A DNA stretch of 64,000 nucleotides from an uncultured Eggerthella sp. (lineage in GTDB: Bacteria > Actinomycetota > Coriobacteriia > Coriobacteriales > Eggerthellaceae). The stretch is from positions 17,547 through 81,546 of the forward strand of contig CATYMO010000002.1 in the NCBI GenBank assembly GCA_958409415.1, given 5' to 3'. The notes below the pieces were generated by a model. It was given only the letters and a program-made list of their open reading frames with translations, was not told the DNA's origin and did not search any database. Below are positions 1 to 64,000 of the stretch, one piece after another. Positions within the stretch are counted from its first letter, which is position 1; every line of letters begins with the position of its first letter. Made by a program: the position numbers and the translations under genes.

Positions 1-2
1 AG

Positions 3-764
3 CTTGAAGCTTACGGCGAAGTGACCGTGAACTACAACCGCGATGTCGAGATATTCCCCGTGCTCAAAGCTATGATGGATCGCATCTCAGGTCACTGCCC
101 GTATCAATCGCCGACCGACATGGGCGTGAACATGGCAGGCTTCGCGATCATCGATGACGAAGCCTGTTCGGATGCTGCTCGTCGCGAGATCGTGCGGCGC
201 TATTACCAGACCGCTACCGAGGTCAAGCGCAGCGGCATGGGTCAGGATCAGGTTGAGAAATGTGAACTGCTCATGAACCAGGCAGGTGTTGGTGCCAACG
301 ATCTTAAAGCGCGCTCTGCAGCTCTGCTCAAGGAAGAGATCACGGGCGCTCCCGTGGGCGCGATCATGCTACCTGATGGGGAAGTGGTCACGGGCAAGAC
401 CTCCACGAATCTCGGTGCTGCCGCGTGCACGCTCATCAATGCGCTCAAGGCTATGGCAGGTGTCGATCCCGATGCCGATGTTATCTCCGACGAAGCCATC
501 GAGCCTATCTGCAAGCTCAAGACCAATGTGCTCGAATCCAACAATCCGCGTCTCCACTCCGATGAGACCATCATCGCGCTTGCGATCAGTTCCGCCACTA
601 ACGAAACGGCAAAGAAGGTGCTCGATTGCGTCGAGAACCTGCGCGGTTGCGATGCGTTCTTCTCGGTCATCATCTCCGAGACCGATGAACAGTTCTACAA
701 GCGCCTTGGTATGAACATCTGCTGCGAGCCGAAATACGAGCTCCATCGCTACTACCATAAATAG
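3..764 (+). CDS. 5'-truncated conserved protein of unknown function (C-terminal ~250 aa present). Family assignment is tentative, possibly DUF1846/UPF0371-like.
   Basis: Open frame runs from the window edge with no upstream stop; stop codon at 762-764; host-like codon usage; no catalytic motif recognised. Confidence 0.6.
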   Translation, partial: LEAYGEVTVNYNRDVEIFPVLKAMMDRISGHCPYQSPTDMGVNMAGFAIIDDEACSDAARREIVRRYYQTATEVKRSGMGQDQVEKCELLMNQAGVGANDLKARSAALLKEEITGAPVGAIMLPDGEVVTGKTSTNLGAAACTLINALKAMAGVDPDADVISDEAIEPICKLKTNVLESNNPRLHSDETIIALAISSATNETAKKVLDCVENLRGCDAFFSVIISETDEQFYKRLGMNICCEPKYELHRYYHK

Positions 765-807
765 GGCTCTTTCCTGCATGGCATTCATGAGCTAAGAGCA
801 AGGAGCG

Positions 808-1719
808 ATGTTGTTTCAAGACGAAGAGCAAGGGCTGACGCGTGCGCATATCGAAGCGCATCGCGAGAATCACGCGTCGCTTGCAGCCGATAACCGCGCA
901 AAGCACACCTCTTCATCGGCGCGCCTCAACTTGATCGTTATCGGCAGCGGGAGCAAGGGTAATGCTTCGGTGGTCTATGATCGCGTTACGGGTGAGGGCG
1001 TTTTGATCGATGCGGGTATCTGCAAGCGCGATGTGTTCGCCTTCAGCGCAGAAGGCGGCTTCGATATGGCCAAGCTCAAGGGCGTTTTCATCTCCCATAA
1101 TCATTCTGACCACGTGAAGAATCTCGGGGTCATCCTGCGCGGGCTGCGTTCGCAAGGTATCGAGGTGCCGCTCTACTTGCATCCCGAAACGCTCGCCGCG
1201 AGCAAGGAGCTCAAACAAGCCCAGGATTCGAATGAGGTCATCTTCTTCGAGGCAGGTCAGAAGCACACGATCGGAACCTTGGATGTTTCGATCCTGCCTA
1301 CCTCGCACGATGCACCCGCTTCGTTCGCTTTCAAGTTCGAATGCGGAGCCGATGCGCTTGGATTCATCACCGATACTGGCGTGGTGCTCCCCGAAGCGCT
1401 CGAAGGATTGCGTGGGGTGCGCATCCTCGGTCTTGAGTCCAATCACGATGAGCAGATGCTCAAAACGGGACCCTATCCGCGCATGCTGAAAGAACGGGTC
1501 GGATCAGAAGTGGGGCATTTGAGCAACGCGCAGGCGGCCGATGCGCTTGCGACGCTCATGCATAGTGGGCTCGAAACGGTCGTTGCGCTCCACATCTCTG
1601 AGAACAACAACACCTATCGTTTGCCGGTCGAGACGCTGCGTGGGGTGGTCGCGCGAGCAGAAGCAGAAGTTTCAGTGGTGTGCGCTTACCAGAAACGACC
1701 TGTGTTCATCATCGGGTAA
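808..1719 (+). CDS. MBL-fold metallo-hydrolase
   Basis: HxHxDH metal-binding motif (HNHSDH) and downstream His/Asp ligands typical of the metallo-beta-lactamase fold. Confidence 0.75.
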   Translation: MLFQDEEQGLTRAHIEAHRENHASLAADNRAKHTSSSARLNLIVIGSGSKGNASVVYDRVTGEGVLIDAGICKRDVFAFSAEGGFDMAKLKGVFISHNHSDHVKNLGVILRGLRSQGIEVPLYLHPETLAASKELKQAQDSNEVIFFEAGQKHTIGTLDVSILPTSHDAPASFAFKFECGADALGFITDTGVVLPEALEGLRGVRILGLESNHDEQMLKTGPYPRMLKERVGSEVGHLSNAQAADALATLMHSGLETVVALHISENNNTYRLPVETLRGVVARAEAEVSVVCAYQKRPVFIIG

Positions 1720-1876
1720 GCCCAGTTCGCAAATACTGCCCAGCCCAACCCACTTACCGAACATATTATCTCCATAAACGAAGCGTGCAGCGTGCAACCA
1801 ACATGAAGTAATAGAGTGAAAATGAGACTGATTAAGTCTCGTTTTATTATGAGCTCCTAAAAAAGGAGGAACAAGC

Positions 1877-3805
1877 ATGGAGATGATAGGATTTCTAATC
1901 CTCTTTCCTCTTGTTGTTGCCGCTCTCTTGCTGATCTTTCGGCAGAACAAGGTAAGAAATGCGATCGTGTGGGTTGCGAGCATCGTCATCATGGGCGCTT
2001 CTATTGCGTTCGTTGCGATGAACATCGGCACACCGGGGCAGTATTTCCTGTTCGAGTCCGTTGTGGTCGATTGGGCATCAATAGCTATCAGCGTGATCGT
2101 CGGCGCAATCGTTATCTTCTACAGCGTCAAGTATCGAAGGTTCTGGGTGCTGGGCCTTGCGGCCATCCAGCTTATCGGCACGCTCATCTTCGAGTTCGGA
2201 TGCGCACACGATATCGTGTGCACCCGCGGTCTCTATGTTGATTCGCTCTCGCTCATCATGACGCTCATCATCGGCCTTGTGGGCGCCGGCATCTGCATCT
2301 ACTCCATTGGCTACATGGAAGACTTCCAGGCTGAACATAAGCATGAAGCGGATCGCCGTCCGCGTTTCTTCGCGCTCATGTTCATCTTCCTTGCAGCGAT
2401 GTATGCGATCATCTTCTGCAACAATCTCATCTGGCTCTATGCTGGTTGGGAGATCACCACAGTTTGTTCCTTCCTCCTCATCGGCTACACCCGCACTGAG
2501 GAAGCGATCGCGAACGCATTCCGCCAGATCGTCATGAACATGGTCGGCGGCATCGCTTTTCTGGCTGCACTCTTCTTCATGGTGCTCGAATTCAACACCG
2601 TCGATTTCCTCGACTTCATCGTTATCGGCACGTTCGCGCCGGCGCTCGTGGTATTCCCGCTCACGTGCTTGAGCCTTGCGGGCATGACCAAAGCAGCGCA
2701 GATGCCGTTTCATACTTGGCTGTTGGGCGCTATGGTCGCGCCGACGCCCACGAGTGCGCTCCTGCATTCATCCACCATGGTGAAGGCGGGCGTATTCATG
2801 CTCATCAAGTGCGCACCCATCTATGCGGTGTCGTTCGGGCCCTCCATCTTCGTCATCTTGGTGGGTGGCCTTACGTTCCTGTTCTGCTCGTTCCTTGCCA
2901 TCTCGCAGGTGAATGCCAAGCGCGTGCTCGCATATTCGACCATCGCGAACCTTGGCCTCATCACGGCTTGCGCGGGCGTTGGTACCGCAGAGGCGATCTG
3001 GGCAGCGATCTTCCTCGTCATCTTCCACGCTATCGCGAAGAGCTTGCTCTTCCTGTGCGTGGGCACCGCAGAGCATCATATCGGCTCTCGTAACATCGAA
3101 GACATGGACACGCTCTTCGAGCGCATGCCGAAGCTCGCACGTCTTATGATGCTCGGTATCATGATCATGTTCATCGCGCCATTCGGTATGCTCATCGCGA
3201 AGTGGGCAACGCTCATTACGCTCATCGGAACGCGTCAGATCGCGCTCATCCTCATGCTGGCGTTCGGCTCAGCAGCTACCTTCATGTTCTGGGCGAAATG
3301 GCTCGGCAAGCTTGCGGGCATCGCAAGCGAGCCCGATAACGTGGAGGTCACCGTGCATAAGAGCGAATGGCTCTCGCTTGCGCTCATGGCGGTGCTCGCC
3401 GTGCTTGCTTGTGCGCTCATCCCGGTCATCTCGAACTTCATGGTCGAGCCTTATGTCAGCTCGATCCTCGGCATGAGCATCCAGCCGATCCGCGACGAGA
3501 ACCTCTATCTGTCCACCATCATCGTCTTGTTCATGGTGATCATGATGTTCGGCGTGCTGCGCAAGAACACGAAGGCGAAGAAGGCCAGCGTGTATCTCTC
3601 CGGCGTCTCGGTCGAGAATGAATCGCGCGTCTATTTGAATGCGCTCTCGAAACCGCAGGAGGCTACTGCGCGCAACTGGTACATGGAGGACTGGTTCGGC
3701 GAGGCGAAGCTCACGCCCGTTGGCACCATCATCTGCTACATTCTCATACTCATTGCATTCATCTGGGCGATCATCGCTACCATCGGATTCACGGCACTGT
3801 TCTAA
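1877..3805 (+). CDS. echA: Energy-converting [NiFe] hydrogenase membrane subunit EchA (NuoL/MnhA-like cation-translocating antiporter-type subunit)
   Basis: 642-aa polytopic membrane protein with NuoL/HyfB-like conserved segments; strong RBS AAAAGGAGGA upstream of the ATG; first gene of a six-gene operon. Confidence 0.8.
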   Translation: MEMIGFLILFPLVVAALLLIFRQNKVRNAIVWVASIVIMGASIAFVAMNIGTPGQYFLFESVVVDWASIAISVIVGAIVIFYSVKYRRFWVLGLAAIQLIGTLIFEFGCAHDIVCTRGLYVDSLSLIMTLIIGLVGAGICIYSIGYMEDFQAEHKHEADRRPRFFALMFIFLAAMYAIIFCNNLIWLYAGWEITTVCSFLLIGYTRTEEAIANAFRQIVMNMVGGIAFLAALFFMVLEFNTVDFLDFIVIGTFAPALVVFPLTCLSLAGMTKAAQMPFHTWLLGAMVAPTPTSALLHSSTMVKAGVFMLIKCAPIYAVSFGPSIFVILVGGLTFLFCSFLAISQVNAKRVLAYSTIANLGLITACAGVGTAEAIWAAIFLVIFHAIAKSLLFLCVGTAEHHIGSRNIEDMDTLFERMPKLARLMMLGIMIMFIAPFGMLIAKWATLITLIGTRQIALILMLAFGSAATFMFWAKWLGKLAGIASEPDNVEVTVHKSEWLSLALMAVLAVLACALIPVISNFMVEPYVSSILGMSIQPIRDENLYLSTIIVLFMVIMMFGVLRKNTKAKKASVYLSGVSVENESRVYLNALSKPQEATARNWYMEDWFGEAKLTPVGTIICYILILIAFIWAIIATIGFTALF

Positions 3806-3820
3806 GAAAGGAGGCACATC

Positions 3821-4702
3821 GTGGAAACGCTTATTTCAATTCTCATCACGCTCGGCGCCTCGGTTGTCTTCGCGATCGTCGGAACGGTGCTCGGTTGCTT
3901 GCTCTCAGGCATCGACCGCATTATCTCAGCTCGCATGCAAGGTCGTGTAGGACCGCCGCTGCTGCAGCCTCTCTATGATGTTCGCAAGCTGTTCGCTAAG
4001 GACAACGTGGCAGTGAACGGCACGATCGGCACCTATGTGGTCTGTGCGCTCATCTTCACGTTCCTTGCTGGCGGCATCTTCTTCTCAGGTGGGAACTTCC
4101 TTCTGTGCGTGTTCGTCATCACGCTTGCAGAGCTCATGTTCGTCATGGCAGCTTACGCATCGCGCTCGCCCTTCTCTGAAGCAGGCGCGCATCGCGAGAA
4201 CCTGCAGATCATGGCGTATGAGCCCATGGTGCTGTTGCTTGCGGTCGGCTTCTTCCAGGCGACGGGCAGCTTTGATATCGCGATCCTGCCGTTCTTAGAT
4301 TCGCCCATCATCTTCAGCCTGTGGGGCGTTTTCTTGGGAATGCTGTTCATTCTTACGATTAAATTGAGGAAATCTCCGTTCGATCTCTCATATTCACATC
4401 ATGCACATCAAGAACTGGTAAAAGGTGTAACTACCGAAATGTCGGGCAAGACCCTCGGTCAGATCGAGATCATGCACTGGTGCGAGAACATCCTCTACAT
4501 GGGTTGGATCGTGATGTTCTTCATCTGGGGCAACCCTGTTTCGATCGTAGTTGCGCTCATCGCGTTCATCCTGATCTACTTGCTTGAGATCTGGATCGAC
4601 AACAACTTCGCTCGTGTGAAATGGCAACTGGTGTTGAAATCGACCTGGATCGTCACGCTCGTTCTCGGTGGTATCAATATCCTTGTTCTTGCATTCCTGT
4701 AA
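3821..4702 (+). CDS. echB: Ech hydrogenase membrane subunit EchB (NuoH/HycD-like)
   Basis: 293-aa integral membrane protein; GTG start preceded by GAAAGGAGG; position and size match echB. Confidence 0.75.
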   Translation: METLISILITLGASVVFAIVGTVLGCLLSGIDRIISARMQGRVGPPLLQPLYDVRKLFAKDNVAVNGTIGTYVVCALIFTFLAGGIFFSGGNFLLCVFVITLAELMFVMAAYASRSPFSEAGAHRENLQIMAYEPMVLLLAVGFFQATGSFDIAILPFLDSPIIFSLWGVFLGMLFILTIKLRKSPFDLSYSHHAHQELVKGVTTEMSGKTLGQIEIMHWCENILYMGWIVMFFIWGNPVSIVVALIAFILIYLLEIWIDNNFARVKWQLVLKSTWIVTLVLGGINILVLAFL

Positions 4703-4711
4703 GGAGGTAAC

Positions 4712-5158
4712 ATGTCTTCTGTTTCAAAATCTCCTTGGATCATACATTACGACGGTTCGAGCTGTAACGGCTGCGATATCGAGGTGCTGGCCGCACTCAC
4801 TCCGCTCTATGATGTCGAGCGTTTTGGCATCATCAATACGGGTAACCCCAAACACGCCGATATCTTCCTGGTTACGGGTGGCGTCAACGAGCGCAATATC
4901 GACGTGGTCAAGGAAATCTACGATCAGATGGTAGAGCCGAAGGTGGTCGTTGCTTGCGGTGTCTGCGCTTGCACGGCGGGCATCTTCAAGGACTGCTACA
5001 ACATCATTGGCGGTGTCGATAAGGCTATCCCCGTTGATGTGTACGCGCCTGGTTGCGCGATCCGCCCTGAAGCCATCATCGATGCGGTGGTCGAAGGGAT
5101 CGGCATCCTTGAGGAAAAGTCGAAGAAGCTCAAAGAAGAGAAGAAGAAAGGGGCGTAA
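4712..5158 (+). CDS. echC: Ech hydrogenase small subunit EchC (NuoB-like, proximal [4Fe-4S])
   Basis: Cys ligand pattern CNGCD … GVCACTAG … PGCAIRP typical of NuoB/hydrogenase small subunits; RBS AAGGAGG. Confidence 0.85.
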   Translation: MSSVSKSPWIIHYDGSSCNGCDIEVLAALTPLYDVERFGIINTGNPKHADIFLVTGGVNERNIDVVKEIYDQMVEPKVVVACGVCACTAGIFKDCYNIIGGVDKAIPVDVYAPGCAIRPEAIIDAVVEGIGILEEKSKKLKEEKKKGA

Positions 5159-5163
5159 GCGTT

Positions 5164-5733
5164 ATGGAATTGAATGAAACGTTTGTCCCTCTTGCGCTCG
5201 AAGACCTGGTCGATACTGCGCGCGAATATAAGGAGCAGGGCTACCAACTGGCTCAGATGATGGGTGTGCTCAAAGAAGACGATACCGTCTGGCTTTACTA
5301 CACCTTCATCAAAGGCAACGAAGTCATCAATCGGCGCATCGAAGGGATCATCAAAGGTGAGACCGAGGTGCCTTCGCTCACGCCGCTCTATATCGCTATC
5401 TTCGTGAACGAAAACGAAGCTCACGATCTTTTTGGTGTGAACATCGTTGGCAATCTTATCGATTTCGAAGGTGCGTTCTACCGCTTCGCTGAAGGCGTTG
5501 AAGCTCCTATGAGCATCGTCTCGCCTGAGCAGCTCGCTGCGCGCGAGAAAGCGGCGAAGATCGCAAAGGCTAAGGCGGCTAAAGCAGCGAAAGCGGCAAA
5601 GGAGAAGGCGGCGAAAGAGGCTGAAGCAGCGAGCGCAGCCAGCGCTCCTACTGAAGAGCAGACCGAAGCCGCCAGCGCTCCCGCACCAGCGCCCGCTGAA
5701 GCTTCGGCGAACACGAACGAGGAAGGGGAGTAA
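5164..5733 (+). CDS. echD: Ech hydrogenase subunit EchD (NuoC-like) with a Lys/Ala/Glu-rich low-complexity C-terminal tail
   Basis: NuoC-like core (~120 aa) followed by AKAKAAKAAKAAKEKAAKEAEAASA…PAPAPAE repeats; operon position. Confidence 0.7.
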   Translation: MELNETFVPLALEDLVDTAREYKEQGYQLAQMMGVLKEDDTVWLYYTFIKGNEVINRRIEGIIKGETEVPSLTPLYIAIFVNENEAHDLFGVNIVGNLIDFEGAFYRFAEGVEAPMSIVSPEQLAAREKAAKIAKAKAAKAAKAAKEKAAKEAEAASAASAPTEEQTEAASAPAPAPAEASANTNEEGE

Positions 5734-5735
5734 CA

Positions 5736-6824
5736 ATGGCAAAAGCACAAGTCATTCCATTCGGGCCCCAGCATCCGGTTCTGCCTGAGCCGGTCCATCT
5801 CGACCTCGTGGTTGAAGACGAAACGGTTGTCGATGTTCTTCCTCAGATCGGATTCATCCATCGTGGTCTCGAAAAGCTCGTCGAGACGCGCGATATCCAT
5901 CAGTACATCTACGTTGCGGAGCGCATCTGCGGCATTTGTGCATTCGGTCATAGCTACGGCTATGCGCAAACGGTCGAGCGTCTTATGAACGTCGAGGTCC
6001 CGCCGCGTGCTGAATACTTGCGTGCGATCATGCATGAGCTTTCGCGTATACACTCCCATCTGCTGTGGATGGGTCTTGCAGCCGATGCGTTTGGTTTCGA
6101 GAGCTTGTTCATGCATTCTTGGCGCTTGCGTGAGCGTATCCTCGACATCTTCGAAGCAGTAGCTGGTGGACGCGTTATCTTGTCCTACACGCTCATCGGT
6201 GGCGTTACGAAGGATATCGATGCGCCCATGCTCCAGGCCATCAAGGATAAGCTCGCGAGTATCAAAGACGAATACAAGCAGATCTGCAATGCTTTCCTGA
6301 AAGACACGTCGGTGAAGAACCGCTTGGTGGGTGTGGGTTATATCGCACCAGAAGATGCGTTTGGCTATGGCATGGTCGGACCCTTCGCCCGTGCGAGCAA
6401 CTTGAACAACGATGTTCGCTGCCTGGGCATCGGCGCCTATGGCGATCTGGCAGAATTCAAGCCGATCCTCTCAACCGATGGCGATTGCTATGCCCGCGTT
6501 CAAGTGCGTGCTGAAGAGGTGCTGCAGTCCATCGACATCATCAACGAACTGATCGATAAGATCCCTGGTGGTGATTTCTACGTGCCCGTGAAGGGTGCGC
6601 CTGCTGCAGGAAGCGAAGCATGCAACATTCTTGAGCAGCCACGTGGCGAAGTGTATTACTACTGCTCTGGCAACGGTACGAAGAATCTCGAGCGCATGCG
6701 CATCCGCACCCCAACTACGCAGAATATCGCTGGCATGACCGTGGCGCTCAAAGGCTGCGACCTCGCCGATGTCAACATGATCGTTCTTACCATCGATCCT
6801 TGCATCAGCTGCACGGAAAGGTAG
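5736..6824 (+). CDS. echE: Ech hydrogenase [NiFe] large subunit EchE (NuoD-like)
   Basis: N-terminal RICGICAFGH (RxCGxCxxxH) and C-terminal DPCISCTER (DPCxxCxxR) Ni-Fe ligand motifs are read directly from the translation. Confidence 0.9.
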   Translation: MAKAQVIPFGPQHPVLPEPVHLDLVVEDETVVDVLPQIGFIHRGLEKLVETRDIHQYIYVAERICGICAFGHSYGYAQTVERLMNVEVPPRAEYLRAIMHELSRIHSHLLWMGLAADAFGFESLFMHSWRLRERILDIFEAVAGGRVILSYTLIGGVTKDIDAPMLQAIKDKLASIKDEYKQICNAFLKDTSVKNRLVGVGYIAPEDAFGYGMVGPFARASNLNNDVRCLGIGAYGDLAEFKPILSTDGDCYARVQVRAEEVLQSIDIINELIDKIPGGDFYVPVKGAPAAGSEACNILEQPRGEVYYYCSGNGTKNLERMRIRTPTTQNIAGMTVALKGCDLADVNMIVLTIDPCISCTER

Positions 6825-6828
6825 AGCA

Positions 6829-7302
6829 ATGGGATATTTCAAACTAGGAAAAATGACGCTCAAGTCGCTCTTCAAGCGCCCTGAGACCATTCGCTACCCG
6901 TATGAGACGAAGCCTCCTGTGGAGGATCTGAAGGGTCACGTAGAGAACGACATCGTCGAATGCACGCTCTGCGGCATCTGCGCCAAGCGTTGCCCAACGG
7001 GCTGCATCACGGTGGATAAAGAGGCGGAATCTTGGACGATCAACCCGTTCGATTGCATCCAGTGCCGCACGTGCGTGCGTGAATGCCCGCAGCACTGTCT
7101 TACCATGATGCCGGAGTATCGCAAGCCCGCCTTCGAGAAGGTCGTTTCGGTCACCACGAAACCTGAGCCTACTGAAGAAGAAAAAGCAGAGCTTGCACGT
7201 AAGGAAGCGGAAAAAGCTGCTAGAATTAAGGCGGCGTTGGAAGCGAAAGCTGCACGTGAAAAAGCCAAGCAGGAACAAGCTGGCCAAACGCCTGAAGCTT
7301 AG
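6829..7302 (+). CDS. echF: Ech hydrogenase 2x[4Fe-4S] ferredoxin-like subunit EchF (NuoI-like) with a Lys/Ala/Glu-rich C-terminal tail
   Basis: Two CxxCxxCxxxCP clusters (CTLCGICAKRCP, CIQCRTCVRECP); C-terminal KPEPTEEEKAELARKEAEKAARIKAALEAKAAREKAKQEQ tail. Confidence 0.85.
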   Translation: MGYFKLGKMTLKSLFKRPETIRYPYETKPPVEDLKGHVENDIVECTLCGICAKRCPTGCITVDKEAESWTINPFDCIQCRTCVRECPQHCLTMMPEYRKPAFEKVVSVTTKPEPTEEEKAELARKEAEKAARIKAALEAKAAREKAKQEQAGQTPEA

Positions 7303-7329
7303 GCTACCGATATAGAATTCTGTGTGATT

Positions 7330-7358
7330 CGGGCCTTTTAGAGGCCCGTTTCCTTTTT
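7330..7358 (+). terminator. Rho-independent terminator after the ech operon
   Basis: GC stem CGGGCC / GGCCCG with loop TTTTAGA, followed by a T-rich tract. Confidence 0.6.
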
Positions 7359-7375
7359 GAAGAGGGAGAGAGCGC

Positions 7376-8035
7376 ATGGGCGCGAACGAGTCCTACGAGG
7401 TGTCGAACAAGATCTTCACGCTGCCGAATCTTATCTCGTTCATTCGCCTGCTCATGATCCCAATCTTTCTCGTGTTGCTCTTTCATGATCTGAACCTTGC
7501 AGCAACGCTGCTCTTTGCGATCGCCGCATCGACCGACTGGGTCGATGGTCAGGTCGCGCGCCGCACGAACCAAGTCTCTCGTTTGGGTCAGTTGCTCGAT
7601 CCCGCGGTCGATCGCTTGCTCATGATCTCGGGCGTGCTCGGGTTGTTCTTGGTGGGGCGTTTGCCGCTCTGGATCATCCTCTTCGTGGTCATTCGCGATC
7701 TTATCTTGCTCATTGGTGGCGGCTATATCTTGAAGCGCTATCAGGTGCGCGTGCCCGTTATCTATGCGGGCAAGGTTGCCACTACGCTTCTCTACATCGG
7801 TTTCGTGGGCGTGCTTCTGAACTTCCCGCTCTTCGCAGGGTTGGGCGTATGCGATTTCTCTTGGCTGCCGGGTTTCTCTGCTGCGCAGTATTCGTGGGGA
7901 TTCTGGTTCGTGTATGCCGGCCTTATCTTGAATATCTTCACCACGTCCTACTATCTCTATGCTGGTATCAAGGGTGCTCGATCAGCAAAAGCGCGTGAGC
8001 TTGCGCAAGCTTCATCGGAGAGTGCTCATGGCTAG
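7376..8035 (+). CDS. pgsA: CDP-alcohol phosphatidyltransferase (PgsA-like phosphatidylglycerophosphate or phosphatidylinositol-phosphate synthase family)
   Basis: Conserved DWVDGQVARR…LDPAVDRLL motif (D-G-x2-A-R … G-x3-D-x3-D); multi-TM protein. Confidence 0.8.
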   Translation: MGANESYEVSNKIFTLPNLISFIRLLMIPIFLVLLFHDLNLAATLLFAIAASTDWVDGQVARRTNQVSRLGQLLDPAVDRLLMISGVLGLFLVGRLPLWIILFVVIRDLILLIGGGYILKRYQVRVPVIYAGKVATTLLYIGFVGVLLNFPLFAGLGVCDFSWLPGFSAAQYSWGFWFVYAGLILNIFTTSYYLYAGIKGARSAKARELAQASSESAHG

Positions 8036-10604
8036 GAAGCGCGATGCGCAAGGCGCGGCTTCTTCGCCTGCTCGACGTGATCAAGACAGATCCAGTATGC
8101 GCTCTTCACGCACCTCACGCGCTACCTCATCCTCTCGCGAGGAGTCTGTAAGCCAAAGCGGGCGTGCGACACGAGGCGGGCGCAGCGCTTCGGAGGGGCG
8201 TCCTTCACGCACCAGCGGAAACGCGAGCTCTTCGCGCAGCTCGCGCTCGCAAGAATCGAGCGTTCGCTCACGCAGAGATGCTCAGCGCGGATCGCAAGCG
8301 CGCACGAGCGCCCGTCCGTCTCGCAGAGAACCTGAGATCGATCCTGCGCAAGAGAGTCGCGATGCTGCGCGGCAGCGGCTGCAGGCACGCACGGCTGCAA
8401 CGCAGCAAGAGCGCTCGACTCTTTCAGACGGTGCTCAGCGTTCATCTGCGCGTTCTGCTCGTGCCGATACGCTCATGCGCACGGCCAGGCGTACTGCGGT
8501 GTCAAAAGATGAACCTCAAACAGAAGACACTTCGCCCTCAACGAATGCGCGTGCGCGCAGGGGAACTGCACAGTCTGCGCGCCGATCACGCGCAGAAGGC
8601 AAGCGTCGTTCGCAGGCAGACCAGACGAACAATATGCTGGGGGGCGAACAGGGGATTCCTCATAATGTACTGAAGAATCCCATGAAGCCAGCTGGAGGAA
8701 AGGGTTCGGGCTCTTCAGGAGGAGCGGGCGTGTTCGCGCGATTGGTGGGCGGATGCGCCTGGCTGTGGTCGAAGAGCAAGGCGCTTTCGGTCGCGCTCGT
8801 GGTGGTTGTGGCGATCGTGGTTGCGGGAGGTGTCGATTCGCTCGCTACGATGAATCACATCTACCAGGGCGTGAGCGTGGGAAACATCGATCTTTCTGGA
8901 AAGACGCCCGAAGAAGCAACCACGCTCATCTCGCAGGAATACGAACCACGCTTCAACAGCAATGCGGTGGTCTTCTGTGCTAACGAACAAGCCGCGCAGC
9001 GCTCCGAGGAAGAGCAGCAACGCAACGAATCGCTTGAAGAGCAGATATCCTACGAAGAATCGCTCTCTTCGCGTGATCGCTGGACGGTGAACGCGCCTCT
9101 TATCGGGGCGACGTTCGACCCGGCCGCCTACGCCAAAGCCGCCTATGAAGTCGGACGGAGCGATGGTGGGTTCTTCGCACGCTTGGCGGCTCAATTCTCA
9201 GGACACGATATCAAGCCGGTTTGCACGTTCAACGAGACTTCGCTCGAAGCCCTTCGCGACGAGATCATCGATGCGCTCGGAAGCAAGATGGTCAACTTCA
9301 ACATCGAGATGAAGGATGCGCATGCGCAAGTGACCGACGGTCACGATGGCTATGAGGTGTCCGAAGAGTGGCTCGTCGATCGGCTGAATCAGGCGCTTCT
9401 TGAAGCGGAGGGCGAATCGCGCTTCATCATCGATATGCATGATGTCGCCATCCAGATCGATCACGATAAGGCGCAGGCGTGCGCGGATGAGATCAATGCC
9501 TCGATCCCTTGCGGGGTCAATTTCACCTATGAGGACAAGAGCTATTTTGCGGATAAGAACGTACTTGCCGAATGGATCAAGACCGAGGTGAAGCAGGAGG
9601 GGGATGCCTTCACGCTCGTGCCGCTCTTCGATGGGGCGAAAGCTAACCAGAAGATCATCCAAGGGTTCGGGTTCAGCTACGGTGGGTCAGATTATCTCGT
9701 GCACTTCACGAACGAAGGTGGCAACATCACCGTAAGTACCAATGCAACTGGCTCAGTGCCGCAGGTCTCTGAAGCGATCGCGCACCTGAACGAAACGTTC
9801 TTCTCGCCCAACGAGAAAACGACCGCGGCAGAGGTTCAGGTCGTTTCCGCGCAGATTCCTGAATCGATGAGCTTCGAAGAGGCGCTCGATTACGGACTCA
9901 TCACCGAAATATCCTCCTATACCACGCGCTATGCGTCAGGCGCAGAAGCGCGCAATAACAACATCCATGTGGCAGCCGATGCGCTCAACAATTCGATCTG
10001 CAAAGCAGGTGAGACCTGGTCATTCCTGGCGCTCGCGGGTGAGGCAACGCCAGAGAAGGGTTACCAAGGCGCAGGTGCAATCATCGGCGGCGAGTATTCC
10101 GATGCGATCGGTGGTGGTATCTGCCAGGTGGCCACTACGGTGTTCAATGCAGTCTATGAAGCAGGCTACCCGATCGAGCGGCGCAACAATCATTCGCTCT
10201 ATATTGCAAGTTACCCCGAAGGACGCGATGCAGCCATCGCATACCCTGATATCGATCTGGTGTGGCGAAATGATACGGAATCCGATGTGCTGCTGCGCAT
10301 GAGCTACACCAATTCATCGGTCAGCGCCACGCTCTACGGTGTTGACCCAGGATATGAGGTAACGACCGTTTATGGCGAGTGGGAAGAAGGCGAGCCCTAT
10401 CGCACGGTGGTGCGCAAAGACCCCGATTATCCTATCGGCACGGAGTTCATTGAGTCCTCTGGCGCTAATGGGCGCTCGATTACGATTGTCCGCACGGTCA
10501 AAGACCGTAATGGCAATATAATTCAAGAGAAAGAATTCCATTCGAATTATCAACCGAAGAACGAAGTTAAAGTTCAGGGTTCAGCCGAACCTTCGAGCGA
10601 GTGA
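8028..10604 (+). CDS. VanW-family plus G5-domain cell-envelope protein with a ~230-aa Arg/Ser-rich disordered N-terminal region and a single TM helix
   Basis: C-terminal VanW signature (GGGICQVATTVFNAVYEAGYP…) and a G5-like tail. ATG at 8028 overlaps the pgsA stop (ATGGCTAG). The upstream in-frame extension to 7959 was rejected. Confidence 0.75.
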   Translation: MARKRDAQGAASSPARRDQDRSSMRSSRTSRATSSSREESVSQSGRATRGGRSASEGRPSRTSGNASSSRSSRSQESSVRSRRDAQRGSQARTSARPSRREPEIDPAQESRDAARQRLQARTAATQQERSTLSDGAQRSSARSARADTLMRTARRTAVSKDEPQTEDTSPSTNARARRGTAQSARRSRAEGKRRSQADQTNNMLGGEQGIPHNVLKNPMKPAGGKGSGSSGGAGVFARLVGGCAWLWSKSKALSVALVVVVAIVVAGGVDSLATMNHIYQGVSVGNIDLSGKTPEEATTLISQEYEPRFNSNAVVFCANEQAAQRSEEEQQRNESLEEQISYEESLSSRDRWTVNAPLIGATFDPAAYAKAAYEVGRSDGGFFARLAAQFSGHDIKPVCTFNETSLEALRDEIIDALGSKMVNFNIEMKDAHAQVTDGHDGYEVSEEWLVDRLNQALLEAEGESRFIIDMHDVAIQIDHDKAQACADEINASIPCGVNFTYEDKSYFADKNVLAEWIKTEVKQEGDAFTLVPLFDGAKANQKIIQGFGFSYGGSDYLVHFTNEGGNITVSTNATGSVPQVSEAIAHLNETFFSPNEKTTAAEVQVVSAQIPESMSFEEALDYGLITEISSYTTRYASGAEARNNNIHVAADALNNSICKAGETWSFLALAGEATPEKGYQGAGAIIGGEYSDAIGGGICQVATTVFNAVYEAGYPIERRNNHSLYIASYPEGRDAAIAYPDIDLVWRNDTESDVLLRMSYTNSSVSATLYGVDPGYEVTTVYGEWEEGEPYRTVVRKDPDYPIGTEFIESSGANGRSITIVRTVKDRNGNIIQEKEFHSNYQPKNEVKVQGSAEPSSE

Positions 10605-10606
10605 GA

Positions 10607-11929
10607 ATGAAAGGAGCGGTTGTGTACTACCAGCCCGAACTAGAAACGATGCCACGTGAGGAGCTCGACGCACTTCAGCTTGAGCGTCTCCAGAAGTTGG
10701 TCGCTTATGTCTATGAGCGCATTCCCTTCTATCGCGAGTCGTTCGATGAGGCAGGCGTTAAACCTGAAGACATCACCTCGCTCGATGATCTGCGCAAATT
10801 CCCGTTCACGGTGAAGCAGGACTTGCGCGACGCCTATCCGTTCGGCATGTTCGCGGTGCCGCAAAGCGAGGTCGCTCGCATTCACTGCTCTTCGGGCACA
10901 ACAGGCACGGCAACCGTGGTTGGTTACACTGAAAAAGACCTTGAAGTGTGGGGCGATTGCTTTGCCCGCTTCCTCTATGCAGCAGATTGTGGCCCCGATG
11001 CCGTGCTGCAAGTTGCCTATGGCTATGGTTTGTTCACGGGTGGTCTTGGCGCTCACCAGGGCGGCGAACGTGGTGGTCTTACCGTGCTTCCCATGTCCAC
11101 TGGCAATACGAAACGCCAGGTGCGTCTCATGAAAGACTTCGGTGTCGACGTGCTCGCCTGCACGCCTTCTTATGCGCTCAACATCGCTGATGTGGCGATC
11201 GAAGAGGGCTACAAGCCGGCAGAAGAATTCAAGATCCATGCAGGCATCCTTGGTGCAGAGCCCTGCTCTGAGGGCATGCGCTCAGAGATCCAAGACAAGC
11301 TCGGTATCCAGGTCTACGATATCTATGGTCTTTCCGAGGTCATGGGCCCTGGTGTGGCTTGCGAGTGTGAAGCGCAGAATGGTCTGCATGTATGCGAGGA
11401 TCATTTCATCATCGAGATCGTCGATCCGCAGACGCTCGAGCCCGTGCCTGATGGGCAATGGGGCGAAGTGGTCATGACCACGCTCTCCAAGGAATGCTCG
11501 CCGCTCATTCGCTATCGTACGCGCGACATCTCTCGCATCATCACTGGTCAGTGCGAATGCGGGCGTACCTTCCGTCGCATGGATCGCATCACGGGACGTA
11601 CTGATGACATGATGATCCTTCGTGGTGTGAACGTCTTCCCGTCGCAGATCGAGGAAGAGATCGTCTCGTTCCCCGAGATCGTTTCTCAATACCAGCTCAT
11701 CCTTACCACGCGCGGTGCGCTTGACCATGTGGAACTGCAGGTCGAGACCGTGCCTGATTTCCCCTTCGACGAAGTGGCTCGCTTGCAGAAGCTCAAGAAG
11801 GACCTCGAAAAGGCGCTCAAGGAGAATCTGCAGATCGCAGTCGAGGTGAAGATCGTTGAACCGAAGACCATCGAGCGCTCCGAAGGCAAAGCAAAACGTA
11901 TCATCGACCTGAGGGAAGGACTGAAATAA
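10607..11929 (+). CDS. paaK: Phenylacetate--CoA ligase family (aryl-acetate/aryl-acid CoA ligase, PaaK-like)
   Basis: Near-collinear with E. coli PaaK: PELETMPREEL…SSGTTG…YGYGLFTGGLGAH…DIYGLSEVMGPGVA…RYRTRD…RGVNVFPSQ. Confidence 0.85.
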   Translation: MKGAVVYYQPELETMPREELDALQLERLQKLVAYVYERIPFYRESFDEAGVKPEDITSLDDLRKFPFTVKQDLRDAYPFGMFAVPQSEVARIHCSSGTTGTATVVGYTEKDLEVWGDCFARFLYAADCGPDAVLQVAYGYGLFTGGLGAHQGGERGGLTVLPMSTGNTKRQVRLMKDFGVDVLACTPSYALNIADVAIEEGYKPAEEFKIHAGILGAEPCSEGMRSEIQDKLGIQVYDIYGLSEVMGPGVACECEAQNGLHVCEDHFIIEIVDPQTLEPVPDGQWGEVVMTTLSKECSPLIRYRTRDISRIITGQCECGRTFRRMDRITGRTDDMMILRGVNVFPSQIEEEIVSFPEIVSQYQLILTTRGALDHVELQVETVPDFPFDEVARLQKLKKDLEKALKENLQIAVEVKIVEPKTIERSEGKAKRIIDLREGLK

Positions 11930-12351
11930 TGATCTCTCAATTAACGGTATTCCTTGAAAACCGCGAAGGCCGTTTGGCCTCCGCTATCCGCACGATCGCT
12001 GAAGCCGGCATCAACATGCAGGCGATGTTCTTGGCGGACACGAAGGATTTTGGCATCTTGCGCATCTTCTGCGACACGCCTGAGAAAGCGTGCCGCATCT
12101 TGCGTGAGGCAGATTATCAAGCGAAGTTGATCGATGTCGTTGCGGTCAAGGTACCCAACGTTCCTGGATCGCTTTCGAAGCTCTTCGATTATCTCGATGA
12201 TAAAGATATCAACGTCGAATACGCGCACTGCTTCATGGTAGGCGATCATGCGATCGATATCTTGAAGGTGGCCGATCCGGCGCTCGACGTGAAGCTTGCT
12301 GCAGAAGGATTCGAAGTCTGCAAGCCTGAGGATGTGTATGCGCTCGACTAG
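11929..12351 (+). CDS. ACT-domain protein (tandem ACT, ~140 aa), paired with paaK
   Basis: Two ACT-like beta-alpha-beta-beta-alpha-beta units; start overlaps the paaK stop (ATGA), consistent with translational coupling. Confidence 0.7.
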   Translation: MISQLTVFLENREGRLASAIRTIAEAGINMQAMFLADTKDFGILRIFCDTPEKACRILREADYQAKLIDVVAVKVPNVPGSLSKLFDYLDDKDINVEYAHCFMVGDHAIDILKVADPALDVKLAAEGFEVCKPEDVYALD

Positions 12352-13771
12352 GTCGCATATCCTTGATAGAACACGGACCAAATACGCAGGCATCTTTGCT
12401 TGCGTATTTGCGTTTGTCCTGAGCGTCGCGCTTTGTCCGTGCATCGCCCAGGCTGAAGTGCGCAATTCCGATGTGGTGCTCGGTCAGACCATCGAGGAGC
12501 AAGGCTTCACCGCTGCTCAAGCACCGAACATCGTCGCCGAATACGCCTATCTCGTTTCCAGCGATGGTACGATCTACTTTGCGCGTAACGCGTATGATCA
12601 AGTTCACATCGCATCCATCACGAAGATCATGACTGCGCTCGTTGCGCTCGACTATGGGGGAGACCCTACGCAGACCGAGATCACGGTCAGTCAAGAGGCA
12701 GCGAGCATCGGTGAATCCACTGCGGGGCTAAGAGCAGGCGATGTGCTCACGCTCGAAGCTGCGATCAAGGCGCTCATGATTCCTTCCGGCAACGATGCAG
12801 GTCAAGCCTTGGCTGAATCGCTCGGGCCGAAGATCTTGGAAGAACTGCAAAAGGATAAGAGCATTCCTGAAGATGAGATGCCTCAGAATGGCTACGATGC
12901 ATTCGTCTATGCGATGAACAAGAAGGCGCTCGCTCTCGGTATGAACGATGCGCATTTCAGCAACCCGCATGGTCTTGATTACGATCAGTTCAGCGGGGAT
13001 ATGCATTGCAGTGCTCAGAACGTTTCCATCATGGCTCGTGCTGCCATGGAAAACGAGCTTTTCCGTTCGGTCGTAGCAACGCCGAAGACCACGATCTCGG
13101 TAAAGCGTGGAGAGGGTTGGGTCGACCTTCAGCTCGAGTCGACCGATCTTCTGATCGGCGTCTATGAAGGCGCTTGCGGTATCAAGACCGGTTTCACCGA
13201 AGAAGCGGGCGAGTGCTTCGCGGGTGCTTGCGAGCGCGATGGGGAGACCCTCTACGCGATCGTGCTTCATTCGAGCACGGAAGCGCAGCGCTTCACCGAC
13301 TGCACGACCATGTGGAACTGGGTCTATGACAACACGATCGATGTTCCGCTGGCTTCTTCGGACGAAGTGATCACGCTTCAGCTCAATGGTCAAGAAGTCC
13401 AAGCGCCCGTCGTGGCGAATGTGAGCCATAAAGGCTGGCTCGATAAGACCTTCAAAGCAACGATCGCAAACCCGACTGAGACGGTCGAGGTCTTCCGCTA
13501 TAACGGAAATGTGAGCCAAGAAGTGGTTTTCGACGACATTACCAACACCGTGCATGCGGGAGACAAGGTGGGTACGGTAAACTATTACCAGAATAACGAG
13601 ATCATCAAAACGGTCGACCTTATTGCCGCAGAAGACTGCGCCGGTCCGAACTTCCTTGAAGGTATCGGCATCTGGTGGAGCAGGCTTACGGGCGGCGATC
13701 AAGCAAAGGAAGCTGAGAGCGAAGTGGTCAGCTCGATGCCGATCATCTACGGTGCCGATGCCACGCGCTAA
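12338..13771 (+). CDS. dacB: D-alanyl-D-alanine carboxypeptidase (S11 serine peptidase / low-MW PBP family) with signal peptide
   Basis: SxxK (ASITK), SGN (PSGND) and KTG-like motifs; N-terminal hydrophobic signal. ATG at 12338 chosen over the upstream ORF start, which overlaps the ACT gene. Confidence 0.75.
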   Translation: MRSTRSHILDRTRTKYAGIFACVFAFVLSVALCPCIAQAEVRNSDVVLGQTIEEQGFTAAQAPNIVAEYAYLVSSDGTIYFARNAYDQVHIASITKIMTALVALDYGGDPTQTEITVSQEAASIGESTAGLRAGDVLTLEAAIKALMIPSGNDAGQALAESLGPKILEELQKDKSIPEDEMPQNGYDAFVYAMNKKALALGMNDAHFSNPHGLDYDQFSGDMHCSAQNVSIMARAAMENELFRSVVATPKTTISVKRGEGWVDLQLESTDLLIGVYEGACGIKTGFTEEAGECFAGACERDGETLYAIVLHSSTEAQRFTDCTTMWNWVYDNTIDVPLASSDEVITLQLNGQEVQAPVVANVSHKGWLDKTFKATIANPTETVEVFRYNGNVSQEVVFDDITNTVHAGDKVGTVNYYQNNEIIKTVDLIAAEDCAGPNFLEGIGIWWSRLTGGDQAKEAESEVVSSMPIIYGADATR

Positions 13772-13798
13772 GCGTATAGAGGGGTAAGAGGGAAGCAT

Positions 13799-14233
13799 AT
13801 GACAACCTGTCCAGTGTGCATGAATGAAGCGAATAACGATGGAGACTGCTGTTCGGTGTGCGGCTACCATTTCCAAGATGCCACCGAAGCATTCGAGGCG
13901 ATATCCATCGATACCGAAGGTGAGCGTGCTCATGCTACCGATCAGGCACCTGCATCGCTTCGCGTGTGCTATGGCAAGCAGGAAGGTCTGGTGTTTCCGC
14001 TCGAGAGCGATTTCATCGAGATCGGCCGTTCTCCGCAATGTGGCGTGATGCTCAACGATATGACCGTTTCGCGCGTTCACGCTGAAATGGAGAAGATCAA
14101 CGGCGAATGGACCATCACGGACCGCGATTCGTTCAATGGCGTGTGGGTGAATAACGAAGCGATCAAGAATGCTGTGTTGAACCCAGGCGATCTTCTGCAG
14201 ATCGGCTGCTTCGTTCTTCGTTTCGTTGAATAA
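13799..14233 (+). CDS. Zinc-ribbon plus FHA-domain protein
   Basis: N-terminal CPVC…CSVCGYHF zinc ribbon; C-terminal FHA core (GRSPQCGVMLND…SRVHAEM…NGVWVN). Confidence 0.7.
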   Translation: MTTCPVCMNEANNDGDCCSVCGYHFQDATEAFEAISIDTEGERAHATDQAPASLRVCYGKQEGLVFPLESDFIEIGRSPQCGVMLNDMTVSRVHAEMEKINGEWTITDRDSFNGVWVNNEAIKNAVLNPGDLLQIGCFVLRFVE

Positions 14234-14290
14234 TCGCCCCTTCAAGATCTCGTCTTTTGAATCTTTTGAAAATACGAACAAGGATTACGT

Positions 14291-16018
14291 ATGGAATTTT
14301 TATCAGGTAATGAAGCGATCGCGCGTGGTGCGTGGGAAGCAGGGTGTCATATTGGCACTGCCTATCCAGGAACACCTTCTACCGAGACCATGGAAACCTT
14401 CGCAACGCTTCCTGGGGTCTACGCGGAATGGTGTCCGAACGAAAAGGTCGCGCTCGAGGTTGCGATGGGTGCTTCTGCAGCGGGTGCACGTGTGCTCGTT
14501 ACGATGAAGCACGTGGGCGTGAATGTGTGTGCCGATCCGCTTTTCACTGCCTCGTATACCGGCGTTAACGGTGGGGTGCTTTTGCTCGCCGCCGACGATC
14601 CGGGCATGTTCTCTTCGCAGAACGAGCAAGACAGTCGCTATTATGCCATGGCTTCTCTTGTACCCATTCTTGAGCCTGCCGATTCTCAGGAAGCGCTCGA
14701 TTTCGCACGCAGCGCCTACGATCTTTCCGAGCAGTTCGATGTTCCCTTCATGATGCGCTCTACCGTACGCATCTCGCACACGAAAACCCCTGTTGAAGTG
14801 GGGGAGCGCACCGAGGTTGAGAAGAAGCCTTACGAGAGCGACCCTACCAAATGGGTCATGATGCCCGCCTTCGCGAAGCCGCGCCGTAAGGTCGTGGTCA
14901 AGCGCACGGAAACGCTGAAGGAATGGGTGGAAACGTGCCCGTTCAATCGCGTGGAGAAGGGCGATACGAGCATCGGCATCATTTGCGCTGGTGCGGTCTA
15001 TGAGCATGTTAAGGAAGCTCTGGGTGACGTGAGCATCTTCAAGCTGGGTGTGACCTGGCCGCTGCCCGCAGACGCGCTCGCGCGATTTGCTGAGAGCGTG
15101 GATAAGGTGTACGTGGTCGAAGAGGCTTCGACCTATCTTTCGGATGCAGTACGTTCATGCGGTATCGCGCTCGATGAATTCGTTAACCCCTTGCCTGCCG
15201 ATGGCGAGGTTCATCCTGAAGATGTCCTGCGGGCGTTCGGAAAAGAAACTCCTGCGCACCTCGATACTCCTGGCGATGTTCCTAACCGTCCGCCTGCTCT
15301 TTGTGCGGGCTGCCCTCATCGTATCGTCTTTCGTGAGCTCGCACGCAACAAAGCCATCGTCACGGGTGATATCGGCTGCTATACGCTCGGCGCACTGCCG
15401 CCGCTCTCAGCCATGGATACTACGCTCGACATGGGCGCCTCTGTTTCGATGGCGCACGGCTTCGAGCTCGCAATGGCGGGAAGCGACCATCGTCCGATCG
15501 TGGGTGTGATCGGCGATTCCACGTTCGCGCATTCTGGCCTTTCGAGCCTCATCAACACGGTCTATAACAAGGGTGCTGGCACGATCTGCATCCTCGATAA
15601 TCGCACGACCGCCATGACCGGCCAGCAGGGCAATCCGTTCAATGGGGTGACGCTGCAAAACCGCGAGAGCAACGAGCTCGATCTACCCGTTGTCCTCGAT
15701 GCTATCGGCGTCGATCACGTGCAGGTGGTCGATGCGTTCGATCGTGATGCGGTACGGGGTGCGCTCAAAGAAGCGCTCGGCCGCGACGAACTTGACGTGA
15801 TCGTGTTCCGCGGTCCTTGCGTGCTGCTTTCTAAAACGAAGGATACGCCCTACTGCGTGAACGGGAACTGCACGGGCTGTGGTGTGTGTGTGACGCTGGG
15901 ATGCCCCGCAATTTCAACCGATCGCGAAACGGGCTTTTCGTCGATCGATACCGATATGTGCAATGGATGCTCGCAGTGCGCTCAGTACTGCGCGTTCGAT
16001 GCGATCGAGCGTCTGTAG
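14291..16018 (+). CDS. iorA: Indolepyruvate:ferredoxin oxidoreductase alpha subunit
   Basis: Characteristic N-terminus MEFLSGNEAIARGAWEAGCHIGTAYPGTPSTE; TPP motif GDIGCYTLG; C-terminal 2x[4Fe-4S] (CTGCGVCV…CPAI, CNGCSQCAQYC). Confidence 0.9.
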   Translation: MEFLSGNEAIARGAWEAGCHIGTAYPGTPSTETMETFATLPGVYAEWCPNEKVALEVAMGASAAGARVLVTMKHVGVNVCADPLFTASYTGVNGGVLLLAADDPGMFSSQNEQDSRYYAMASLVPILEPADSQEALDFARSAYDLSEQFDVPFMMRSTVRISHTKTPVEVGERTEVEKKPYESDPTKWVMMPAFAKPRRKVVVKRTETLKEWVETCPFNRVEKGDTSIGIICAGAVYEHVKEALGDVSIFKLGVTWPLPADALARFAESVDKVYVVEEASTYLSDAVRSCGIALDEFVNPLPADGEVHPEDVLRAFGKETPAHLDTPGDVPNRPPALCAGCPHRIVFRELARNKAIVTGDIGCYTLGALPPLSAMDTTLDMGASVSMAHGFELAMAGSDHRPIVGVIGDSTFAHSGLSSLINTVYNKGAGTICILDNRTTAMTGQQGNPFNGVTLQNRESNELDLPVVLDAIGVDHVQVVDAFDRDAVRGALKEALGRDELDVIVFRGPCVLLSKTKDTPYCVNGNCTGCGVCVTLGCPAISTDRETGFSSIDTDMCNGCSQCAQYCAFDAIERL

Positions 16019-16031
16019 AGGGGAGCGCGAT

Positions 16032-16616
16032 ATGAGCGATAAGACATTCACTATTTTGCTTTGCGGCGTTGGTGGTCAGGGGACGATCACTGCGGCCACG
16101 TTGCTCGCGCGTGTTGCGAGCGCGGCAGGGAAGTGCTGCAAGGTTTCTGAGATCCATGGTATGGCACAGCGTGGTGGCGCGGTCACCACGGTCGTACGTT
16201 TTGGCGATAACGTTTCTACGATGGTCTGTGACGAAGGCTGCGCTGATAACATCGTGTCGTTCGAGACCACCGAAGCGCTCCGCAACCTTGCTTATCTGAA
16301 GGAAGGCGGCGTGCTCGTCGTGAACGATGAGGAGATCAAGCCGCTTCCTGTGCTCACGGGCAAGGCCGAGATGCCCGCTCGTGCGCGTGAGCGTCTCGAT
16401 GAGCTGGGAGCAACGCTCATTCCTGCGAGCGAGCTCGCTCGCAGTGCAGGAACGGCGAAATGCGCAAATGTCGTGCTTCTTGGTGCGCTCGCAGTGAGCC
16501 TTCCATTCGAGTTTTCCCTTTGGGAAGAGGTCATTCGTAACAATGTCCCGCCCAAGACCATCGATATCAACCTCGAGGCATTCCATCTGGGTGCCAACTA
16601 TATGCAAGGAGAGTAG
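16032..16616 (+). CDS. iorB: Indolepyruvate:ferredoxin oxidoreductase beta subunit
   Basis: LLCGVGGQGTITAA pyruvate/2-oxoacid:Fd oxidoreductase gamma-type fold; ATG 14 nt after the iorA stop. Confidence 0.85.
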   Translation: MSDKTFTILLCGVGGQGTITAATLLARVASAAGKCCKVSEIHGMAQRGGAVTTVVRFGDNVSTMVCDEGCADNIVSFETTEALRNLAYLKEGGVLVVNDEEIKPLPVLTGKAEMPARARERLDELGATLIPASELARSAGTAKCANVVLLGALAVSLPFEFSLWEEVIRNNVPPKTIDINLEAFHLGANYMQGE

Positions 16617-16618
16617 CC

Positions 16619-17032
16619 ATGGCTGTTGCCCAGTTAAGTGTTTTCATCGAGAGCAAGGTCGGTCACCTGAAGCGCGTGCTCGAAGTGTTCGTGGAGAACG
16701 ATATCAGCGTGAAAGGCTATGCGTTAAGCGATACGGGTGATTATGGCATCGCGCGATTCGTGGTCGACAAGCCGCAGCGCGCTTTTGAAGTGCTCGAGGC
16801 GAAGGGTATGGCGGTCAAGCAGGCTGACGTGCTCTGCTTGAAGCTCATCGATGAACCAGGTGAGCTCGTGCGCGTGTTCGACGTGATCGCCCAGCAAGAT
16901 ATGAACGTGAAGTATTCTTACTCGCTCATCTCGACCTATATCGCAGTCGGCGTCGAAGACGTTGCGCGCGCGGAAGCTGCATTGGCCGAACAACCGGTCG
17001 AGCTCGTTTCGCAGGTTGATTTCTCGGCGTAA
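16619..17032 (+). CDS. ACT-domain protein (second copy), paired with the second paaK
   Basis: Paralogue of 11929-12351 (MxxxQLSVFxE…GI/GV…); starts 3 nt after iorB. Confidence 0.7.
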   Translation: MAVAQLSVFIESKVGHLKRVLEVFVENDISVKGYALSDTGDYGIARFVVDKPQRAFEVLEAKGMAVKQADVLCLKLIDEPGELVRVFDVIAQQDMNVKYSYSLISTYIAVGVEDVARAEAALAEQPVELVSQVDFSA

Positions 17033-17109
17033 TGCGCTTAGTGCTCGTGCGCTACTAGTAGTCGTTATCTCCTTCCATCCCTTCTATTCAGTATCAGAAT
17101 CGAGAACCT

Positions 17110-18429
17110 ATGAGTAATTCAGTGATCACCCCGATGTTCCAACCCGAGATCGAAACCATGTCGCGTGAAGAGATCCGCGCGCTGCAGCTTGCAAAGCTCA
17201 AGGATCAGGTTGCGTGGACCTATGAGCGCGTGCCATGGTATCGCGAGAAGATGGGGGAACTGGGAGTGGTGCCGGGCGATATTCAAACGCTCGAAGACAT
17301 TCGCAAGCTTCCCTTCACGGACAAGTCAGTGCTGCGTGACACCTATCCGTTCGGTCTTTTCGCCATTCCGATCGATGATGTGGTGCGCCTGCATGCTTCG
17401 TCGGGCACCACGGGAAAGCCGATCGTGGTGGGGTACAACGATCACGATCTGGACATTTGGCGCGATTGCATCGCCCGCTTGGCTCAGATGGCAGGCGTGG
17501 TACCTTCGGACCGCGTTCAGATGGCATTTGGCTATGGTATGTTCACCGGTGGCTTCGGACTGCACTATGGTCTTGAGCATCTGGGTTGCATGGTCATTCC
17601 GGCAGGGTCGGGCAATACCGAACGTCATCTCATGATGATCAACGACTACCAGACCACCGTGCTCATCGCCACACCTTCCTATGCGATGCACATGTGCGAA
17701 TATGGCGAGAAGCATGGTTTCGATTGGGAGAACTCGAGCTTGCGCATCGGGCTCTTCGGTGGCGAACCTTGTCCGCCGCCGCTCAAAGAAGAGATCGAGC
17801 GCCGCATGCACATCATCTGCACCGATAATTACGGCCTCACCGAAGTGATGGGTCCGGGCGTTTCAGGTGAATGCCTTGCGTGTCGCGACATGCAGCATAT
17901 CGCGGAGGATCATTTCTTCTGGGAGATCGTCGATCCAAAGACCGGCGAGCCGCTGCCTGAGGGCGTGCCGGGCGAGCTGGTGCTCACGCCGCTCGACAAG
18001 CAGGCGTTCCCGGTGCTGCGTTACCGCACGCACGATCTGAGCTATGTGATCACTGAGCCGTGCGCATGCGGACGCACTCATGCGCGCATGAAGAAGGTAC
18101 GTACCCGCACCGACGATATGCTCATCATCCGCGGAACGAATGTGTTCCCTTCGCAGGTGGAGGACATCCTGGCTGGCATCGAAGGCGTGAGTCCGCACTA
18201 TCGCATCGAAGTCGATAACGATAACGGACTCGATCATATGGTCATCATGGTCGAGCTGCTGCCAGAAGCGTTCAGCGATTCCTTCGAAGAGATGGATCGC
18301 TTCCGCAAGCAGATCCAGACCAAGCTCAAGGACACGATGCTCGTCTCCTCCGATGTGAAGCTCATCGAGCCAGGCGGGATCGAGCGCAGTTTCGGCAAGA
18401 CGAAACATGTTACCGATCGCAGAAACTAA
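17110..18429 (+). CDS. paaK: Phenylacetate--CoA ligase family paralogue (PaaK-like)
   Basis: Same motif set as 10607-11929 (SSGTTGKP, YGYGMFTGGFGLHYG, YGLTEVMGPGVS, RYRTHD). Confidence 0.85.
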   Translation: MSNSVITPMFQPEIETMSREEIRALQLAKLKDQVAWTYERVPWYREKMGELGVVPGDIQTLEDIRKLPFTDKSVLRDTYPFGLFAIPIDDVVRLHASSGTTGKPIVVGYNDHDLDIWRDCIARLAQMAGVVPSDRVQMAFGYGMFTGGFGLHYGLEHLGCMVIPAGSGNTERHLMMINDYQTTVLIATPSYAMHMCEYGEKHGFDWENSSLRIGLFGGEPCPPPLKEEIERRMHIICTDNYGLTEVMGPGVSGECLACRDMQHIAEDHFFWEIVDPKTGEPLPEGVPGELVLTPLDKQAFPVLRYRTHDLSYVITEPCACGRTHARMKKVRTRTDDMLIIRGTNVFPSQVEDILAGIEGVSPHYRIEVDNDNGLDHMVIMVELLPEAFSDSFEEMDRFRKQIQTKLKDTMLVSSDVKLIEPGGIERSFGKTKHVTDRRN

Positions 18430-18433
18430 TGAG

Positions 18434-19384
18434 ATGAAACGGCCGCATCTTCGCGGTCGTTTTGCACCGAGCCCTTCGGGACGGTTCCATATCGGCAATA
18501 TCTTCGCGTCCCTTATCGCGGCGCTCGTTGCCGATGAGATGGTGCTGCGCATCGAAGACCTTGACCCCGATCGCTCCAAGCAGCAGCATATCGATACGAT
18601 CATGCGCGATCTGACATGGTTTGGCTTCGAATGGGTCGATGTGGTCGTCTATCAAAGTGCCGAAGACCAGCAGGAACACTATCTGCGTGCATGCGAGGAG
18701 CTTGAGGCGCAAGGGCTCGTGTATCCCTGTTTCTGCACCCGCGCTGACTTGCATAGCGCCCGTGCCCCTCATGTTGGGGAAGAGTTCATCTATCAAAACA
18801 CCTGCAAGGGCATCTCAGCTGAAGTGCGCAGTGAACGCATGTCTTGCGAGCGCTATGCGCTGCGCCTTGATGTGGCTGCTGCTCCAAGCCCGCTGTGCTT
18901 TGCTGACACATTTCAGGGCGAGAGCTGCTTCGATCTTGTGCGTGAAGCAGGGGATTTCATCATCAAGCGCAGTGATGGGGTGTTCGCTTATCAGCTTGCG
19001 GTGGTGGTCGATGATGCTGCTTCGGGTATCGATTCGGTCGTACGTGGCGTTGATTTGCTCACGTCAACACCCAAGCAGATCTACCTTCAACGATTGCTCG
19101 GTTTGCCCACGCCTGTTTATGGCCATGTGCCGATCTTCGTAGATGAGAACGGACGCAAGCTCTCTAAGCGCAACAAGGATGCATCGCTCAGCTACCTTAT
19201 CGATGATTTGGGCTTGAGCGCAGAGGCGATCTTGGGGTATCTCGCGTATTGCTCTGGCATCATCCCTGAATGGGAAGCGATGAGCATCGCAGAACTCAAG
19301 CGCGAGGCATGCTTGAGCGCGCTCGAAGGAAAGCGCACGATCGTTTGGCAGCCACCAACGCGGCATGCCGAGAATGGTTCTTAG
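18434..19384 (+). CDS. gluQ: Glutamyl-Q tRNA(Asp) synthetase (truncated GluRS paralogue)
   Basis: HIGN variant of the HIGH motif (SPSGRFHIGN), class I catalytic core without anticodon-binding domain, KLSKR (KMSKS-like). Confidence 0.75.
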   Translation: MKRPHLRGRFAPSPSGRFHIGNIFASLIAALVADEMVLRIEDLDPDRSKQQHIDTIMRDLTWFGFEWVDVVVYQSAEDQQEHYLRACEELEAQGLVYPCFCTRADLHSARAPHVGEEFIYQNTCKGISAEVRSERMSCERYALRLDVAAAPSPLCFADTFQGESCFDLVREAGDFIIKRSDGVFAYQLAVVVDDAASGIDSVVRGVDLLTSTPKQIYLQRLLGLPTPVYGHVPIFVDENGRKLSKRNKDASLSYLIDDLGLSAEAILGYLAYCSGIIPEWEAMSIAELKREACLSALEGKRTIVWQPPTRHAENGS

Positions 19385-19391
19385 ATAATGC

Positions 19392-20387
19392 CTAGATGAA
19401 CGAGACGATCGGCGTGATCGCGATCGCCAGACAATAGAACGAGATGAAGATGATGTTCAAGCTGATGATCTGAGCCATAGCGCCATCGCGGGAGCTCTGG
19501 TTCAAGGGGTTAGCGAACAGGGCGCGCAAAACCGGGAAGGCTGCGCAGATCATCAAGATCCCCATCACCACGCCAGGAGTGTAGAAGCATAGCTCAAGGA
19601 TGAGCATTACTGCCATCCATACGATGAGCGCGAGCTTATAGAACATCGGTGCTTGTTCGCGACCGAGCGTGACGGCGAGGGTGTGGCGCTTCGAAGCGAT
19701 ATCCTTTTCGATGTCGCACGTATTGTTCGTGGCGAGGATCATGCCGATACCGATCATGAGCGGAAGCCCGGTGAGCATGAGCCACCAGTCGAGCACACCA
19801 GAAAGAACGTAGACGCAGGCCAGAGGAATGAGTCCGCCCATAGTGAAGCCGATCGCAACTTCGCCGATCGGGAGATAGGAAAGCGGCGTTTTGCCTGCGG
19901 AATAGATGACCACCACGATCGCACCGATGATACCGATCACCAACACGGTGAGCCCTGAGAGAGAAACGATGTAGCAGCCCAGGATCGCAGCGATGACCAG
20001 CTGCGCGATAGCGAATACGAGCACGTGGTTCGGGTTCAAGCGATGGTAGACTAGCACCGCATCGAAGGCGTCTTCAGAGGAGTTCTCGAGCGAATCGGTG
20101 CCCTTCTTGTAGTCGAAGTAATCGTTCAAAGTGTTCGCCGCAGCTTGCATCAGCGTGCAGATGAAGAACAGAATCGCGAACAGAAGAAGGTTCACGCTTC
20201 CTGAGAACGTGACCGCGGTGAATACGAGCGTGAAGGTGAGCGCAAGGATCGAAGGCGCGAGCGTGTGAGGTGCCATGAGTTGGAAGCAGAGCTTTGGCGT
20301 GAGCGGCTCGAAAGCTTTTTCAACTGACCTGCGGTTGTTTCTCTGTTCCACGGTACCTCTCTCCATAAACATCTCTTCTGCGTTCAA
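19392..20387 (-). CDS. menA: UbiA-family aromatic prenyltransferase, probably 1,4-dihydroxy-2-naphthoate polyprenyltransferase (MenA)
   Basis: NDYFDYKKGTD (NDxxDxxxD) first Asp-rich motif; 8-9 TM helices; true start may be an internal Met. Confidence 0.7.
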   Translation of the reverse strand: MNAEEMFMERGTVEQRNNRRSVEKAFEPLTPKLCFQLMAPHTLAPSILALTFTLVFTAVTFSGSVNLLLFAILFFICTLMQAAANTLNDYFDYKKGTDSLENSSEDAFDAVLVYHRLNPNHVLVFAIAQLVIAAILGCYIVSLSGLTVLVIGIIGAIVVVIYSAGKTPLSYLPIGEVAIGFTMGGLIPLACVYVLSGVLDWWLMLTGLPLMIGIGMILATNNTCDIEKDIASKRHTLAVTLGREQAPMFYKLALIVWMAVMLILELCFYTPGVVMGILMICAAFPVLRALFANPLNQSSRDGAMAQIISLNIIFISFYCLAIAITPIVSFI

Positions 20388-20436
20388 TTATATAAGTTAG
20401 TATTAAGTGCGAGATCAAAAGATGGGGAGTGTAGCA

Positions 20437-20874
20437 ATGGAGTTCGTGACAGATATCGAAGTGCGTTATTCGGAGACCGACTGCATGGGCGTTGTCTACC
20501 ATGCGAACTATTTCAGCTGGTTCGACGTGGCACGCTGCCGCTTGTTGGAGGAGATCGGTTTTCCATATCCTCAGATCGAAGCGGATGGGTATCAATGTCC
20601 TGTGATCGATGCGCATATTTCATATGGCGTTCCCTTCAAGTTCGGTGAAACTGCAACGATCTATACGCGCATCTCGCAAGCGAGTGCGGTGCGCACCACC
20701 TATAGCTATCGCATCTTCGCCAAGGGTGAGGATCCCGAAACGGCGAAGCCGCGCATCACGGGCTCTACCACGCACGCAGTGGTATCGACGGAAACCTTCA
20801 AGCCATGTGCGGTGAAGAAGGTCATGCCTGAGCTCTATGCAACGTATAAGAAGATCGAACAACCCGAGGCGTAA
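20437..20874 (+). CDS. Hotdog-fold acyl-CoA thioesterase (4HBT/YbgC family); possible DHNA-CoA thioesterase given divergent pairing with menA
   Basis: YSETDCMGVVYHANYFSWF catalytic N-terminal motif of 4HBT-type thioesterases; RBS GGGGAG. Confidence 0.7.
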   Translation: MEFVTDIEVRYSETDCMGVVYHANYFSWFDVARCRLLEEIGFPYPQIEADGYQCPVIDAHISYGVPFKFGETATIYTRISQASAVRTTYSYRIFAKGEDPETAKPRITGSTTHAVVSTETFKPCAVKKVMPELYATYKKIEQPEA

Positions 20875-21011
20875 TTGCGATGTAGGAACGAGAGATAACT
20901 AATGTATCTTGTGCGCTATCTTGTGTCAGAACAGGTGAAATGCGCATGATGTCGAATAGTCATCAAGGCTGATCGACGGTCGTTTCGTCTTTTCGTTCTT
21001 AAGGATGTTCT

Positions 21012-22349
21012 ATGTCTGAAAACAAGATCGCTCAAAACTTCGGCGCGTGGGGATTGCTGAAATACGCGCTCCCTACCGTGTGCATGATGCTCTTCACGTC
21101 CATCTATACGATGGTCGATGGGGTGTTCGTTGCGCAGTTCGTTTCGGTCGATGCGCTCTCTGCGCTCAACATCGTCAATCCGCTCTTTTCGCTCGTGATG
21201 GGCTTCGGGGTGATGCTCGGCGCTGGCGGCTCTGCGGTCATCGCGAAGAATATCGGTGAAGGCGAAGAGCAGCAGGCATTCGATAACTTGAGCACGCTCG
21301 TGTTCTTCGGCACGATCCTTGGTCTGGTGCTCATGGTCTTGCTCCTCGTTTTCATGGAGCCGATCTTGAGTGTGCTTGGTGCTACCGACATACTGATGCC
21401 GTACTGCAAGGATTACTGCTATTACATCGTTGGATTTCTGGCACCGTGGGTGCTCGAGCTTATGTTCTCGAGTTACTTCATCACGGCAGGAAAGCCTCAG
21501 ATCGGGCTCATCGCAACACTGTGTTCTGGCATCTTCAACATCGTGGGGGATTATTTCCTGATCGTGGTCGTAGGAATGGGAATCAGGGGAGCGGCACTTG
21601 CAACAGGGCTTGCGACCTGTATTCCCGTGGTGATCGCGCTCATCTACTTCTTCAATAAGGAACATAGCCTTCATTTCGGACGCATCATGAATCGTCCGCG
21701 TATGATCCTGAAGAGTTGCACCAATGGGGTTTCGGAGATGATCTCGAATCTTGCCGCGATGGTCATCACGCTTTCCTATAACCTCATCATGCTTCGTCTT
21801 GCCGGTGAAGCAGGTGTTGCGGCGATTACGGTCATCCTCTATCTTGAGTTCCTTTTCACGGCAGGGTTGTATGGCTTCGCAAGTGGTATCGCGCCGATCA
21901 TCAGCTATAACTTTGGGGCGCAGAACCGTGTGCGTCTGCGTAGAGTGGTGCGCGATGCCTATGTGTTCATCGCGGCTGCGTCGGTCATTCTCTATGCGGC
22001 CTGCATGTTCGGCAATGAATTCTTGGTAGGGATCTTCGTTGCGCCCGGAACCGAATTGTTCGCTATGGCAAGCGGGGGTTTGCGGATCTTTGCAACAGGC
22101 TTCTTGTTCGCAGGGTTCAGCCTTATGACCTCGAATATGTTCACCGCGCTTTCGAACGGTGGCATTTCCGCGCTCATCTCTACACTGCGCAGCTTTGTGT
22201 TCGTGCTCATCTGCTTGATCTCGTTCTCGACGTTATGGGGCATAACGGGCGTGTGGTGCGCAGTGCCTGTTGCTGAAGTGCTCTCGTTGATCGTTTGCGG
22301 CATCTGCATCGCACTTTTCTACAAGCGCTATTTCTCGCTCGCTAAATAA
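21012..22349 (+). CDS. MATE-family multidrug/oligosaccharidyl-lipid efflux transporter
   Basis: 445 aa, 12 predicted TM helices, MATE-like conserved N-terminal segment. Confidence 0.75.
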   Translation: MSENKIAQNFGAWGLLKYALPTVCMMLFTSIYTMVDGVFVAQFVSVDALSALNIVNPLFSLVMGFGVMLGAGGSAVIAKNIGEGEEQQAFDNLSTLVFFGTILGLVLMVLLLVFMEPILSVLGATDILMPYCKDYCYYIVGFLAPWVLELMFSSYFITAGKPQIGLIATLCSGIFNIVGDYFLIVVVGMGIRGAALATGLATCIPVVIALIYFFNKEHSLHFGRIMNRPRMILKSCTNGVSEMISNLAAMVITLSYNLIMLRLAGEAGVAAITVILYLEFLFTAGLYGFASGIAPIISYNFGAQNRVRLRRVVRDAYVFIAAASVILYAACMFGNEFLVGIFVAPGTELFAMASGGLRIFATGFLFAGFSLMTSNMFTALSNGGISALISTLRSFVFVLICLISFSTLWGITGVWCAVPVAEVLSLIVCGICIALFYKRYFSLAK

Positions 22350-22401
22350 TGCATGAGGGTGTGTAAGGGGTCGATTCCCTCTACCTTGTTGCAATAAAAA
22401 A

Positions 22402-22422
22402 GCCAAGACAGTCTGCCTTGGC
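22402..22422 (+). terminator. Possible terminator after the MATE gene
   Basis: Imperfect hairpin GCCAAGACAG / CTGCCTTGGC followed by a T-rich run. Confidence 0.35.
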
Positions 22423-22435
22423 CTAATAGTTTTCC

Positions 22436-22509
22436 TGGAGCGGGTGACGGGAATCGAACCCGCGTGACCAGCTTGGAAGGCTGGAGTTCTACCATTGAAC
22501 TACACCCGC
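22436..22509 (-). tRNA. tRNA-Gly (anticodon UCC)
   Basis: Reverse complement folds as a cloverleaf: GCGGGTG acceptor, anticodon loop CTTCCAA, TPsiC GGTTCGATTCC, CCA encoded. Confidence 0.85.
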
Positions 22510-22517
22510 AAAAAAAA

Positions 22518-22596
22518 TGGTCGGGATGACAGGATTCGAACCTGCGACATCCTGCTCCCAAAGCAGGCGCGCTACCAAACTGCGCCACATCCCGAC
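22518..22596 (-). tRNA. tRNA-Pro (anticodon UGG)
   Basis: Reverse complement has anticodon loop TTTGGGA with stem CCTGC/GCAGG and TPsiC GGTTCGAATCC; exact ends +/-2 nt. Confidence 0.8.
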
Positions 22597-22805
22597 GCGA
22601 TGTTAAAACATTATAGCAAAAATAACGATGTATTTTTCTCTATTCTATTAGCGGGATATACGCTTTTGACTGGGCGATATAGGCATTTTTAATAATGCTA
22701 TTCCGATTGACAATTAATACTATTGGATGTTTTCCGAGCAACTGCAAAGAATAGAACTACAGAGCCAAACGCGTTCTGTTCAATATGCGTCTGAAGGGAA
22801 GAGCT

Positions 22806-23663
22806 ATGCAAGTATCGGGTCACACACAAACTATCGCATTAATCGGTTCTCCAGTTAAGCATTCTTTATCACCAGCTATGCATACTCAATCATTCAATGA
22901 GTTGGGTGTAGATTGTGTTTATCTTGCATACGACATCGAACCACAAGATCTAGAGTCTGCTGCTGTAGGTATGAAGAACATGGGGTTTGCAGGGTATAAC
23001 GTTACTATGCCTTATAAAACATTCATTCCGAAATACCTTGACGAACTATCTGACGCAGCGGAATTGATGGGTGCGGTAAACACGGTTGCTATCAAGCAAG
23101 GAAAGGCCATTGGTTACAACACTGATGGTGCCGGGTTTATGAGAAACCTCAAAGAAAATGGTGTTGATGTTATCGGAAAGAAGATCACGATCGTTGGTGC
23201 AGGTGGTGCAGGATCGGCTATATACACTCAAGCGGCACTTGATGGCGTTGCTGCGATCGATGTCTACAACATCAAGGATAAATTCTTTGACGTGACTGCT
23301 GAACGTGTGGCGGAAGTTGCTGAGAAGACAGGCTGCAAAATGCGCCTTATCGATCTCGAAGATAAAGAATCACTCAAGCAATCTATTGCTGAATCAGCAT
23401 TGTTCGTTAATGCAACACGCGTTGGCATGGGAGATTTGGTTGATCAAAGCGTTATTTCGCCAGACTATCTTGCCGATGGTATAGCGGTTGCTGATACGGT
23501 TTATGAGCCGCGTAAGACCAAGCTTTTGAAGGACGCTGAAGCAAAAGGACTCAAAGCGATCTCAGGCTTGGGCATGCTGCTCTGGCAGGCCGCGATCGCT
23601 GAAGATATTTGGGTTGGTAAGGAAATGCCCACAAAGCTCATTGAAGAGAGGTTCTTCAACTAA
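22806..23663 (+). CDS. Shikimate/quinate 5-dehydrogenase family oxidoreductase (AroE/YdiB-like), lower-GC copy
   Basis: SLSPAMH…GYNVTMP…NTDGAGF…GAGGAGSAI motifs of the shikimate DH family; GC ~42-45% vs ~57% host; RBS GAAGGGAAG. Confidence 0.8.
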   Translation: MQVSGHTQTIALIGSPVKHSLSPAMHTQSFNELGVDCVYLAYDIEPQDLESAAVGMKNMGFAGYNVTMPYKTFIPKYLDELSDAAELMGAVNTVAIKQGKAIGYNTDGAGFMRNLKENGVDVIGKKITIVGAGGAGSAIYTQAALDGVAAIDVYNIKDKFFDVTAERVAEVAEKTGCKMRLIDLEDKESLKQSIAESALFVNATRVGMGDLVDQSVISPDYLADGIAVADTVYEPRKTKLLKDAEAKGLKAISGLGMLLWQAAIAEDIWVGKEMPTKLIEERFFN

Positions 23664-23767
23664 GGGTTGCAGCCATGGGTGCCTTCGAAGAGGACACCCA
23701 TGATTCATCTGTTTAGAATCTTCCCTTGCATTGATTTGGCAAGGGTCACAAAGAAAGGGAAATCATC

Positions 23768-24814
23768 ATGGCAATCAGACTAGCGGTTTTTGGGCTTAAT
23801 CAAGGCTCAAAGATAGCTCGTGATGCAAAGGCGAGCGAAGAGTTCGATCTGGTAGCAGTTGCAGGTTTTGGTCAGCAAGCTGAAGACGTTGCGGCAGAGC
23901 TTGATGTGTCGCTCTATGCAGATTTCAATGATCTTCTAAAAGAGGTGCCACTTGATGCAGTAGCGATTGCGCTTCCGAACGGACTTCATGTAAGTTCAAC
24001 GCGTGCATGTTTGGATGCGGGGGTTAAGAACATCCTATTGGAGAAGCCTATTGCTAATACGGTCGAAGAAGCGCAAGAGATCATTGCTATGTGCGATGAA
24101 GCAGGTGCGATGCTGCTCATCGGCCACCATCGTCGTTCTTCATCAAAGTATCTTTTCCTGCGTGATTTTATTGAATCAGGTAAGCTTGGTGATCTTGTTG
24201 GCGTGCAGGCCTCTTATGCGATCGCGAAACCGTATGCCTACTATGATGTCGAGTGGCATACCAAGAAAGGTGGCGGCCCGTTCCTTATCAATGCGATCCA
24301 TGATATCGATGACCTAAATTACACCACTGGTATGAAGGCTAATCGTGTCTATGCCGCGGCGCGTAATACGATCCGTGGTAATGAGATCGAAGACTCGGCC
24401 TCGATCGTTATTGAGTTCGAAAACGGCATTACAGCTACCTATTTTATTTCTGATGGCACACCAAGTCCTTGGAACTACGACTTAGCTGCAGAAGAGAATC
24501 ATTTCTTCAAGTGGTGCCCAGGCGAGAATAGTCTGCGTTTTTTCGGCACAAAAGGGTCGCTTGGATTCCCGAACATGGACTTCTATCATTACGCTGATGA
24601 CGATCATTATGGTTGGGGAGAAGAGTTGATCGCCGAACATTACGAGATAGAAAAGAACGATCCCATGACAGCCGAACTCGAGCATTTTGCCGATCTGTGT
24701 ACGGGGCGCGAGAGTAAACCTCGTTGTACAGGTGAAGACGGCATTACAACGCTCAAAGTCATCAATGCTATTCTTGAATCAGCAGAGACGCGTAAAGTTG
24801 TTGATATCAAATAA
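23768..24814 (+). CDS. Gfo/Idh/MocA-family NAD(P)-dependent oxidoreductase, lower-GC copy
   Basis: N-terminal Rossmann fold (AVFGLNQGS), EKP motif (LLEKPIANT), GHHRR segment; ~85% aa identity to 27019-28065. Confidence 0.8.
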   Translation: MAIRLAVFGLNQGSKIARDAKASEEFDLVAVAGFGQQAEDVAAELDVSLYADFNDLLKEVPLDAVAIALPNGLHVSSTRACLDAGVKNILLEKPIANTVEEAQEIIAMCDEAGAMLLIGHHRRSSSKYLFLRDFIESGKLGDLVGVQASYAIAKPYAYYDVEWHTKKGGGPFLINAIHDIDDLNYTTGMKANRVYAAARNTIRGNEIEDSASIVIEFENGITATYFISDGTPSPWNYDLAAEENHFFKWCPGENSLRFFGTKGSLGFPNMDFYHYADDDHYGWGEELIAEHYEIEKNDPMTAELEHFADLCTGRESKPRCTGEDGITTLKVINAILESAETRKVVDIK

Positions 24815-24872
24815 GCTATGATTTTATTCGGCAATTCTTTCTCGGATCAACGTTAAATAGAAAGCTCAATGA

Positions 24873-25793
24873 GTGAATTTTTCTCATCTAACATATTTCA
24901 AAAAGCTTGCAGAAGTGAAGCATTTCACGAAAGCTGCTTCAGAGCTTTACGTTTCGCAGCCAACGCTTTCTGCCGCTATTTCTTCGCTCGAAAAGGAACT
25001 AAATACCCGTTTGTTCTATCGTGCGAACAATAAGATAGAACTAACACCATGTGGAGAGGAATTCTATGATTACGTTTCTCGGGGATTGCGAATCATCGAG
25101 CAAGGAATTCAAGCTGTCGAAGAATATGAAGGGAAGATAAATGGAGCCTTGAACCTCGGTACGCTTTACGCGATACAGAGTAAAGATTGGTCGCAGGCGA
25201 TACAGTCCTTTCAAGACGAATGTGGAGCTGGTCTGACGATCAACATAACTCAGGGTTTCACCCCTTCTTTGTTTGAAGGACTAGAGTCAGGCAGATTGGA
25301 TGTCATCTTCGCAGGAAAGCCTCAAACTTCGAATAAATACAACTGTACCTATTGCTGGGCGCAGGAACTGGCAGTTGCAGTGAACAAGAGGCATCCCCTT
25401 GCGAAAAAGTCTGTCGTAACACTCGATGACTTGGCTGGATTTCACATTATTTCATACCATAAAGATTCACCAGTATACGATGAAATGGAAGCATTGCTTC
25501 AGCAGGCTGAATGCGAATTGGATGTCGAATATGCTTATAACGATGAGATCACTTTGTCTTCCCTGGTAAATTCAGATACCAATGATGTTGCATTATTGTG
25601 CTATTCGTTTTTGGTCAAGGCTTTTGACGATGTTGTCTATCTGCCTCTTCAAGATGCCCCTAGGGAGTTCCACAAAGTCTATCTGATTTCAAATAAAGCT
25701 ATTACGCAGCCAAGAGTTGTATCAGATTTTGTTACCTATATGAAAAACTACCATTTTCCAACTGCAACAGTACGTCCTTTGCAGAAAGAATAG
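24873..25793 (+). CDS. LysR-family transcriptional regulator
   Basis: N-terminal wHTH (HLTYFKKLAEVKHFTKAASELYVSQPTLSAAISSLEKEL) plus LysR substrate-binding domain; GTG start; low-GC codon usage. Confidence 0.8.
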   Translation: MNFSHLTYFKKLAEVKHFTKAASELYVSQPTLSAAISSLEKELNTRLFYRANNKIELTPCGEEFYDYVSRGLRIIEQGIQAVEEYEGKINGALNLGTLYAIQSKDWSQAIQSFQDECGAGLTINITQGFTPSLFEGLESGRLDVIFAGKPQTSNKYNCTYCWAQELAVAVNKRHPLAKKSVVTLDDLAGFHIISYHKDSPVYDEMEALLQQAECELDVEYAYNDEITLSSLVNSDTNDVALLCYSFLVKAFDDVVYLPLQDAPREFHKVYLISNKAITQPRVVSDFVTYMKNYHFPTATVRPLQKE

Positions 25794-26067
25794 GGAGGGG
25801 AAAGATAAGGCTGCATCAAGAATAAAGAATAACGGCATTATTTTTTCGCTGTAGTGAATGTAGTGAAAATCTTTGTATGGTATGTCTCATCCAGTTTTGA
25901 ATTGAATATTGTTTCTTAAGGCAAAGCAACAGTAAAGCAAACACTTCTACTGTATATCTCTATTTCATGGTAAAAATAGTAGGTGAATATCTTGCTATTT
26001 GTAGAGATTATTGGATATTGTTGGAACTGCATCATTGCAATATCTCAATAGAAGTAAAGGATCTGTT

Positions 26068-26928
26068 ATGCCTAATATCTCTGGCCACACGAAAACGATC
26101 TGTTTGATCGGCTCACCCGTGGAGCATTCGCTTTCACCAGCTATGCATACCTTCTCGTTCGAGCAACTTGGCGTCGATTGTGTGTACCTTGCTTACAATG
26201 TTGAGCCTGACCAGCTCGAAGCTGCTGTGAATGGCATGAAAGAGCTTGGGTTTCTTGGCTACAACGTCACCATGCCGCATAAGACCTATATTTCACGTTA
26301 TCTCGACGAGCTTTCGCCAGCTGCTGAGCTGATGGGTGCCATCAATACGGTAGTCATCAAAGATGGCAAAGCGATCGGTCATAACACCGATGGCGCGGGC
26401 TTCATGCGCAATATAGAAGAGAATGGCGTTGAGGTGGTTGGCAAGAAGGTCACGGTGATGGGTGCAGGTGGCGCTGCGATGGCTATCTATACTCAGGCTG
26501 CCCTCGATGGCGTTGCTGCGATCGATGTCTATAAACGAAAAAACGATTCATACGATGCTGCTGCAGAGCATGTTGCGCACATTGCTGAAAAAACTGGGTG
26601 CAACATTCGCTTGATCGATATGGCAGATAAAGAGGCTATGAAGGCTTCTATCGCTGAATCAGTATTACTCATCAATGCCACTAATGTGGGTATGGGCGAT
26701 CTGGAAGGAATAAGCGTTGTTCCTGCAGAACTTTTAGTTGAAGGTCTGGTTGTTGCAGACGTCATCTACGTGCCACGCAAGACGAAGTTGCTCGAAGATG
26801 CCGAAGCTAAGGGGCTCAAGACCATCAATGGTCTTGGCATGCTTCTGTGGCAAGCTGCTATCGCTGAAGATATTTGGGTAGGTAAGGAAATGCCTACGGA
26901 GCTGGTCCAAGAAAAATTCTTCGACTAA
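26068..26928 (+). CDS. Shikimate/quinate 5-dehydrogenase family oxidoreductase, host-GC copy
   Basis: Same motifs as 22806-23663 (~80-85% aa identity); RBS AAAGGA; internal ATG start chosen over the ORF start at 26011. Confidence 0.8.
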   Translation: MPNISGHTKTICLIGSPVEHSLSPAMHTFSFEQLGVDCVYLAYNVEPDQLEAAVNGMKELGFLGYNVTMPHKTYISRYLDELSPAAELMGAINTVVIKDGKAIGHNTDGAGFMRNIEENGVEVVGKKVTVMGAGGAAMAIYTQAALDGVAAIDVYKRKNDSYDAAAEHVAHIAEKTGCNIRLIDMADKEAMKASIAESVLLINATNVGMGDLEGISVVPAELLVEGLVVADVIYVPRKTKLLEDAEAKGLKTINGLGMLLWQAAIAEDIWVGKEMPTELVQEKFFD

Positions 26929-27018
26929 GAACGCGCTATTCGTGATCTCATGCATGGTGTTCAAGGGTAAACATCAGAAGAGTTTCAGATATACAAGGAA
27001 AAATGGAGGGGTAAGAAC

Positions 27019-28065
27019 ATGGCTATTAGATTTGCCGTATTCGGATTGAATCAGGGTTCGAAGATCGCACGCGATGCGAAGAAGAATCCCGATTATGATT
27101 TGGTGGCAGTTGCTGGTTTTGGTCAGCAAGCTGAAGATGTTGCTGCCGAGCTTGAGGTGCCGCTCTATGCGGATTATACCGAGCTGCTCAATGAGGTACC
27201 GCTCGATGCGGTTGCGATCGCGCTGCCGAATGGCCTGCATGTGAGCGCAACCCGTAATGCGCTCGACGCAGGTGTTCGTAATATCTTGCTCGAAAAGCCC
27301 ATTGCCAACACGGTAGAAGAAGCGAACGAGATCATTGCGATGTGCAAGGAGGCAGACGCCACGTTGCTTATCGGTCACCATCGTCGTTCTTCTACAAAGT
27401 ACTTGTTCCTGCGTGATTTTATCGCTTCGGGCAAGTTGGGCGATCTGGTCGGCGTTCAAGCCACGTATGCTATTGCGAAACCCTATAACTATTGGGATGT
27501 GGAATGGCACACGAAAAAGGGTGGCGGTCCGTTCCTCATCAATGCGATCCATGATATCGACGATCTTAACTACACCACCGGCATGAAGGTTACGCGCGTT
27601 TATGCCGCTGCACGCAATACGATCCGTGGTAACGAAGTCGAAGATTCTGCTTCTATCGTGATCGAATTCGATAATGGCGTTACGGCAACCTACTTCATCT
27701 CCGATGGCACGCCGGGTCCGTGGAACTATGACTTGGCTGCTGAGGAAAACCACTTCTTCCAGTGGTGTCCAGGCGAGAACAGCTTGCGCTTCTTCGGCAC
27801 GCAGGGTTCATTCGGTTTCCCGAATATGGATTTCTACCATTATGTTGACGATGATCATTATGGCTGGGCGGAGAAGCTTGTCACGGAGCACTTCGATGTC
27901 GAGAAGAACGACCCGATGACGGCAGAGATCGAGCATTTCGCAGACCTCTGTCTTGGGCGAGAAACGGTACCGCGCTGCACTGGCGAAGATGGCGTTGCAA
28001 CGCTCAAGGTCATCAATGCGATCCTTGAATCAGCGGAGACCGGTAAGCTCGTCGAAATCGACTAA
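27019..28065 (+). CDS. Gfo/Idh/MocA-family NAD(P)-dependent oxidoreductase, host-GC copy
   Basis: Collinear paralogue of 23768-24814 with higher GC and host-like codons. Confidence 0.8.
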   Translation: MAIRFAVFGLNQGSKIARDAKKNPDYDLVAVAGFGQQAEDVAAELEVPLYADYTELLNEVPLDAVAIALPNGLHVSATRNALDAGVRNILLEKPIANTVEEANEIIAMCKEADATLLIGHHRRSSTKYLFLRDFIASGKLGDLVGVQATYAIAKPYNYWDVEWHTKKGGGPFLINAIHDIDDLNYTTGMKVTRVYAAARNTIRGNEVEDSASIVIEFDNGVTATYFISDGTPGPWNYDLAAEENHFFQWCPGENSLRFFGTQGSFGFPNMDFYHYVDDDHYGWAEKLVTEHFDVEKNDPMTAEIEHFADLCLGRETVPRCTGEDGVATLKVINAILESAETGKLVEID

Positions 28066-28200
28066 GACACTTTCCTTTACTTCAATACAGCAGGAAAAGG
28101 CTCTCTTCGGGGAGCCTTTTCCTGTTTCGCGTTGTTTTTTCGTACTCGTGTGGCTTGCGGCAGACGCGATTGAATTCCTGGGCTATAATAATCACGTTTT

Positions 28201-28277
28201 GCGCCCATAGCTCAGCTGGATAGAGCAGTGGACTTCTAATCCAAAGGTCGTAGGTTCGAATCCTACTGGGCGCGCCA
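28201..28277 (+). tRNA. tRNA-Arg (anticodon UCU)
   Basis: GCGCCCA acceptor, D-loop AGCTCAGCTGGATAGAGC, anticodon loop CTTCTAA, TPsiC GGTTCGAATCC, CCA encoded. Confidence 0.85.
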
Positions 28278-28432
28278 TGAACATTCTCTGCCTGCTTCGA
28301 GCAGGCTCTTTTTATCATGTATGTTTGTCATGGTAAACTTTATTTCATTGACACTGCTCATAATGCTGATAACATATGAACAGATGCTCATATGTAAGCT
28401 ATTAGAATAACGCTTTAGTAAAGAGGAACCGT

Positions 28433-30673
28433 ATGGAGCAAACGATAAGAATAGCGATCGATGGTATGCACTGTGCGAATTGCGTGGCTAATGTCGAGAA
28501 GCATTATCGTGCACTGCCAAGCGTTTTCGACGTCGCGGTCAATCTTGCGAACAACACGGGGCGTGTGACGTTCGACCCTTCTCAGGCGAGCGTGGATGAC
28601 ATGCTGAAGGTCTTCGACGATCTGCCCTTTACGGCAGAGCTTATCGCCGAAGATGTGCCCTTGGTCGATGAGAAGCGACGCGCGAAAGAGGCAGCGGAGC
28701 GCAAGCACGACCTCAAGGTATTCGTGGTATCTGCCGTTCTTACCGTGATCATCTTCTCGATCGGCATGATCCCTGGCTGGCATATGGCAGTAGGTCACTT
28801 CATCGCAAGCGCTTTCTTCGGCAGCGCAGCAACGCACGTGCAAGCGATGTTTGCAGGCAATATCCTGCTTCTCGTGCTCACGCTGCCCGTGCAGTTCGGC
28901 TGTGGCTCACGTTTCTATAAGGGCGCATTCGATTCTCTGCGCAGTGGGAGCGCGAATATGGATGTGCTCGTTGCGCTCGGTACCACGATCGCGTTTCTCT
29001 TCTCGCTTTGGATCACGTTCTTGCCGGTCATTACGAACAACTGGAGCGATGCTGAAGTGGCTCTCGCTATCAATGAAGGTATGCCTTATTTCGAAACGTG
29101 CGCGATGCTCATCACGTTCGTTTTGCTCGGAAAGATACTGGAGACGCGCGCAAAGGGAGCGACCAACCAGGCGATCGAGGCGCTCATCAACCTTACGCCG
29201 CCGACAGCGCAAGTGCGGCGCGGTGGTGCAGTGGTAGAGATCCCGCTTGCCCAGGTGGTCGTAGGAGATAGCGTGCTCGTCGGGCCAGGTGAGAAGGTGG
29301 CCGTCGATGGGGAAGTGATCAGAGGATCGACCGAGATCGATGAATCCATGCTCACTGGTGAAGCGCTGCCAGTGACGAAGCAGCCAGGCGACAGCGTTAC
29401 GGGCGGTACAGTGAACACCACAGGCGCCATCACCGTGCGCGCGTTGCGTGTGGGAAGCGATTCGACGCTTGCCCGCATCGTTCGCGCCGTTGAGGATGCG
29501 CAGGGCTCGAAAGCTCCCGTGCAGCGCTTGGCGGACAAGATCGCGTCGGTCTTCGTGCCGTGTATCCTCGGAATCTCTCTCATCACGTTCTGCATCTGGT
29601 TCTTCTTCGTTCCGCCAGCTGGTGCGAATACGCTGCTCACGCAGTCCCTTTTGCCTGCGATCGCGGTCATCGTGGTTGCGTGCCCCTGCGCGCTTGGCCT
29701 TGCAACGCCAACTGCGCTCATGGTAGGCATGGGCAAAGGCGCTCAGCTGGGTATTCTTATCAAAGATGGTGAAGTGCTCGAACGTCTTGGAAAGCTTGAC
29801 GCAGCGGTGTTCGACAAGACCGGTACGATCACGGTGGGAAAACCCCAGGTAGTTTCGTGCTCGCTCACGCCCGAGAACCTTCGTCTTGCCGCTGCGCTCG
29901 AAACGAAGAGCGAGCATCCGCTTGCCCGCGCAGTCGTTGAATACGCTCAAGCACGCGGACTGGTGCTTCCTTCAGTAAGCAACTTTCGTGCGCTTGTCGG
30001 CGAAGGTGTCGAAGGCGAAGTCGAGGGGCATCAGGTGAAGGTTGGCTCTTTGGTGTTCATTGATGGTGCTGAAGTGGGCGGATTCGAGTTCTCGGACGAA
30101 GCCAAGCCAGATGCCAAGCAGACGATCGAGACGCTGGAGCGAAACTACGGCATTACGAGCTATATGGTTACGGGCGATAATGCTGCGCAGGCTGCGCGCA
30201 TCGCTTCTGAGGTTGGTATCGCGTCAGATAACGTGTTCGTGGGGGTCAAGCCGCTTGAGAAAGCGGAATGCGTTGAAGCAGTGAAGGCATCGCTTGAAGC
30301 AGCCGACTTGCGCGCCAGTTCAAAGCAAAGCACGCAAACGGTTGCCTTCGTAGGGGACGGCATCAACGACGCACCGGCACTTGCCGCAGCAGATGTTGGC
30401 GTCGCGATGGCGTCGGGCACGGATGTCGCACTCGAGGCAGGTTCGGTTGTGCTCATGCGCAATCACCTGCGCGATCTGGTCACTAGCCTGCGGCTTTCGA
30501 AGGCCACCATGCGCAAGATCAAGCAGAATCTGTTTTGGGCGCTCATCTATAACTGCATCATGATCCCGCTTGCGGCGGTGGGCATCCTGGCTCCTGCGCT
30601 TGCGGGCGCGGCGATGGCGCTCTCGAGCGTGACGGTCGTTTGCAACTCCCTTCTTCTGAAGCGTTTCAAGTAG
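28433..30673 (+). CDS. copA: Copper-translocating P1B-type ATPase
   Basis: N-terminal HMA domain (GMHCANC), TM CPC motif ([10 protein letters not shown]), DKTGT phosphorylation site, GDGINDAP hinge. Confidence 0.9.
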
Positions 30674-30804
30674 CGCGAGGCTGCCTTCGCGAGGCATACG
30701 CCGTTTCGCCCAGAAAAACGCAGATTTCACCTGCCTGGGGCACGAAAGCGCGCGAAGAGATATACAATAATCTTTTCGTTTGAAACAACCTTCAAGGAGG
30801 ACGC

Positions 30805-31797
30805 ATGTCGTACGCGCTTTCAGGTAGGCATTTTCTCAAATTGCTCGATTTCACCTCAGAGGAGATCGTTGGCCTCGTCGATCTGGCTCAAGATCTCAAG
30901 GAAAAGAAGCATGCAGGCATCCCGCATCGCTATCTTGAAGGCAAGAACATGGTCCTCATCTTCGAGAAGACCTCCACGCGTACGCGTTGTTCGTTCGAGG
31001 TAGCGGGTCACGATCTGGGTATGGGTGTTACCTATCTCGATCCATCCGGTTCGCAGATCGGCAACAAGGAATCGATCAAGGATACTGCGCGCGTACTCGG
31101 GCGCATGTTCGATGGCATCGAATATCGCGGCTATGGGCAAGAGATCGTCGAAACGCTCGCGGAGTATTCTGGCGTGCCTGTGTGGAACGGTCTTACCGAC
31201 GAATTTCATCCTACGCAGATGATCGCTGATTTGCTCACGATCCGTGAGAACTTCGGCGATTTCCAGGGTCTCAATCTCGTCTTCATGGGCGATGCGAAGA
31301 ACAATGTGGCGAATTCGCTCATGGTGGCCAGCGCGAAAATGGGCATCAACTTCACGGCGTGCGGCCCAGCGGAATGCATGCCTAGCGATGAGCTGGTGGC
31401 AATCTGTCGCGCGATCGCTGCAGAGAACAACTGCGAGATCCGCCTCACTTCCGATGTGGAAGAGGGATGCACGGGTGCGAACATCATCTATACCGATATT
31501 TGGGTCTCGATGGGTGAGCCAGCAAGCCTCTGGGAAGAGCGCATCCGCTTGCTTTCTCCGTACCAGGTGAACGCGAAGGTTATGGCAATGGCTGCTGATA
31601 ATGCGATCTTCCTGCATTGCTTGCCGGCATTCCACGACACTGACACGTCGGTCGCACAGGATATCGAGGCGCGCTTCGGCCTTACCGAGATGGAAGTGAC
31701 CGATGAGGTGTTCGAATCTGCCCAGTCGAAGGTTTTCGACGAAGCAGAGAATCGCATGCACTCGATCAAGGCGATCGTGCTTGCTACGCTGGGCTAG
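30805..31797 (+). CDS. argF: Ornithine carbamoyltransferase
   Basis: STRTRCSFE carbamoyl-phosphate motif and HCLPA ornithine-binding motif. Confidence 0.9.
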
Positions 31798-31883
31798 AAC
31801 GTCCTGTTCAACATAAGTTCAGTGCCTGAAGAGGGAAGTGACTCTGCGGGCGAATCGATAGGAAAGAGAGAGGGAAGATCCGC

Positions 31884-33602
31884 ATGACGGTTCGTGAATC
31901 TTTGGAAGAGGTAGTAGGCAGCGCGCTTGCTGCGTGCGTGAACGATGGGAGCCTTGCGCTTGAAACGGTGCCTGAGCCAAGCCTTGAGCGCCCGCGTGAA
32001 GAAGCGCACGGCGATTGGGCGTGCACGATCGCAATGCGTCTTGCGAAAGTTGCCCACAAGAACCCACGCGAGATCGCCCAGATCATCGTCGATCATCTTC
32101 CGGAAAATGCCATCATCAAAAGCGTGGATATCGCTGGTCCTGGTTTCATCAACTTCACGCTCGAACCTTCTTCTTTCCAAGCAGTAGTGCGCACGGTGCG
32201 CGATCTCGGGGAAGAATACGGCAAGTCTCAGCTCACTGTTCCTTGCAAGGTGAACCTTGAGTATGTTTCTGCGAATCCCACCGGCCCTATGCACGTGGGT
32301 CATGGTCGTTGGGCGGCGCTCGGTGATTCGATGGCGCGCGTCATGCGTCATGCGGGGTATGCGGTGGATGAAGAATTCTACGTGAACGACGAAGGCAACC
32401 AGATGAACGTCTTCGCTGATTCGCTCGTGGTGCGCTATCAGCAGTTGCTGGGCGAAGCGGTCGAGATGCCTGAGCAATCCTATGGTGGCGCGTACGTGAA
32501 GGACCTTGCGCAGACCATCGTCGATGCTGATGGTGACAAATGGCTCTTCGTCGATCCCGATGAGCGCAGGCAGGCGTTTAGAGAGCGCGGCTATGCAGCC
32601 ATGATGGAATCGGTGCGCGATACGCTTGAGCTCTTCGGTACGCAGTTCGATACCTATTTCTCTGAGCATTCGCTCTTCATTCCCGGTGAAGACGGCAAGA
32701 CAAAGGTCCAGCATGCCTTCGATGCCATGAACGAGCGCGGCTACATCTATGAAAAGGATGGCGCAACGTATTTCAAATCGAGCGAATTCGGCGACGAGAA
32801 GAACCGCGTGCTCATCAAGCAGAATGGCGAGCTCACGTATTTCATGAGCGATGTTGCTTATCACTATGATAAGAAGCAGCGCGGCTACGATCTCTTGATC
32901 GATATTTGGGGCGCCGATCACCATGGCTATATCCCACGTTGCCAAGCGATGATGGCGGCATGGGGCTATCCGAACGATCTTGAGGTAGTGCTGGGCCAGC
33001 TGGTGAATCTCTACCGCGATGGCAAGGCGGTGCGCATGTCGAAGCGCACAGGCGAGATGATCACCTTCCGCGAGCTCATCGATGAAGTGGGCGTTGATGC
33101 AACACGTTATCTCATGCTCTCGCGCTCTTCCGATCAGCAGATTGATTTCGATATCGAGGTTGCGAAGAAACAAGATGCCACGAACCCTGTCTATTACGTG
33201 CAGTACGCGCATGCACGCATTTGCTCGATCCTACGTAAGGCAGCTGCTGAAGCGGGCATCGAAGACTGGGAAGCGCTTTCGCCTGATGAATTGGCTGCGA
33301 AGCTCAATTTGGATGATGCGAAGCTCGAGTTGCTCACTCATGAATCGGAGCTCGCGCTCATGAAGGCGATCGATGGCTTCACCGATCTGGTGGCAGGTGC
33401 AGCGCGCGACCGTGCGCCGTTCCGCCTAACGCACTATGCTCAAGATCTTGCTGGTCTCTTCCATTCGTTCTACACCAATTGCCGCGTGCTGGGCGAAGAG
33501 GCGGAGCTTACTAAGGCTCGCTTGGCGTTGGTGGATGCGGCACGCATCAATCTTGCACAAACACTCGGCTTGCTCGGTGTTTCTGCTCCAGCTGTTATGT
33601 AG
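31884..33602 (+). CDS. argS: Arginine--tRNA ligase
   Basis: Class I motifs (PTGPMHVGHGR, KMSKRTG) and C-terminal DALR anticodon-binding domain. Confidence 0.9.
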   Translation: MTVRESLEEVVGSALAACVNDGSLALETVPEPSLERPREEAHGDWACTIAMRLAKVAHKNPREIAQIIVDHLPENAIIKSVDIAGPGFINFTLEPSSFQAVVRTVRDLGEEYGKSQLTVPCKVNLEYVSANPTGPMHVGHGRWAALGDSMARVMRHAGYAVDEEFYVNDEGNQMNVFADSLVVRYQQLLGEAVEMPEQSYGGAYVKDLAQTIVDADGDKWLFVDPDERRQAFRERGYAAMMESVRDTLELFGTQFDTYFSEHSLFIPGEDGKTKVQHAFDAMNERGYIYEKDGATYFKSSEFGDEKNRVLIKQNGELTYFMSDVAYHYDKKQRGYDLLIDIWGADHHGYIPRCQAMMAAWGYPNDLEVVLGQLVNLYRDGKAVRMSKRTGEMITFRELIDEVGVDATRYLMLSRSSDQQIDFDIEVAKKQDATNPVYYVQYAHARICSILRKAAAEAGIEDWEALSPDELAAKLNLDDAKLELLTHESELALMKAIDGFTDLVAGAARDRAPFRLTHYAQDLAGLFHSFYTNCRVLGEEAELTKARLALVDAARINLAQTLGLLGVSAPAVM

Positions 33603-33779
33603 CTTGTACACAGAGAAGTTTTTGCAAGGCAGCGGATCGCGCTCGGACAGAGGCTCACAGATTCGTTGCTTTTCCCTTTTCCATTCGCCTGTAAGTTCGT
33701 TTCGTTGAAGCGCTGCATTGTTACATGCATGTTAAAGCTCGATGGCTCGGTCTTTTCCATCTTTTGAACATTTGGTTAA

Positions 33780-35144
<1,365 letters not shown>

Positions 35145-35216
35145 TCTTAAGTCCTGCTTCAAGCGCACTAAAGCACACGCATCTTGGTTGCGCGGTGCTC
35201 ATAGAGCAACTAGGGT

Positions 35217-35250
35217 AATAAAGCTCCCTGATCTGGGGAGCTTTATTCGT
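35217..35250. terminator. Bidirectional rho-independent terminator between convergent gdhA and a lipid-kinase gene
   Basis: Hairpin ATAAAGCTCCC / GGGAGCTTTAT with flanking A/T runs on both sides. Confidence 0.55.
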
Positions 35251-35286
35251 GTTCGAGAGGTTTCTAATCGGCTGCTTCGAGCAGGA

Positions 35287-36219
35287 TCATCTTGTGGTGT
35301 CTTCAAGCTTGAGAACTGAAAGAGCTTCAGGTATGAGCGAGATATCGTATTCGTAAGCGGGGATCGGTTCACCGTCAACCTGAGCAGGTACGATATCCTT
35401 GAAGGTGATCTTGATATCCTTCCCAGCAAGGAAGTGGATATGGGGGTCGTGTATGTGCTTGCCATCCTTCGCCCTCATGAACAGGCGCACTGCCTCGAAC
35501 TTCGAGAGCGGGGGAGCGGCATAGCAGATATCGAACATGCCATCATCAAGCTTGGCTTGCGGGCATATCTTGAATCCGCCGCCATACGTTTGACCGTTTT
35601 GAATAGCGAACGTGTAGAACGTGAGATCGTCATAAGATTTTCCATCGACCACGATCTCGGCAGAGATGGCATTAAGATGGTTCTTGATCTGATTGAAGCC
35701 GCTTTCGATATAGAGGATCGTTCCGGTCTTGTTCGTTTTCTTGCGGCGCTCCATCGTTTCGAGTGCGATCGCTGCATCCACGCCGAACGAGAGCGTTTCG
35801 CAGAAGTAGGTGTCGTTGACCTTACCGATGTCGATGGTCTTCTTCTCGAGGTTGGCAAGCTTGTCGAGCACTTGGAGCGGGTTGAGCGGAAGGTTGAGGC
35901 TCCGGGCGAAATCGTTCCCTTGCCCGGCAGGGAAGATGCCAAGTGTGGGGCGCTTCTCTTTCTCGATCTGCATGAGACCGTTCACCACTTCATGCACCAG
36001 CCCATCTCCGCCGAGCGCGAATATCGTGTCGAAATTCTCGCCTAGTTCATGTGTGATGATGACCGCATCGAGCGGATGGGTGGTCTCGATCACCTCGAAA
36101 TAATGGCCACGGGTAACATTGGTGATGCTCTTGAGCAGATGCGCGATCTCTTCGCGCGCATGACGTGCGCGCCCGCTTTGCGCCTGAGGATTAACGATCA
36201 AAAGGGTATTTCCGAACAT
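35287..36219 (-). CDS. Diacylglycerol-kinase-family lipid kinase (YegS/DagK-like)
   Basis: DAGK catalytic-domain motifs (LLIVNPQAQSG…, GGDGL/T). Confidence 0.75.
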   Translation of the reverse strand: MFGNTLLIVNPQAQSGRARHAREEIAHLLKSITNVTRGHYFEVIETTHPLDAVIITHELGENFDTIFALGGDGLVHEVVNGLMQIEKEKRPTLGIFPAGQGNDFARSLNLPLNPLQVLDKLANLEKKTIDIGKVNDTYFCETLSFGVDAAIALETMERRKKTNKTGTILYIESGFNQIKNHLNAISAEIVVDGKSYDDLTFYTFAIQNGQTYGGGFKICPQAKLDDGMFDICYAAPPLSKFEAVRLFMRAKDGKHIHDPHIHFLAGKDIKITFKDIVPAQVDGEPIPAYEYDISLIPEALSVLKLEDTTR

Positions 36220-36440
36220 GAGAGGATCCTTTCAGCGCGTTTTGATTGGGCAGTGCACAGCACAGGAGTGGCTGCTGAAGCAGCTGGTATACAATCAATA
36301 GTAAAAGATTCATCCTTTAAAATAGCTTTTAGCAGCATCGGTAACTGAATTGACACGTTGCGAAAAGGGGCACGAAAAGTAAGCTCACATGCTTTAAAGC
36401 GAAGAAAGGGCTGGCTCCTGCTTCGCGCCATCATCATGTT

Positions 36441-37649
36441 TTGGAGAAAGACAGAGATATGACCAACGAAGAGAACACTACGAATACAGGCGTACGTAAA
36501 GCACAGGAGCGTTTGCATATCGACAACACAACGAAAAGCGGATTCAATGCGCTCGATTCGATCGGGAAGAGCGATTGGTCGCAGACAAGATGCTTCACGT
36601 ATGTGGCAAGCGACGGTTCTCAAAAGAAGCTTCCGATCGTCTACCCTGAAGTCAGCTATGTGACGAACTTCCTCTTGAATGAGGATCTTCCTGGCATCTT
36701 CCACAGCAGCTTCTCGATCGATAACTTCTACTTCGCCGATCGTATCGATGAGTTCGCGGTCGTTGATCCTGGGGTCAGTGCTTTATTCGTTGATGTTGGG
36801 GCGTATGATCTGTGCGGTGTTGAATTCTTGGATGAAGCGCTCGCACGTACGGGCACGGCCTGGGAAGATGCGAACGTCTTCCTTACGCATTCGCACGATG
36901 ATCACGACGGAAACCTTGCCTATTGCTTGGACCGTGGGGCAAAGAAGGTCTTCATGAAAGAGCTTCATCAGTTCGGTCCGAATGCGGTACAGGAGATCCT
37001 CACACAATGGGGCGTAGCGCGCGCAGGGGAGAGCGAGTTGTCTTTCTATATCGAGCGTTTGGTCAATCGCTACGAACGGTTCAAAGGGTATGAGGATCGG
37101 ATCACCTTCGTTTGCGATGGAGATGCGATCGATGTGGGTGATTATCATCTTGAGGTCATCGAAACACCTGGTCATACAGCATCGCATCTCTGCCTTATCG
37201 AACGCGAGAAGGGAATTCTGTTCGCAGGTGACCATGTGCTCGATACAGCACCCGGGATCATGTCCTTCACCGCTGATGTTCGCCAGCTCCAACGCTTCCT
37301 TGCGAACCTTGCGTATCTGAAATCGCTCGATCTTGAGCGCGTGTTCATGTGCCATCATGAGCCGCTCATCGGCGCGCCGACCATCAACGCATTCATCGAG
37401 AAGATCATCGCAAGCTACGATCGACCGATCAACAAGATGTTCACGATGCTCGAGGTGGAAAACCCGCTTACGGTAAATGAGCTGGCGCAGAAGTACTACT
37501 TCTATCTGCCCAGTTGGGACGACCAGCCTCCGATCCTCCAGGTGCGCCGCCTTGCGATCGCCTTCTCATATCTTGAGTATCTCTACGATATGGGAAAGGC
37601 AGAGCGTCAGGTCACTGAAGACGGTGTACTGCTTTACGCGCTCAAGTAG
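36441..37649 (+). CDS. MBL-fold metallo-hydrolase (second, ~400 aa)
   Basis: THSHDDHDGN (HxHxDH) motif with a C-terminal extension. Confidence 0.7.
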   Translation: MEKDRDMTNEENTTNTGVRKAQERLHIDNTTKSGFNALDSIGKSDWSQTRCFTYVASDGSQKKLPIVYPEVSYVTNFLLNEDLPGIFHSSFSIDNFYFADRIDEFAVVDPGVSALFVDVGAYDLCGVEFLDEALARTGTAWEDANVFLTHSHDDHDGNLAYCLDRGAKKVFMKELHQFGPNAVQEILTQWGVARAGESELSFYIERLVNRYERFKGYEDRITFVCDGDAIDVGDYHLEVIETPGHTASHLCLIEREKGILFAGDHVLDTAPGIMSFTADVRQLQRFLANLAYLKSLDLERVFMCHHEPLIGAPTINAFIEKIIASYDRPINKMFTMLEVENPLTVNELAQKYYFYLPSWDDQPPILQVRRLAIAFSYLEYLYDMGKAERQVTEDGVLLYALK

Positions 37650-37710
37650 AGGACTTGCAATAAGCAGGAAGGCAAAAGAAAAGGCTGGGGGAGACCAGCC
37701 TGAAAGTTCA

Positions 37711-37786
37711 TGGTGGATCGTCGGGGACTCGAACCCCGGACCTTGGGATTAAGAGTCCCCTGCTCTACCAACTAAGCTAACGATCC
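37711..37786 (-). tRNA. tRNA-Lys (anticodon CUU)
   Basis: Reverse complement GGATCGTTAGCTTAGTTGGTAGAGCAGGGGACTCTTAATCCC…GGTTCGAGTCC…CCA; anticodon loop CTCTTAA. Confidence 0.85.
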
Positions 37787-37888
37787 GTTTCGTATGTATG
37801 TGCGTTTGTGCGCTTTGCTATTTTAGGCTATCGACCGAAGTCGCACAAGCAAAAAATAGAGCAGCTCCACAAAAGCTCAAAAAGCGCG

Positions 37889-37963
37889 CTGGGGTGGATG
37901 AAGGGACTTGAACCCTCGATCTCCAGAGCCACAATCTGGCGCCTTAGCCAACTAGGCCACACC
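37889..37963 (-). tRNA. tRNA-His (anticodon GUG) with the extra 5' G(-1)
   Basis: Reverse complement GGTGGGTGTGGCCTAGTTGG…; anticodon loop TTGTGGC; G(-1):C73 pair; CCA encoded. Confidence 0.85.
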
Positions 37964-38120
37964 CACCATATGCGCAGAAAAGATTATATAGAAATAATCT
38001 GCTCTTGCAAGTAAAGATGGGAAAACTTGTGAATCTTACGCAGCGGACGGATTAAACCAGCGAATCGGTGGCTTGTTTCGTTAGTATAGAAGGTAGTCGA
38101 CGCAAAAGAAGGATAGATCT

Positions 38121-40154
38121 GTGGCAACATTCGAACTGATATTACTGCTTGCAGTTGCGGTTCTTCTGTCTTCTATCCTCGATCAGATCGTTCCTAAGGT
38201 CTCACTGCCGCTCATCCAGATCGGCTTGGGCGTCATCATCGCGTTTTTGGCGGTTTCCCCTATCGAGATCAATATCGAACCGGAGCTCTTCTTGGTGCTG
38301 TTCATCGCGCCTTTGCTCTTCAGCGATGCGAAAGATTCGAACAAGAAGAACTTATGGGATAACAAGGTGACCATCCTCTCGTTCGCGATCGGGCTCGTGC
38401 TCATCATCACGCTTTGCGTGGGCTTCATGGTGAATTGGCTCATTCCTTCGATCCCGCTCGCTGCTGCGTTCGCGCTCGGTGCGGCGCTTGGCCCGACGGA
38501 CGCGGTCGCCGTTCAGTCGTTGCGCAACGAGGCACAGCTTGGCAAGCGCGAAGGGGCCATCCTGCAAGGTGAAGCGCTCTTGAATGACGCTTCGGGCGTT
38601 GTTTCGTTCCAGTTCGCTATCGCCGCTGCGGTTACGGGCGCGTTCTCGCTCGCGGATGCTACCGCTTCTTTTGCGGTGAGCTTCGTCGGCGGCATCGCGT
38701 TCGGTATCTTTCTTGCCCTGCTGTTCTTGTTCATCTCATCGAAGGTGCGCGACCTTGGCCTTGATAGCACCACGTTTCACGTGCTCTTCGAAGTCTCAAT
38801 GCCCTTCGTTACCTTCCTTGTGTCCGAGATCATCGGTGTGAGCGGCATCCTAGCGGTCGTTGCGTGCGGTATTCTGTGGTCCATGTACAACACGCGTAAG
38901 ATCTCGCCGTATCGCTCAAGTCTCAATATCGCACTATCGAGCGTATGGAAGGTGATCGGCTTCACGCTGAACGGCATCGTGTTCGTGCTCTTGGGCATGC
39001 AACTTCCTATGGCCACGCAATCGACGTGGAACGATGTCTACATCAACAACTTCGCGCTTATCGGGTATGTGCTGCTCATAACGGTACTCATCGTGGTCTT
39101 GCGCTGGATCTGGGCGCTTGCCATGTCGCTCATCACGAAGAATCCCGATACGAATCGGCGCGATAAGATCAACAAGAAGACCATCGTCAATGCGCTCGTT
39201 ACCACGGTCGGCGGCCCGAAGGGCGCGATCACGCTCTCGATCATCTTCTCGATGCCGTTCTTGCTCTCCGATGGGTCGGTCTTCCCGCAGCGTTCGCTCA
39301 TCATCTTCTTGGCTTCAGGCGTTATCCTTTGTACCCTGCTCTTGGCTAACTTCGCGCTTCCCGTGCTCGCGCCGAAGGATGTTGAAGAAGACGAAGAGGA
39401 ACGGGAACACAACCTGCTCATGCGCATCGAGATATTGCGCACGGTCATCGAGCGATTGCTCGTTGAGGCAACGCCGGAGAACGATAACGCGACCAAGTTC
39501 GTGGTCGCATCCTATAACAATCGCATCGCGACGATCCGCGATTGGGTCGATATCGAACCACCGTCTTCAACGCAACTGCGCATTCAGGTGATCAATCATC
39601 AGGCGAATGCGCTCATTGAAGATATCGAAGCCCGCAACGTCGATCCCTATGAGGGTTTTGCCTATCTGCGCACGCTGCTCCACCAAAAGAATCTGCTCAC
39701 GCATACCAAACAGCGTTTCCTCTCGATCCAGATGCTGCTCATGAGCATCGTGCGCTTCTTCCGCGAACTGAAGAATCGCTTCCTTGCACTGCTCAATAAC
39801 GAATCCATGAAGGAGAACCTGATGCAGCATCAAGTTCGCATGATCTGTGAGCAGGAAGCAATCCGCTATCTTCATTCATTGGTGGATAATCCGAACTATC
39901 CGAGTGAAGTGGTCGCAAAACTGCTCATCGCTCACGAACGAGTGCTCGCTGCTTTGCAGAGCGATGCGGGACGTGCTGATCATGTGGTGGAGCAGGCTAC
40001 TACTAACAGCGATTCGATCCAGCGCATGGCGCTCCAGATCGAACTTGAAGTGGTCGATGATTACTATGCTTCAGGGAATATCTCACGCGCTGAAGCGAAG
40101 AAGCTTCGCGATAATGTTTCTCTTATGATGCTCGATCTGGACGATCATATCTAA
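38121..40154 (+). CDS. Na+/H+ antiporter of the CPA1 family (NhaP-type) with a long cytoplasmic C-terminal regulatory domain
   Basis: ~400-aa 12-13 TM exchanger core followed by a ~270-aa hydrophilic domain. Confidence 0.75.
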   Translation: MATFELILLLAVAVLLSSILDQIVPKVSLPLIQIGLGVIIAFLAVSPIEINIEPELFLVLFIAPLLFSDAKDSNKKNLWDNKVTILSFAIGLVLIITLCVGFMVNWLIPSIPLAAAFALGAALGPTDAVAVQSLRNEAQLGKREGAILQGEALLNDASGVVSFQFAIAAAVTGAFSLADATASFAVSFVGGIAFGIFLALLFLFISSKVRDLGLDSTTFHVLFEVSMPFVTFLVSEIIGVSGILAVVACGILWSMYNTRKISPYRSSLNIALSSVWKVIGFTLNGIVFVLLGMQLPMATQSTWNDVYINNFALIGYVLLITVLIVVLRWIWALAMSLITKNPDTNRRDKINKKTIVNALVTTVGGPKGAITLSIIFSMPFLLSDGSVFPQRSLIIFLASGVILCTLLLANFALPVLAPKDVEEDEEEREHNLLMRIEILRTVIERLLVEATPENDNATKFVVASYNNRIATIRDWVDIEPPSSTQLRIQVINHQANALIEDIEARNVDPYEGFAYLRTLLHQKNLLTHTKQRFLSIQMLLMSIVRFFRELKNRFLALLNNESMKENLMQHQVRMICEQEAIRYLHSLVDNPNYPSEVVAKLLIAHERVLAALQSDAGRADHVVEQATTNSDSIQRMALQIELEVVDDYYASGNISRAEAKKLRDNVSLMMLDLDDHI

Positions 40155-40199
40155 GCAGTGCTGCGCTGTCTCTAACGAGTCGTTTCGGGAATAGGGAAG

Positions 40200-42137
40200 A
40201 TGAACGATCAAAAGCTCGAAGATATCAAACGTCAGCTTGCTTCCGTGCCAGCGCTTCCAGGCGTATATCTTTGGAAGGACAAAAAAGGACGCGTCATCTA
40301 CGTAGGTAAGGCGAAGCAGCTGCGTGCTCGCATGCGCCAATACGTGAACTTCCAAGATACGCGCGAGAAGATCCCGCTGCTCGTTTCCCAGATCGACTCG
40401 TTCGAATACATCGTGGTCGAGAACGAGCACGAATCGCTCGTGCTCGAGAAGAATCTCATCCAGCAGTATTCGCCCTATTTCAACGCGGACTTCAAGGACG
40501 ACAAGAGCTATCCGTTCATTGCACTCACCACCGGCGATGTATTTCCGGCTATCAAATACACGCGCGAAGCTCATAAGCCTAACACGCGCTATTTCGGTCC
40601 CTATACTGATTCGCGTGCCGCGCGCGACCTTGTCGACATCACGCGCCGTATCGTGCCCATCTGCGCTTCTTCGTGTGCGGAATGGCGGCGCCTTACCCGT
40701 CGTCTTGAGAATTGTTCGTACGACGAACTCGAACTCTCCGACCGCCCGTGCTTCGATGCTCATGTGGGGCTTGGTCCTGGTGCTTGTTGCGGTGCGATCG
40801 ATCCAGAAGAATACCAACTTCTCGTAAAGCGTGTGGCGCGTTTTCTCTCTGGTCAGCATAAGGAATTCCTCGATGAGCTCGAGGAGAGCATGCAAGCCGC
40901 CGTTGCTGAGCTCGATTTCGAGCAGGCGTCACGCATCAAAGGCCGCATCGATACGATCAATTCGCTTGAGAGCAAACAGCACGCGGTCTCTTCGCTCAAC
41001 CTCGATTCCGATGTGATCGGCATCTACCGCGAAGAAACGATCGCGGGCATTTCGCTCATCAACGTGCGTGGCGGCAAGGTCATCAATACGAACGAATTCA
41101 TCTTCAACAAGGGCAAGGACGTTCCGTTCGAGGACCTTGTGCGTATGTTCATCCTGCGCTATTACGATAAGACCTCATCGATCCCGCACGAGGTCATTCT
41201 TGAAATGCTTCCCGAAGACAGCACGGTCATCGAAGAGTGGCTCACCGAAAAGCTGGCCAGCCCCTATGGTGCCAAGGTGAACTTCATCGTTCCCAAGCGA
41301 GGAGAGCGCTCAGCGCTCTTGCAGATGGCGAAAACGAACGCACGCCATGTGCTCATGCGCTACAAAGCACGGAGCAACTATGACGATGAACGCATCAATC
41401 AAGCACTGCTCCAGCTCGAAAGTGCGCTCGCGCTCGACAGACCGCCCTTGCGCATCGAGTGCTTCGATATCTCCACCATTCATGGCAAGCATTCGGTCGC
41501 TTCGATGGTGGTGTTCGTGAACGGCAAGCCCGATAAGAGTCAGTACCGCCGTTTCAAGATCCGTCTTGAGACCGAAGAAGCGAACGATTTCGCCATGATG
41601 AGCGAGGTGTTCGAACGGCGCTACAACGCCGAGAAGATGAAGGATGAACGCTTCGCCCAGAAGCCCGATCTTATCGTGGTCGATGGAGGTAAGCCTCAGC
41701 TTACAGCGGCGCTCAGGCAACTTGAAGAGCTCGGTGCTGCCGATATTCCCATCGCAGGCCTTGCTAAGCGCGATGAAGAGCTCTTCGTTCCTTGGCAGGA
41801 AAGCGGGCCGGTCGTATTGCCCAGTGGGTCGCCGAGCCTCTATCTGCTCAAGCAGGTGCGCGACGAATCGCATCGTTTTGCCATCACGTATCATCGCGAA
41901 TTGCGTCGCAAGGCTATGACCACGTCCATCCTCGACGAAGTGCCTGGGATCGGTCCGAAGCGCAAGAAACAGATCCTCAAACATTTCGGTTCGTTTTCAC
42001 ACCTCAAGCAGGCGAGCTTGGACGACATAAAAGCTGCTAGAATTGTTCCTGATAGTGTTGCAGAAGACCTCTATGAGGTGCTTCGTGCAGAATATGGAAC
42101 CGTTACGCTAGAAGCATCTCCGGATGATAAGGACTAG
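40200..42137 (+). CDS. uvrC: Excinuclease ABC subunit C
   Basis: GIY-YIG N-terminus (GVYLWKDKKGRVIYVGKAKQLRARM), UvrBC-interaction region, RNase H-like and HhH C-terminus. Confidence 0.9.
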   Translation: MNDQKLEDIKRQLASVPALPGVYLWKDKKGRVIYVGKAKQLRARMRQYVNFQDTREKIPLLVSQIDSFEYIVVENEHESLVLEKNLIQQYSPYFNADFKDDKSYPFIALTTGDVFPAIKYTREAHKPNTRYFGPYTDSRAARDLVDITRRIVPICASSCAEWRRLTRRLENCSYDELELSDRPCFDAHVGLGPGACCGAIDPEEYQLLVKRVARFLSGQHKEFLDELEESMQAAVAELDFEQASRIKGRIDTINSLESKQHAVSSLNLDSDVIGIYREETIAGISLINVRGGKVINTNEFIFNKGKDVPFEDLVRMFILRYYDKTSSIPHEVILEMLPEDSTVIEEWLTEKLASPYGAKVNFIVPKRGERSALLQMAKTNARHVLMRYKARSNYDDERINQALLQLESALALDRPPLRIECFDISTIHGKHSVASMVVFVNGKPDKSQYRRFKIRLETEEANDFAMMSEVFERRYNAEKMKDERFAQKPDLIVVDGGKPQLTAALRQLEELGAADIPIAGLAKRDEELFVPWQESGPVVLPSGSPSLYLLKQVRDESHRFAITYHRELRRKAMTTSILDEVPGIGPKRKKQILKHFGSFSHLKQASLDDIKAARIVPDSVAEDLYEVLRAEYGTVTLEASPDDKD

Positions 42138-42141
42138 ATAT

Positions 42142-43095
42142 ATGACTGAGCAAGCATCTGAAGCGAAGAGCACCGAAGAGCAACAAGGCGAACGCGTGGA
42201 GCCTACCGTTGTCATCATCACCGGCATGAGCGGGGCAGGGCGCACGGAAGCGGTCCATGCTTTCGAGGATCTTGGGTTCTTCTGCATCGATAATCTTCCG
42301 CCCGAGCTCATCATGAGCATCGTGAGCCTTGCGAATATCCCTGGTCAAAATGAAGGCTTGCGCAAGCTCGCCATCGCTTGTCCGATCCGCACGCAGAGCT
42401 ATTACGATCAGCTTGTTAAAGAATTGGCCAATCTCGATGAAGCAGGCATCGGATACCGCTTGGTCTTCCTCGATGCTACCGATGAAACGCTCATCGCGCG
42501 CTACAAGGCAACGCGTCGCCTTCATCCGCTCAGCATGGAGAACAACCTCACCATCGGCCAAGCGATCGAACGCGAACGCGAGCTCAATAAGGACCTGCCG
42601 AAGATCGCCCATTCTTACATAGATACCTCTCAGACCTCTACGCGTGTGTTGCGCGAACGCTTGCGCGAACTCTATTCGCTCGAGACCAAGCGTGAAGGTT
42701 TGAATGTGGTCGTTTACTCGTTCGGGTTCAAGCATGGGGCACCGGTCGATGCTGATATCGTCATCGACGTGCGTTTCCTTCCGAACCCGTTCTACATTCC
42801 CGAAATGCGCGTCCTTACCGGTCTTGATGAGCCGGTGCGCGATTTCGTGCTCTGCAATTCTGAGACCGAGGCGTTCTTGACTTCATGGAAGAATCTTCTC
42901 GATTGCGTGATGCCGGGCTATGTGGCTGAAGGGAAGCACCATTTGGCCATTGCGGTCGGTTGCACGGGTGGGCAGCATCGCAGCGTGGTGCTCGCAGAGC
43001 AGACGGCGAAGATCCTGAAAGAGGAAGACTATAACGTTTCGGTCTATCATCGCGACATCGCGCTGGCCGATACGGAAAAGGCAGCCACCAAATGA
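42142..43095 (+). CDS. rapZ: RNase adapter protein RapZ (P-loop NTPase)
   Basis: Walker A GMSGAGRT and conserved C-terminal region. Confidence 0.85.
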   Translation: MTEQASEAKSTEEQQGERVEPTVVIITGMSGAGRTEAVHAFEDLGFFCIDNLPPELIMSIVSLANIPGQNEGLRKLAIACPIRTQSYYDQLVKELANLDEAGIGYRLVFLDATDETLIARYKATRRLHPLSMENNLTIGQAIERERELNKDLPKIAHSYIDTSQTSTRVLRERLRELYSLETKREGLNVVVYSFGFKHGAPVDADIVIDVRFLPNPFYIPEMRVLTGLDEPVRDFVLCNSETEAFLTSWKNLLDCVMPGYVAEGKHHLAIAVGCTGGQHRSVVLAEQTAKILKEEDYNVSVYHRDIALADTEKAATK

Positions 43096-44225
43096 GCAGC
43101 GAGGCGTTCAAACAAGAGCCCACGCTCACGTCCATGTTCCAGGCGATCGATCGCATCGATACGCAATTCCCGCATGGCTACAACGACCTGAAGGCGGTCG
43201 TGATCGGTGGCGGCACGGGTGCGCCGGTCTCGATCCGCACCTTGCTTTCGATGGGCATCCAAACATCGGCGGTGGTGGCTATGGCGGATGACGGCGGGTC
43301 AACAGGCATCCTGCGCGCTGAAGCAAAGGTCACTCCACCAGGTGATATCCGCAAATGTCTTGCTGCATTCGCAGAGAACCCCGATGATCCGTTCACCAAA
43401 GCGTTCAAATATCGCTTCGAATTTGCGCGCAATCATACGCTCGGCAACCTCATGCTCTCCGCACTCGAGGAAGCAACTGGTTCTTTCCCTGAGGCGGTGA
43501 AGATCTGCGGCAAGCTGCTCGGCAGCAAAGGCAGGGTCTATCCTTCAACACTCAACAATGTGGTGCTCAACGCGCGCACACTCGATGGGCGCACCCTTCA
43601 CGGACAAGCGACCGCCTGCAAGTCGGAAACGGCGCTCGATACGGTTTGGCTCGAATCGACTGGTCAACCGATGCCTTATGTTGAGGCTATTCGCGCGATC
43701 TACGATGCGGATTTCATCGTGCTCGGACCTGGTTCGCTCTTCACTTCGATCATTCCGAACTTGCTCGTTCCGGGCATTCCTGAAGCGATCGAACGCTCGA
43801 AGGCCAAGACCATTTTCGTGTGCAGTCTTGCCGATCAACAAGGTGAAACCTGGGGTCTTTCAGCCATCGAACATGTTGATGCGCTGCGCCGCCACGGCAT
43901 CGGGCGCAATCTCGACTATGTGCTCATTCACAGCACGGAGAAGATCGCGCCACGGCAGGCGCTGCAGGATAGCTTCGAGGCTATCGCTGGTTCGGGTGCG
44001 CTTGCGAGCGCTCACCAGGAGAACAGGGAAGGCAAGCCGCTTTCCGCGAACATTCGCTCAGTAGAAGTAACGTATGAGGATATTCAGAAGATACAGCAGG
44101 ATGGCACCGTGGTGCTCGTGCGCAACATGGTCGATCCGCAGCGCCCCACGTGGCACTATCCGCCTGCGCTCGCTCGCGCGTTCGCTGATGTTTTCAAGCT
44201 GAATATGCCTTCTGCTGGAGCGTAG
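43092..44225 (+). CDS. yvcK: Gluconeogenesis factor / UPF0052 (YvcK, CofD-like)
   Basis: VVIGGGTG N-terminal motif; ATGA overlap with the rapZ stop. Confidence 0.85.
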   Translation: MSSEAFKQEPTLTSMFQAIDRIDTQFPHGYNDLKAVVIGGGTGAPVSIRTLLSMGIQTSAVVAMADDGGSTGILRAEAKVTPPGDIRKCLAAFAENPDDPFTKAFKYRFEFARNHTLGNLMLSALEEATGSFPEAVKICGKLLGSKGRVYPSTLNNVVLNARTLDGRTLHGQATACKSETALDTVWLESTGQPMPYVEAIRAIYDADFIVLGPGSLFTSIIPNLLVPGIPEAIERSKAKTIFVCSLADQQGETWGLSAIEHVDALRRHGIGRNLDYVLIHSTEKIAPRQALQDSFEAIAGSGALASAHQENREGKPLSANIRSVEVTYEDIQKIQQDGTVVLVRNMVDPQRPTWHYPPALARAFADVFKLNMPSAGA

Positions 44226-44229
44226 GCTC

Positions 44230-45174
44230 ATGTCGTTCACTACGGAGGTCAAAGAAGAGCTTTCCCGCGTTGCACCAGGGTGCTCGCATTGCGAGAACGC
44301 CACGCTTGCAGCGCTCATTCGCATCGAAGGCACGCTGCTCATGAAGGGGCAGGGCAGATACGCTCTTGAGATCGCGACCGATTCGCCGGTGGTCGCGCGC
44401 TTCATCATCAAGGCGTTGCATGAGAACTACCACCTCACGACCGACCTCACCATGCGCCGCAGCGTGCTCCATAAGACACCCAACTGGCTCATCGAAGTGC
44501 CGATGCAACCAGGACTCAACGAGACGTTGAAGGAGCTCGGCATCCTTGGAGAAGATGGGCTTGAGCGCGGTATCGATCCGTCGCTCATCGCGAAGCAGTG
44601 CTGCGCAGCGGCGTACTTGCGCGGTGTCTTCTTGGGCAGTGGGTTCATCTCTAATCCGCGCGGAGATTTCCATTTCGAACTCAAGGTCGAGACCGAGGCG
44701 ACCGCGAACGCTATCGTCGAGATGCTCAAGGAACGCGGTATCAAGGCAAGGGCCATCCAACGGCGCAACAGCTACCTGATCTACCTCAAGAGCGGCACGG
44801 CCATCTCGTCGTTCCTGGCGCTCGTCGGTGCTCATCAAAGTGCGCTCAAGATGGAGAACGAGCGCGTGGTGAAGAGCGTGCGCAACGACGTGAATCGTCG
44901 CGTGAACGCCGAGATCGCTAACCAGGCGAAGGCTTCCGCTGCCTCGGTCGAACAGATCATGACGATCCGCTATGTGCTCGAACATCGCGATGTTGCAACG
45001 CTTCCACAAGCGCTTCAGGAATACATCAAATTGCGCATCGCATACCCCGATGCAACCTTGAAAGAGCTCGGTGAAGCTGCCGATCCGCCGCTGTCGAAAT
45101 CTGCGATCAACCATCGTGTTCGTCGGGTCGAGCAGCTCGCACAAGAGATCGCGCGCAAAGAACAGCGCGGATAA
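44230..45174 (+). CDS. whiA: DNA-binding sporulation/cell-division regulator WhiA
   Basis: LAGLIDADG-like N-terminal region plus C-terminal HTH; conserved rapZ-yvcK-whiA synteny. Confidence 0.85.
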   Translation: MSFTTEVKEELSRVAPGCSHCENATLAALIRIEGTLLMKGQGRYALEIATDSPVVARFIIKALHENYHLTTDLTMRRSVLHKTPNWLIEVPMQPGLNETLKELGILGEDGLERGIDPSLIAKQCCAAAYLRGVFLGSGFISNPRGDFHFELKVETEATANAIVEMLKERGIKARAIQRRNSYLIYLKSGTAISSFLALVGAHQSALKMENERVVKSVRNDVNRRVNAEIANQAKASAASVEQIMTIRYVLEHRDVATLPQALQEYIKLRIAYPDATLKELGEAADPPLSKSAINHRVRRVEQLAQEIARKEQRG

Positions 45175-45361
45175 TGGGTGCAGCTCATGCGAGCTATCCT
45201 GCTCACGTGCATTTCTATGCCGAACGCCAGCCTGCGCCATGTGGTCAATCTTTAGATTATGAGTAGTTTTACTGGGGTGAATCCGCCGAACGCTCTGTGG
45301 GCAATCGTGTTTCTGGTATAGTGAATACGTTAGTTCATCTAGTTTGTCGCTTGTCGTATAG

Positions 45362-46423
<1,062 letters not shown>

Positions 46424-46496
46424 GTTTGGTATCACGGTTTGAACATGAAGGAGAGTATTTTCATAAATGCTCTCCTTTTATTTTGAAAGGATCACT

Positions 46497-47681
46497 ATGA
46501 GCGACCTCAAGTTATATACCGATGCCGATGTTTCGGGCAAGCGCGTGCTTGTGCGCGTAGATTTCAACGTACCGCTCAAAGATGGCAAGGTCGAAGACGA
46601 TACGCGCATCCGCGCTGCGCTCCCTACCATCGAATACCTGATCGACCATGGTGCGCGTGTTATCCTTGCAAGCCACTTGGGCAGACCTGATGGTACGGGC
46701 TATCAAGAAGAATTCTCGCTCGCACCGGTGGCTGCGTATCTGCAAGATCTGATCGGCAAGCCCGTCGCATTCGCTACCGACACCATCGGAGACTCAGCCA
46801 AGGAAACCGTTGCGGCGCTCGAAGATGGCGATATTGCGCTGCTTGAGAACTTGCGTTTCGACAAGCGTGAGAAGAAGAATGACCCTGAATTTGCTCGTGA
46901 GCTTGCTTCGCTTGCCGATCTCTATATCAACGATGCCTTCGGGGCTGCACATCGTGCCCATGCTTCCACGGCTGGCGTTGCGCAGTTCTTGCCAGCTTAC
47001 GCGGGCGCACTCATGGCAAAAGAGGTCAATACGCTCACTTCCATGCTCGACGACCCCAAGCGCCCCTTCGTCGCTATTTTGGGCGGTTCGAAGGTCTCCG
47101 ATAAGGTGAAGGTGATCGATGCGCTCATCGACAAGTGCGACAAGCTCATCATCGGCGGCGGTATGTGCTTCACGTTCTTGAAGGCGAAAGGCTTCTCAAC
47201 AGGCACGTCTCTTATGGAAGAAGAGTGGGTCGAACGTGCGGGCAAGATGCTCGAGAAGGCCAAGGAAAAGGGCGTTGAGATGCTTTTGCCGGTCGATGTT
47301 GTGTGCGCCGATGAATTTGCCAACGATGCTCGCAAAGAAGTCTGCACGGTCGTTGAGATGCCAGATGACATGATGGGCCTCGATATCGGACCAGCTACTG
47401 CCATCGTCTATTCCGAAGCGATCGAGGATGCGAAGACGGTGTTCTGGAATGGCCCGATGGGGGTATTCGAAATGCCTTCATTCGAAGGAGGCACGCGTGC
47501 GGTGGCCGAGGCAGTGGCGAACAACAAAGCGGCAGACACCATCATCGGTGGTGGCGATAGCGTTGCTGCGGTGAATAAGTTCGGCCTTGCCGATCAGATG
47601 ACCTTCATCTCGACTGGCGGCGGCGCTTCGATGGAATTGGTACAAGGCGAGCTTCTTCCCGGTGTTGAAGCTCTGAAATAA
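46497..47681 (+). CDS. pgk: Phosphoglycerate kinase
   Basis: RVDFNVPL…, hinge, and C-terminal ATP-binding motifs. Confidence 0.95.
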
Positions 47682-47692
47682 GGGGGGGATAT

Positions 47693-48472
47693 ATGCGTAA
47701 GTACATGATGGCAGGCAACTGGAAGATGAATAAGACCATCCCAGAGGCCATCGCGCTCACTCAACAGCTCTGCAATTACTACAACCGCGCATGGGACAAG
47801 GTAGAGGTGGTCCTGTGCGTTCCTGCGATCGACATTCGTCCGGTGCAGACGGTCATCGATTTCGATAAGACCGATATCGAAGTCGCTGCTCAGAATGTTT
47901 ATTTCGAGCCTTCTGGCGCTTATACGGGCGAGATCTCGATCCCGATGATCAAGGATGCGGGTTGCACCTACAGCATCGTCGGCCATTCTGAGCGCCGCGA
48001 GTATTTCTCTGAAACCGACGAAACGGTGAACTTGAAGGTCAAGGCGCTTGTTGCTGATGGCCTTGGTGCGATCGTGTGTGTGGGTGAATCGCTCGCTATC
48101 CGCGATGATGATCGCTATATCGAATTCGTTGTTGCGCAGGTGCGTGCCGCGCTCGCTGGGCTCGATGCAGAAGATCTTGCGCATGTCGTGGTTGCCTATG
48201 AACCTGTGTGGGCGATCGGCACGGGTCGCACCGCTACGCCTGAGCAGGCTGAAGAAGTCTGCGCGGCTATCCGCCAGACCATCGCCGACATGTTCACGGC
48301 GGAAGCAGCTGAAGCGATCCGCGTTCTCTATGGTGGTTCCATGAATGTGGGCAATGTCGATTCTCTGCTCGCGATGGCTGATATCGATGGCGGTCTTATT
48401 GGTGGCGCAGCGCTCGATGCCGATTCGTTCAAGCAGCTCATCGAAGCTGCCGCAAAGGCTTCTGAGGAGTAG
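47693..48472 (+). CDS. tpiA: Triosephosphate isomerase
   Basis: AGNWKMN, catalytic VVAYEPVWAIGTG. Confidence 0.95.
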   Translation: MRKYMMAGNWKMNKTIPEAIALTQQLCNYYNRAWDKVEVVLCVPAIDIRPVQTVIDFDKTDIEVAAQNVYFEPSGAYTGEISIPMIKDAGCTYSIVGHSERREYFSETDETVNLKVKALVADGLGAIVCVGESLAIRDDDRYIEFVVAQVRAALAGLDAEDLAHVVVAYEPVWAIGTGRTATPEQAEEVCAAIRQTIADMFTAEAAEAIRVLYGGSMNVGNVDSLLAMADIDGGLIGGAALDADSFKQLIEAAAKASEE

Positions 48473-48475
48473 GGC

Positions 48476-50032
48476 ATGACCGAGCGCTCTTCACTTACCT
48501 TGCCCGCATGCCTCATCATCATGGATGGGTTCGGGCTTGCGGATCCCGGAAGCGGGAATGCCATCTCTTTGGCAAACACGCCTCATCTCGATGAGCTTTT
48601 CGTCTCCTGTCCTCATATAGAGCTCGATGCTTCTGGTAAGCCGGTCGGTTTGCCAGAGGGCCAGATGGGCAATTCCGAGGTTGGGCATTTGAATATCGGT
48701 GCAGGACGCACGGTCCACCAAGAGCTCTCGCGTATCGATAATGCCTGCGAGAGCGGGGAGCTCTTCGAAAACGAGGTGATCGCCTCTGCGATGCGATCGG
48801 TCGTTGAGCATGGTTCTACCTTGCATCTTATGGGACTCCTTTCTGATGGTGGCGTGCATTCGAACAGCGCGCATCTTTATGCGTTGCTCGAGATGGCCAA
48901 GCGTCTTGGCGTGAAGAAGGTTCGCGTTCACTGCTTCATGGACGGCCGTGATGTGCCGCCGTGCAGCGGAAGTGGTTACATCGAAGAGCTTGAGGAGAAG
49001 ATCGCTGCTATTTTCAACGATGTGCCTGAGGCTGATGTGCGCATCGGCGTGATCTCGGGTCGCTATTATGCGATGGATCGCGATAATCGCTGGGATCGTG
49101 TCGAGCAAGCTTGGCGTGCTATTTGGCTGGGCGAGAACGCGACTGAGCGCAGTGCGCGAAAGGTCATGGAAGATTCGTATGCCGCAGATGTAACCGACGA
49201 ATTCGTTGTTCCGGTCAGCTTGACGGGCGAAGCGGCGAGTGCGCAGGATGCGTTCATCTTCTTCAATTTCCGTCCTGATCGTGCTCGTGAGATCTCGCGC
49301 GCGCTTTGCGACCCTGCATTCGATGCGTTCGCTCGTCCTGGCTGGGAAAAGCCTGAATTCGTCTGTCTCACCGAATACGATCCCACTATTCCCGCACCTA
49401 TCGCGTTTCCGAAAGTCTGCCCCGATCACGTGCTTGCCGATGTGCTTGCCGAAGAAGGGCTTCGTCAGTATCACATCGCAGAAACGGAGAAGTATGCGCA
49501 TGTGACCTTCTTCTTCAATGGCGGGGTAGAAGAGCCGAAAGCGCTCGAGACCCGCACGCTCATCCCTTCGCCAAAGGTGGCCACCTACGACCTTCAGCCG
49601 GAAATGAGCGAGCCTGAAGTCGCAGAAACGCTCGTGGCTGCGATCGATAACGATGAGGCGGATGTCTATATCGTGAACTTCGCCAATTGCGATATGGTGG
49701 GCCATACGGGCGATCTGGATGCTGCCATCAAGGCCGTGGAAGCGGTTGATATAGGTGTTGGTGCGGTCGTTGATGCGATAAAGCGCAAAGGGGGAGTGGC
49801 GCTCGTTACGGCTGATCATGGCAATGCGGATTGCATGATCGCAGAAGATGGCACGCCGTTCACCGCGCATACCACGGCTCCCGTGCCGCTCATCCTGGTC
49901 GATGGCGCGAATAAGGGTTATGCACTCAAAGATACGCGCGGTATCCTCGCGAATATCTCTCCAACGCTGCTCGATATGATCGGGATTCCGCTACCGAGCG
50001 AAATGACCGCAGAATCTCTTCTTGAAAAGTAG
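48476..50032 (+). CDS. gpmI: 2,3-bisphosphoglycerate-independent phosphoglycerate mutase
   Basis: iPGM N-terminal phosphatase domain (LIIMDGFG), catalytic Ser region, C-terminal metal-binding TADHGN. Confidence 0.9.
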   Translation: MTERSSLTLPACLIIMDGFGLADPGSGNAISLANTPHLDELFVSCPHIELDASGKPVGLPEGQMGNSEVGHLNIGAGRTVHQELSRIDNACESGELFENEVIASAMRSVVEHGSTLHLMGLLSDGGVHSNSAHLYALLEMAKRLGVKKVRVHCFMDGRDVPPCSGSGYIEELEEKIAAIFNDVPEADVRIGVISGRYYAMDRDNRWDRVEQAWRAIWLGENATERSARKVMEDSYAADVTDEFVVPVSLTGEAASAQDAFIFFNFRPDRAREISRALCDPAFDAFARPGWEKPEFVCLTEYDPTIPAPIAFPKVCPDHVLADVLAEEGLRQYHIAETEKYAHVTFFFNGGVEEPKALETRTLIPSPKVATYDLQPEMSEPEVAETLVAAIDNDEADVYIVNFANCDMVGHTGDLDAAIKAVEAVDIGVGAVVDAIKRKGGVALVTADHGNADCMIAEDGTPFTAHTTAPVPLILVDGANKGYALKDTRGILANISPTLLDMIGIPLPSEMTAESLLEK

Positions 50033-50093
50033 TAAGCTGTTTGTCATAATAAGTGTTTTGTATGGCATAAATCGTATGAGATAAGGGATCAAC

Positions 50094-50354
50094 TTGTCAG
50101 TACTCGCAATCATCTTTTCCGTCTTGCTCGTTCTTTCGGGCATCGGACTCATCATTTTCATCCTGTTGCATTCTGGTAAAGGTACCGGCGTTTCGGACAT
50201 GATCGCTTCGAGCGTGTATGGTACGAACCAGGGAACGAGCATCGTTGAGAAGAACCTCGATCGCATCACCATTATTCTGGTGGCGGTGTTCTTGGTATCG
50301 CTCATCGTGCTCATGATCATCTTCCCACACGGCACGATCAATCCTGGCCAGTAG
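50094..50354 (+). CDS. secG: Preprotein translocase subunit SecG
   Basis: 86 aa, two TM helices, conserved LLHSGKG…G motif; TTG start with RBS TAAGGGA. Confidence 0.8.
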   Translation: MSVLAIIFSVLLVLSGIGLIIFILLHSGKGTGVSDMIASSVYGTNQGTSIVEKNLDRITIILVAVFLVSLIVLMIIFPHGTINPGQ

Positions 50355-50470
50355 GCAGAATGAAGGCTTCGAGCGCGCTTCGTGCCGCTCGGAGTTCCGT
50401 CTGCAAGAAATTGTCTATCGCTTCTTGCAAGATCGCAAACTTTTGATAAGATAGACAGCGCTGAAAACAC

Positions 50471-50560
50471 GTCGGAGTGGTGGAACGGCAGACACGCTAG
50501 CTTGAGGTGCTAGTGCCCATTTGAACGGGTGTGCGGGTTCAAATCCCGCCTCCGACACCA
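50471..50560 (+). tRNA. tRNA-Leu (anticodon GAG), class II with long variable arm
   Basis: GTCGGAGTGGTGGAACGGCAGAC…; anticodon loop TTGAGGT; long variable arm; TPsiC GGTTCAAATCC; CCA encoded. Confidence 0.85.
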
Positions 50561-50665
50561 GCTAAAGAAGTAAGGCTCTCGGAAACGAGGGCCTTTTTCA
50601 TACTATGGAACCAAAGTTCAGTACGATCTTCTGCTGAAGCATCGTTGCGATCACCTCGGAGCGTT

Positions 50666-51619
50666 ATGTCTCATTTGAGCCTACAGAATCATGAAAAGCG
50701 AACGAGCACCGTGAGGCGTGTGCTGCTTGCGGTGCTCTTGCTCAATCTTGCGGTGGCACTCGCGAAGTTCGTTTACGGAACCATCTCGTATTCGACCGCA
50801 ATGCAAGCCGATGGCATCCATTCGATCTTCGATTCTGCGGGCAACGTAGTTGGCCTCATTGGAATCAGCCTTGCTACGCGTCCAGCCGATAAAGAGCACC
50901 CCTACGGTCATTTCAAGCTGGAGACCTTCGCTTCGCTTATGATCGGGCTCATGCTCATCTTCGCCGCCTATCAAGTTGGGTCGAGTGCGGTCACTTCGCT
51001 CATTGAAGGCAGCTATCACACGGAAGTTACGGCTATCTCGTTCGTTGTCATGGTGGGCACGCTCGCGGTCAATCTGTTCGTGACTACCTACGAACGCAGG
51101 ATGGGGAATCGCCTTAAGAGTGACATCCTCAAAGCCGATGCTGCGCATACGCTCTCAGATTGCCTCGTTTCGATCGGCGTTATCGTTGGGCTCATCTTGG
51201 TCGCCTGCGGGATCGAGATGGCAGACGACATCATGGCGCTCATCGTCATGGTGGCTATTCTGTTCACCGCCTTCGATATCTTCAAGAGTGCGTTCGCTAC
51301 CTTCACCGACGAAGCACGTATTCCTGCAGCGGAGATTCGTGGAGTGGTCGAGAGCGTAGAGGGGGTTCAAGAAGCCCATCAGATTCGTACGCGCGGACTG
51401 CAGGGCGAGATCTACCTCGATCTGCACATTCTGGTCGATCCTGAGATGACGGTCATTGCCTCGCATAAGGTGGTCTCAGAGATCGAACAGAAGCTCTCAG
51501 AGACCTTCCCTGAGGTCCAAGACATCCTCATCAATGTTGAGCCGAACGACGAAGAGCATCGTATGGATAAGGGCTCCATCGGCAATACGGCTACGAATAA
51601 AACAACTACCGAAGAATAG
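50666..51619 (+). CDS. Cation diffusion facilitator (CDF) family divalent-metal efflux transporter
   Basis: Six TM helices with HSIFDS…D and HxxxD motifs plus a C-terminal cytoplasmic metallochaperone-like domain. Start moved to an internal ATG because the longer ORF overlaps the tRNA-Leu. Confidence 0.8.
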   Translation: MSHLSLQNHEKRTSTVRRVLLAVLLLNLAVALAKFVYGTISYSTAMQADGIHSIFDSAGNVVGLIGISLATRPADKEHPYGHFKLETFASLMIGLMLIFAAYQVGSSAVTSLIEGSYHTEVTAISFVVMVGTLAVNLFVTTYERRMGNRLKSDILKADAAHTLSDCLVSIGVIVGLILVACGIEMADDIMALIVMVAILFTAFDIFKSAFATFTDEARIPAAEIRGVVESVEGVQEAHQIRTRGLQGEIYLDLHILVDPEMTVIASHKVVSEIEQKLSETFPEVQDILINVEPNDEEHRMDKGSIGNTATNKTTTEE

Positions 51620-51645
51620 CCAAGATCCCTTCAGCTTCGATAGGG

Positions 51646-52614
51646 CTAGCTTTCATCGCCAGACGCATTGGGGTGTTCGATGTAAGTGGTGACCGTGGGA
51701 TTCGCCTCGATATAGGCACGCAATTTCTTGATATAGCGCTTTGCCAGTTCGCTCAAGTCATGCGCAGCTTGGTGAATGTAGCCAACGGTCATCTTCTCAT
51801 CTGCTTCGAGCGGAATGGCAACGATGCCTGCATTCATCTCATCGGAGAGCACGCCGGTTGCAATGGTGTACCCGTCGAAATTGGTCAATAAGTTCGAGAG
51901 CGTTCCGCGGTCCGAATAGGTGATCTGCTTCTTGTGGGGAAGATGGCTGAGCGGCTCTTCTGAGAAGAAGAATGAATTATTCGCGCCCTGCTCGAACGAA
52001 TAGCGTGTGTAGTCTTCAAGCTGTTCGGGCTTGACCGATGTTTCTTGCGCAAGGGGATGGTGTTCGCCAACAAAGACATGGGGCTCTGCTTCAAAGAGCG
52101 CAACGAATTCGAGCCCTGCATCGCTGAGCGCTTTCGATATCACGCGCTTGTTGAAATTGCTGAGATAGAGCACGCCCAACTCGCTTCGATAACTTTTTAC
52201 GTCTTCGATGATCTCAGCGGTACGAGTTTCGCGAAGCGTGAACTCATATTCGTCTTGATCGTATTCTTCGACGAGGTCAACGAAGGCTTTTACGCAGAAC
52301 GCATAGTGCTGCGAGGAGATGGAGAGCTTCTGCACTGCTTTATTGCCCGTGCCGCTATAGCGCGCTTCGAGCAGATCGACCTGCTCGAGGACTTGGCGGG
52401 CATAGCCAACGAATTCGACACCTTCCTGAGTGAGGGTGATGCCGCGATTGCTGCGATTGAATATCTCGATCCCGAGCTCTTGTTCGGCATCCTTGATGGC
52501 AGTGGAGAGTGCCGGCTGTGACACATACAGGTTCTGGCTCGCGGCATTGATCGAGCCGCATTCGACCACTTCAGTGATATAGCGCAGTTGTTGGAGCGTC
52601 AGATTCGATTGCAT
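51646..52614 (-). CDS. LysR-family transcriptional regulator
   Basis: wHTH (LQQLRYITEVVECGSINAASQNLYVSQPALSTAIKDAEQELG) plus substrate-binding domain. Confidence 0.8.
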   Translation of the reverse strand: MQSNLTLQQLRYITEVVECGSINAASQNLYVSQPALSTAIKDAEQELGIEIFNRSNRGITLTQEGVEFVGYARQVLEQVDLLEARYSGTGNKAVQKLSISSQHYAFCVKAFVDLVEEYDQDEYEFTLRETRTAEIIEDVKSYRSELGVLYLSNFNKRVISKALSDAGLEFVALFEAEPHVFVGEHHPLAQETSVKPEQLEDYTRYSFEQGANNSFFFSEEPLSHLPHKKQITYSDRGTLSNLLTNFDGYTIATGVLSDEMNAGIVAIPLEADEKMTVGYIHQAAHDLSELAKRYIKKLRAYIEANPTVTTYIEHPNASGDES

Positions 52615-52758
52615 AGCGTTTCGGTGCCTCTTGATGGTGAGTTGTTTATGAACATACCGTATTGTAGCGCAACGGGACTCATTGCTCCGAAGGGGAGGGA
52701 GCAAAAAATGAAGACCCGACAGAGTGCCGGGTCTTCATAGATCAATTGAGTCGAGTGT

Positions 52759-53595
52759 TTAGAATACGGTGAGCACCGCGCCCGAATAATTCTCATTGAT
52801 GTAGTCGCGTACTTCATCGCTCGTCAAAGCCTTAGCGAGTGCTTTGATCTTCTCTTTGTCCTGATTGCCGTCCTTCACTACGAGCAGGTTAGCGTAGGTC
52901 TGAGCAGCCAGCGAATCGCTCGTCTCTTTCACGAGCGCTTTATCGATCAGATCGCCCTCAAGAGCGTAGTTCGCATTGATACCAGCGAGTGCAACATCAT
53001 CGATGACCGTTGGAACGGTTGCAGCCTCGATCTCGACGATCTCGAGATTCTTGGGGTTGCTCGTGATGTCTGCCTTCGTTGCGGTCACGCCTGCATCATC
53101 GTTGAGTTCGATGAGTCCGTTCTCTTCGAGCAGCAGCAGTGCGCGCGCTTCATTGGTAGCATCGTTGGGTACGGCGACCTTAGCACCATTAGGGATCTCG
53201 GAGAGATCAGTGTATTTGGTCGAGTACAGACCGAAGGGCTCATAATGAACGCCAACCACGTCTACCAGGTGTGTTCCCTGCTCTTCGTTGAAGTTGTCAA
53301 GATAGGGCTTGTGCTGGAAGTAGTTCGCATCGACCTCTTCCTGCTCGGTTGCCGTATTGGGTAAGACGTAGTCGGTGAACTCTTTCACCTCGAGGGTGTA
53401 GCCCTCTTTCTCAAGCGCAGGTTTCACAACATCGTTCAAGATCTCGGCATGGGGGGTTGGGACCGCCGCGATGGTGATGGTCTTGTCTTCAGACGATGAA
53501 CCGCCGCCCGAGCAGCCAGTGAGCGCCAGGAGGGAGAGCGCAAGTGCTGCCAGCGCAGCAACAAGAAGCTTAGGGAATCGTTTTGCTTTTTCCAT
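52759..53595 (-). CDS. metQ: MetQ/NlpA-family lipoprotein (methionine-type ABC substrate-binding protein); orphan, with no metN or metI adjacent
   Basis: Lipoprotein signal (LLALTGCSGG lipobox) and NlpA-family body; RBS AAAGGAA. Confidence 0.8.
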   Translation of the reverse strand: MEKAKRFPKLLVAALAALALSLLALTGCSGGGSSSEDKTITIAAVPTPHAEILNDVVKPALEKEGYTLEVKEFTDYVLPNTATEQEEVDANYFQHKPYLDNFNEEQGTHLVDVVGVHYEPFGLYSTKYTDLSEIPNGAKVAVPNDATNEARALLLLEENGLIELNDDAGVTATKADITSNPKNLEIVEIEAATVPTVIDDVALAGINANYALEGDLIDKALVKETSDSLAAQTYANLLVVKDGNQDKEKIKALAKALTSDEVRDYINENYSGAVLTVF

Positions 53596-53932
53596 TGAAT
53601 GAGTTCCTTTCTGTGTCTTCCTTATCGCGTGGCGTCCTTTTGATCCGCAAGCGATCAAGCTCGAATTCAATGGTGACTAGTCTAAACATTGCGTTTTCTG
53701 AGCACAATCCTTCTTGTTATCATCAGTTCTTCTAACTGGTTATAGCGAACGTATGCTTGGAGCGAGATGCTGCATTTGCAGCGCAGGTGATCACGAGAAA
53801 ACCGACTCGATCGCGCGTAGTCTTATATGCAGAGGGCTTGCATAACCCGCTCTTACCCCTTGCTAGCTTTTGGCGTATCATAGAAGCGTTTCATAGGCTA
53901 TTGAATAATCCAATCTAAGAAAGGTCGTTCTT

Positions 53933-55162
53933 ATGATCGATGTAGAAGAATTGCGAAGCGCGCCCATAGCGGTCCTCGGTGGTGGCGCAGTTGGTAAGAC
54001 GTGCGGCGCGGATTGCGCGCTTGCAGGGCAAGAAGTTCGTATCTGCGATCTCGATCCCTTCTTCGAATCAAGCCTTGGTACGGTCGAGCGGACCGGTATC
54101 ACTATCGGTCAGAAGCTTCCCGGTACGCAGACGAAATACGGGTTCGCTCGTTATGGTCGCGCAGAATTCGCGAAGGTCACCAATTCGGTCGCAGAGGCCG
54201 TGAAGGGCGCGAAGCTCATCGTGGTCGGCATTCCTTCTATCGCTCATGAGGTGTTCTTCAGTGCGCTCATCCCGTGCCTTGAAGATGGTCAGATCATCCA
54301 CATCATCCCGGACAACTATGGCACGCTGAAACTGCGCAAGATGATGCGTGAGGCAGGTTGCACGAAGAAGGTCATCGTAGGCGGCTGGTCGAGCGCTCCT
54401 TACGGCACGCGCGTTGATACTGAAGGCGGCATCATGAATGCGCATGTGAGCTTGGTCTATCGTGCGATCACCTTGCGTGGTGCAGCGTTGCCGATGACCG
54501 ATCAGGAAGACTTCCTTGAAAGCTCCAAGGCGCTTGGGTGCTTTGATGCCATAACCCAGGGTGATGGTGTGGTCAGCGGCGAGACCGTGCTCGATATCGG
54601 TTTCTCGAACGTGAACCCCGTTATCCATGTTCCGGGCACCCTCTTGGGCGTTTCCACGATGGAGAACTTCAACACGGTGCTCCATATGAACAAGCACGAT
54701 TACAGTATCTATAGTCACAGTTTCTGCCCGTCTATCTCAGAGGTGCAGTATCAGTTCTACAACGAAGAGATCGCGCTCGCTAATGCGATCGGCGTTGGTA
54801 TCCAGCCTTTCGATAAAGAGGTCTTCTATCAACGTACGAGCGTGCTCGGCCAGGAATACATGGGCGAGGGCTGCGACGTTCCGTTCGACGAGGAATGGGA
54901 AGTGGGCTATGGCACCGGTCCGTTCACGATCCAGAATCGCTACGTAACGGAAGATGTGCCGGTCGGCTGTCATGTCTATCATGAACTGGGCAAGAAGTTC
55001 GGCGTTCCGACGCCCATCATCGACTCGATGATCGTGCTCGGCGGCGTTATGAACAAGACCGACTATTTTGAAAGCGGCCTTAAGCTCGAGGATCTGGGCA
55101 TTGGCCATATGGATAAAGAGGCGTTACTCGCGTATCTGAATGAGGGCGTCTATACCGAATAA
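53933..55162 (+). CDS. Opine (octopine/nopaline) dehydrogenase-family NAD(P)-dependent oxidoreductase
   Basis: N-terminal GxGxxG (VLGGGAVGK), ~410 aa, two-domain ODH-like architecture. Confidence 0.65.
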   Translation: MIDVEELRSAPIAVLGGGAVGKTCGADCALAGQEVRICDLDPFFESSLGTVERTGITIGQKLPGTQTKYGFARYGRAEFAKVTNSVAEAVKGAKLIVVGIPSIAHEVFFSALIPCLEDGQIIHIIPDNYGTLKLRKMMREAGCTKKVIVGGWSSAPYGTRVDTEGGIMNAHVSLVYRAITLRGAALPMTDQEDFLESSKALGCFDAITQGDGVVSGETVLDIGFSNVNPVIHVPGTLLGVSTMENFNTVLHMNKHDYSIYSHSFCPSISEVQYQFYNEEIALANAIGVGIQPFDKEVFYQRTSVLGQEYMGEGCDVPFDEEWEVGYGTGPFTIQNRYVTEDVPVGCHVYHELGKKFGVPTPIIDSMIVLGGVMNKTDYFESGLKLEDLGIGHMDKEALLAYLNEGVYTE

Positions 55163-55196
55163 CCGTGCGCAAGCACCTTATGTTAGGAGTCGTGGC

Positions 55197-55958
55197 ATGA
55201 CGTGGCAACGCCCGTTCGTGAATTCTCAAGACCTTGCGGGGACCTTCTCGGTTCCCGCTCACTTCACTTCAGGCCATGCGATCGGCGTGATCGCGGTCGA
55301 TCTGAAGTATCCGAAGCTTCCTGGAAATGTGGTGAATGCGACCACGTTCGATTTTCCGGTGCTCTATAAGAAGGTCGAATTCGACATCGAGCTGCTCTTT
55401 GAAGGAGCTCCTGAGCTTGAGATGGTCGTTGTCGAGGCTGCCAAAGAACTGGAGGCTGAAGGCGTGCGTGCGATCGTGGGAGCGTGCGGATACTTCGCGC
55501 ACTTCCAAAAGCAGGTTGCGGATGCGGTAAGTGTCCCTGTCTTCCTTTCGAGCCTCTGCCAGCTTCCGCTCATCAAGCTTGGTTTGAAGCAAGATCAGAA
55601 GATCGCGGTGTTCGCGGCGAGCGCAGATAATATCGACGATGAGATATTGAGCGGGGTCGGATCGCAGTTGTATGATCTCATCATCCAAGATGTAGGCTCG
55701 ATGGAGAGCTTCGCCCCGATCCGCTGGGGCGAGGAGACGCTCGACAACAAATGGCTTACCGAAGATCTCGAACAGACGGCCCATGACCTGGTCGAGCAAC
55801 ATCCAGAGATCGGCGCGATCCTGCTCGAATGCAGCGATCTGCCACCATACGCCTATGCCATCCAAGCAGCAACGGGATTGCCGGTATTCGACTTCATCAC
55901 GCTCATCAAATGGGCGCATTCCGCTGTTGCGCAAACGCCCTATTATGGATATTTTTAA
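55197..55958 (+). CDS. Asp/Glu/hydantoin racemase-superfamily protein (AMDase/maleate-isomerase-like)
   Basis: ~250 aa, paired Cys-containing halves (GACGYF… and ECSDLPPY) typical of the two-base racemase/decarboxylase fold; RBS AGGAG 8 nt upstream. Confidence 0.6.
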   Translation: MTWQRPFVNSQDLAGTFSVPAHFTSGHAIGVIAVDLKYPKLPGNVVNATTFDFPVLYKKVEFDIELLFEGAPELEMVVVEAAKELEAEGVRAIVGACGYFAHFQKQVADAVSVPVFLSSLCQLPLIKLGLKQDQKIAVFAASADNIDDEILSGVGSQLYDLIIQDVGSMESFAPIRWGEETLDNKWLTEDLEQTAHDLVEQHPEIGAILLECSDLPPYAYAIQAATGLPVFDFITLIKWAHSAVAQTPYYGYF

Positions 55959-56026
55959 CCAGAGGGCTTGACGGTCTTCGTGGTTCAGGTATACTAATCA
56001 ACCGCTGAAAGGCATTCTGTTTAAGT

Positions 56027-56101
56027 GGGCGATTAGCTCAGCGGGAGAGCATCACCTCGACACGGTGGGGGCCACTGGTTCGATCCCAGTATCGCCCACC
56101 A
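56027..56101 (+). tRNA. tRNA-Val (anticodon GAC)
   Basis: GGGCGATTAGCTCAGCGGGAGAGC…; anticodon loop TCGACAC; GGTTCGATCCC; CCA encoded. Confidence 0.85.
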
Positions 56102-56117
56102 TTTAAACAGACAACAT

Positions 56118-56193
56118 GCGGACGTGGCTCAGTTGGTAGAGCATCACCTTGCCAAGGTGAGGGTCGCGGGTTCGAACCCCGTCGTCCGCTCCA
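56118..56193 (+). tRNA. tRNA-Gly (anticodon GCC), copy 1
   Basis: GCGGACGTGGCTCAGTTGGTAGAGC…; anticodon loop TTGCCAA; GGTTCGAACCC; CCA encoded. Confidence 0.9.
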
Positions 56194-56202
56194 TGAATTC
56201 TT

Positions 56203-56233
56203 ATGACCGGTTTTATGCCGGTCATTTTTTTTG
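56203..56233 (+). terminator. Rho-independent terminator between the two tRNA-Gly copies
   Basis: ATGACCGG / CCGGTCAT 8-bp stem with loop TTTTATG, followed by T8. Confidence 0.7.
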
Positions 56234-56276
56234 TTCTTGAACATCAGCGGCGAGTCGGTATAATAGGTTCTTGCGC

Positions 56277-56352
56277 GCGGACGTGGCTCAGTTGGTAGAG
56301 CATCACCTTGCCAAGGTGAGGGTCGCGGGTTCGAACCCCGTCGTCCGCTCCA
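56277..56352 (+). tRNA. tRNA-Gly (anticodon GCC), copy 2 (identical)
   Basis: Same 76-nt sequence as 56118-56193. Confidence 0.9.
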
Positions 56353-56394
56353 GTGCACCTTTCAGTCGTTTGAATCATTCGCAACGGCTTTTAT

Positions 56395-56469
56395 GGCGAC
56401 GTGGCCAAGTGGTAAGGCAGAGGCCTGCAAAGCCTTTACCCCCGGTTCGAATCCGGGCGTCGCCTCCAT
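56395..56469 (+). tRNA. tRNA-Cys (anticodon GCA)
   Basis: GGCGACGTGGCCAAGTGGTAAGGC…; anticodon loop CTGCAAA; GGTTCGAATCC; CCA encoded. Confidence 0.85.
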
Positions 56470-56478
56470 ACAAGCTCA

Positions 56479-56503
56479 AGACCGCTCGGCGGTCTTTTTT
56501 ATA
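56479..56503 (+). terminator. Rho-independent terminator after tRNA-Cys
   Basis: AAGACCGC / GCGGTCTT stem with 3-nt loop, followed by TTTTTT. Confidence 0.7.
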
Positions 56504-56507
56504 AAGG

Positions 56508-57353
56508 ATGGCATTTGTGCCCATGTTCGACCTTTCGATCTTCACCACACCAGAAGCATGGATCAGTCTTATCACACTTCTGTTCTTGGAGATCGTGCTC
56601 GGGGTCGATAACCTTGTCTTCATCGCCATCACTACCGATCGGCTTCCCGCAGAAAAGCAGCATCTCGGTCGTAAGATCGGTCTTTTGGGTGCGCTTATCA
56701 TGCGCATCATCTTCTTATGCTTCGCATCGTTTCTCGTGCACATGACCACACCGCTCTTCACGATCCCGTTCATCGAGATCCATGGCGAACCGATGGGTTT
56801 CTCCGTGCGTGATCTTGTGCTGTTGGCGGGCGGAATCTATCTGATCTATAAGGGGATCGATGAGATCAGAAGCGTGCTCAATCTAACCGAAGAAAAAGAG
56901 CAACATGAGCCTGAAGTGCACAGAAGCGCGATCACGTTACCTCAAGCGGTCATCACGATCATGGTCATGGACCTGGTGTTCTCAATCGACTCGGTCATCA
57001 CAGCAGTTGGTCTTGCCCAACATCTCATCATCATGATCTTGGCGGTTATCATCGCGGTCGTGCTCATGATGGTCTTCATCGATGCGATCTCGAACTTCAT
57101 CAACCAACATACCGAGATCAAGATCCTCGCGCTCGTGTTCATCGTGATGATCGGTATCCTGCTCACGCTCGATGGCCTGGGCATCAATTCAGGGATCGAG
57201 ATCCTCGATATGCACCTCGAAAAGCTCATGGTGTACTTCGCCATGGTATTCTCGATCATCCTCGAGCTCATTCAGATGAAGTACAAGAAGAACTATCAGA
57301 TGTGGGTCGCGCGCAAGAATCGCGAGATCGATTCAACGAAGGATCAGCTTTAA
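56508..57353 (+). CDS. TerC-family integral membrane protein (putative Mn/metal exporter)
   Basis: LEIVLGVDNLVFIAI… TerC signature repeats; 7+ TM helices. Confidence 0.75.
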   Translation: MAFVPMFDLSIFTTPEAWISLITLLFLEIVLGVDNLVFIAITTDRLPAEKQHLGRKIGLLGALIMRIIFLCFASFLVHMTTPLFTIPFIEIHGEPMGFSVRDLVLLAGGIYLIYKGIDEIRSVLNLTEEKEQHEPEVHRSAITLPQAVITIMVMDLVFSIDSVITAVGLAQHLIIMILAVIIAVVLMMVFIDAISNFINQHTEIKILALVFIVMIGILLTLDGLGINSGIEILDMHLEKLMVYFAMVFSIILELIQMKYKKNYQMWVARKNREIDSTKDQL

Positions 57354-58282
57354 GCAAGTTTTGCAGCTGTTTTGAGCTCTTCGAAGTAGCGAATGCAATC
57401 ATCGGAAACGATGTAGCGTGCCGCCCTCGGCAGGCAACGCACCGTAAAAGGTGTGTGAAGGCGCGTTGGTTCGCCATCGTATTCCATGTACATCTCAGGT
57501 GTTGCCTCGATCGTGATCTCGCGTCCGCGATACACCTCTAAGCTGCCGATCTTCTTGGCTAGGTTGCCGCTATGATCGACGGCTTTTGCAACGAGTGTGG
57601 GCAGCAGCTCGAGCGCAGTCTTCGTTTTGACGATGACCACGTCGATCAACGCGTCTTGCGGGAGGTTCATGTCTGAGACCATCAGGTCGAATTGGATGCG
57701 TGAGAAATTCGTGAACACAACAGCGATGCCGTCGCTTTCGATTCTCTGTCCATCGATATTGAGCACGAACTGCGAATGCGGGGGAGTGGGGTTGGTGAAG
57801 GCTGCATGGAAATAGGCAACCGGACCGAGTACCTGCTTATGCTGCGTTGCAAGACGCATGATGATCTCATCGTAGCCGCAACCCGCCATGATCGTGAACC
57901 CGATCGAAGCTTCAGGGGTTTCGATCTCGCCCATGTCGAAGTACATCGTCTGCCCTTGGTCTGCCACCTTGCAGAGCGCATGAGGCTCATTCGGCGAGGA
58001 GAGGTTCATGGCGAGCAGATTCGCGGTCCCCGAAGGGAAGGGGAGGATGGGGATATCGGAATAGCGCAGCTCATAGGTGACCGCTGCGATCGTGCCGTCT
58101 CCGCCGCTCGCCACCACGAAATCGTAATCGCGGGCATCTTCGAGCAGGGTGGCAAAAGGAGTATGGCCATTGAAGGTGCGCAGCGTGATCGTGTCGCCGT
58201 CTTCGGCGTAGGAACGGATGAAGTCGTAGATCGCTCCAGCCCCATGGCCTGAGCCGATGTTATGAATGACAAGAACTTTCAC
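57350..58282 (-). CDS. Diacylglycerol-kinase-family lipid kinase (second paralogue)
   Basis: GSGHGAG…ASGGDGT catalytic motifs. GTG start at 58282 with AAGGGG RBS chosen because the longer ORF to 58456 overlaps rnd by ~90 nt. Confidence 0.65.
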   Translation of the reverse strand: MKVLVIHNIGSGHGAGAIYDFIRSYAEDGDTITLRTFNGHTPFATLLEDARDYDFVVASGGDGTIAAVTYELRYSDIPILPFPSGTANLLAMNLSSPNEPHALCKVADQGQTMYFDMGEIETPEASIGFTIMAGCGYDEIIMRLATQHKQVLGPVAYFHAAFTNPTPPHSQFVLNIDGQRIESDGIAVVFTNFSRIQFDLMVSDMNLPQDALIDVVIVKTKTALELLPTLVAKAVDHSGNLAKKIGSLEVYRGREITIEATPEMYMEYDGEPTRLHTPFTVRCLPRAARYIVSDDCIRYFEELKTAAKLA

Positions 58283-58367
58283 CGTCGCCCCTTCGCGCTC
58301 CTTCAAGATGCTCACTAATGCATTATAGTAGTTCGATGTCCTGATCGAGAACTGGTTTATATAAACG

Positions 58368-59522
58368 ATGACAACGAAACAACTCATAGATACCGAATCT
58401 GCGTTCCAAGATTTCGTCGAAGCTTGCGAGACGAGCTCGTATATGGCGATCGACACCGAATTCCTTCGCGAAAAGACCTACTATCCGAAGACCTGTTTGG
58501 TCCAGATCGGCATCGAAGGCATGATCGCGATCATCGATCCGCTCGCGCTTGCGAGCTTGAAACCACTTGCGCGTCCCTTCACGAATCCGAACATATTGAA
58601 GATCTTCCATGCGTGCAGCCAAGACATGGAGATACTCTTGCGCGAGACGAGCGTCCTACCTGCTCCGGTGTTCGATACGCAGATCGCCGCAACGCTGCTT
58701 GGCAAGAATCAGCAGCCTTCGTATGCGCTTCTGGTCTCTCAGTACTGCGATGTGGAACTTGCGAAGAAGGATTCGTTCACCGACTGGTCGCGCCGACCGC
58801 TCTCTCCGTCTCAGATTCGCTATGCGGCTGAAGACGTGCTCTATCTGCCTGAGATTCACGAGAAGATGGTCGAGGCACTCAAGAGCAAGGACCGCCTTGC
58901 ATGGCTCACTGAATCGTTCGAGGAGCTGAGCGAGCCCGATCGCTATATAACCGATCCTTATACGCGCTTCCTCAAGCTCAAACGCGTCAATCAGCTCAAG
59001 AACCATCAGCTTGCGGCCGCACGTGAAGTAGCTGCGTGGCGTGAGCTCGAAGCTCAGAACCGCAACATCCCTCGTAAGTGGATCCTTTCTGATGAGCAGA
59101 TCGTGGAGTCGTGCCGCAGGGAGGCCACGACGCTCGATGAGCTCTACATGGTGCGCGGAATGCGCGAATCGCTCTCCACGAACCAGGCGCGCAAGGTACT
59201 CGAGTGCATCAAGAAGGGTCTGAACTGCCCTGAGGATGAGCTGCCGCATATGCAGAAGAAGTCGAAGAGCGAAGCGAATGTCGATGCGATCGTCGATGTG
59301 CTCTCGGGAATTGCACGCAAGATCGCTCGTGAGAACGATATCGCCCCTCAGACGCTCGCGCCCCACAGTGAATTAGTGGCGCTCGCACGCGGTCATTGGG
59401 ATGAATGCGAGCTCATGAAAGGCTGGCGCAGACATATGCTCGGCGAAGGACTCGTTGCTTTCATGGAGGGGAAGTGCACGCTTCGTATTGCTGAGGGAAA
59501 TCTGGAGATTACACGCTCATGA
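58368..59522 (+). CDS. rnd: Ribonuclease D (DEDDy 3'-5' exonuclease plus HRDC)
   Basis: ExoI-III motifs (AIDTEF…, …YAAEDVLYL) and C-terminal HRDC-like region. Confidence 0.8.
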   Translation: MTTKQLIDTESAFQDFVEACETSSYMAIDTEFLREKTYYPKTCLVQIGIEGMIAIIDPLALASLKPLARPFTNPNILKIFHACSQDMEILLRETSVLPAPVFDTQIAATLLGKNQQPSYALLVSQYCDVELAKKDSFTDWSRRPLSPSQIRYAAEDVLYLPEIHEKMVEALKSKDRLAWLTESFEELSEPDRYITDPYTRFLKLKRVNQLKNHQLAAAREVAAWRELEAQNRNIPRKWILSDEQIVESCRREATTLDELYMVRGMRESLSTNQARKVLECIKKGLNCPEDELPHMQKKSKSEANVDAIVDVLSGIARKIARENDIAPQTLAPHSELVALARGHWDECELMKGWRRHMLGEGLVAFMEGKCTLRIAEGNLEITRS

Positions 59523-59626
59523 CGCTTTGTGGCTCGGTCTCGCGATAAAGTACTCTGTAAGATAAGGATCGTGCGGTTCGCACAACATGGCACGGTTCAG
59601 ATGTAGATGCTCAAACAGTATAAGGA

Positions 59627-60292
59627 ATGATCCTCGTGACCTATCTTTTGCTCATACTCGTTACCTTTGCGATCGGCTTCGGTGCGCAAGGGTATGTGAA
59701 CCATCAGCTCAATAAGTACTCTCATGTGCCTAACACCAGCCAGATGACCGGCCGTGATGTTGCCGTTGGTATGCTCAACTACTACGGCATCCAAGGCGTT
59801 GAAGTGCGCATGGGAAGAGAAGGCCAAGACTTCTTCAATCCGAAGGATAACTCGATCACGCTCGGTCCCGATTCATACAACGGTCGTTCGATCACGGCGA
59901 CCGCAACTGCTTGTCATGAGGTGGGGCATGCGTGCCAGTTCGCACAAGATTACAAACCTATGAAGGTGCGCTCTGCGCTCGTGCCCGTGGTGAACCTCGC
60001 CTCGAACACCTGGATCTTCATCCTGCTCGCTGGCATCATCCTGAACGTGATCGGCCTTGTTGACGTTGCGATCGCGCTCTATGCGGTCGCGGTCCTCTTT
60101 CAGATCGTTACCCTGCCGGTCGAATTTGACGCCAGTCGCCGGGCGCTTGCCTATATGCAGTCGACCGGTATTCCGGGTGGTGAACAAGCAGGGGCGGCAA
60201 GTGTGTTGCGCGCTTGCGCTTTCACCTATTTGGCAGCGGCGCTCATTTCCATCCTGCAGTTGCTCTACTTGCTCTCTGCGCGAGACAACTAG
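59627..60292 (+). CDS. Membrane-associated zinc metallopeptidase (YugP/COG2738 neutral zinc metallopeptidase family)
   Basis: HEVGH zinc-binding motif (ATACHEVGHACQ), TM segments, ~220 aa. Confidence 0.75.
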   Translation: MILVTYLLLILVTFAIGFGAQGYVNHQLNKYSHVPNTSQMTGRDVAVGMLNYYGIQGVEVRMGREGQDFFNPKDNSITLGPDSYNGRSITATATACHEVGHACQFAQDYKPMKVRSALVPVVNLASNTWIFILLAGIILNVIGLVDVAIALYAVAVLFQIVTLPVEFDASRRALAYMQSTGIPGGEQAGAASVLRACAFTYLAAALISILQLLYLLSARDN

Positions 60293-60301
60293 GCGCTTGC
60301 G

Positions 60302-61786
60302 ATGACCTTTTCGTCGAACGAACGTTTCGATTCCGCTTCGGACGTGCCAGCTGAAGAGCGGCCCGTCAATGAACGCAAGGCACTCAGCGTTTCAGCAGCG
60401 CTCAATATCGCAAAATCGATCATCTCTGAAAACGCCTTCCATATCGTGGGCGAGGTGAGCGAGCTCAATCAGAAGCCTGGCTACAAGGCGGTCTACTTCA
60501 CGATCAAGGACGAGAACTCGGCGCTACCGTGTCTTATGTGGATGAACCGCTACAAGAGTGCCGGAGTTCCGCTCCGCTTAGGTGCGCGTGTTGAAGTGGT
60601 GGGCAAGTTCACGATATTCACGCCGAAGGGGCGTATGAATTTCGATGTGTCTTCGCTCAAGCTCGCTGGTGAAGGAGATCTGCGCGCGCAAGTTGCTAAA
60701 CGCGCGCTCATGCTGAAGAACGAAGGCCTGATGGATCCTGCGCGTAAGCGCAGCGTGGTTGCGTATCCTGCTACGATCGGTCTTGTCACCTCTCCGCGTG
60801 GAGCTGCTGTGCATGATGTTCTGCGCACGCTGCGCCGTCGCTATCCGCTTGTGAAGATACTCTTCGCGGGCGTTCCGGTAGAAGGGAAGCAGGCTGCTGC
60901 CGATCTTATCTCGGGGCTTGAGACGGTCATTCGTGCGGGAGCTGAAGAAGTGCTGCTCGTACGCGGTGGTGGGTCCTTCGAAGACCTTATGCCGTTCAAC
61001 GATGAAGCGCTCGCACGCTTCATCGCGCAAAGCCCTGTGCCTATCATCACGGGTATCGGGCACGAGCCTGATACTTCGATCGCCGACATGGTCGCCGACG
61101 TGCGTGCTTCGACCCCAACAGCTGCAGCCGAAGCGGTCAGTCCGAGCCGTTTTGAGCTTTTGGAAGCGCTCGATTCGTTCGGCGCACGTATGAGCCAGGT
61201 CTTCTTGCACCGCATCGAACGCTCGATCAACTACGTGAATGCTTTTGAGAACCGTCCGCTCTTTAGGGATGCGCACTATCTCTATGCCAACGATCTTCAG
61301 TGGCTCGATCATACGCAGGCGCGTTTGGAAGGTGCGCTTGGGCGTTTTGGAGAAGCGGATAAGGTTAAGCTCGAAGGTGTGGGGCTGCGTCTTACGAGCG
61401 CGCTTCCACATATGATCGCCTCACAGCTTCAATCGCTCGATCAGCTGGCGCGCACCTTTGCTACGAGCCTCGATGCCCAGTTCACCGCGCGCAACCATGA
61501 CCTGTCGCTCTATGATCTAGCGATGGCGAACACGGGCAAGACCGTGCTCGAGCGCTTCTTCAATCAAGCAGCCCTGGCGAGCGCACGGCTGAATGACCTT
61601 TCACCACTGGGAGCGCTTGCGCGTGGTTGGTCGATCACAAAGGATGCTTCAGGCGCGCTGGTGAAGAGCATCGAAGGCGTTAAGCCGAATGATAGGCTGT
61701 CGATCCAAGTGTCGGATGGCGTTATCGATTGCGCGGTTGCTGCTACGCATGAAGAGGTCATCATCGAATTCGGAGAGACGAACTGA
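60302..61786 (+). CDS. xseA: Exodeoxyribonuclease VII large subunit
   Basis: N-terminal OB fold and conserved catalytic core (PxxIGLVTSPxGAAxxD); followed by xseB. Confidence 0.85.
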   Translation: MTFSSNERFDSASDVPAEERPVNERKALSVSAALNIAKSIISENAFHIVGEVSELNQKPGYKAVYFTIKDENSALPCLMWMNRYKSAGVPLRLGARVEVVGKFTIFTPKGRMNFDVSSLKLAGEGDLRAQVAKRALMLKNEGLMDPARKRSVVAYPATIGLVTSPRGAAVHDVLRTLRRRYPLVKILFAGVPVEGKQAAADLISGLETVIRAGAEEVLLVRGGGSFEDLMPFNDEALARFIAQSPVPIITGIGHEPDTSIADMVADVRASTPTAAAEAVSPSRFELLEALDSFGARMSQVFLHRIERSINYVNAFENRPLFRDAHYLYANDLQWLDHTQARLEGALGRFGEADKVKLEGVGLRLTSALPHMIASQLQSLDQLARTFATSLDAQFTARNHDLSLYDLAMANTGKTVLERFFNQAALASARLNDLSPLGALARGWSITKDASGALVKSIEGVKPNDRLSIQVSDGVIDCAVAATHEEVIIEFGETN

Positions 61787-61827
61787 TCCGTTTTGATTCG
61801 TAGGGTTTGGCCCTGTAAGGAGAGATT

Positions 61828-62076
61828 ATGGCAAACGAAGAGATCACCCTCACATTCCGTGAAGCGATGAATGAGCTCTCTGCGATCGTAGAGGCGCTCG
61901 AGAGTAATACGCTCGAGCTTGAAGAGAGCCTTGTGAAATACGAGCGCGGGGTCGCGCTTCTGCGCTATCTTAAATCGAGCCTCGCCGATGCGCAGCAAAA
62001 GGTCGAGGTGCTCATGGGTGAGCTTGATACGAACATCGACGATACGCAAACCGACACAGAACTTTCCAAGGCTTGA
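61828..62076 (+). CDS. xseB: Exodeoxyribonuclease VII small subunit
   Basis: 82-aa coiled-coil protein with FEEAMxELExIVxxLE-like N-terminus immediately downstream of xseA. Confidence 0.8.
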   Translation: MANEEITLTFREAMNELSAIVEALESNTLELEESLVKYERGVALLRYLKSSLADAQQKVEVLMGELDTNIDDTQTDTELSKA

Positions 62077-62216
62077 TCCCACCTGATAGGTGCGGGGTGT
62101 TCCGTTCGGGTTGCGTGCGCAGCCGTCCACCCAGTCACCGATAAAGCCATCGTGCGTTAAGAAGCCCTCCAAGGTCAGAACGTATAATTATTCAAAGGCT
62201 TTCGGAAGGAGTTTCG

Positions 62217-63467
62217 TTGAAAACCCTCGTTATCAATGCAGGATCTTCGTCGCTCAAGTATCAACTCGTCGATCTCAATTCCAATAAGGTGCTTGCGCGC
62301 GGTTTGTGCGAGCGCGTCGGTTCTCCCGATGCTTTCCGCAAGCATCGTGTTGACGATAATGAGGTTTTGATCGAGGAACCTCTGAAAGATCACACTGAAG
62401 CACTCAAGCTCGTCATTGATTCCCTTCTTTCTGGGGACGATCCGGTCATCGCATCGCTCGACGAGATCAGCTCGGTTGGGCATCGTGTCGTGCATGGTGG
62501 CGAATACTTCGATCGCTCGGCCTTCATCGATGATGACGTTATCGCAAAGATCGAAGAGCTGGCAGAACTTGCTCCGCTTCACAACAAGGCTGCGGTCGCT
62601 GGCATCAGAGCATGCCAAGAGCTCATGCCGGACACCCCGCAAGTGGCGGTGTTCGACACAGCCTTCTTCCAGACCATGCCGGCAAAAGCATATATATACC
62701 CGATCCCGTACGAATACTACGAGAAGTACGGCATTCGCAAATATGGGTTCCATGGTACGTCCCATAGGTATCTTTCCGAACGTGCCGCTGCGATCCTTGG
62801 TGAAGACTTGAGCGATCTTCGCATCATCACTTGCCATTTGGGCAATGGTTGTTCGATCACGGCAGTCGATCACGGTATCCCGGTCGATACTTCGATGGGC
62901 TTCACGCCGCTCGATGGCCTTATGATGGGTACGCGTTCGGGTTCGATCGACCCTGCGATCGTAACGTTTCTGATGGAGCACGAAGGGCTCTCTACAGAAG
63001 AGGTCAACGATGTGCTCAACAAGAAATCGGGTCTTTTGGGCGTTTCTGGTATCAGCAACGATCTTCGTATGGTGCGCGACGCTTCGAATGCGGGCGATGA
63101 ACGTGCGATCCTCGCGTACGAGATGTATTCATCGATCTGCAAGAAATATATCGGGCAGTATCTCGCGCTCATGTCGGGCGCAGATGCCATCGTGCTCTCT
63201 GCGGGTGTAGGCGAGAATTGCCAGAAGATGCGTCGTATGATCTTCTCCGGTTTCCAGCCTCTCGGCATCATCCTCGATCCCGAAAAGAACAAGCAGCGTG
63301 GTTTCGAACGTATCATCTCGACCGATAATTCAGATGTGACCATCATCGTCATCCCGACCGATGAGGAATACATGATCGCGCGCGACACGTACGAGATCGT
63401 GCATGAAGCTTCACAGATCATCCCTGTTTCATCTGTTCAGGATGAATTCAGCACTGAGGGGCGCTAA
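62217..63467 (+). CDS. ackA: Acetate kinase
   Basis: LVINAGSSSLKYQL N-terminal phosphate-1 motif and C-terminal ASKHA motifs; TTG start with GGAAGGAG RBS. Confidence 0.9.
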   Translation: MKTLVINAGSSSLKYQLVDLNSNKVLARGLCERVGSPDAFRKHRVDDNEVLIEEPLKDHTEALKLVIDSLLSGDDPVIASLDEISSVGHRVVHGGEYFDRSAFIDDDVIAKIEELAELAPLHNKAAVAGIRACQELMPDTPQVAVFDTAFFQTMPAKAYIYPIPYEYYEKYGIRKYGFHGTSHRYLSERAAAILGEDLSDLRIITCHLGNGCSITAVDHGIPVDTSMGFTPLDGLMMGTRSGSIDPAIVTFLMEHEGLSTEEVNDVLNKKSGLLGVSGISNDLRMVRDASNAGDERAILAYEMYSSICKKYIGQYLALMSGADAIVLSAGVGENCQKMRRMIFSGFQPLGIILDPEKNKQRGFERIISTDNSDVTIIVIPTDEEYMIARDTYEIVHEASQIIPVSSVQDEFSTEGR

Positions 63468-63568
63468 ACGTTTCGGATCTTCGATCTTCTTATCAAAACA
63501 CTGTGCACCAAACGAGCGATCGGGCGAGCTTCATGTGCTCTCACCTGATCAGAAAGCGAGTCGTTCCA

Positions 63569-64000
63569 ATGTCAAAAGGCGCTTATGCACTCACTACGCC
63601 TATCTACTATGTAAATGCAGCTCCGCACCTGGGAACCGCCTACACCACGATCGCAGCTGATGCGCTCGCGCGTTATGAGCGTATGAATGGCTATGATGTT
63701 TCGTTCGTTACCGGTATGGATGAACATGGCCAAAAGGTCGCAGACACGGCTGCCGCTCACGATATGGAGCCGCAGGAGTGGTGCGATTCGATGGAGCCTG
63801 CATTCCGCGATGCATGGGACATGCTCGATATCACCTACACCGATTTCGTGCGTACCACCGAACCGCGTCACGCTGAGACCGTGCGCAAGTTCTGGAACGA
63901 TCTGTATGAAAAAGGCTTTCTGTATAAGGGAGCCTATGAAGGTTGGTACTGCGTTCACGAAGAAACCTACTACGCTGAATCCGACCTCGAGAAGAACGAG
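63569..64000 (+). CDS. metG: Methionine--tRNA ligase, 3'-truncated at the window edge
   Basis: TTPIYYVNAAPHLGTAYT (HLGT variant of HIGH) class I N-terminus; open to the end of the window. Confidence 0.85.
   Translation, partial: MSKGAYALTTPIYYVNAAPHLGTAYTTIAADALARYERMNGYDVSFVTGMDEHGQKVADTAAAHDMEPQEWCDSMEPAFRDAWDMLDITYTDFVRTTEPRHAETVRKFWNDLYEKGFLYKGAYEGWYCVHEETYYAESDLEKNE

Follow-up and report, generated by a model that had tools for sequence, protein, structure and literature searches.

The segment at positions 1877–7302 is, with a probability of roughly 85%, a single operon of an Eggerthellaceae bacterium of the human gut, echABCDEF, whose six products make up a membrane-bound, energy-converting [NiFe] hydrogenase with the architecture of the Ech type (HydDB group 4e). 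Gene content, gene order, metal ligands, conserved transport residues and the conservation across Eggerthellaceae were observed directly in the analysis of the window, i.e. the whole stretch of 64,000 nucleotides, and of related loci. The set and order of the subunit genes, the metal ligands and the antiporter residues are as expected for an Ech-type energy-converting hydrogenase of group 4, as which the segment had been classified in the original prediction.

The six open reading frames are located on the + strand, in the canonical order that had been predicted: echA (1877–3805), echB (3821–4702, GTG start), echC (4712–5158), echD (5164–5733), echE (5736–6824) and echF (6829–7302). Their products are NuoL-, NuoH-, NuoB-, NuoC-, NuoD/[NiFe]- and NuoI-like, respectively (L-H-B-C-D-I). 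The tight spacing and the ribosome-binding sites claimed for the operon were found as well, with intergenic gaps of 15, 9, 5, 2 and 4 nt from echA to echF, AAGGAGG-type sites before echA, echB and echC and G-rich ones before echD, echE and echF; the Shine-Dalgarno sequence of echE is formed by the last codons of echD (GAA GGG GAG). A consensus scan returned a tentative promoter-like site (ATGAGA-17-TATTAT; 1822–1850, + strand) in the 157-nt gap 5' of echA, which matches the consensus at only 9 of 12 positions and belongs to a regional set of sites not exceeding shuffle expectation in number. An intrinsic terminator (7330–7358, + strand), 28 nt past the echF stop, consists of an 8-bp stem with six G-C pairs followed by a T-rich run. 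It is the first in the site list, has the most G-C pairs among stems of 8–9 pairs and stands between ech and a downstream CDP-alcohol phosphatidyltransferase gene. The GC content of the operon (54.5%) is close to that of the window (53.8%), which argues against a recent import.

All six proteins match their Pfam families above the gathering score. The catalytic large subunit EchE (362 aa) matches Complex1_49kDa (9.6e-52) and NiFeSe_Hases (1.9e-15). Both Ni-Fe binding motifs that had been noted are present, each with its CxxC pair: the L1 motif of group 4 [NiFe] hydrogenases (RxCGxCxxxH) reads RICGICAFGH at residues 63–72, and L2 (DPCxxCxxR) reads DPCISCTER and makes up the last nine residues (354–362). 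Of 79 EchE orthologues, 78 retain RICGICA[FTM]GH and all retain DPC[IL]SC[TS]ER. EchE stops right after DPCISCTER, and a C-terminal extension was found in none of the 79 orthologues. Lack of a C-terminal peptide to be removed by an endopeptidase marks Ech-type large subunits and is described for groups 4e and 4c (PMC12134894). Because EchE ends at the residue aligned with the cleavage-site arginine R537 of HycE, no processing protease is expected and the proposed search for an endopeptidase is moot; C-terminal processing would not be needed.

EchA (642 aa) is a NuoL/Mrp-antiporter-like membrane subunit with about 16 hydrophobic segments according to hydropathy. It contains Proton_antipo_M (1.3e-50) and Proton_antipo_N and matches the NCBIfam models of NuoL, MrpA and HyfD, in all cases below the cut-off. 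Residues E192, K272, H297, H384, K388 and K442 align with E144, K229, H254, H338, K342 and K399 of E. coli NuoL and are conserved. EchB (293 aa; NADHdh, 9.7e-38) is a NuoH/HycD-like membrane subunit with 29% identity to E. coli HycD and 45% to Butyrivibrio EchB. The operon hence encodes the two membrane subunits of group 4 enzymes, one NuoL/M/N-like and one NuoH-like, with the charged transport residues aligned for EchA. EchC (148 aa; Oxidored_q6, 3.7e-28; NCBIfam NF005012, 137 bits, cut-off 116) is the NuoB-like small subunit with a short Lys/Glu tail. When it is aligned with HycG and NuoB, its residues C18, C21, C85 and C115 prove invariant; they agree with the NuoB-type cluster ligands ascribed to it and provide the four Cys for the one proximal [4Fe-4S] cluster of group 4 small subunits. 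EchD (189 aa) has a NuoC-like core of about 110 aa (Complex1_30kDa, 29.9 bits, cut-off 22.5), followed by a low-complexity tail of about 80 aa that is rich in Ala, Lys and Glu. EchF (157 aa) is the NuoI-like 2x[4Fe-4S] subunit, in which about 50 aa form a charged tail at the C-terminus; it matches several Pfam Fer4 families (2x Fer4) and contains two cluster motifs of the CxxCxxCxxxCP type (CTLCGICAKRCP and CIQCRTCVRECP). A pair of motifs of this type is present in 73 of 76 orthologues. The Ala/Lys/Glu-rich repeat tails of EchD and EchF are specific to Eggerthellaceae: the DPEKAAKVRAAMEAKAKK-type repeat was seen in the EchD and EchF tails of this family only, and the EchD tail varies, with its repeats, among relatives.

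Within group 4, HydDB group 4e is the probable assignment, for which the architecture, the lack of the extension, KO-based names and a rough tree speak. Group 4e is defined by a six-subunit core (PMC9356269). The operon represents this minimal echABCDEF core: it encodes just one antiporter-like subunit and lacks an Mrp module, and no further antiporter-like genes were found in the 64-kb window. In a neighbor-joining distance tree with short deep nodes and with neither a Methanosarcina reference nor branch support, EchE grouped with Butyrivibrio EchE and the representatives P0130 and P0181, named EchE by JGI; HycE, MbhL and the ‘carbon monoxide-induced hydrogenase’ representatives were placed apart, with star-like deep branches. 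Full-length relatives of EchE outside Coriobacteriia and Butyrivibrio show ≤44% identity among the best 150 cluster representatives. Because of these distant outside relatives and the star-like deep branches, the subgroup call leans heavily on architecture.

Membership in another group 4 subgroup, i.e. a CO-induced (4c), formate hydrogenlyase (4a) or Mrp-linked Mbh-type (4b/4d/4f) enzyme, is very improbable. In its favour are the missing C-terminal peptide, which is also lacking in 4c enzymes (PMC12134894), an identity of only about 35–44% to references beyond the Butyrivibrio/Coriobacteriia clade, and the top solved structures, MbhL (4d; 6cfw_L, 7.3e-70) and HycE (4a; 7z0s_E, 8.6e-63), with NuoD chains ranking lower. 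MbhL and HycE head the PDB matches because no closer solved structure, and none named Ech, is among them. The two complexes, Pyrococcus furiosus Mbh (6CFW) and E. coli formate hydrogenlyase (7Z0S), match over the whole of EchE and share the module layout of the operon (homologues of NuoB, NuoC, NuoD, NuoI, NuoH and NuoL), but Mbh comprises 14 subunits including an Mrp-type module, and formate hydrogenlyase has HycB, FdhF, the protease HycI and a fused NuoC-NuoD large subunit that carries a C-terminal peptide of 32 aa, all of which are absent here. The window is devoid of CooS/CooF, formate dehydrogenase, HycB, extra antiporter/Mrp subunits, HycI and HycH, and EchE is separate from the HycE, MbhL and CO-induced representatives in the tree. 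Formate hydrogenlyase was rejected given that EchD and EchE are separate genes and not a HycE-type fusion, that EchE lacks the extension of 20–40 aa of HycE-clade relatives and that tblastn with HycB, HycH and HycI finds nothing in the window. CO-induced hydrogenases have the gene order cooMKLXUH, which differs from A-B-C-D-E-F; there is no CODH or CooF-type gene in the window and the CooH-like representative P0215 belongs to another clade, and this candidate was rejected too.

All six Ech subunits are homologous to complex I subunits (NuoB/C/D/H/I/L), and NCBIfam NuoD, NuoB and NuoL are the top-scoring curated matches. However, the matches to the NuoD, NuoL, NuoH, NuoC and NuoI models are all below their curated cut-offs (289 bits against 360 and 245 bits against 459 for EchE with two NuoD models), none of the extra subunits NuoA, E, F, G, J, K, M and N is encoded here, and NuoD has lost the four Ni-Fe cysteines that EchE keeps. 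Complex I NuoD was rejected on these grounds. Loss of the Ni ligands, named beforehand as the finding that would speak against a hydrogenase, was observed neither in EchE nor in 78 of 79 orthologues.

That the operon encodes a complex-I-like or degenerate Ech-like module no longer making or using H2, its Ni ligands lost or maturation machinery absent genome-wide, is extremely improbable. Precedents exist, as the nearest clades include Ech-like large subunits without Cys ligands (P0141, P0192, P0167 and others), and a cluster of this kind is described in Moorella (PMC4320612). Here, however, neither any of the four Ni-Fe cysteines nor any Fe-S ligand is lost, and their conservation across genera is strong. 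As predicted, hyp/hyc maturation genes are absent from the window, judged by Pfam scans of called ORFs of at least 77 aa, minus five tRNA-overlapping ORFs (77–106 aa), and by tblastn searches that used HypA/C/D/E/F of Butyrivibrio and the E. coli proteins HypA-E, HycI and HycH as queries. Nor are there hyp genes within 10 kb of ech at any of the best 80 related loci, which by itself would fit a degenerate module. Against this stand the Eggerthellaceae member G. urolithinfaciens, in which hypA, B, C, D and E are present and expressed at dispersed loci (preprint), and the group 1i [NiFe] hydrogenases that Coriobacteriia also possess and that need Hyp proteins (PMC9686372; PMC5037454). For a functional Ech, Hyp proteins encoded elsewhere in the genome would have to supply the Ni-Fe cofactor.

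The actinobacterial context given in the original prediction is correct. EchE is 100% identical to contigs of ‘Eggerthella sp. CAG:298’ and UMGS468 and 93% identical to Anaerotardibacter muris (Eggerthellaceae, Coriobacteriia, Actinomycetota; NCBI taxonomy), and the window is a 100% match to ‘Eggerthella sp. CAG:298’ (Eggerthellaceae, Coriobacteriia). A collection with one genome per species contained 280 tblastn-confirmed matching stretches, the best 80 of which were fetched and represent 80 distinct loci. All six ech genes are present in order at 72 of 72 untruncated loci among these best 80 of 280; the other eight are on truncated contigs. The statement that Ech is uncommon in Actinomycetota hence holds at the phylum level only and not within Eggerthellaceae, where the operon is widespread (280 matching stretches). 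Annotations exist as well: close homologues are publicly named ‘ech hydrogenase subunit E’ by JGI and, for Cryptobacterium curtum (73% identical), by NCBI, and the Ech complex is mentioned for E. lenta (PMC10234575). Ech activity assays with membranes or purified enzyme from Eggerthellaceae are not reported in the literature searched. The Eggerthellaceae ech operon is conserved, previously annotated and ordinary, and does not represent a novel type of system.

Outside Eggerthellaceae, the closest relative with a name is echABCDEF of Butyrivibrio fibrisolvens pNP243, in which the six genes are arranged identically. Identities are 55.5% (EchE), 66% (EchC), 45% (EchB), 42% (EchF) and 38% (EchA), and subunit sizes are nearly the same, with 647/287/150/190/359/128 aa compared to 642/293/148/189/362/157 aa in the window. 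Butyrivibrio EchE likewise has CGIC and a terminal DPCISCTER without C-terminal extension, and Butyrivibrio EchD also carries an Ala/Glu/Lys-rich tail. In Butyrivibrio, however, hypA and hypFCDE flank ech on a 243-kb plasmid/chromid, whereas no hyp genes were found within 10 kb in the window and the 80 loci. The hosts differ as well, Butyrivibrio being a sugar-fermenting Lachnospiraceae and E. lenta, the studied member of the Eggerthellaceae, lacking sugar metabolism (PMC10234575). The Ech of Butyrivibrio and Pseudobutyrivibrio are regarded as ferredoxin-dependent ion-pumping hydrogenases (PMC4478896; PMC11187502), and that of Pseudobutyrivibrio ruminis has been studied biochemically. The group 4e prototype, Ech of Methanosarcina barkeri and M. 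mazei, has the six-subunit EchA-F core found here, i.e. small and large hydrogenase subunits, a NuoC-like, one antiporter-like, one NuoH-like and a 2x[4Fe-4S] subunit. This enzyme is linked to ferredoxin, translocates protons and can be reversed (PMC9356269), and its large subunit lacks the C-terminal peptide (PMC12134894), as does EchE. No archaeal relative of EchE was prominent among the few source-identified representatives of the best 150 clusters.

The proposed mechanism follows that of homologous systems, i.e. the enzymes of Methanosarcina, Thermoanaerobacter and Pseudobutyrivibrio as well as Mbh and complex I. After docking of reduced ferredoxin at the cytoplasmic arm, electrons would cross both [4Fe-4S] clusters of EchF and then the one cluster of EchC, and would reduce 2 H+ to H2 at the Ni-Fe site of EchE. 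Ions, most likely H+, would be translocated via EchB and the single antiporter-like EchA, and in reversal H2 and membrane potential would yield reduced ferredoxin. The ferredoxin partner, the ion pumped, the direction in vivo and the maturation are deduced by analogy. Ferredoxin oxidation with H2 evolution would be the canonical direction, in an enzyme class considered reversible.

It is possible, if rather unlikely, that the same enzyme runs mainly in reverse and uses H2 and membrane potential to reduce ferredoxin for reductive carboxylations in the respiring, largely non-fermentative Eggerthellaceae. Putative sinks are pyruvate formation from acetyl-CoA (PFOR) and arylpyruvate formation from aryl-CoA (IOR), with a parallel in the biosynthetic role of Ech in Methanosarcina barkeri. 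In vitro, Ech works in both directions, and some methanogens/acetogens use it to reduce ferredoxin with H2 (PMC9356269); E. lenta is proposed to assimilate acetate by PFOR-dependent pyruvate synthesis, which requires low-potential electrons (PMC10234575), and H2 stimulates reductive metabolism in Eggerthellaceae. Moreover, an IOR (14291–16616), two PaaK-like aryl-CoA ligases and ACT-domain proteins lie 3–11 kb downstream of ech, and at 47 of the 53 related loci whose flank is long enough, IorA is downstream of echF. However, the terminator and two unrelated genes, for the CDP-alcohol phosphatidyltransferase and VanW, intervene between ech and the IOR cluster, and this linkage may therefore be mere conserved gene order. 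Rnf, also present in E. lenta (PMC10234575), could provide reduced ferredoxin instead, and G. urolithinfaciens evolves H2 from pyruvate, which means that a ferredoxin-to-H2 route exists in Eggerthellaceae. The G. urolithinfaciens preprint, the only H2-production study in the family, followed another [NiFe] enzyme: in the ech genes of the fetched loci from other Gordonibacter species, nothing resembles its Hyd-L and Hyd-S primers at up to 4 mismatches. Induction of [FeFe] hydrogenases was observed in that study as well.

As a genomic observation, the ech operon repeats existing annotation. Its role could be tested genetically now, since transformation tools are described for E. lenta (PMC9734109). 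In human gut metagenomes, genes for group 4e hydrogenases occur at moderate abundance, are transcribed and were flagged as functionally unresolved (PMC12578642), and drug, steroid and polyphenol transformations by Eggerthellaceae are stimulated by H2. A speculative and quite doubtful extension is an internal hydrogen circuit, in which Ech, as the cytoplasmic half, would oxidise PFOR/IOR-reduced ferredoxin to form H2 and an outward-facing group 1i uptake hydrogenase would re-oxidise this H2 for respiratory reductases. With abundant H2, Ech would be reversed and provide anabolic ferredoxin, and the Lys/Ala-rich repeat tails of EchD and EchF, variable in copy number, might act as electrostatic tethers for acidic ferredoxins. 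Such a circuit, if true, would feed the respiratory reductases of Eggerthellaceae, e.g. the catechol, urolithin and steroid dehydroxylases. The intact and strongly conserved Ech across the family is a concrete candidate for a link between ferredoxin-level metabolism and H2.

All six open reading frames of the original prediction were found at the same coordinates on the forward strand, namely echA (1877–3805; Pfam Proton_antipo_M/N, NuoL-like), echB (3821–4702; NADHdh, NuoH-like), echC (4712–5158; Oxidored_q6, NuoB-like), echD (5164–5733; Complex1_30kDa, NuoC-like, with a weak score yet above the gathering score), echE (5736–6824; Complex1_49kDa and NiFeSe_Hases, the NuoD/[NiFe] large subunit) and echF (6829–7302; 4Fe-4S dicluster families, NuoI-like). 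The genes are separated by gaps of 15, 9, 5, 2 and 4 nt, as tight as had been described, and the strong ribosome-binding sites are of the AAGGAGG type ahead of echA, echB and echC. An intrinsic terminator rated good (7330–7348, followed by a T run) bounds the unit downstream of echF. A promoter-like site upstream of echA (1822–1850) suggests the other boundary; it is taken as a suggestion because the match is weak and shows no enrichment over shuffled sequences. Rfam and tRNA scans returned no match within the ech region.

Translation of echE confirmed both Ni-Fe cysteine motifs, the N-terminal RICGICAFGH (L1) and the C-terminal DPCISCTER (L2), which forms the final nine residues. The NuoB-type ligands claimed for EchC are a CxxC...C...C set, invariant in comparison with HycG and NuoB, and the translated EchF carries the motif CxxCxxCxxxCP twice. 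In EchA, the equivalents of NuoL E144, K229, H254, H338, K342 and K399 are all retained and hence the transport module looks intact. The NCBIfam models for NuoD, NuoL, NuoH, NuoC and NuoI all matched below threshold, the NuoB subfamily giving the one match above it, a pattern expected of a relative of complex I that is not complex I. A NuoD-like loss of the Ni ligands, named beforehand as a refuting observation, was not seen, the EchE cysteine motifs being intact and the NuoD models sub-threshold. Subunit set, gene order and ligands thus support the reading of the locus as Ech, with the qualifications that follow.

Group 4e is defined as a six-subunit core enzyme (PMC9356269), and its large subunits, like those of group 4c, are devoid of the C-terminal peptide whose removal is part of maturation in other [NiFe] hydrogenases (PMC12134894). 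Both features are present here: the core has six subunits, and EchE, without a C-terminal peptide, ends in alignment with the cleavage-site arginine R537 of HycE. Features of other subgroups were sought throughout the 64-kb window, and no second antiporter-like/Mrp gene, no HycB, HycH or HycI, no formate dehydrogenase and neither CooS nor CooF was found. No solved Ech structure was among the PDB matches, the top ones being Mbh and FHL.

A search with EchE among representatives of 50%-identity clusters returned mainly unnamed metagenome proteins. Two cluster look-ups gave the names ‘ech hydrogenase subunit E’ (JGI), ‘Ni,Fe-hydrogenase III large subunit’ and, once, ‘carbon monoxide-induced hydrogenase’, with no entries from Methanosarcina, Thermoanaerobacter or Desulfovibrio. 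The nearest two representatives were P0121, which looks chimeric, and P0130, an EchD-EchE fusion adjoining EchC; their contigs are too short to give the operon architecture. In a rough neighbor-joining tree of 89 full-length representatives plus references, the window EchE groups with Butyrivibrio EchE and the JGI-named EchE representatives, and E. coli HycE, P. furiosus MbhL and the ‘carbon monoxide-induced hydrogenase’ group fall apart from it. The tree would back placement in the Ech subgroup, as support and not as a decisive result, because EchE identities are at most 44% to anything beyond the Coriobacteriia/Butyrivibrio clade, the deep branches are short and the tree is without a Methanosarcina reference. 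A neighbouring Ech-like clade (P0141, P0192, P0167, P0158, P0170, P0231, P0247) is without one or both Ni-Fe cysteine motifs, and P0141, at least, is named ‘ech hydrogenase subunit E’ by JGI despite this loss. These proteins look like degenerate relatives and are probably not hydrogenases.

The closest named relative outside the Eggerthellaceae is echABCDEF of Butyrivibrio fibrisolvens pNP243, which has the same gene order and near-equal subunit sizes and is 55.5% (EchE) and 66% (EchC) identical to the window proteins. Ech of Butyrivibrio and Pseudobutyrivibrio has been described as forming H2 in a ferredoxin-dependent manner and as taking part in energy conservation (PMC4478896; PMC11187502). 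The two systems differ in their flanks. The Butyrivibrio locus (L081, 4457–15752) has hypA on one side of ech and hypF-hypC-hypD-hypE on the other, making up a self-contained hydrogenase module on a 243-kb non-mobilizable plasmid or chromid, whereas the Eggerthellaceae loci have no flanking hyp genes. Pfam scans of ORFs and tblastn agreed with the original prediction that the window holds no hyp/hyc genes, and the 80 related loci were likewise free of hyp genes up to 10 kb from ech. In Gordonibacter urolithinfaciens, of the same family, hypA, B, C, D and E occur at several separate loci (preprint), and Coriobacteriia also carry Hyp-requiring group 1i [NiFe] hydrogenases (PMC9686372; PMC5037454). 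Judged from its C-terminus, EchE would need no maturation endopeptidase, and none is expected, since there is no peptide to remove.

EchD consists of a NuoC-like core of ~110 aa followed by an Ala/Lys/Glu-rich low-complexity tail (window residues ~110–189), a kind of tail also present in Butyrivibrio EchD, and a tail of the same composition and low complexity ends EchF (window residues ~105–157). The EchD tail is highly variable in length among relatives, with ORFs of 148 to ~356 aa; the few calls above this range have start codons placed too far upstream. Tandem copies of a motif near (L/I)AG(M/L)DPEKAAKVRAAMEAKAKK occur in it in many genera (for example L071 8928–9998, L024 9300–9998 and L058 9274–9999). 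A strict pattern counts 0–2 of them per protein, and visual inspection of the longest tail (L071) shows as many as about five. EchF, that of the window included, has one copy-like stretch. When the window and the 80 loci were translated in all six frames, the motif was restricted to the EchD and EchF tails; a protein database search with the EchD repeat returned Eggerthellaceae EchD fragments only, and no Pfam family matched it. A visual resemblance to the six repeats at the C-terminus of E. coli RsxC lacks statistical significance (best domain 2.6 bits, equalled by 8 of 300 composition-matched shuffles). It may be speculated that the two tails tether ferredoxin.

EchD ends nearly always in xGE, with EGE in 51 of 74 cases (window 5719–5738 and the same site in the 80 loci). 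A conserved protein motif is ruled out here. The codons GAA GGG GAG are at the same time the Shine-Dalgarno sequence of echE, GGAAGGGGAG, placed 2–5 nt before its ATG (GGAAGGGGAG-TAA-nn-ATG), and hence the conservation reflects a constraint from translational coupling.

By homology, electrons from reduced ferredoxin would enter at the EchF clusters and pass through the EchC cluster to the Ni-Fe site of EchE, where H2 would be formed, the energy released driving ion movement (H+ or Na+) by EchB and EchA. Enzymes of this class work both ways in vitro (PMC9356269). A role in the opposite direction, H2-driven reduction of ferredoxin, is compatible with the forward one; for the Eggerthellaceae we regard it as possible and rather unlikely. 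It would fit the proposal that E. lenta makes pyruvate from acetyl-CoA via PFOR (PMC10234575), the presence of an IOR/aryl-CoA-ligase/ACT cluster 3–11 kb downstream of ech in the window, and the finding of IorA downstream of echF in 47 of the 53 related loci having enough flank. This recurrence makes a ferredoxin-dependent 2-oxoacid oxidoreductase (IOR) a persistent neighbour of Ech; the terminator and unrelated genes stand between the two. Against the reverse role, a preprint shows H2 release from pyruvate through PFOR in G. urolithinfaciens, together with induction of hyp and hydrogenase genes, [FeFe] enzymes being induced likewise. However, the [NiFe] enzyme tracked in that preprint could not be equated with Ech: with up to 4 mismatches permitted, its primers Hyd-L and Hyd-S matched nowhere in the ech genes of the loci that were fetched, other Gordonibacter species included, and therefore the study is not usable as evidence on Ech function.

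The downstream order is kept across genera (window 7376–18429 and the 80 loci): ech is followed by a CDP-alcohol phosphatidyltransferase, a VanW/G5 protein, a PaaK-like ligase, an ACT protein, an ORF of 517 aa on the minus strand that matches no Pfam family, IorA/IorB, and then another ACT protein and another PaaK-like ligase, the two ligases sharing 46% identity. Farther on, a stretch at ~22400–28300 has a GC content of 45.8% (window, 53.8%) and is bordered by tRNA-Gly/tRNA-Pro (22436–22594) and tRNA-Arg (28201–28277). It contains, around a LysR regulator, two copies (71% and 85% identical) of a gene pair encoding a shikimate-dehydrogenase-like protein and a GFO/IDH/MocA oxidoreductase, and may be an acquired, duplicated island.

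Close homologues of the window EchE are already annotated as ‘ech hydrogenase subunit E’ at JGI and NCBI, e.g. in Cryptobacterium curtum DSM 15641 (73% identity). An ‘energy-conserving hydrogenase (Ech) complex’ has been mentioned for E. lenta DSM 2243 (PMC10234575), and group 4e genes have been counted in human gut metagenomes and flagged there for functional characterisation (PMC12578642). The literature searched contained no biochemical or genetic study of Ech from any member of the Coriobacteriia. In view of these earlier records the operon is a correct re-discovery of an annotated yet uncharacterised enzyme, of known kind and family distribution and with an architecture that is not unusual.

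Its spread bears on the claim that Ech is uncommon in Actinomycetota. EchE is 100% identical in contigs of ‘Eggerthella sp. CAG:298’ and UMGS468/UMGS26, 93% in Anaerotardibacter muris (Eggerthellaceae, Coriobacteriia, Actinomycetota per NCBI taxonomy) and 73–87% in Cryptobacterium-labelled bins, Raoultibacter, Gordonibacter, Adlercreutzia, Paraeggerthella, Enteroscipio and Rubneribacter. Several public metagenome bins with the Eggerthellaceae ech synteny (L030–L033, L035, L038–L040, L067, L071; EchE 79–84% identical) bear unrelated labels such as Escherichia coli, Prevotella, Succinivibrio, Alloprevotella, Melainabacteria or Methanomethylophilaceae and are probably mislabelled or contaminated. 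In a one-genome-per-species collection, tblastn-confirmed relatives are encoded in 280 stretches; among the best 80 of these, which were fetched, 72 carry the complete set with order and strand unchanged, and the remaining 8 are truncated contigs. L1 is kept in 78 of 79 orthologues and L2 in 79 of 79, with Fe-S ligands conserved equally, and the GC content of the operon (54.5%) matches that of the window (53.8%). The claim of rarity thus holds at the level of the phylum and fails within the Eggerthellaceae, where family-wide gene order, motif conservation and matching GC show ech to be an old, native and selectively maintained operon.

Follow-up and report, generated by a model that had tools for sequence, protein, structure and literature searches.

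We find that an eight-gene block in the 64-kb stretch of DNA analyzed here (the window) encodes two old paralogous pairs, each made up of a PaaK-family AMP-forming aryl-acetate-CoA ligase and a stand-alone tandem-ACT protein, together with a single indolepyruvate:ferredoxin oxidoreductase (IOR), and that the ACT proteins have diversified in step with the ligases. The reading that we prefer, and to which we give about an even chance, is that the block forms a reversible node between aryl-pyruvates and aryl-acetates with two substrate lanes and with salvage as its main job: the ligases would activate aryl-acetates of the gut, the IOR would carboxylate them to aromatic 2-oxoacids, and the ACT proteins would act as lane-specific feedback sensors.

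Organization of the gene block

All eight genes lie on the plus strand at the places given in the preliminary description, and strong family matches confirmed the names proposed there. PaaK1 (10622..11929, 435 aa) starts from a GTG at position 10622 behind an AAGGAG Shine-Dalgarno site, with an ATG at 10607 as an alternative, and is joined by a 1-nt TAATG overlap to the gene for ACT1 (11929..12351). The end of the latter overlaps by 14 nt with the start of dacB (12338..13771), which encodes a DacB-like S11 D-Ala-D-Ala carboxypeptidase and is followed by the gene of a GarA/OdhI-like FHA protein (13799..14233). The IOR alpha and beta subunits are encoded by iorA (14291..16018) and iorB (16032..16616), the ATG of the latter being preceded by the Shine-Dalgarno site GAGGGGAG. 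Only 2 nt separate iorB from the gene for ACT2 (16619..17032), which lies upstream of PaaK2 (17110..18429).

The architecture had been called mirror-symmetric or palindromic, which holds for the order of gene names but is not supported as an independent feature. Since all eight genes are co-directional, the symmetry is limited to gene order and names and involves no DNA palindrome; no DNA repeat linking the two halves of the block was found. Moreover, the order within the pairs varies by phylum, being PaaK-ACT in some and ACT-PaaK in others, and Coriobacteriia carry the dacB-FHA cell-wall/division neighborhood beside ior in any case. We found no T-box or riboswitch that would mark the block as a biosynthetic operon, and no aminotransferase was identified within the annotated parts of the window. 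Domain and family searches and comparison of related loci showed that Pta/Ack and ADP-forming ligases are absent from the block.

Two deep ligase clades with distinct motif residues

PaaK1 and PaaK2 score 559.5 and 517.4 bits, respectively, with TIGR02155, both under the equivalog cutoff of 646.3, and are, judged by sequence, PaaK family members rather than certified equivalogs of this model. Both consist of an AMP-binding N-domain and an AMP-binding_C_2 C-domain with intact core motifs (SSGTTG P-loop, RYRTRD, DDM..RG.N.FP, and the A10 Lys), and PaaK1 matches the ligase structure PDB 2Y27 with E=6e-139. One deviation in the P-loop, SSGTTG(T/Q)AT instead of SSGTTGKPT, is seen in PaaK1 (SSGTTGTAT in the window copy) and in all of its Eggerthellaceae orthologues.

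The two ligases are 45% identical to each other and the two ACT proteins 32%, indicating that both pairs are old paralogues. Near-identical, recently duplicated ligases, a possibility raised in the preliminary description, are thus not what the window encodes, and the motif positions differ as well. In a PaaK tree that holds no characterized indoleacetate ligase, PaaK1 and PaaK2 fall into two deep clades, A and B. Only five of 423 columns separate these clades, and three of the five (136, 214, and 236) are among six motif positions of Burkholderia cenocepacia BcPaaK1, Y136, F141, A147, A214, I236, and P245, which we presume to be aryl-pocket residues. Clade A shares Tyr136/Ala214/Ile236 with BcPaaK1, whereas clade B carries Phe136/Gly214/Asn236, a simple sequence marker that divides IOR-linked PaaKs into two lanes across phyla. 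Over the whole presumed pocket list, PaaK1 agrees with BcPaaK1 at all six positions, whereas PaaK2 (F, F, L, G, N, P) agrees at two and differs at four. The residues that distinguish the two ligases are invariant inside each orthologue set; the PaaK2 signature F136/L147/G214/N236 is constant in ~45 orthologues.

Tandem-ACT proteins paired with the ligases

ACT1 and ACT2 are stand-alone proteins of ~140 aa with two ACT domains, and match the Pfam family ACT_8 (PF19571) with 83.5 and 84.2 bits, respectively (cutoff 23.5). At E<=1e-10 the family counts 3564 representatives, of which the best-scoring 150 are nearly all ~140 aa long; no ACT-PaaK fusion was present among the longer top matches of the profile search. 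Conserved positions are Q5, F9, G15, D38, T39, G43, R46, and P80-G81. Weak matches connect the ACT proteins to the ACT domains of the AHAS small subunit and of prephenate dehydrogenase. PDB 2F06 (BT0572), an ACT-pair protein from structural genomics, belongs to the same family (E=7e-22 with ACT1 and 3e-15 with ACT2) and groups with the ACT clade linked to A-type PaaKs; the structure presumably contains a bound amino acid.

The ACT tree mirrors the PaaK tree and shows the same A/B split. Members of the ACT1 clade always adjoin A-type PaaKs, and those of the ACT2 clade always adjoin a B-type PaaK and/or directly follow IorB. PaaK is a direct neighbor of 85 of 92 ACT_8 genes, and IorB of 42. The earlier proposal of two specificity lanes sharing one IOR gains strength from the two deep PaaK clades, the matching ACT tree, and the pairing of A- and B-type ligases in Clostridia.

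IorAB and its genomic context

IorA scores 631.3 bits with TIGR03336, just under the cutoff of 650.9, compared to 117 for the next-best family and at most 70 for KOR/POR/VOR models. IorB reaches 210.8 bits with NF005325, again just under the cutoff (230), and 127 bits with PF01558. POR_N (13-179), TPP_enzyme_C (360-504), and a [4Fe-4S] Fer4 region (551-573) are fused in IorA, and the POR-gamma-like beta subunit (PF01558) is separate in IorB. A fused alpha subunit is typical of IORs (PMC13285125, section 2.7), and IorAB groups with IOR and not with KOR/POR, as had been proposed.

Upstream of the block, six genes (1877..7302, plus strand) encode an Ech-type energy-converting [NiFe] hydrogenase with Proton_antipo_M, NADHdh, Oxidored_q6, Complex1_30kDa, Complex1_49kDa/NiFeSe, and Fer4 domains. 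A strong terminator (7330-7348) follows them, and their position upstream of the block is kept family-wide. Ech might supply low-potential reduced ferredoxin. A 4HBT-family thioesterase gene (20407-20874) lies 2 kb downstream of the block and adjoins a UbiA-family prenyltransferase gene; menaquinone synthesis is the better fit for it.

The dacB and FHA genes

The DacB-like protein matches Peptidase_S11 (126.5 bits) and PBP5_C (28.8 bits), and its translation begins with a basic and then a hydrophobic segment, an export signal that would serve as N-terminal signal anchor. In lineages without PaaK1-ACT1, dacB lies directly behind VanW. Although embedded in the block, dacB probably does not belong to the aromatic module, and together with the FHA gene it looks like an inherited cell-wall/division neighborhood rather than a pathway member.

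The FHA protein (FHA domain, 61.6 bits) resembles GarA/OdhI, the FHA regulators of actinobacterial 2-oxoglutarate metabolism, in its small size and in an N-terminal Thr motif (TxxF; T(Q/E)xF in the block) that aligns with the OdhI phosphorylation site, residue 29 corresponding to profile position 14 of NCBIfam OdhI (NF041660). It scores 72.7 bits with this model, under the GarA/OdhI equivalog cutoff of 200, and would be a GarA-type switch at best. Unlike GarA/OdhI, it carries an extra N-terminal zinc ribbon and has dacB and iorA as neighbors. In distant Coriobacteriia (loci L056 and L060) a MerR gene follows the FHA gene, an order reminiscent of garA and its MerR neighbor in Mycobacterium. In Slackia, Gordonibacter, and Paraeggerthella, a terminator or promoter signal lies between FHA and iorA.

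Conservation and recurrence of the block

The same gene order is found in ~30 Eggerthellaceae species, among them Eggerthella sp. YY7918, at 45-80% protein identity, indicating that the arrangement is not due to chance. Synteny in the family extends over at least 17 kb and includes unrelated genes, so that gene neighborhood by itself says little about function; the run from Ech to GluQRS is kept family-wide, and the block is conserved and largely ordinary. Four loci (L034, L039, L040, and L043) lack PaaK1-ACT1 and retain VanW-DacB-FHA-IorAB-ACT2-PaaK2.

Outside the family, Clostridia carry A- and B-type ligases around one IOR in the order PaaK(B)-IorAB-PaaK(A)-ACT. In L064, L066, L069-L072, L078, L081, and L084, the A-type pair comes right after IorB, and cell-wall genes are absent from its vicinity. 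A Methanobrevibacter locus (L086) has PaaK(A)-ACT beside divergent IorBA, and in one distant Coriobacteriia locus a Liv-type ABC importer is inserted between ACT and PaaK.

Proposed aryl-acetate salvage and its alternatives

In the salvage reading, lane A would consist of PaaK1 and ACT1. Its predicted substrates are phenylacetate and possibly hydroxyphenylacetate, based on the motif shared with BcPaaK1, which uses PA, 3-OH-PA, and 4-OH-PA (PMC3417372). Lane B, ACT2 and PaaK2, is predicted from its Phe136/Leu147/Gly214/Asn236 signature to take another aryl-acetate, for which indole-3-acetate and 4-hydroxyphenylacetate are the likeliest candidates. Each ligase would convert an imported gut aryl-acetate to its CoA thioester (ATP to AMP and PPi), from which the single IorAB, with CO2 and reduced ferredoxin that perhaps comes from the neighboring Ech hydrogenase, would form phenyl-, hydroxyphenyl-, or indole-pyruvate for transamination to Phe, Tyr, or Trp. 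By analogy with the ACT small subunit of acetohydroxyacid synthase, the ACT-pair proteins would be lane-specific amino-acid sensors that bind the ligase, and in the case of ACT2 possibly also IOR, and close a lane once enough of its end product is present.

The direction of flux is a prediction from gene content, and it separates this reading from a serious, although somewhat unlikely, oxidative/fermentative or overflow alternative. Here, amino acids would be transaminated, IOR would oxidize the aryl-pyruvates to aryl-acetyl-CoA, as the preliminary description had assumed, and Ech, which is also able to act as an H2-evolving sink, would vent the ferredoxin electrons as H2. Phenylacetate, indole-3-acetate, or hydroxyphenylacetate would then be released either by a thioesterase, such as that encoded 2 kb downstream, or by PaaKs working in reverse (AMP and PPi to ATP), and an abundance of amino acids would cause the ACT proteins to switch the lanes on. 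This reversal of AMP-forming ligases is thermodynamically unfavorable unless PPi stays high, two ATP-consuming ligases with a sensor each are hard to rationalize for plain excretion, and the prenyltransferase neighbor of the thioesterase points to menaquinone synthesis. Fermentative IOR/VOR clusters adjoin Pta and Ack or ADP-forming ligases (PMC13285125), which the block lacks; its AMP-forming ligases speak for an IOR that runs in reverse, as an anabolic enzyme. Yet related systems do run in the oxidative direction, which counts against salvage: E. lenta secretes indole-3-acetate from Trp in defined medium (PMC10234575), and the B. thetaiotaomicron IOR was reported to contribute to phenylacetate production from Phe (cited in PMC13285125). 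The former species, of the same family, is also a conserved Trp auxotroph (PMC10234575), for which a salvage route would be useful.

We consider it improbable that the block is not one unit, with IorAB-ACT2-PaaK2 as the real operon and PaaK1-ACT1 as an unrelated pair in a rigidly syntenic core region or in the service of the envelope genes VanW and DacB, to which it would be translationally coupled. The overlap of PaaK1-ACT1 with dacB and its place directly behind VanW, the four loci that lack only this pair, the signals between FHA and iorA in three genera, and the family-wide synteny from Ech to GluQRS would all fit such a division. However, the Clostridial and Methanobrevibacter loci link the A-type pair to IOR independently of a cell-wall neighborhood, and the motif residues of PaaK1 are the ones found in a true phenylacetate ligase. 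Entry into anaerobic aromatic-acid degradation, from phenylacetyl-CoA via benzoyl-CoA to ring reduction as in denitrifying bacteria, is highly improbable. PaaK-family ligases do open that pathway in Thauera and Aromatoleum (reviewed in PMC8388817), but neither the annotated parts of the window nor the related loci contain pad, box, bcr/bam, or paaABCDE ring-epoxidase genes, and both ligase clades keep company with IOR and ACT rather than with ring-attack genes.

A further extension of the salvage reading, which we regard as rather doubtful, is that ACT_8 proteins are lane-specific allosteric subunits, of a class so far undescribed, that serve AMP-forming aryl-acetate-CoA ligases and, via ACT2, perhaps IOR. 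Eggerthellaceae would then possess a feedback-controlled route from microbial indole-3-acetate and phenylacetate back to Trp and Phe, the Trp auxotrophy of the family would be conditional in the gut, and, much as OdhI does for 2-oxoglutarate dehydrogenase, the GarA-like FHA protein might place a 2-oxoacid:ferredoxin oxidoreductase under additional Ser/Thr-kinase control. A concrete functional hypothesis is now available for several thousand uncharacterized ACT_8 proteins. Both phenylacetate and indole-3-acetate rank among the major metabolites of the gut and act on the host (phenylacetylglutamine and cardiovascular risk, aryl-hydrocarbon receptor signaling), and Eggerthellaceae are prevalent and disease-linked. 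If the block consumes aryl-acetates for aromatic amino acids, these bacteria would be not only sources but also sinks of these metabolites and would depend on cross-feeding for their amino-acid needs.

Comparison with known systems

The closest known arrangement is iorAB-paaK of Bacteroides (B. thetaiotaomicron), where a two-subunit IOR likewise lies beside a PaaK-family AMP-forming ligase. Enzyme assays of the adjacent ligase characterized it as an aryl-acetate-CoA ligase, and, as in methanogens, biosynthesis was the suggested role (PMC13285125). The window PaaKs match the Bacteroides ligase structure 4R1L (ligase structures 4R1L/4RVN) with E=1e-118 to 1e-125; the Bacteroides ligase shows a third motif pattern, S136/F147/A214/S236. 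In contrast to the Bacteroides cluster, the window combines two ligases, one of either deep clade, pairs each of them with its own ACT_8 protein, and holds a cell-wall/FHA pair in between.

In methanogens, energy-converting hydrogenases supply reduced ferredoxin (Ehb in M. maripaludis). A reverse, anabolic IOR leading from aryl-acetates to aromatic amino acids was proposed there (Methanobacterium/Methanococcus; PMC13285125), whereas the window belongs to a bacterial, actinobacterial host and would have two lanes. PaaK1 and PaaK2 of B. cenocepacia (2Y27, 2Y4N, 2Y4O) share family and fold with the window ligases (E=1e-125 to 1e-139) and differ from each other in pocket size and hydroxy-phenylacetate range (PMC3417372). 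However, the Burkholderia copies are 69% identical, both belong to clade A, and feed the aerobic paaABCDE ring-epoxidase pathway, whereas the window copies represent both clades, associate with IOR and ACT, and stay under the TIGR02155 cutoff. IOR-plus-ligase clusters are already known; the pairing with ACT proteins and the two-lane design are variants of them that have so far not been described.

Organization of the IOR block

ORF listing and HMM scans confirmed all gene identities and coordinates of the preliminary description, which had named two PaaK-family (AMP-forming aryl-acetate-CoA ligase) genes and two tandem-ACT genes around one indolepyruvate:ferredoxin oxidoreductase (IOR, IorAB). 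PaaK1 (10622–11929, + strand like all following block genes) has a GTG start five bases 3′ of an AAGGAG Shine-Dalgarno sequence, with the ATG at 10607 as an alternative start. ACT1 (11929–12351) overlaps PaaK1 in a TAATG, and the ATG of dacB (12338–13771), encoding an S11 D-Ala-D-Ala carboxypeptidase, lies 14 nt within the end of ACT1. Genes for an FHA protein (13799–14233), IorA (14291–16018) and IorB (16032–16616) follow, and then ACT2 (16619–17032), which begins 2 nt 3′ of iorB, and PaaK2 (17110–18429), whose end is overlapped by 23 nt (18407–18429) by the start of GluQRS, the tRNA glutamyl-Q(34) synthetase gene. Gene packing is tight all the way from a strong terminator at 7330–7348 to GluQRS.

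The same description had called this architecture mirror-symmetric or palindromic. Since every block gene lies on the + strand, the mirror is confined to the names of the genes, and a search for direct or inverted DNA repeats joining the block halves, which would mark recent duplication or a genuine palindrome, found none. The promoter and terminator scan gave a strong terminator only upstream of the block, internal signals being unconvincing in this organism, and Rfam models run at a permissive threshold gave no credible T-box, riboswitch or leader between 6500 and 20500. A hairpin with a perfect 14-bp stem and a loop of 4 nt (CAAATACGCAGGCA TCTT TGCTTGCGTATTTG, 12379–12410) lies inside the dacB 5′ coding region, ∼40 nt past the dacB start and 28 nt past the ACT1 stop; it may influence mRNA stability or translation, or else be due to chance.

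Conservation in Eggerthellaceae

The exact ACT2 protein occurs in 8727 indexed blocks of the public assembly collection, with identical synteny in all six long contigs inspected. Among 86 loci annotated by tblastn, the complete block was represented in about 30 species, with protein identities of 45–80% and the conserved order (VanW)-PaaK1-ACT1-DacB-FHA-IorA-IorB-ACT2-PaaK2-GluQRS. Among the hosts are Gordonibacter, Paraeggerthella, Ellagibacter, Adlercreutzia, Slackia, Senegalimassilia and Cryptobacterium, and the complete Eggerthella sp. YY7918 genome also carries the block. The PaaK2-GluQRS adjacency is kept family-wide (around 10400–10550 in the comparative loci L012–L057). An N-terminal PaaK2 extension (…VKGAALAAAAAGxFxxLPIHN…), apparent in many other genera, is absent in this organism.

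Upstream, a complete six-subunit Ech-type energy-converting [NiFe] hydrogenase (1877–7302), followed by the 7330–7348 terminator, and a CDP-alcohol phosphatidyltransferase are likewise syntenic family-wide, so that synteny alone is weak functional evidence here. Across Eggerthellaceae, the order Ech-CDP-alcohol phosphatidyltransferase-(VanW)-PaaK1 is kept; Ech could supply or dispose of IOR ferredoxin, or its position could be plain synteny. The VanW/PG_binding_4/G5 protein (881 aa, 7959–10604) is present only in some Eggerthellaceae loci, the phosphatidyltransferase being directly followed by PaaK1 in the others, and its predicted start differs widely among gene calls. Downstream of the block, in a low-GC stretch (22785–28065, 43–50% vs about 55% elsewhere), a shikimate-dehydrogenase-like gene (copies 71% identical) and a GFO/IDH/MocA oxidoreductase gene (85% identical) are duplicated in tandem, the copies being separated by a LysR regulator. 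The stretch probably represents an acquired cassette for quinate/shikimate-type or polyphenol catabolism.

Two ligase clades and their neighbouring ACT proteins

Both PaaKs match solved phenylacetate-CoA ligases (E=1e-118 to 1e-139), fall under the TIGR02155 equivalog cutoff and have intact catalytic motifs. A neighbour-joining tree separated the IOR/ACT-linked PaaKs into two deep clades, and PaaK1 and PaaK2, at 45% identity, fall on different sides, hence they are no near-identical duplicates. BcPaaK1/2 of Burkholderia cenocepacia and Bacteroides 4R1L group in clade A together with Eggerthellaceae PaaK1, the Clostridial ligase that is linked to ACT, and the ligases of Bacteroidales and Methanobrevibacter. 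Eggerthellaceae PaaK2 falls in clade B, joined by sequences from other Coriobacteriia and from termite-gut betaproteobacterial MAGs and by the Clostridial ligase encoded upstream of iorA.

Six positions were read by alignment to BcPaaK1 (PDB 2Y27), namely Y136, F141, A147, A214, I236 and P245, which are putative aryl-pocket residues, reportedly those described by Law & Boulanger 2011. PaaK1 reads Y-F-A-A-I-P, the same as BcPaaK1, and PaaK2 reads F-F-L-G-N-P, each signature being nearly invariant within its own orthologue set. Besides position 236, which served as the label for assigning clades A and B, only 4 of 423 columns (134, 136, 214 and 298) discriminate the clades cleanly, and three of these five are among the six positions read. 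BcPaaK1 accepts phenylacetate as well as 3- and 4-hydroxyphenylacetate (PMC3417372).

The PaaK1 P-loop (about 10892–10918) reads SSGTTG(T/Q)AT vs the usual SSGTTGKPT, with loss of Lys-Pro, in all Eggerthellaceae orthologues (L012–L057). Because the variant is conserved, the enzyme is presumably functional, and its ATP handling may be altered.

ACT1 and ACT2 are ACT_8 (PF19571) tandem-ACT proteins with 32% mutual identity and are homologous to the uncharacterised PDB 2F06/BT0572, for which the one relevant literature match mentions no ligand. An ACT_8 profile search gave 3564 cluster representatives at E≤1e-10; among the best 150 of these, nearly all are free-standing and about 140 aa long, and the longer ones are methyltransferase, EAL or duplicated-ACT chimeras, with no ACT-PaaK fusion among those checked. 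Residues conserved family-wide are Q5, F9, G15, D38-T39, G43, R46 and P80-G81, with a few clade-specific ones besides.

In retrieved loci with adequate flanks, PaaK directly adjoins 85 of the 92 ACT genes and IorB adjoins 42. The topology of the ACT tree reproduces that of the PaaK tree: all ACT2-clade members have a B-type ligase beside them or come immediately after IorB, and in the second clade (ACT1, Clostridia, Bacteroidales including 2F06, a Thermodesulfobacteriota MAG and Methanobrevibacter) every member having a PaaK neighbour adjoins an A-type ligase. ACT and PaaK have thus co-diversified as specific pairs, which would form two lanes, lane A (PaaK1 and ACT1) and lane B (ACT2 and PaaK2).

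The dacB and FHA genes

The order VanW-DacB-FHA-IorAB-ACT2-PaaK2 occurs without PaaK1-ACT1 in four loci (L034, L039, L040 and L043), and in distant Coriobacteriia FHA is followed by a MerR gene, other genes, an NlpC/P60 hydrolase and then iorA. We therefore rejected an insertion of dacB and FHA into a symmetric module, as the cell-wall/FHA neighbourhood adjoins ior even where lane A is absent; the two genes most plausibly represent an inherited neighbourhood of cell-wall/division genes. In Slackia, FHA is followed by a strong terminator; in Gordonibacter and Paraeggerthella, a promoter-like TTTGCCGTA(C/T)AAT box precedes iorA.

The FHA protein combines an N-terminal zinc ribbon (CPVC...CxxCG) with a conserved T(Q/E)xF motif, and its Thr29 aligns to position 14 of the OdhI profile, the OdhI phospho-site. 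It resembles a GarA/OdhI-type phospho-switch, although it scores below the OdhI equivalog cutoff. The succession of FHA and MerR in distant Coriobacteriia (L056:1317–2482, L060:3398–4628) is reminiscent of the garA-MerR gene pair in Mycobacterium.

Recurrence in other lineages

In several Oscillospiraceae and further Clostridia the order is PaaK(B)-IorA-IorB-PaaK(A)-ACT, and in others it is IorAB-PaaK(A)-ACT. As Clostridia repeat A- and B-type ligases around IOR, two lanes sharing one IOR, as proposed earlier, is a repeated solution; the mirror order is not part of it, since ACT/ligase order and the side occupied by each lane vary between lineages, and in Eggerthellaceae it is incidental.

Termite-gut ‘Azoarcus’/Betaproteobacteria MAGs (L010, L017, L020, L023, L032, L045 and L051) carry stand-alone ACT2-PaaK2 pairs, with no IOR nearby, at 50–62% and 70–72% identity to the Eggerthellaceae proteins. 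The pairs nest within the Coriobacteriia clade in both trees, which suggests cross-phylum transfer or mis-binned contigs. An auxin-degradation (iaa) context that might name the lane-B substrate was rejected, the neighbours being unrelated. In a distant Coriobacteriia MAG (L056:10489–16556), a Liv-type ABC importer, composed of a Peripla_BP_6 binding protein, two permeases and at least one confirmed ATPase and followed by a 256-aa ORF, lies between IorAB-ACT and a B-type PaaK, a placement suggestive of a link between uptake and CoA activation.

Proposed direction of the pathway

All ligases in the block are of the AMP-forming type. In fermentative clusters, IOR/VOR is accompanied by Pta+Ack or by ADP-forming ligases, and for the IOR-linked AMP-forming ligase of Bacteroides, an aryl-acetate-CoA ligase, a biosynthetic role has been suggested, as in methanogens (PMC13285125). 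Together with the L056 importer and the upstream Ech, these precedents favour a route in which the ligases would activate aryl-acetates to CoA thioesters, IOR would reductively carboxylate them and the ACT proteins would exert feedback; we give this about an even chance of being the main role of the block. E. lenta is a conserved Trp auxotroph, yet it secretes indole-3-acetate when given Trp (PMC10234575), and the IOR of B. thetaiotaomicron is reported, as cited in PMC13285125, to contribute to phenylacetate formation; oxidation through the IOR node, which would fit both, is a strong rival that we consider somewhat less likely. Alongside activation and reductive carboxylation, the IOR node may well run both ways according to amino-acid supply.

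Comparison with known systems

Our literature searches found no paper joining ACT-domain proteins with PaaK or IOR, and none linking Eggerthella with IOR. IOR-plus-PaaK clusters and anabolic IOR are already known. What appears to be undescribed is that ACT_8 and ligase genes pair almost obligately and have co-diversified, that the ligases split into lanes A and B by a residue signature, and that both traits extend across the Eggerthellaceae family; these are variations on a known system rather than a new kind of system.

Follow-up and report, generated by a model that had tools for sequence, protein, structure and literature searches.

Two diverged aroE-gfo dehydrogenase pairs at a conserved tRNA-bracketed site in an uncultured Eggerthella sp., one of them a probable xenologue

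Results and Discussion

The locus holds, head to tail, two versions of a dehydrogenase unit that have diverged from each other. The unit is predicted to depend on NAD(P) and has two genes: an SDH-family gene (aroE) is followed by a gene for a Gfo/Idh/MocA oxidoreductase (gfo). We favour, with somewhat better than even confidence, the reading that the upstream copy and the adjoining lysR gene are xenologues, because their GC3 is outlying, copy 1 nests with and lies close to the genus-level relative L007, and the tandem is common to five species-level lineages. Read in this way, the locus is a clean if fairly ordinary instance of genes gained from a related, AT-richer genus.

The features are listed in Table 1; all lie in the 64-kb window, ie the whole stretch of DNA that was analysed. 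The original prediction had described collinear gene pairs between tRNA-Pro/Gly and tRNA-Arg, with no integrase or repeats. The gene layout and coordinates were re-found, and neither an integrase nor a flanking direct repeat was present in the 64-kb window. The two copies are spaced 3251 nt apart and share 75-78% nucleotide identity over blocks of 250-300 nt, a duplication of the dehydrogenase pair that chance cannot account for. The lysR gene reads in the same direction as copy 1 and is part of the copy-1 unit.

Table 1. Positions of the features of the locus within the window. IG1 and IG2 are the intergenic regions upstream of aroE1 and aroE2.
Feature	Position	Strand	GC	Evidence and remarks
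tRNA-Gly(tcc)	22436..22509	(-)		Left site boundary; ARAGORN, Rfam tRNA 72.5 bits
tRNA-Pro(tgg)	22518..22594	(-)		5' end towards module; ARAGORN and Rfam
IG1	22595..22805		36.5%	Intergenic
aroE1, copy 1	22806..23663	(+)		SDH-family dehydrogenase (YdiB/Lmo0490-like group); Pfam Shikimate_dh_N (E 3.7e-28) and SDH_C; inferred xenologue
gfo1, copy 1	23768..24814	(+)		Gfo/Idh/MocA oxidoreductase; three Pfam GFO_IDH_MocA domains; inferred xenologue
lysR	24873..25793	(+)		LysR-type regulator, GTG start; Pfam HTH_1 and LysR_substrate
IG2	25794..26067		32.8%	Intergenic
aroE2, copy 2	26068..26928	(+)		SDH-family dehydrogenase; Pfam Shikimate_dh_N and SDH_C; inferred resident orthologue
gfo2, copy 2	27019..28065	(+)		Gfo/Idh/MocA oxidoreductase; Pfam GFO_IDH_MocA N and C; inferred resident orthologue
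tRNA-Arg(tct)	28201..28277	(+)		Right boundary, 5' end towards module; ARAGORN and Rfam
Terminator	28290-28306			After tRNA-Arg(tct)

Identity and composition of the copies

A protein identity of about 80-85% had been given for both gene pairs. That figure holds for gfo1 and gfo2 (85.1%, with 76% at the nucleotide level) but not for aroE1 and aroE2 (71.6% and 68%, respectively), and dS between the copies is saturated. Copy 1 is lower in GC than copy 2, as had been claimed (aroE1 45.2%, gfo1 47.1%), but the values for copy 2 are 49.0% (aroE2) and 52.1% (gfo2) instead of 55-58%, both below the window mean of 53.8%. The GC of lysR is 42.0%, and the DNA between the copies is as AT-rich as predicted (IG2, Table 1). 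The contrast between the copies is clearer by GC3 than by GC. The 48 other ORFs of the window gave a reference value of 0.640 +/- 0.046 with a minimum of 0.533, compared to which aroE1 (0.423), gfo1 (0.444) and lysR (0.407) have z-scores of -4.3 to -5.1, while aroE2 (0.509) and gfo2 (0.590) have z-scores of -2.8 and -1.1, respectively. The compositional outlier is copy 1 together with lysR, and the only stretch of the window with a GC below 0.48 in 1-kb windows is that from 22.0 to 26.3 kb. Copy 2 had been labelled native, and it is probably the resident, but it too is somewhat GC-poor, at 1-3 sd under the window GC3.

The GC3 offset of copy 1 and lysR is likewise present in the sister species L003 and L005. 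In each of four single-copy lineages the module fits the GC3 of its own genome: 0.69-0.73 against 0.65-0.75 in L007, 0.55-0.60 against 0.54-0.67 in L008, 0.43 against 0.43-0.47 in L009 and 0.82-0.84 against 0.80-0.88 in L045. A GC3 discordance in the opposite direction was seen in L019.

The site in related genomes

The genus-level relatives L007, L008 (Anaerotardibacter, A. muris) and L009 each have one aroE-gfo(-lysR) module between these tRNAs, inverted in L009. Since three other genus-level relatives use this tRNA-bracketed site, it is ancestral and not an integrase island. The tRNA setting noted in the original prediction does not point to an inserted island: all related genera examined have the module flanked by the 5' ends of these tRNAs. 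Across genera the tRNA-Gly/Pro pair keeps an identity of 98-100%, the tRNA-Pro arrangement of the window recurs in L005, L006, L007, L008 and L009, and the position of tRNA-Arg is unchanged in L001-L008 and L019. Mobile elements seen in other strains are found at the 3' ends of the tRNAs, away from the module. In L043 an integrase gene lies at the tRNA; neither in L043 nor in L002, in which an integrase or ParA/ParB/Abi genes adjoin the site, was a tRNA-Gly detected. The lysR gene follows gfo, in the same position, in L007, L009, L010, L019 and L045, and accompanies the 'type 1' modules of L007, L009, L010 and L045; none adjoins the modules of A. muris and L002, which resemble copy 2.

Origin of the two copies

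In neighbour-joining (NJ) trees copy 1 groups with L007 at a bootstrap of 96-100% (100% for aroE1). The original prediction had named sister copies with equal GC3 as the sign of a plain tandem duplication; the copies are neither sisters nor equal in GC3, and so a plain tandem duplication fails this test. The deep branching of gfo2 and aroE2 has NJ bootstraps of 53-81%. The amino acid identity of gfo1 is 93.4% to L007 and 85% to gfo2, L008 and L009. Among gfo1, gfo2, L007 and L008 the gfo dN is 0.084-0.104, except for gfo1-L007 at 0.038, and gfo2, L007 and Anaerotardibacter are roughly equidistant. The aroE values are 0.17-0.23 between pairs, again with the exception of aroE1-L007 (0.076). For four flanking housekeeping proteins, which define the species relations of these three genus-level lineages without an outgroup, the window-L007, window-L008 and L007-L008 distances are about equal. 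Copy 1 is about twice as close to L007 as these flanks predict, although copy 1 could be of vertical descent should the genera of this clade and of L007 truly be sisters.

That copy 1 was imported from a lower-GC relative had been suggested before, and both the GC3 outlier and the nesting with L007 agree with it. However, no sampled genome is both low in GC and closer to copy 1 than L007, whose module has a GC3 of 0.73, and thus the donor is hypothetical.

The tandem, collinear order at an ancestral site might also have arisen by an ancient in-situ duplication of aroE-gfo(-lysR) before the genera diverged, with reciprocal loss thereafter, an account that we consider unlikely but worth weighing. 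L007, L009 and L010 would have lost the downstream unit, A. muris and L002 the upstream unit and lysR, and this clade would have kept both. The saturated dS implies that the split is old, the aroE tree has a weak type-1/type-2 split (81% for aroE2 with L008, 72% for type 1), and the evolution of aroE2, which is 2.7 times faster than that of aroE1, could account for part of the asymmetry in distance. Such a history needs at least three independent losses, however, and leaves unexplained why copy 1 and lysR stay 0.2 below the genome GC3 in all species of the clade, given that the module follows the composition of its own genome in each of the four single-copy lineages. The gfo genes also argue against two equally old orthologue pairs. 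gfo2 is not nearer to L008 (dN 0.104) than to L007 (0.084), and within the clade it evolves five times slower than gfo1 and yet is twice as far from its supposed orthologue in the nearest single-copy relative.

The unit has occupied its present site since before the related genera diverged, and under the favoured xenologous origin of copy 1 the downstream aroE2-gfo2 would be the lineage's own orthologue. The upstream unit, with LysR and its own upstream region, would have come from a relative of the L007/L019 lineage with a lower GC, after the split of the genera and before the radiation of the present species.

L001 and L003-L006 carry both copies, which have diverged at the pace of their flanks, with a dS of about 0.5 between species; this points to an old acquisition common to at least five species-level lineages. 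The dN/dS of all five genes is 0.007-0.07 (0.05-0.07 for lysR within the clade), and both units are under strong purifying selection, which suggests divided labour. gfo2 is 99.4-100% identical in amino acids across the clade (dN/dS 0.007), and aroE2 is the fastest-evolving of the five (dN 0.056 against L005) but still constrained (dN/dS 0.055). Copy 1 goes together with LysR, and copy 2 has a conserved 193-bp leader of its own. One strain, L044, has a nonsense codon at codon 81 of aroE2.

Predicted chemistry

The best PDB match of aroE1 was 3TNL from Listeria (E 8.7e-87), followed by YdiB (E 9e-64); we take 3TNL/3TOZ, the Listeria SDH-family protein, to be Lmo0490. Both SDHs keep the catalytic Lys and Asp, the SxS motif and the Gln. 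The cofactor loop of aroE1 (YNIKD), Asn-Ile-Lys-Asp without Arg, suggests NAD, and that of aroE2 (YKRKND), Lys-Arg-Lys-Asn-Asp, suggests that NADP is tolerated. The Gfo enzyme retains the EKP lysine and the His downstream of it; at the position four residues ahead of that His the canonical Asp is substituted (LINAIHD), and the enzyme reached no NCBIfam equivalog. The AF2 model of gfo1 (pLDDT 86.8) matched generic Gfo-family folds in Foldseek, with a TM of about 0.8 and 22% identity. In distant Eggerthellaceae the pair is linked to an aromatic-acid/H+ symporter-like MFS protein, a VOC protein and LysR; at the locus of this genome the module contains no transporter or dehydratase. Judged by family, the SDH and Gfo enzymes are probably a hydroaromatic (quinate/shikimate-like) redox module, which would interconvert hydroxyl and keto groups on gut-derived hydroaromatic or cyclitol carboxylates of the quinate, shikimate or dihydroshikimate kind.

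It is quite improbable, whatever the history of the locus, that the SDHs are biosynthetic, serving chorismate for menaquinone and aromatic amino acids, with an unrelated Gfo partner. The catalytic and shikimate-binding residues are all conserved, both SDHs pass the general aroE model TIGR00507 (217-219 bits, cut-off 200), no other aro gene or SDH was found within the 64-kb window, and menaquinone-type genes (UbiA/MenA, thioesterase) lie upstream of the module. The specific aroE equivalog models were missed by both, however, and neither L007 nor L008 keeps the menaquinone genes as neighbours of the module. The SDH-Gfo pairing is kept across many Eggerthellaceae while gene order varies, in the company of LysR, the aromatic-acid-type MFS transporter and the VOC protein, and the nearest characterised relatives are the non-biosynthetic YdiB and Lmo0490 of a Listeria qui operon.

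In Listeria monocytogenes the qui1 and qui2 operons, with the LysR-type QuiR and QuiR2, yield protocatechuate from quinate and shikimate (bioRxiv 10.1101/2025.04.08.647683). Two SDH-family paralogues with a LysR-type regulator are found here too, in what would likewise be a role outside aromatic biosynthesis. Unlike the qui operons, neither this locus nor related loci contain dehydroquinate dehydratase (AroD) or dehydroshikimate dehydratase (QuiC2), the constant partner is a Gfo/Idh/MocA enzyme, and the LysR gene is co-directional and downstream, not divergent and upstream. SDH-family quinate/shikimate dehydrogenase systems also include qsuABCD of Corynebacterium glutamicum, with the LysR-type QsuR, and ydiB-aroD of E. 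coli. These resemble the present locus in combining an SDH-family enzyme with an LTTR, and its relatives in the MFS transporter, but this locus lacks a transporter as well as the dehydratases QsuB and QsuC (or AroD). In this anaerobic organism a beta-ketoadipate route is not to be expected. The Gfo/Idh/MocA dehydrogenases of six-membered rings compared were cis-4,5-dihydrodiol phthalate dehydrogenase (7X1X), 1,5-anhydro-D-fructose reductase (2GLX), inositol dehydrogenases, glucuronide-3-dehydrogenase and DgpA; the two-domain fold is alike but identity is only about 22%. The best PDB matches of lysR were generic LTTRs and no specific NCBIfam equivalog was reached; on these matches the regulator is not specifically QuiR-like.

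Intergenic regions and junctions

IG1, which presumably contains the tRNA-Pro/Gly promoter and the aroE1 promoter, is 89-91% conserved among the species of the clade and 55% identical to the L007 intergenic region, with common blocks such as TAATACTATTGGA. No dyad-symmetric T-N11-A site was found in IG1. It is very improbable that the roles are reversed, with copy 1 and lysR the resident orthologue of L007 and aroE2-gfo2 inserted between lysR and tRNA-Arg: the aroE-gfo-lysR order of L007, L009, L010 and L045, the blocks that IG1 has in common with L007 and a rooted NJ gfo tree placing gfo2 outside all other close orthologues fit such an insertion, but the resident would then be the strongest compositional outlier of the window (z -4 to -5) and the immigrant near native (z -1 to -3), copy 1 is nearer to L007 than housekeeping genes are, and a lysR-less unit abutting tRNA-Arg is common to A. 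muris and L002.

IG2 is of two parts. Among species with a dS of about 0.5, its 3' 193 bp (25875-26067) are 89-90% identical and appear to be a constrained leader/promoter region for aroE2, and its 5' 81 bp are 48-59% identical and may be the junction. The RNA fold z-score of IG2 is -2.39, with no match to an Rfam family. IG2 could be aligned neither to IG1 nor to the corresponding intergenic DNA of L002, L007 or L008. No trace of a tRNA, or of the L002 or L008 intergenic DNA, can be recognised in it, and the junction model is tentative.

The addition of xenologous genes by recombination, either homologous or of the homology-facilitated illegitimate type, is a general phenomenon among related genomes. 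As in other such events, a foreign homologue would here lie beside the resident at an orthologous site, with highly conserved flanking tRNA genes as possible anchors; the differences are that this would be an addition and not a replacement, that the donor is unsampled and that the right-hand junction is putative. For the xenologous copy 1 the likely left-hand route would be recombination anchored in the near-identical tRNA genes, and the right-hand join would be illegitimate, possibly in the poorly conserved part of IG2. The DNA may have been mobilised by integrative elements of the kind that, in other strains, use the adjacent tRNA. In L002, where the ParA/ParB/Abi genes adjoin, identity is 88% over a tract that stops near 26850 and 97% after it; recombination at the locus is directly visible in this tract.

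Gene arrangement

The locus carries two collinear pairs of genes for a shikimate dehydrogenase-family protein (SDH) and a Gfo/Idh/MocA-family oxidoreductase, aroE1-gfo1 (copy 1) and aroE2-gfo2 (copy 2), at a spacing of 3251 nt. A lysR gene between them was assigned to the copy-1 unit. All five genes are co-directional and are bracketed by tRNA genes.

Positions of the five module genes and the bracketing tRNA genes in the window
Feature	Position	Strand	Remarks
tRNA-Gly(tcc)	22436-22509	-	left boundary
tRNA-Pro(tgg)	22518-22594	-	left boundary
aroE1	22806-23663	+	Pfam Shikimate_dh_N + SDH_C
gfo1	23768-24814	+	Pfam GFO_IDH_MocA N- and C-terminal domains
lysR	24873-25793	+	GTG start; Pfam HTH_1 + LysR_substrate
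aroE2	26068-26928	+	Pfam Shikimate_dh_N + SDH_C
gfo2	27019-28065	+	Pfam GFO_IDH_MocA N- and C-terminal domains
tRNA-Arg(tct)	28201-28277	+	right boundary

The sequence between 22400 and 28500 is identical in the strain locus L042, a metagenome contig of 274 kb, and the window matches L001, 'Eggerthella sp. CAG:298'. The five-gene arrangement is common to five further species-level representatives (L001 and L003-L006, which together with the window genome are called the clade here). At the nucleotide level their flanks share about 88-98% identity with the window, and the divergence of the module genes keeps pace with that of the flanks. A single module is found in lineages that are more distant, at the level of the genus. 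In L007, one of these, the order is tRNA-Gly, tRNA-Pro, aroE, gfo, lysR, tRNA-Arg, followed by genes for a P-type ATPase and OTC and by argS. The order in Anaerotardibacter muris (L008) differs by the absence of lysR, and in L009 the single unit is inverted but bracketed by the same tRNAs. Because a single unit occupies the same place in all three, the site of the module is ancestral.

Within the clade, dN/dS was 0.035-0.040 for aroE1, 0.027-0.039 for gfo1, 0.052-0.071 for lysR, 0.044-0.055 for aroE2 and 0.007 for gfo2, ie purifying selection acts strongly on each of the five genes. The only apparent truncation in the strain loci that is real in the assembly is in L044 (L044:9050-9910), where codon 81 of aroE2 is changed from GAG to TAG (window 26308-26310) and the rest of the locus is nearly identical; the change is explained either by a naturally occurring knock-out of the copy-2 SDH or by an assembly error. 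Two other candidate pseudogenes, a short lysR in L041 and a 227-aa aroE1 in L042, were artefacts of gene calling, since L041 has a complete lysR and the L042 sequence does not differ from the window. In the public annotation, aroE1 (L042:5962) starts at window position 22980, 174 nt downstream, and so loses the SxS substrate-binding motif. The longer reading frame from 22806 has a ribosome-binding site, GGGAAGAG, and aligns with all orthologues.

Composition and divergence of the two copies

The original prediction put the protein identity between the copies at about 80-85%, which holds for gfo (85.1%) and is too high for aroE (71.6%). The corresponding nucleotide identities are 76% and 68%, and synonymous sites are saturated. 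Similarly, the predicted GC content of about 42-48% was observed for copy 1 (45.2% and 47.1%), whereas copy 2 (49.0% and 52.1%) falls short of the 55-58% expected of it. The GC content of lysR is 42.0% and the window mean is 53.8%. A sliding-window analysis, which had been proposed as a check, gave a single stretch below 0.48 GC in the 64 kb, at 22.0-26.3 kb. GC3 is 0.423 for aroE1, 0.444 for gfo1, 0.407 for lysR, 0.509 for aroE2 and 0.590 for gfo2, compared with a mean of 0.640 (sd 0.046, minimum 0.533) for the 48 other ORFs of the window; the z-scores of copy 1 and lysR are between -4 and -5.

Single-copy modules match the GC3 of their own genomes: 0.69-0.73 in a background of 0.65-0.75 for L007, 0.55-0.60 in 0.54-0.67 for A. 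muris, 0.43 in 0.43-0.47 for L009, and 0.82-0.84 in 0.80-0.88 for a further single-module lineage, L045. Copy 1 and lysR break this rule in all clade species (0.37-0.45), and it is otherwise broken only by the module of the related locus L019, in the opposite direction. In L019 (L019:22-7636) the flanking genes have a GC3 of 0.43-0.48, against 0.61 for the module gfo and 0.50 for lysR; its amino acid identities to L007 are 94% for lysR, 94% for OTC, 90% for argS and 84% for the P-type ATPase. The L019 module may also have been exchanged at the locus.

Origin of copy 1

In neighbour-joining trees with 200 bootstraps, copy 1 groups with the single copy of L007 (bootstrap 100% for aroE and 96% for gfo). 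They are joined next by L009 and the single-module lineage L010, and all of these carry lysR. The gene aroE2 joins A. muris with a weak bootstrap of 81%, and the placement of gfo2 is also weakly supported. Since copy 1 groups with L007, the two copies are not sisters. Sister copies of equal GC3, the pattern which the original prediction had set against its own interpretation, were thus not found, GC3 being 0.42-0.44 for copy 1 and 0.51-0.59 for copy 2. A plain tandem duplication in situ was rejected, because the copies are not each other's closest relatives and differ in composition.

The dN values among gfo2, gfo1 and the gfo genes of L007 and L008 are 0.084-0.104, except for gfo1-L007, which is 0.038. 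Among the aroE pairs, only aroE1-L007 (0.076) falls outside 0.17-0.23. Four housekeeping proteins encoded in the flanks were compared between the window genome and L007, the window genome and L008, and L007 and L008, with identities of 78/78/79% (P-type ATPase), 93/89/92% (OTC), 85/84/85% (ArgRS) and 93/92/93% (glutamate dehydrogenase), respectively. By these four proteins the three genome-pair distances are nearly equal, so copy 1 is closer to L007 than the genomes are, by a factor of about two. In gfo, copy 2, L007 and L008 have the appearance of orthologues at equal distances from one another. Within the clade, dS of the module (0.3-1.0) is similar to that of the flanks (0.46-0.57).

An ancient duplication followed by reciprocal loss is a possible alternative, because the relationships of the genera rest on four proteins with no outgroup and the deep nodes of the trees are weak. 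It gains from the lack of a low-GC donor among the sampled lineages: of 745 gfo homologues, none came from a lineage nearer to copy 1 than L007, and L045 is a high-GC lineage (module GC3 0.82-0.84). Within the clade the rate of evolution of gfo2 is one fifth that of gfo1 (dN 0.004 and 0.019). Were the two copies members of equally old orthologue pairs, the slower gfo2 should therefore be closer to its single-copy partner, but it is observed to be farther away. The trees, the distances and the composition together favour the import of copy 1 and lysR from the L007/L019 lineage, with a member of lower GC as the donor, at a time between the split of the genera and the radiation of the clade. The xenologue interpretation of the original prediction is accordingly the best supported by the trees, dN distances and GC3, and we consider it moderately probable. 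If true, it provides a small but well-documented case of metabolic paralogue gain in gut Actinomycetota, in which the homologue of a sister genus was added at the orthologous site and both copies persisted for long afterwards. It does not overturn current understanding, being a tidy but ordinary gain of a paralogue from a related genus.

Recombination at the tRNA site

If copy 1 and lysR were imported, the left-hand anchor for recombination may have been the tRNA-Pro/Gly pair, which is 98-100% identical across genera. The right-hand join would probably have been illegitimate, immediately before the promoter region of the resident unit. This fits the conservation between clade species, which is only 48-59% in the first 81 bp after lysR and then 89-90% in the 193 bp upstream of aroE2 (25875-26067), between species with a dS of about 0.5. 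The intergenic region between lysR and aroE2 (IG2, 25794-26067) was compared with that between tRNA-Pro and aroE1 (IG1, 22595-22805) and with the intergenic regions of L002, L007 and L008; identities were 40-43%, ie approximately random, and the junction could therefore not be reconstructed.

The related locus L002 has the copy-2 unit alone, directly after tRNA-Pro (L002:8779-11414, corresponding to window 26068-28432), with neither copy 1 nor lysR, and its intergenic region is unrelated to IG2. Its identity to the window is about 97% to the right of approximately 26850 and about 88% leftward across aroE2. This tract is the result of recombination with a breakpoint at the 3' end of aroE2, and is direct evidence that the locus recombines.

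The original prediction reported no visible integrase or repeats, and likewise no integrase was found in the window and no flanking direct repeat, island border or tRNA remnant in the repeat search. An inverted match between tRNA-Pro and tRNA-Arg (I3) is merely their shared T-arm and not an island border. Both tRNA sets have their 5' ends towards the module, which is therefore not at the insertion side of tRNA-targeting integrases. The implied tRNA island is thus not upheld, given the lack of integrase and repeats, the 5' position and the occupation of the same site in all related genera. Island-like traits are present in the GC3 deviation of copy 1 and lysR and in their absence from L002. In other strains of the species group, mobile DNA lies on the 3' side of the tRNA-Pro/Gly pair (equivalent to window position ~22430). 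L043:246-5584 has a tyrosine integrase and unknown ORFs on that side, and L002:1-8778 encodes ParA, ParB, Abi_C and Schlafen/AlbA_2 proteins in GC-rich DNA beyond tRNA-Pro; tRNA-Gly was not detected in either locus. The tRNA beside the module is an integration hot spot.

The encoded enzymes

PF08501 matched aroE1 and aroE2 with E-values of 3.7e-28 and 8.7e-29, and PF18317 was above its cut-off in both. When the two proteins and every close orthologue were aligned with Listeria 3TNL, which we take to be Lmo0490, the catalytic Lys (NVTxPxK) and Asp (NTDG), the SxS motif, the Gln of LLWQ and the GAGGA NAD(P) loop were all kept. The ranking of PDB matches was 3TNL (8.7e-87), YdiB (9e-64) and E. 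coli AroE 1NYT (2.2e-24). Among the NCBIfam models only the general TIGR00507 was passed and the specific equivalogs were missed. By sequence both SDHs are closest to the YdiB/Lmo0490-like branch and not to the biosynthetic AroE type. They may alternatively serve in a housekeeping AroE role; there are no further aro genes in the 64-kb window.

The loop that reads the 2'-position of the cofactor is YNIKD in aroE1 and YKRKND in aroE2 (window 23241-23290 and 26506-26555). More generally it is Y-N-I/M-K/H-D in type 1 modules (like copy 1 and L007, with lysR) and Y/F-K/R-R-K/N-N-D in type 2 modules (like copy 2). Because this cofactor-discriminating loop differs between the types, a preference for NAD in type 1 and a tolerance of NADP in type 2 are suggested.

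PF01408, PF22725 and PF02894 all match the Gfo partner, ie it has an N-terminal Rossmann domain and a C-terminal alpha/beta domain. Its best sequence match is 1,5-anhydrofructose reductase (AFR; E 1.7e-21), and no close characterised relative was found. The Lys of the EKP motif and a His (H178) do not vary among 40 homologues. Conservation does not extend to the canonical Asp, the sequence at that position being LINAIHD where AFR has LDITVHD. The AF2 model of gfo1 was confident (pLDDT 86.8) and gave Foldseek TM-scores of about 0.8 to many family members, but these neighbours are generic folds with about 22% identity, headed by cis-4,5-dihydrodiol phthalate dehydrogenase, and yield no substrate assignment.

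LysR and the noncoding regions

The LysR domains are clear (PF00126, E 3.6e-20; PF03466, E 3.6e-23). Assignment to the QuiR/QsuR type was rejected, since the best PDB and NCBIfam matches are generic (LysR-family 7W06, BenM, OxyR, GltC) and far below cut-offs. Regulators of that type are also divergent and upstream of their target operon, whereas lysR here is co-directional and downstream of gfo1. The T-N11-A search gave 18 bare matches in IG1, 3 in the gfo1-lysR spacer and 31 in IG2. None had at least 5 of 7 dyad pairs, and with 0.2-1.5 such sites in shuffled sequences the search is uninformative. An Rfam scan of 22300-28500 returned the three tRNAs and sub-threshold tRNA look-alikes only, with nothing in IG2. 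Matches to promoter and terminator consensus sequences were not more numerous than in shuffles, and no terminator was seen between the five genes. The conserved 3' part of IG2 (25875-26067) folds somewhat better as RNA than its shuffles (z -2.39), and may be a promoter/operator or a structured leader for copy 2.

Possible function of the module

In Listeria, SDH-family enzymes of this kind are found in LysR-controlled qui operons, where they divert quinate and shikimate (bioRxiv 10.1101/2025.04.08.647683), and Eggerthella lenta uses shikimate as a respiratory electron acceptor (bioRxiv 10.1101/2022.12.26.521950). Our literature search found nothing direct on the pairing of SDH with Gfo or on quinate metabolism in Eggerthellaceae. 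The qui/qsu clusters have dehydroquinate and dehydroshikimate dehydratases beside the SDH, whereas neither dehydratase is present in the window or in the related loci. Family membership suggests, as the best reading, a putative redox module that would act on hydroaromatic or cyclitol carboxylates.

The SDH-Gfo pair may be an uncharacterised anaerobic route for the transformation of dietary hydroaromatic acids, possibly specific to gut Coriobacteriia; the candidate substrates are quinate, shikimate and dihydroshikimate, as supplied by coffee, fruit and chlorogenates. The native and imported versions may both be kept because they differ in substrate or in cofactor (NAD or NADP), and the tRNA-bracketed cassette may have been exchanged repeatedly between genera, aided by integrative elements at the adjacent tRNA. 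That all three proposals hold together is, in our judgement, unlikely. The pairing is uncharacterised and modestly interesting, as the conserved enzyme pair could have a part in how quinate and shikimate are processed anaerobically in the gut, about which little is known. The question can be approached experimentally, because A. muris is a cultured single-copy relative.

In distant Eggerthellaceae the pair sits with an MFS protein like aromatic-acid/H+ symporters, a small VOC-fold protein and LysR, and repeated MFS-LysR units are frequent around it. The loci L035:5669-16359, L037 and L038:6338-17053 have MFS, Glyoxalase_4 (VOC), Gfo, SDH and LysR followed by repeated MFS-LysR units. A second Gfo and LysR are present in L037 and L038, and L035 has two MFS copies with identical HMM scores. 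Local gene amplification seems to be common around the module. Genes for an enoyl-CoA hydratase and a copper-type P-ATPase are also found nearby.

The window itself is core chromosome. The stretches 1853-6821 and 10571-18426 encode subunits of a complex-I/hydrogenase-4-like membrane complex, a VanW-domain protein, GluQ-RS, a UbiA/MenA prenyltransferase and a 4HBT thioesterase, and two phenylacetate-CoA-ligase-like AMP-binding genes around an indolepyruvate:ferredoxin oxidoreductase-like TPP enzyme and an ACT protein. A second, unrelated LysR-family gene lies at 51649-52734 on the reverse strand, adjoining a cation-efflux (CDF) gene.
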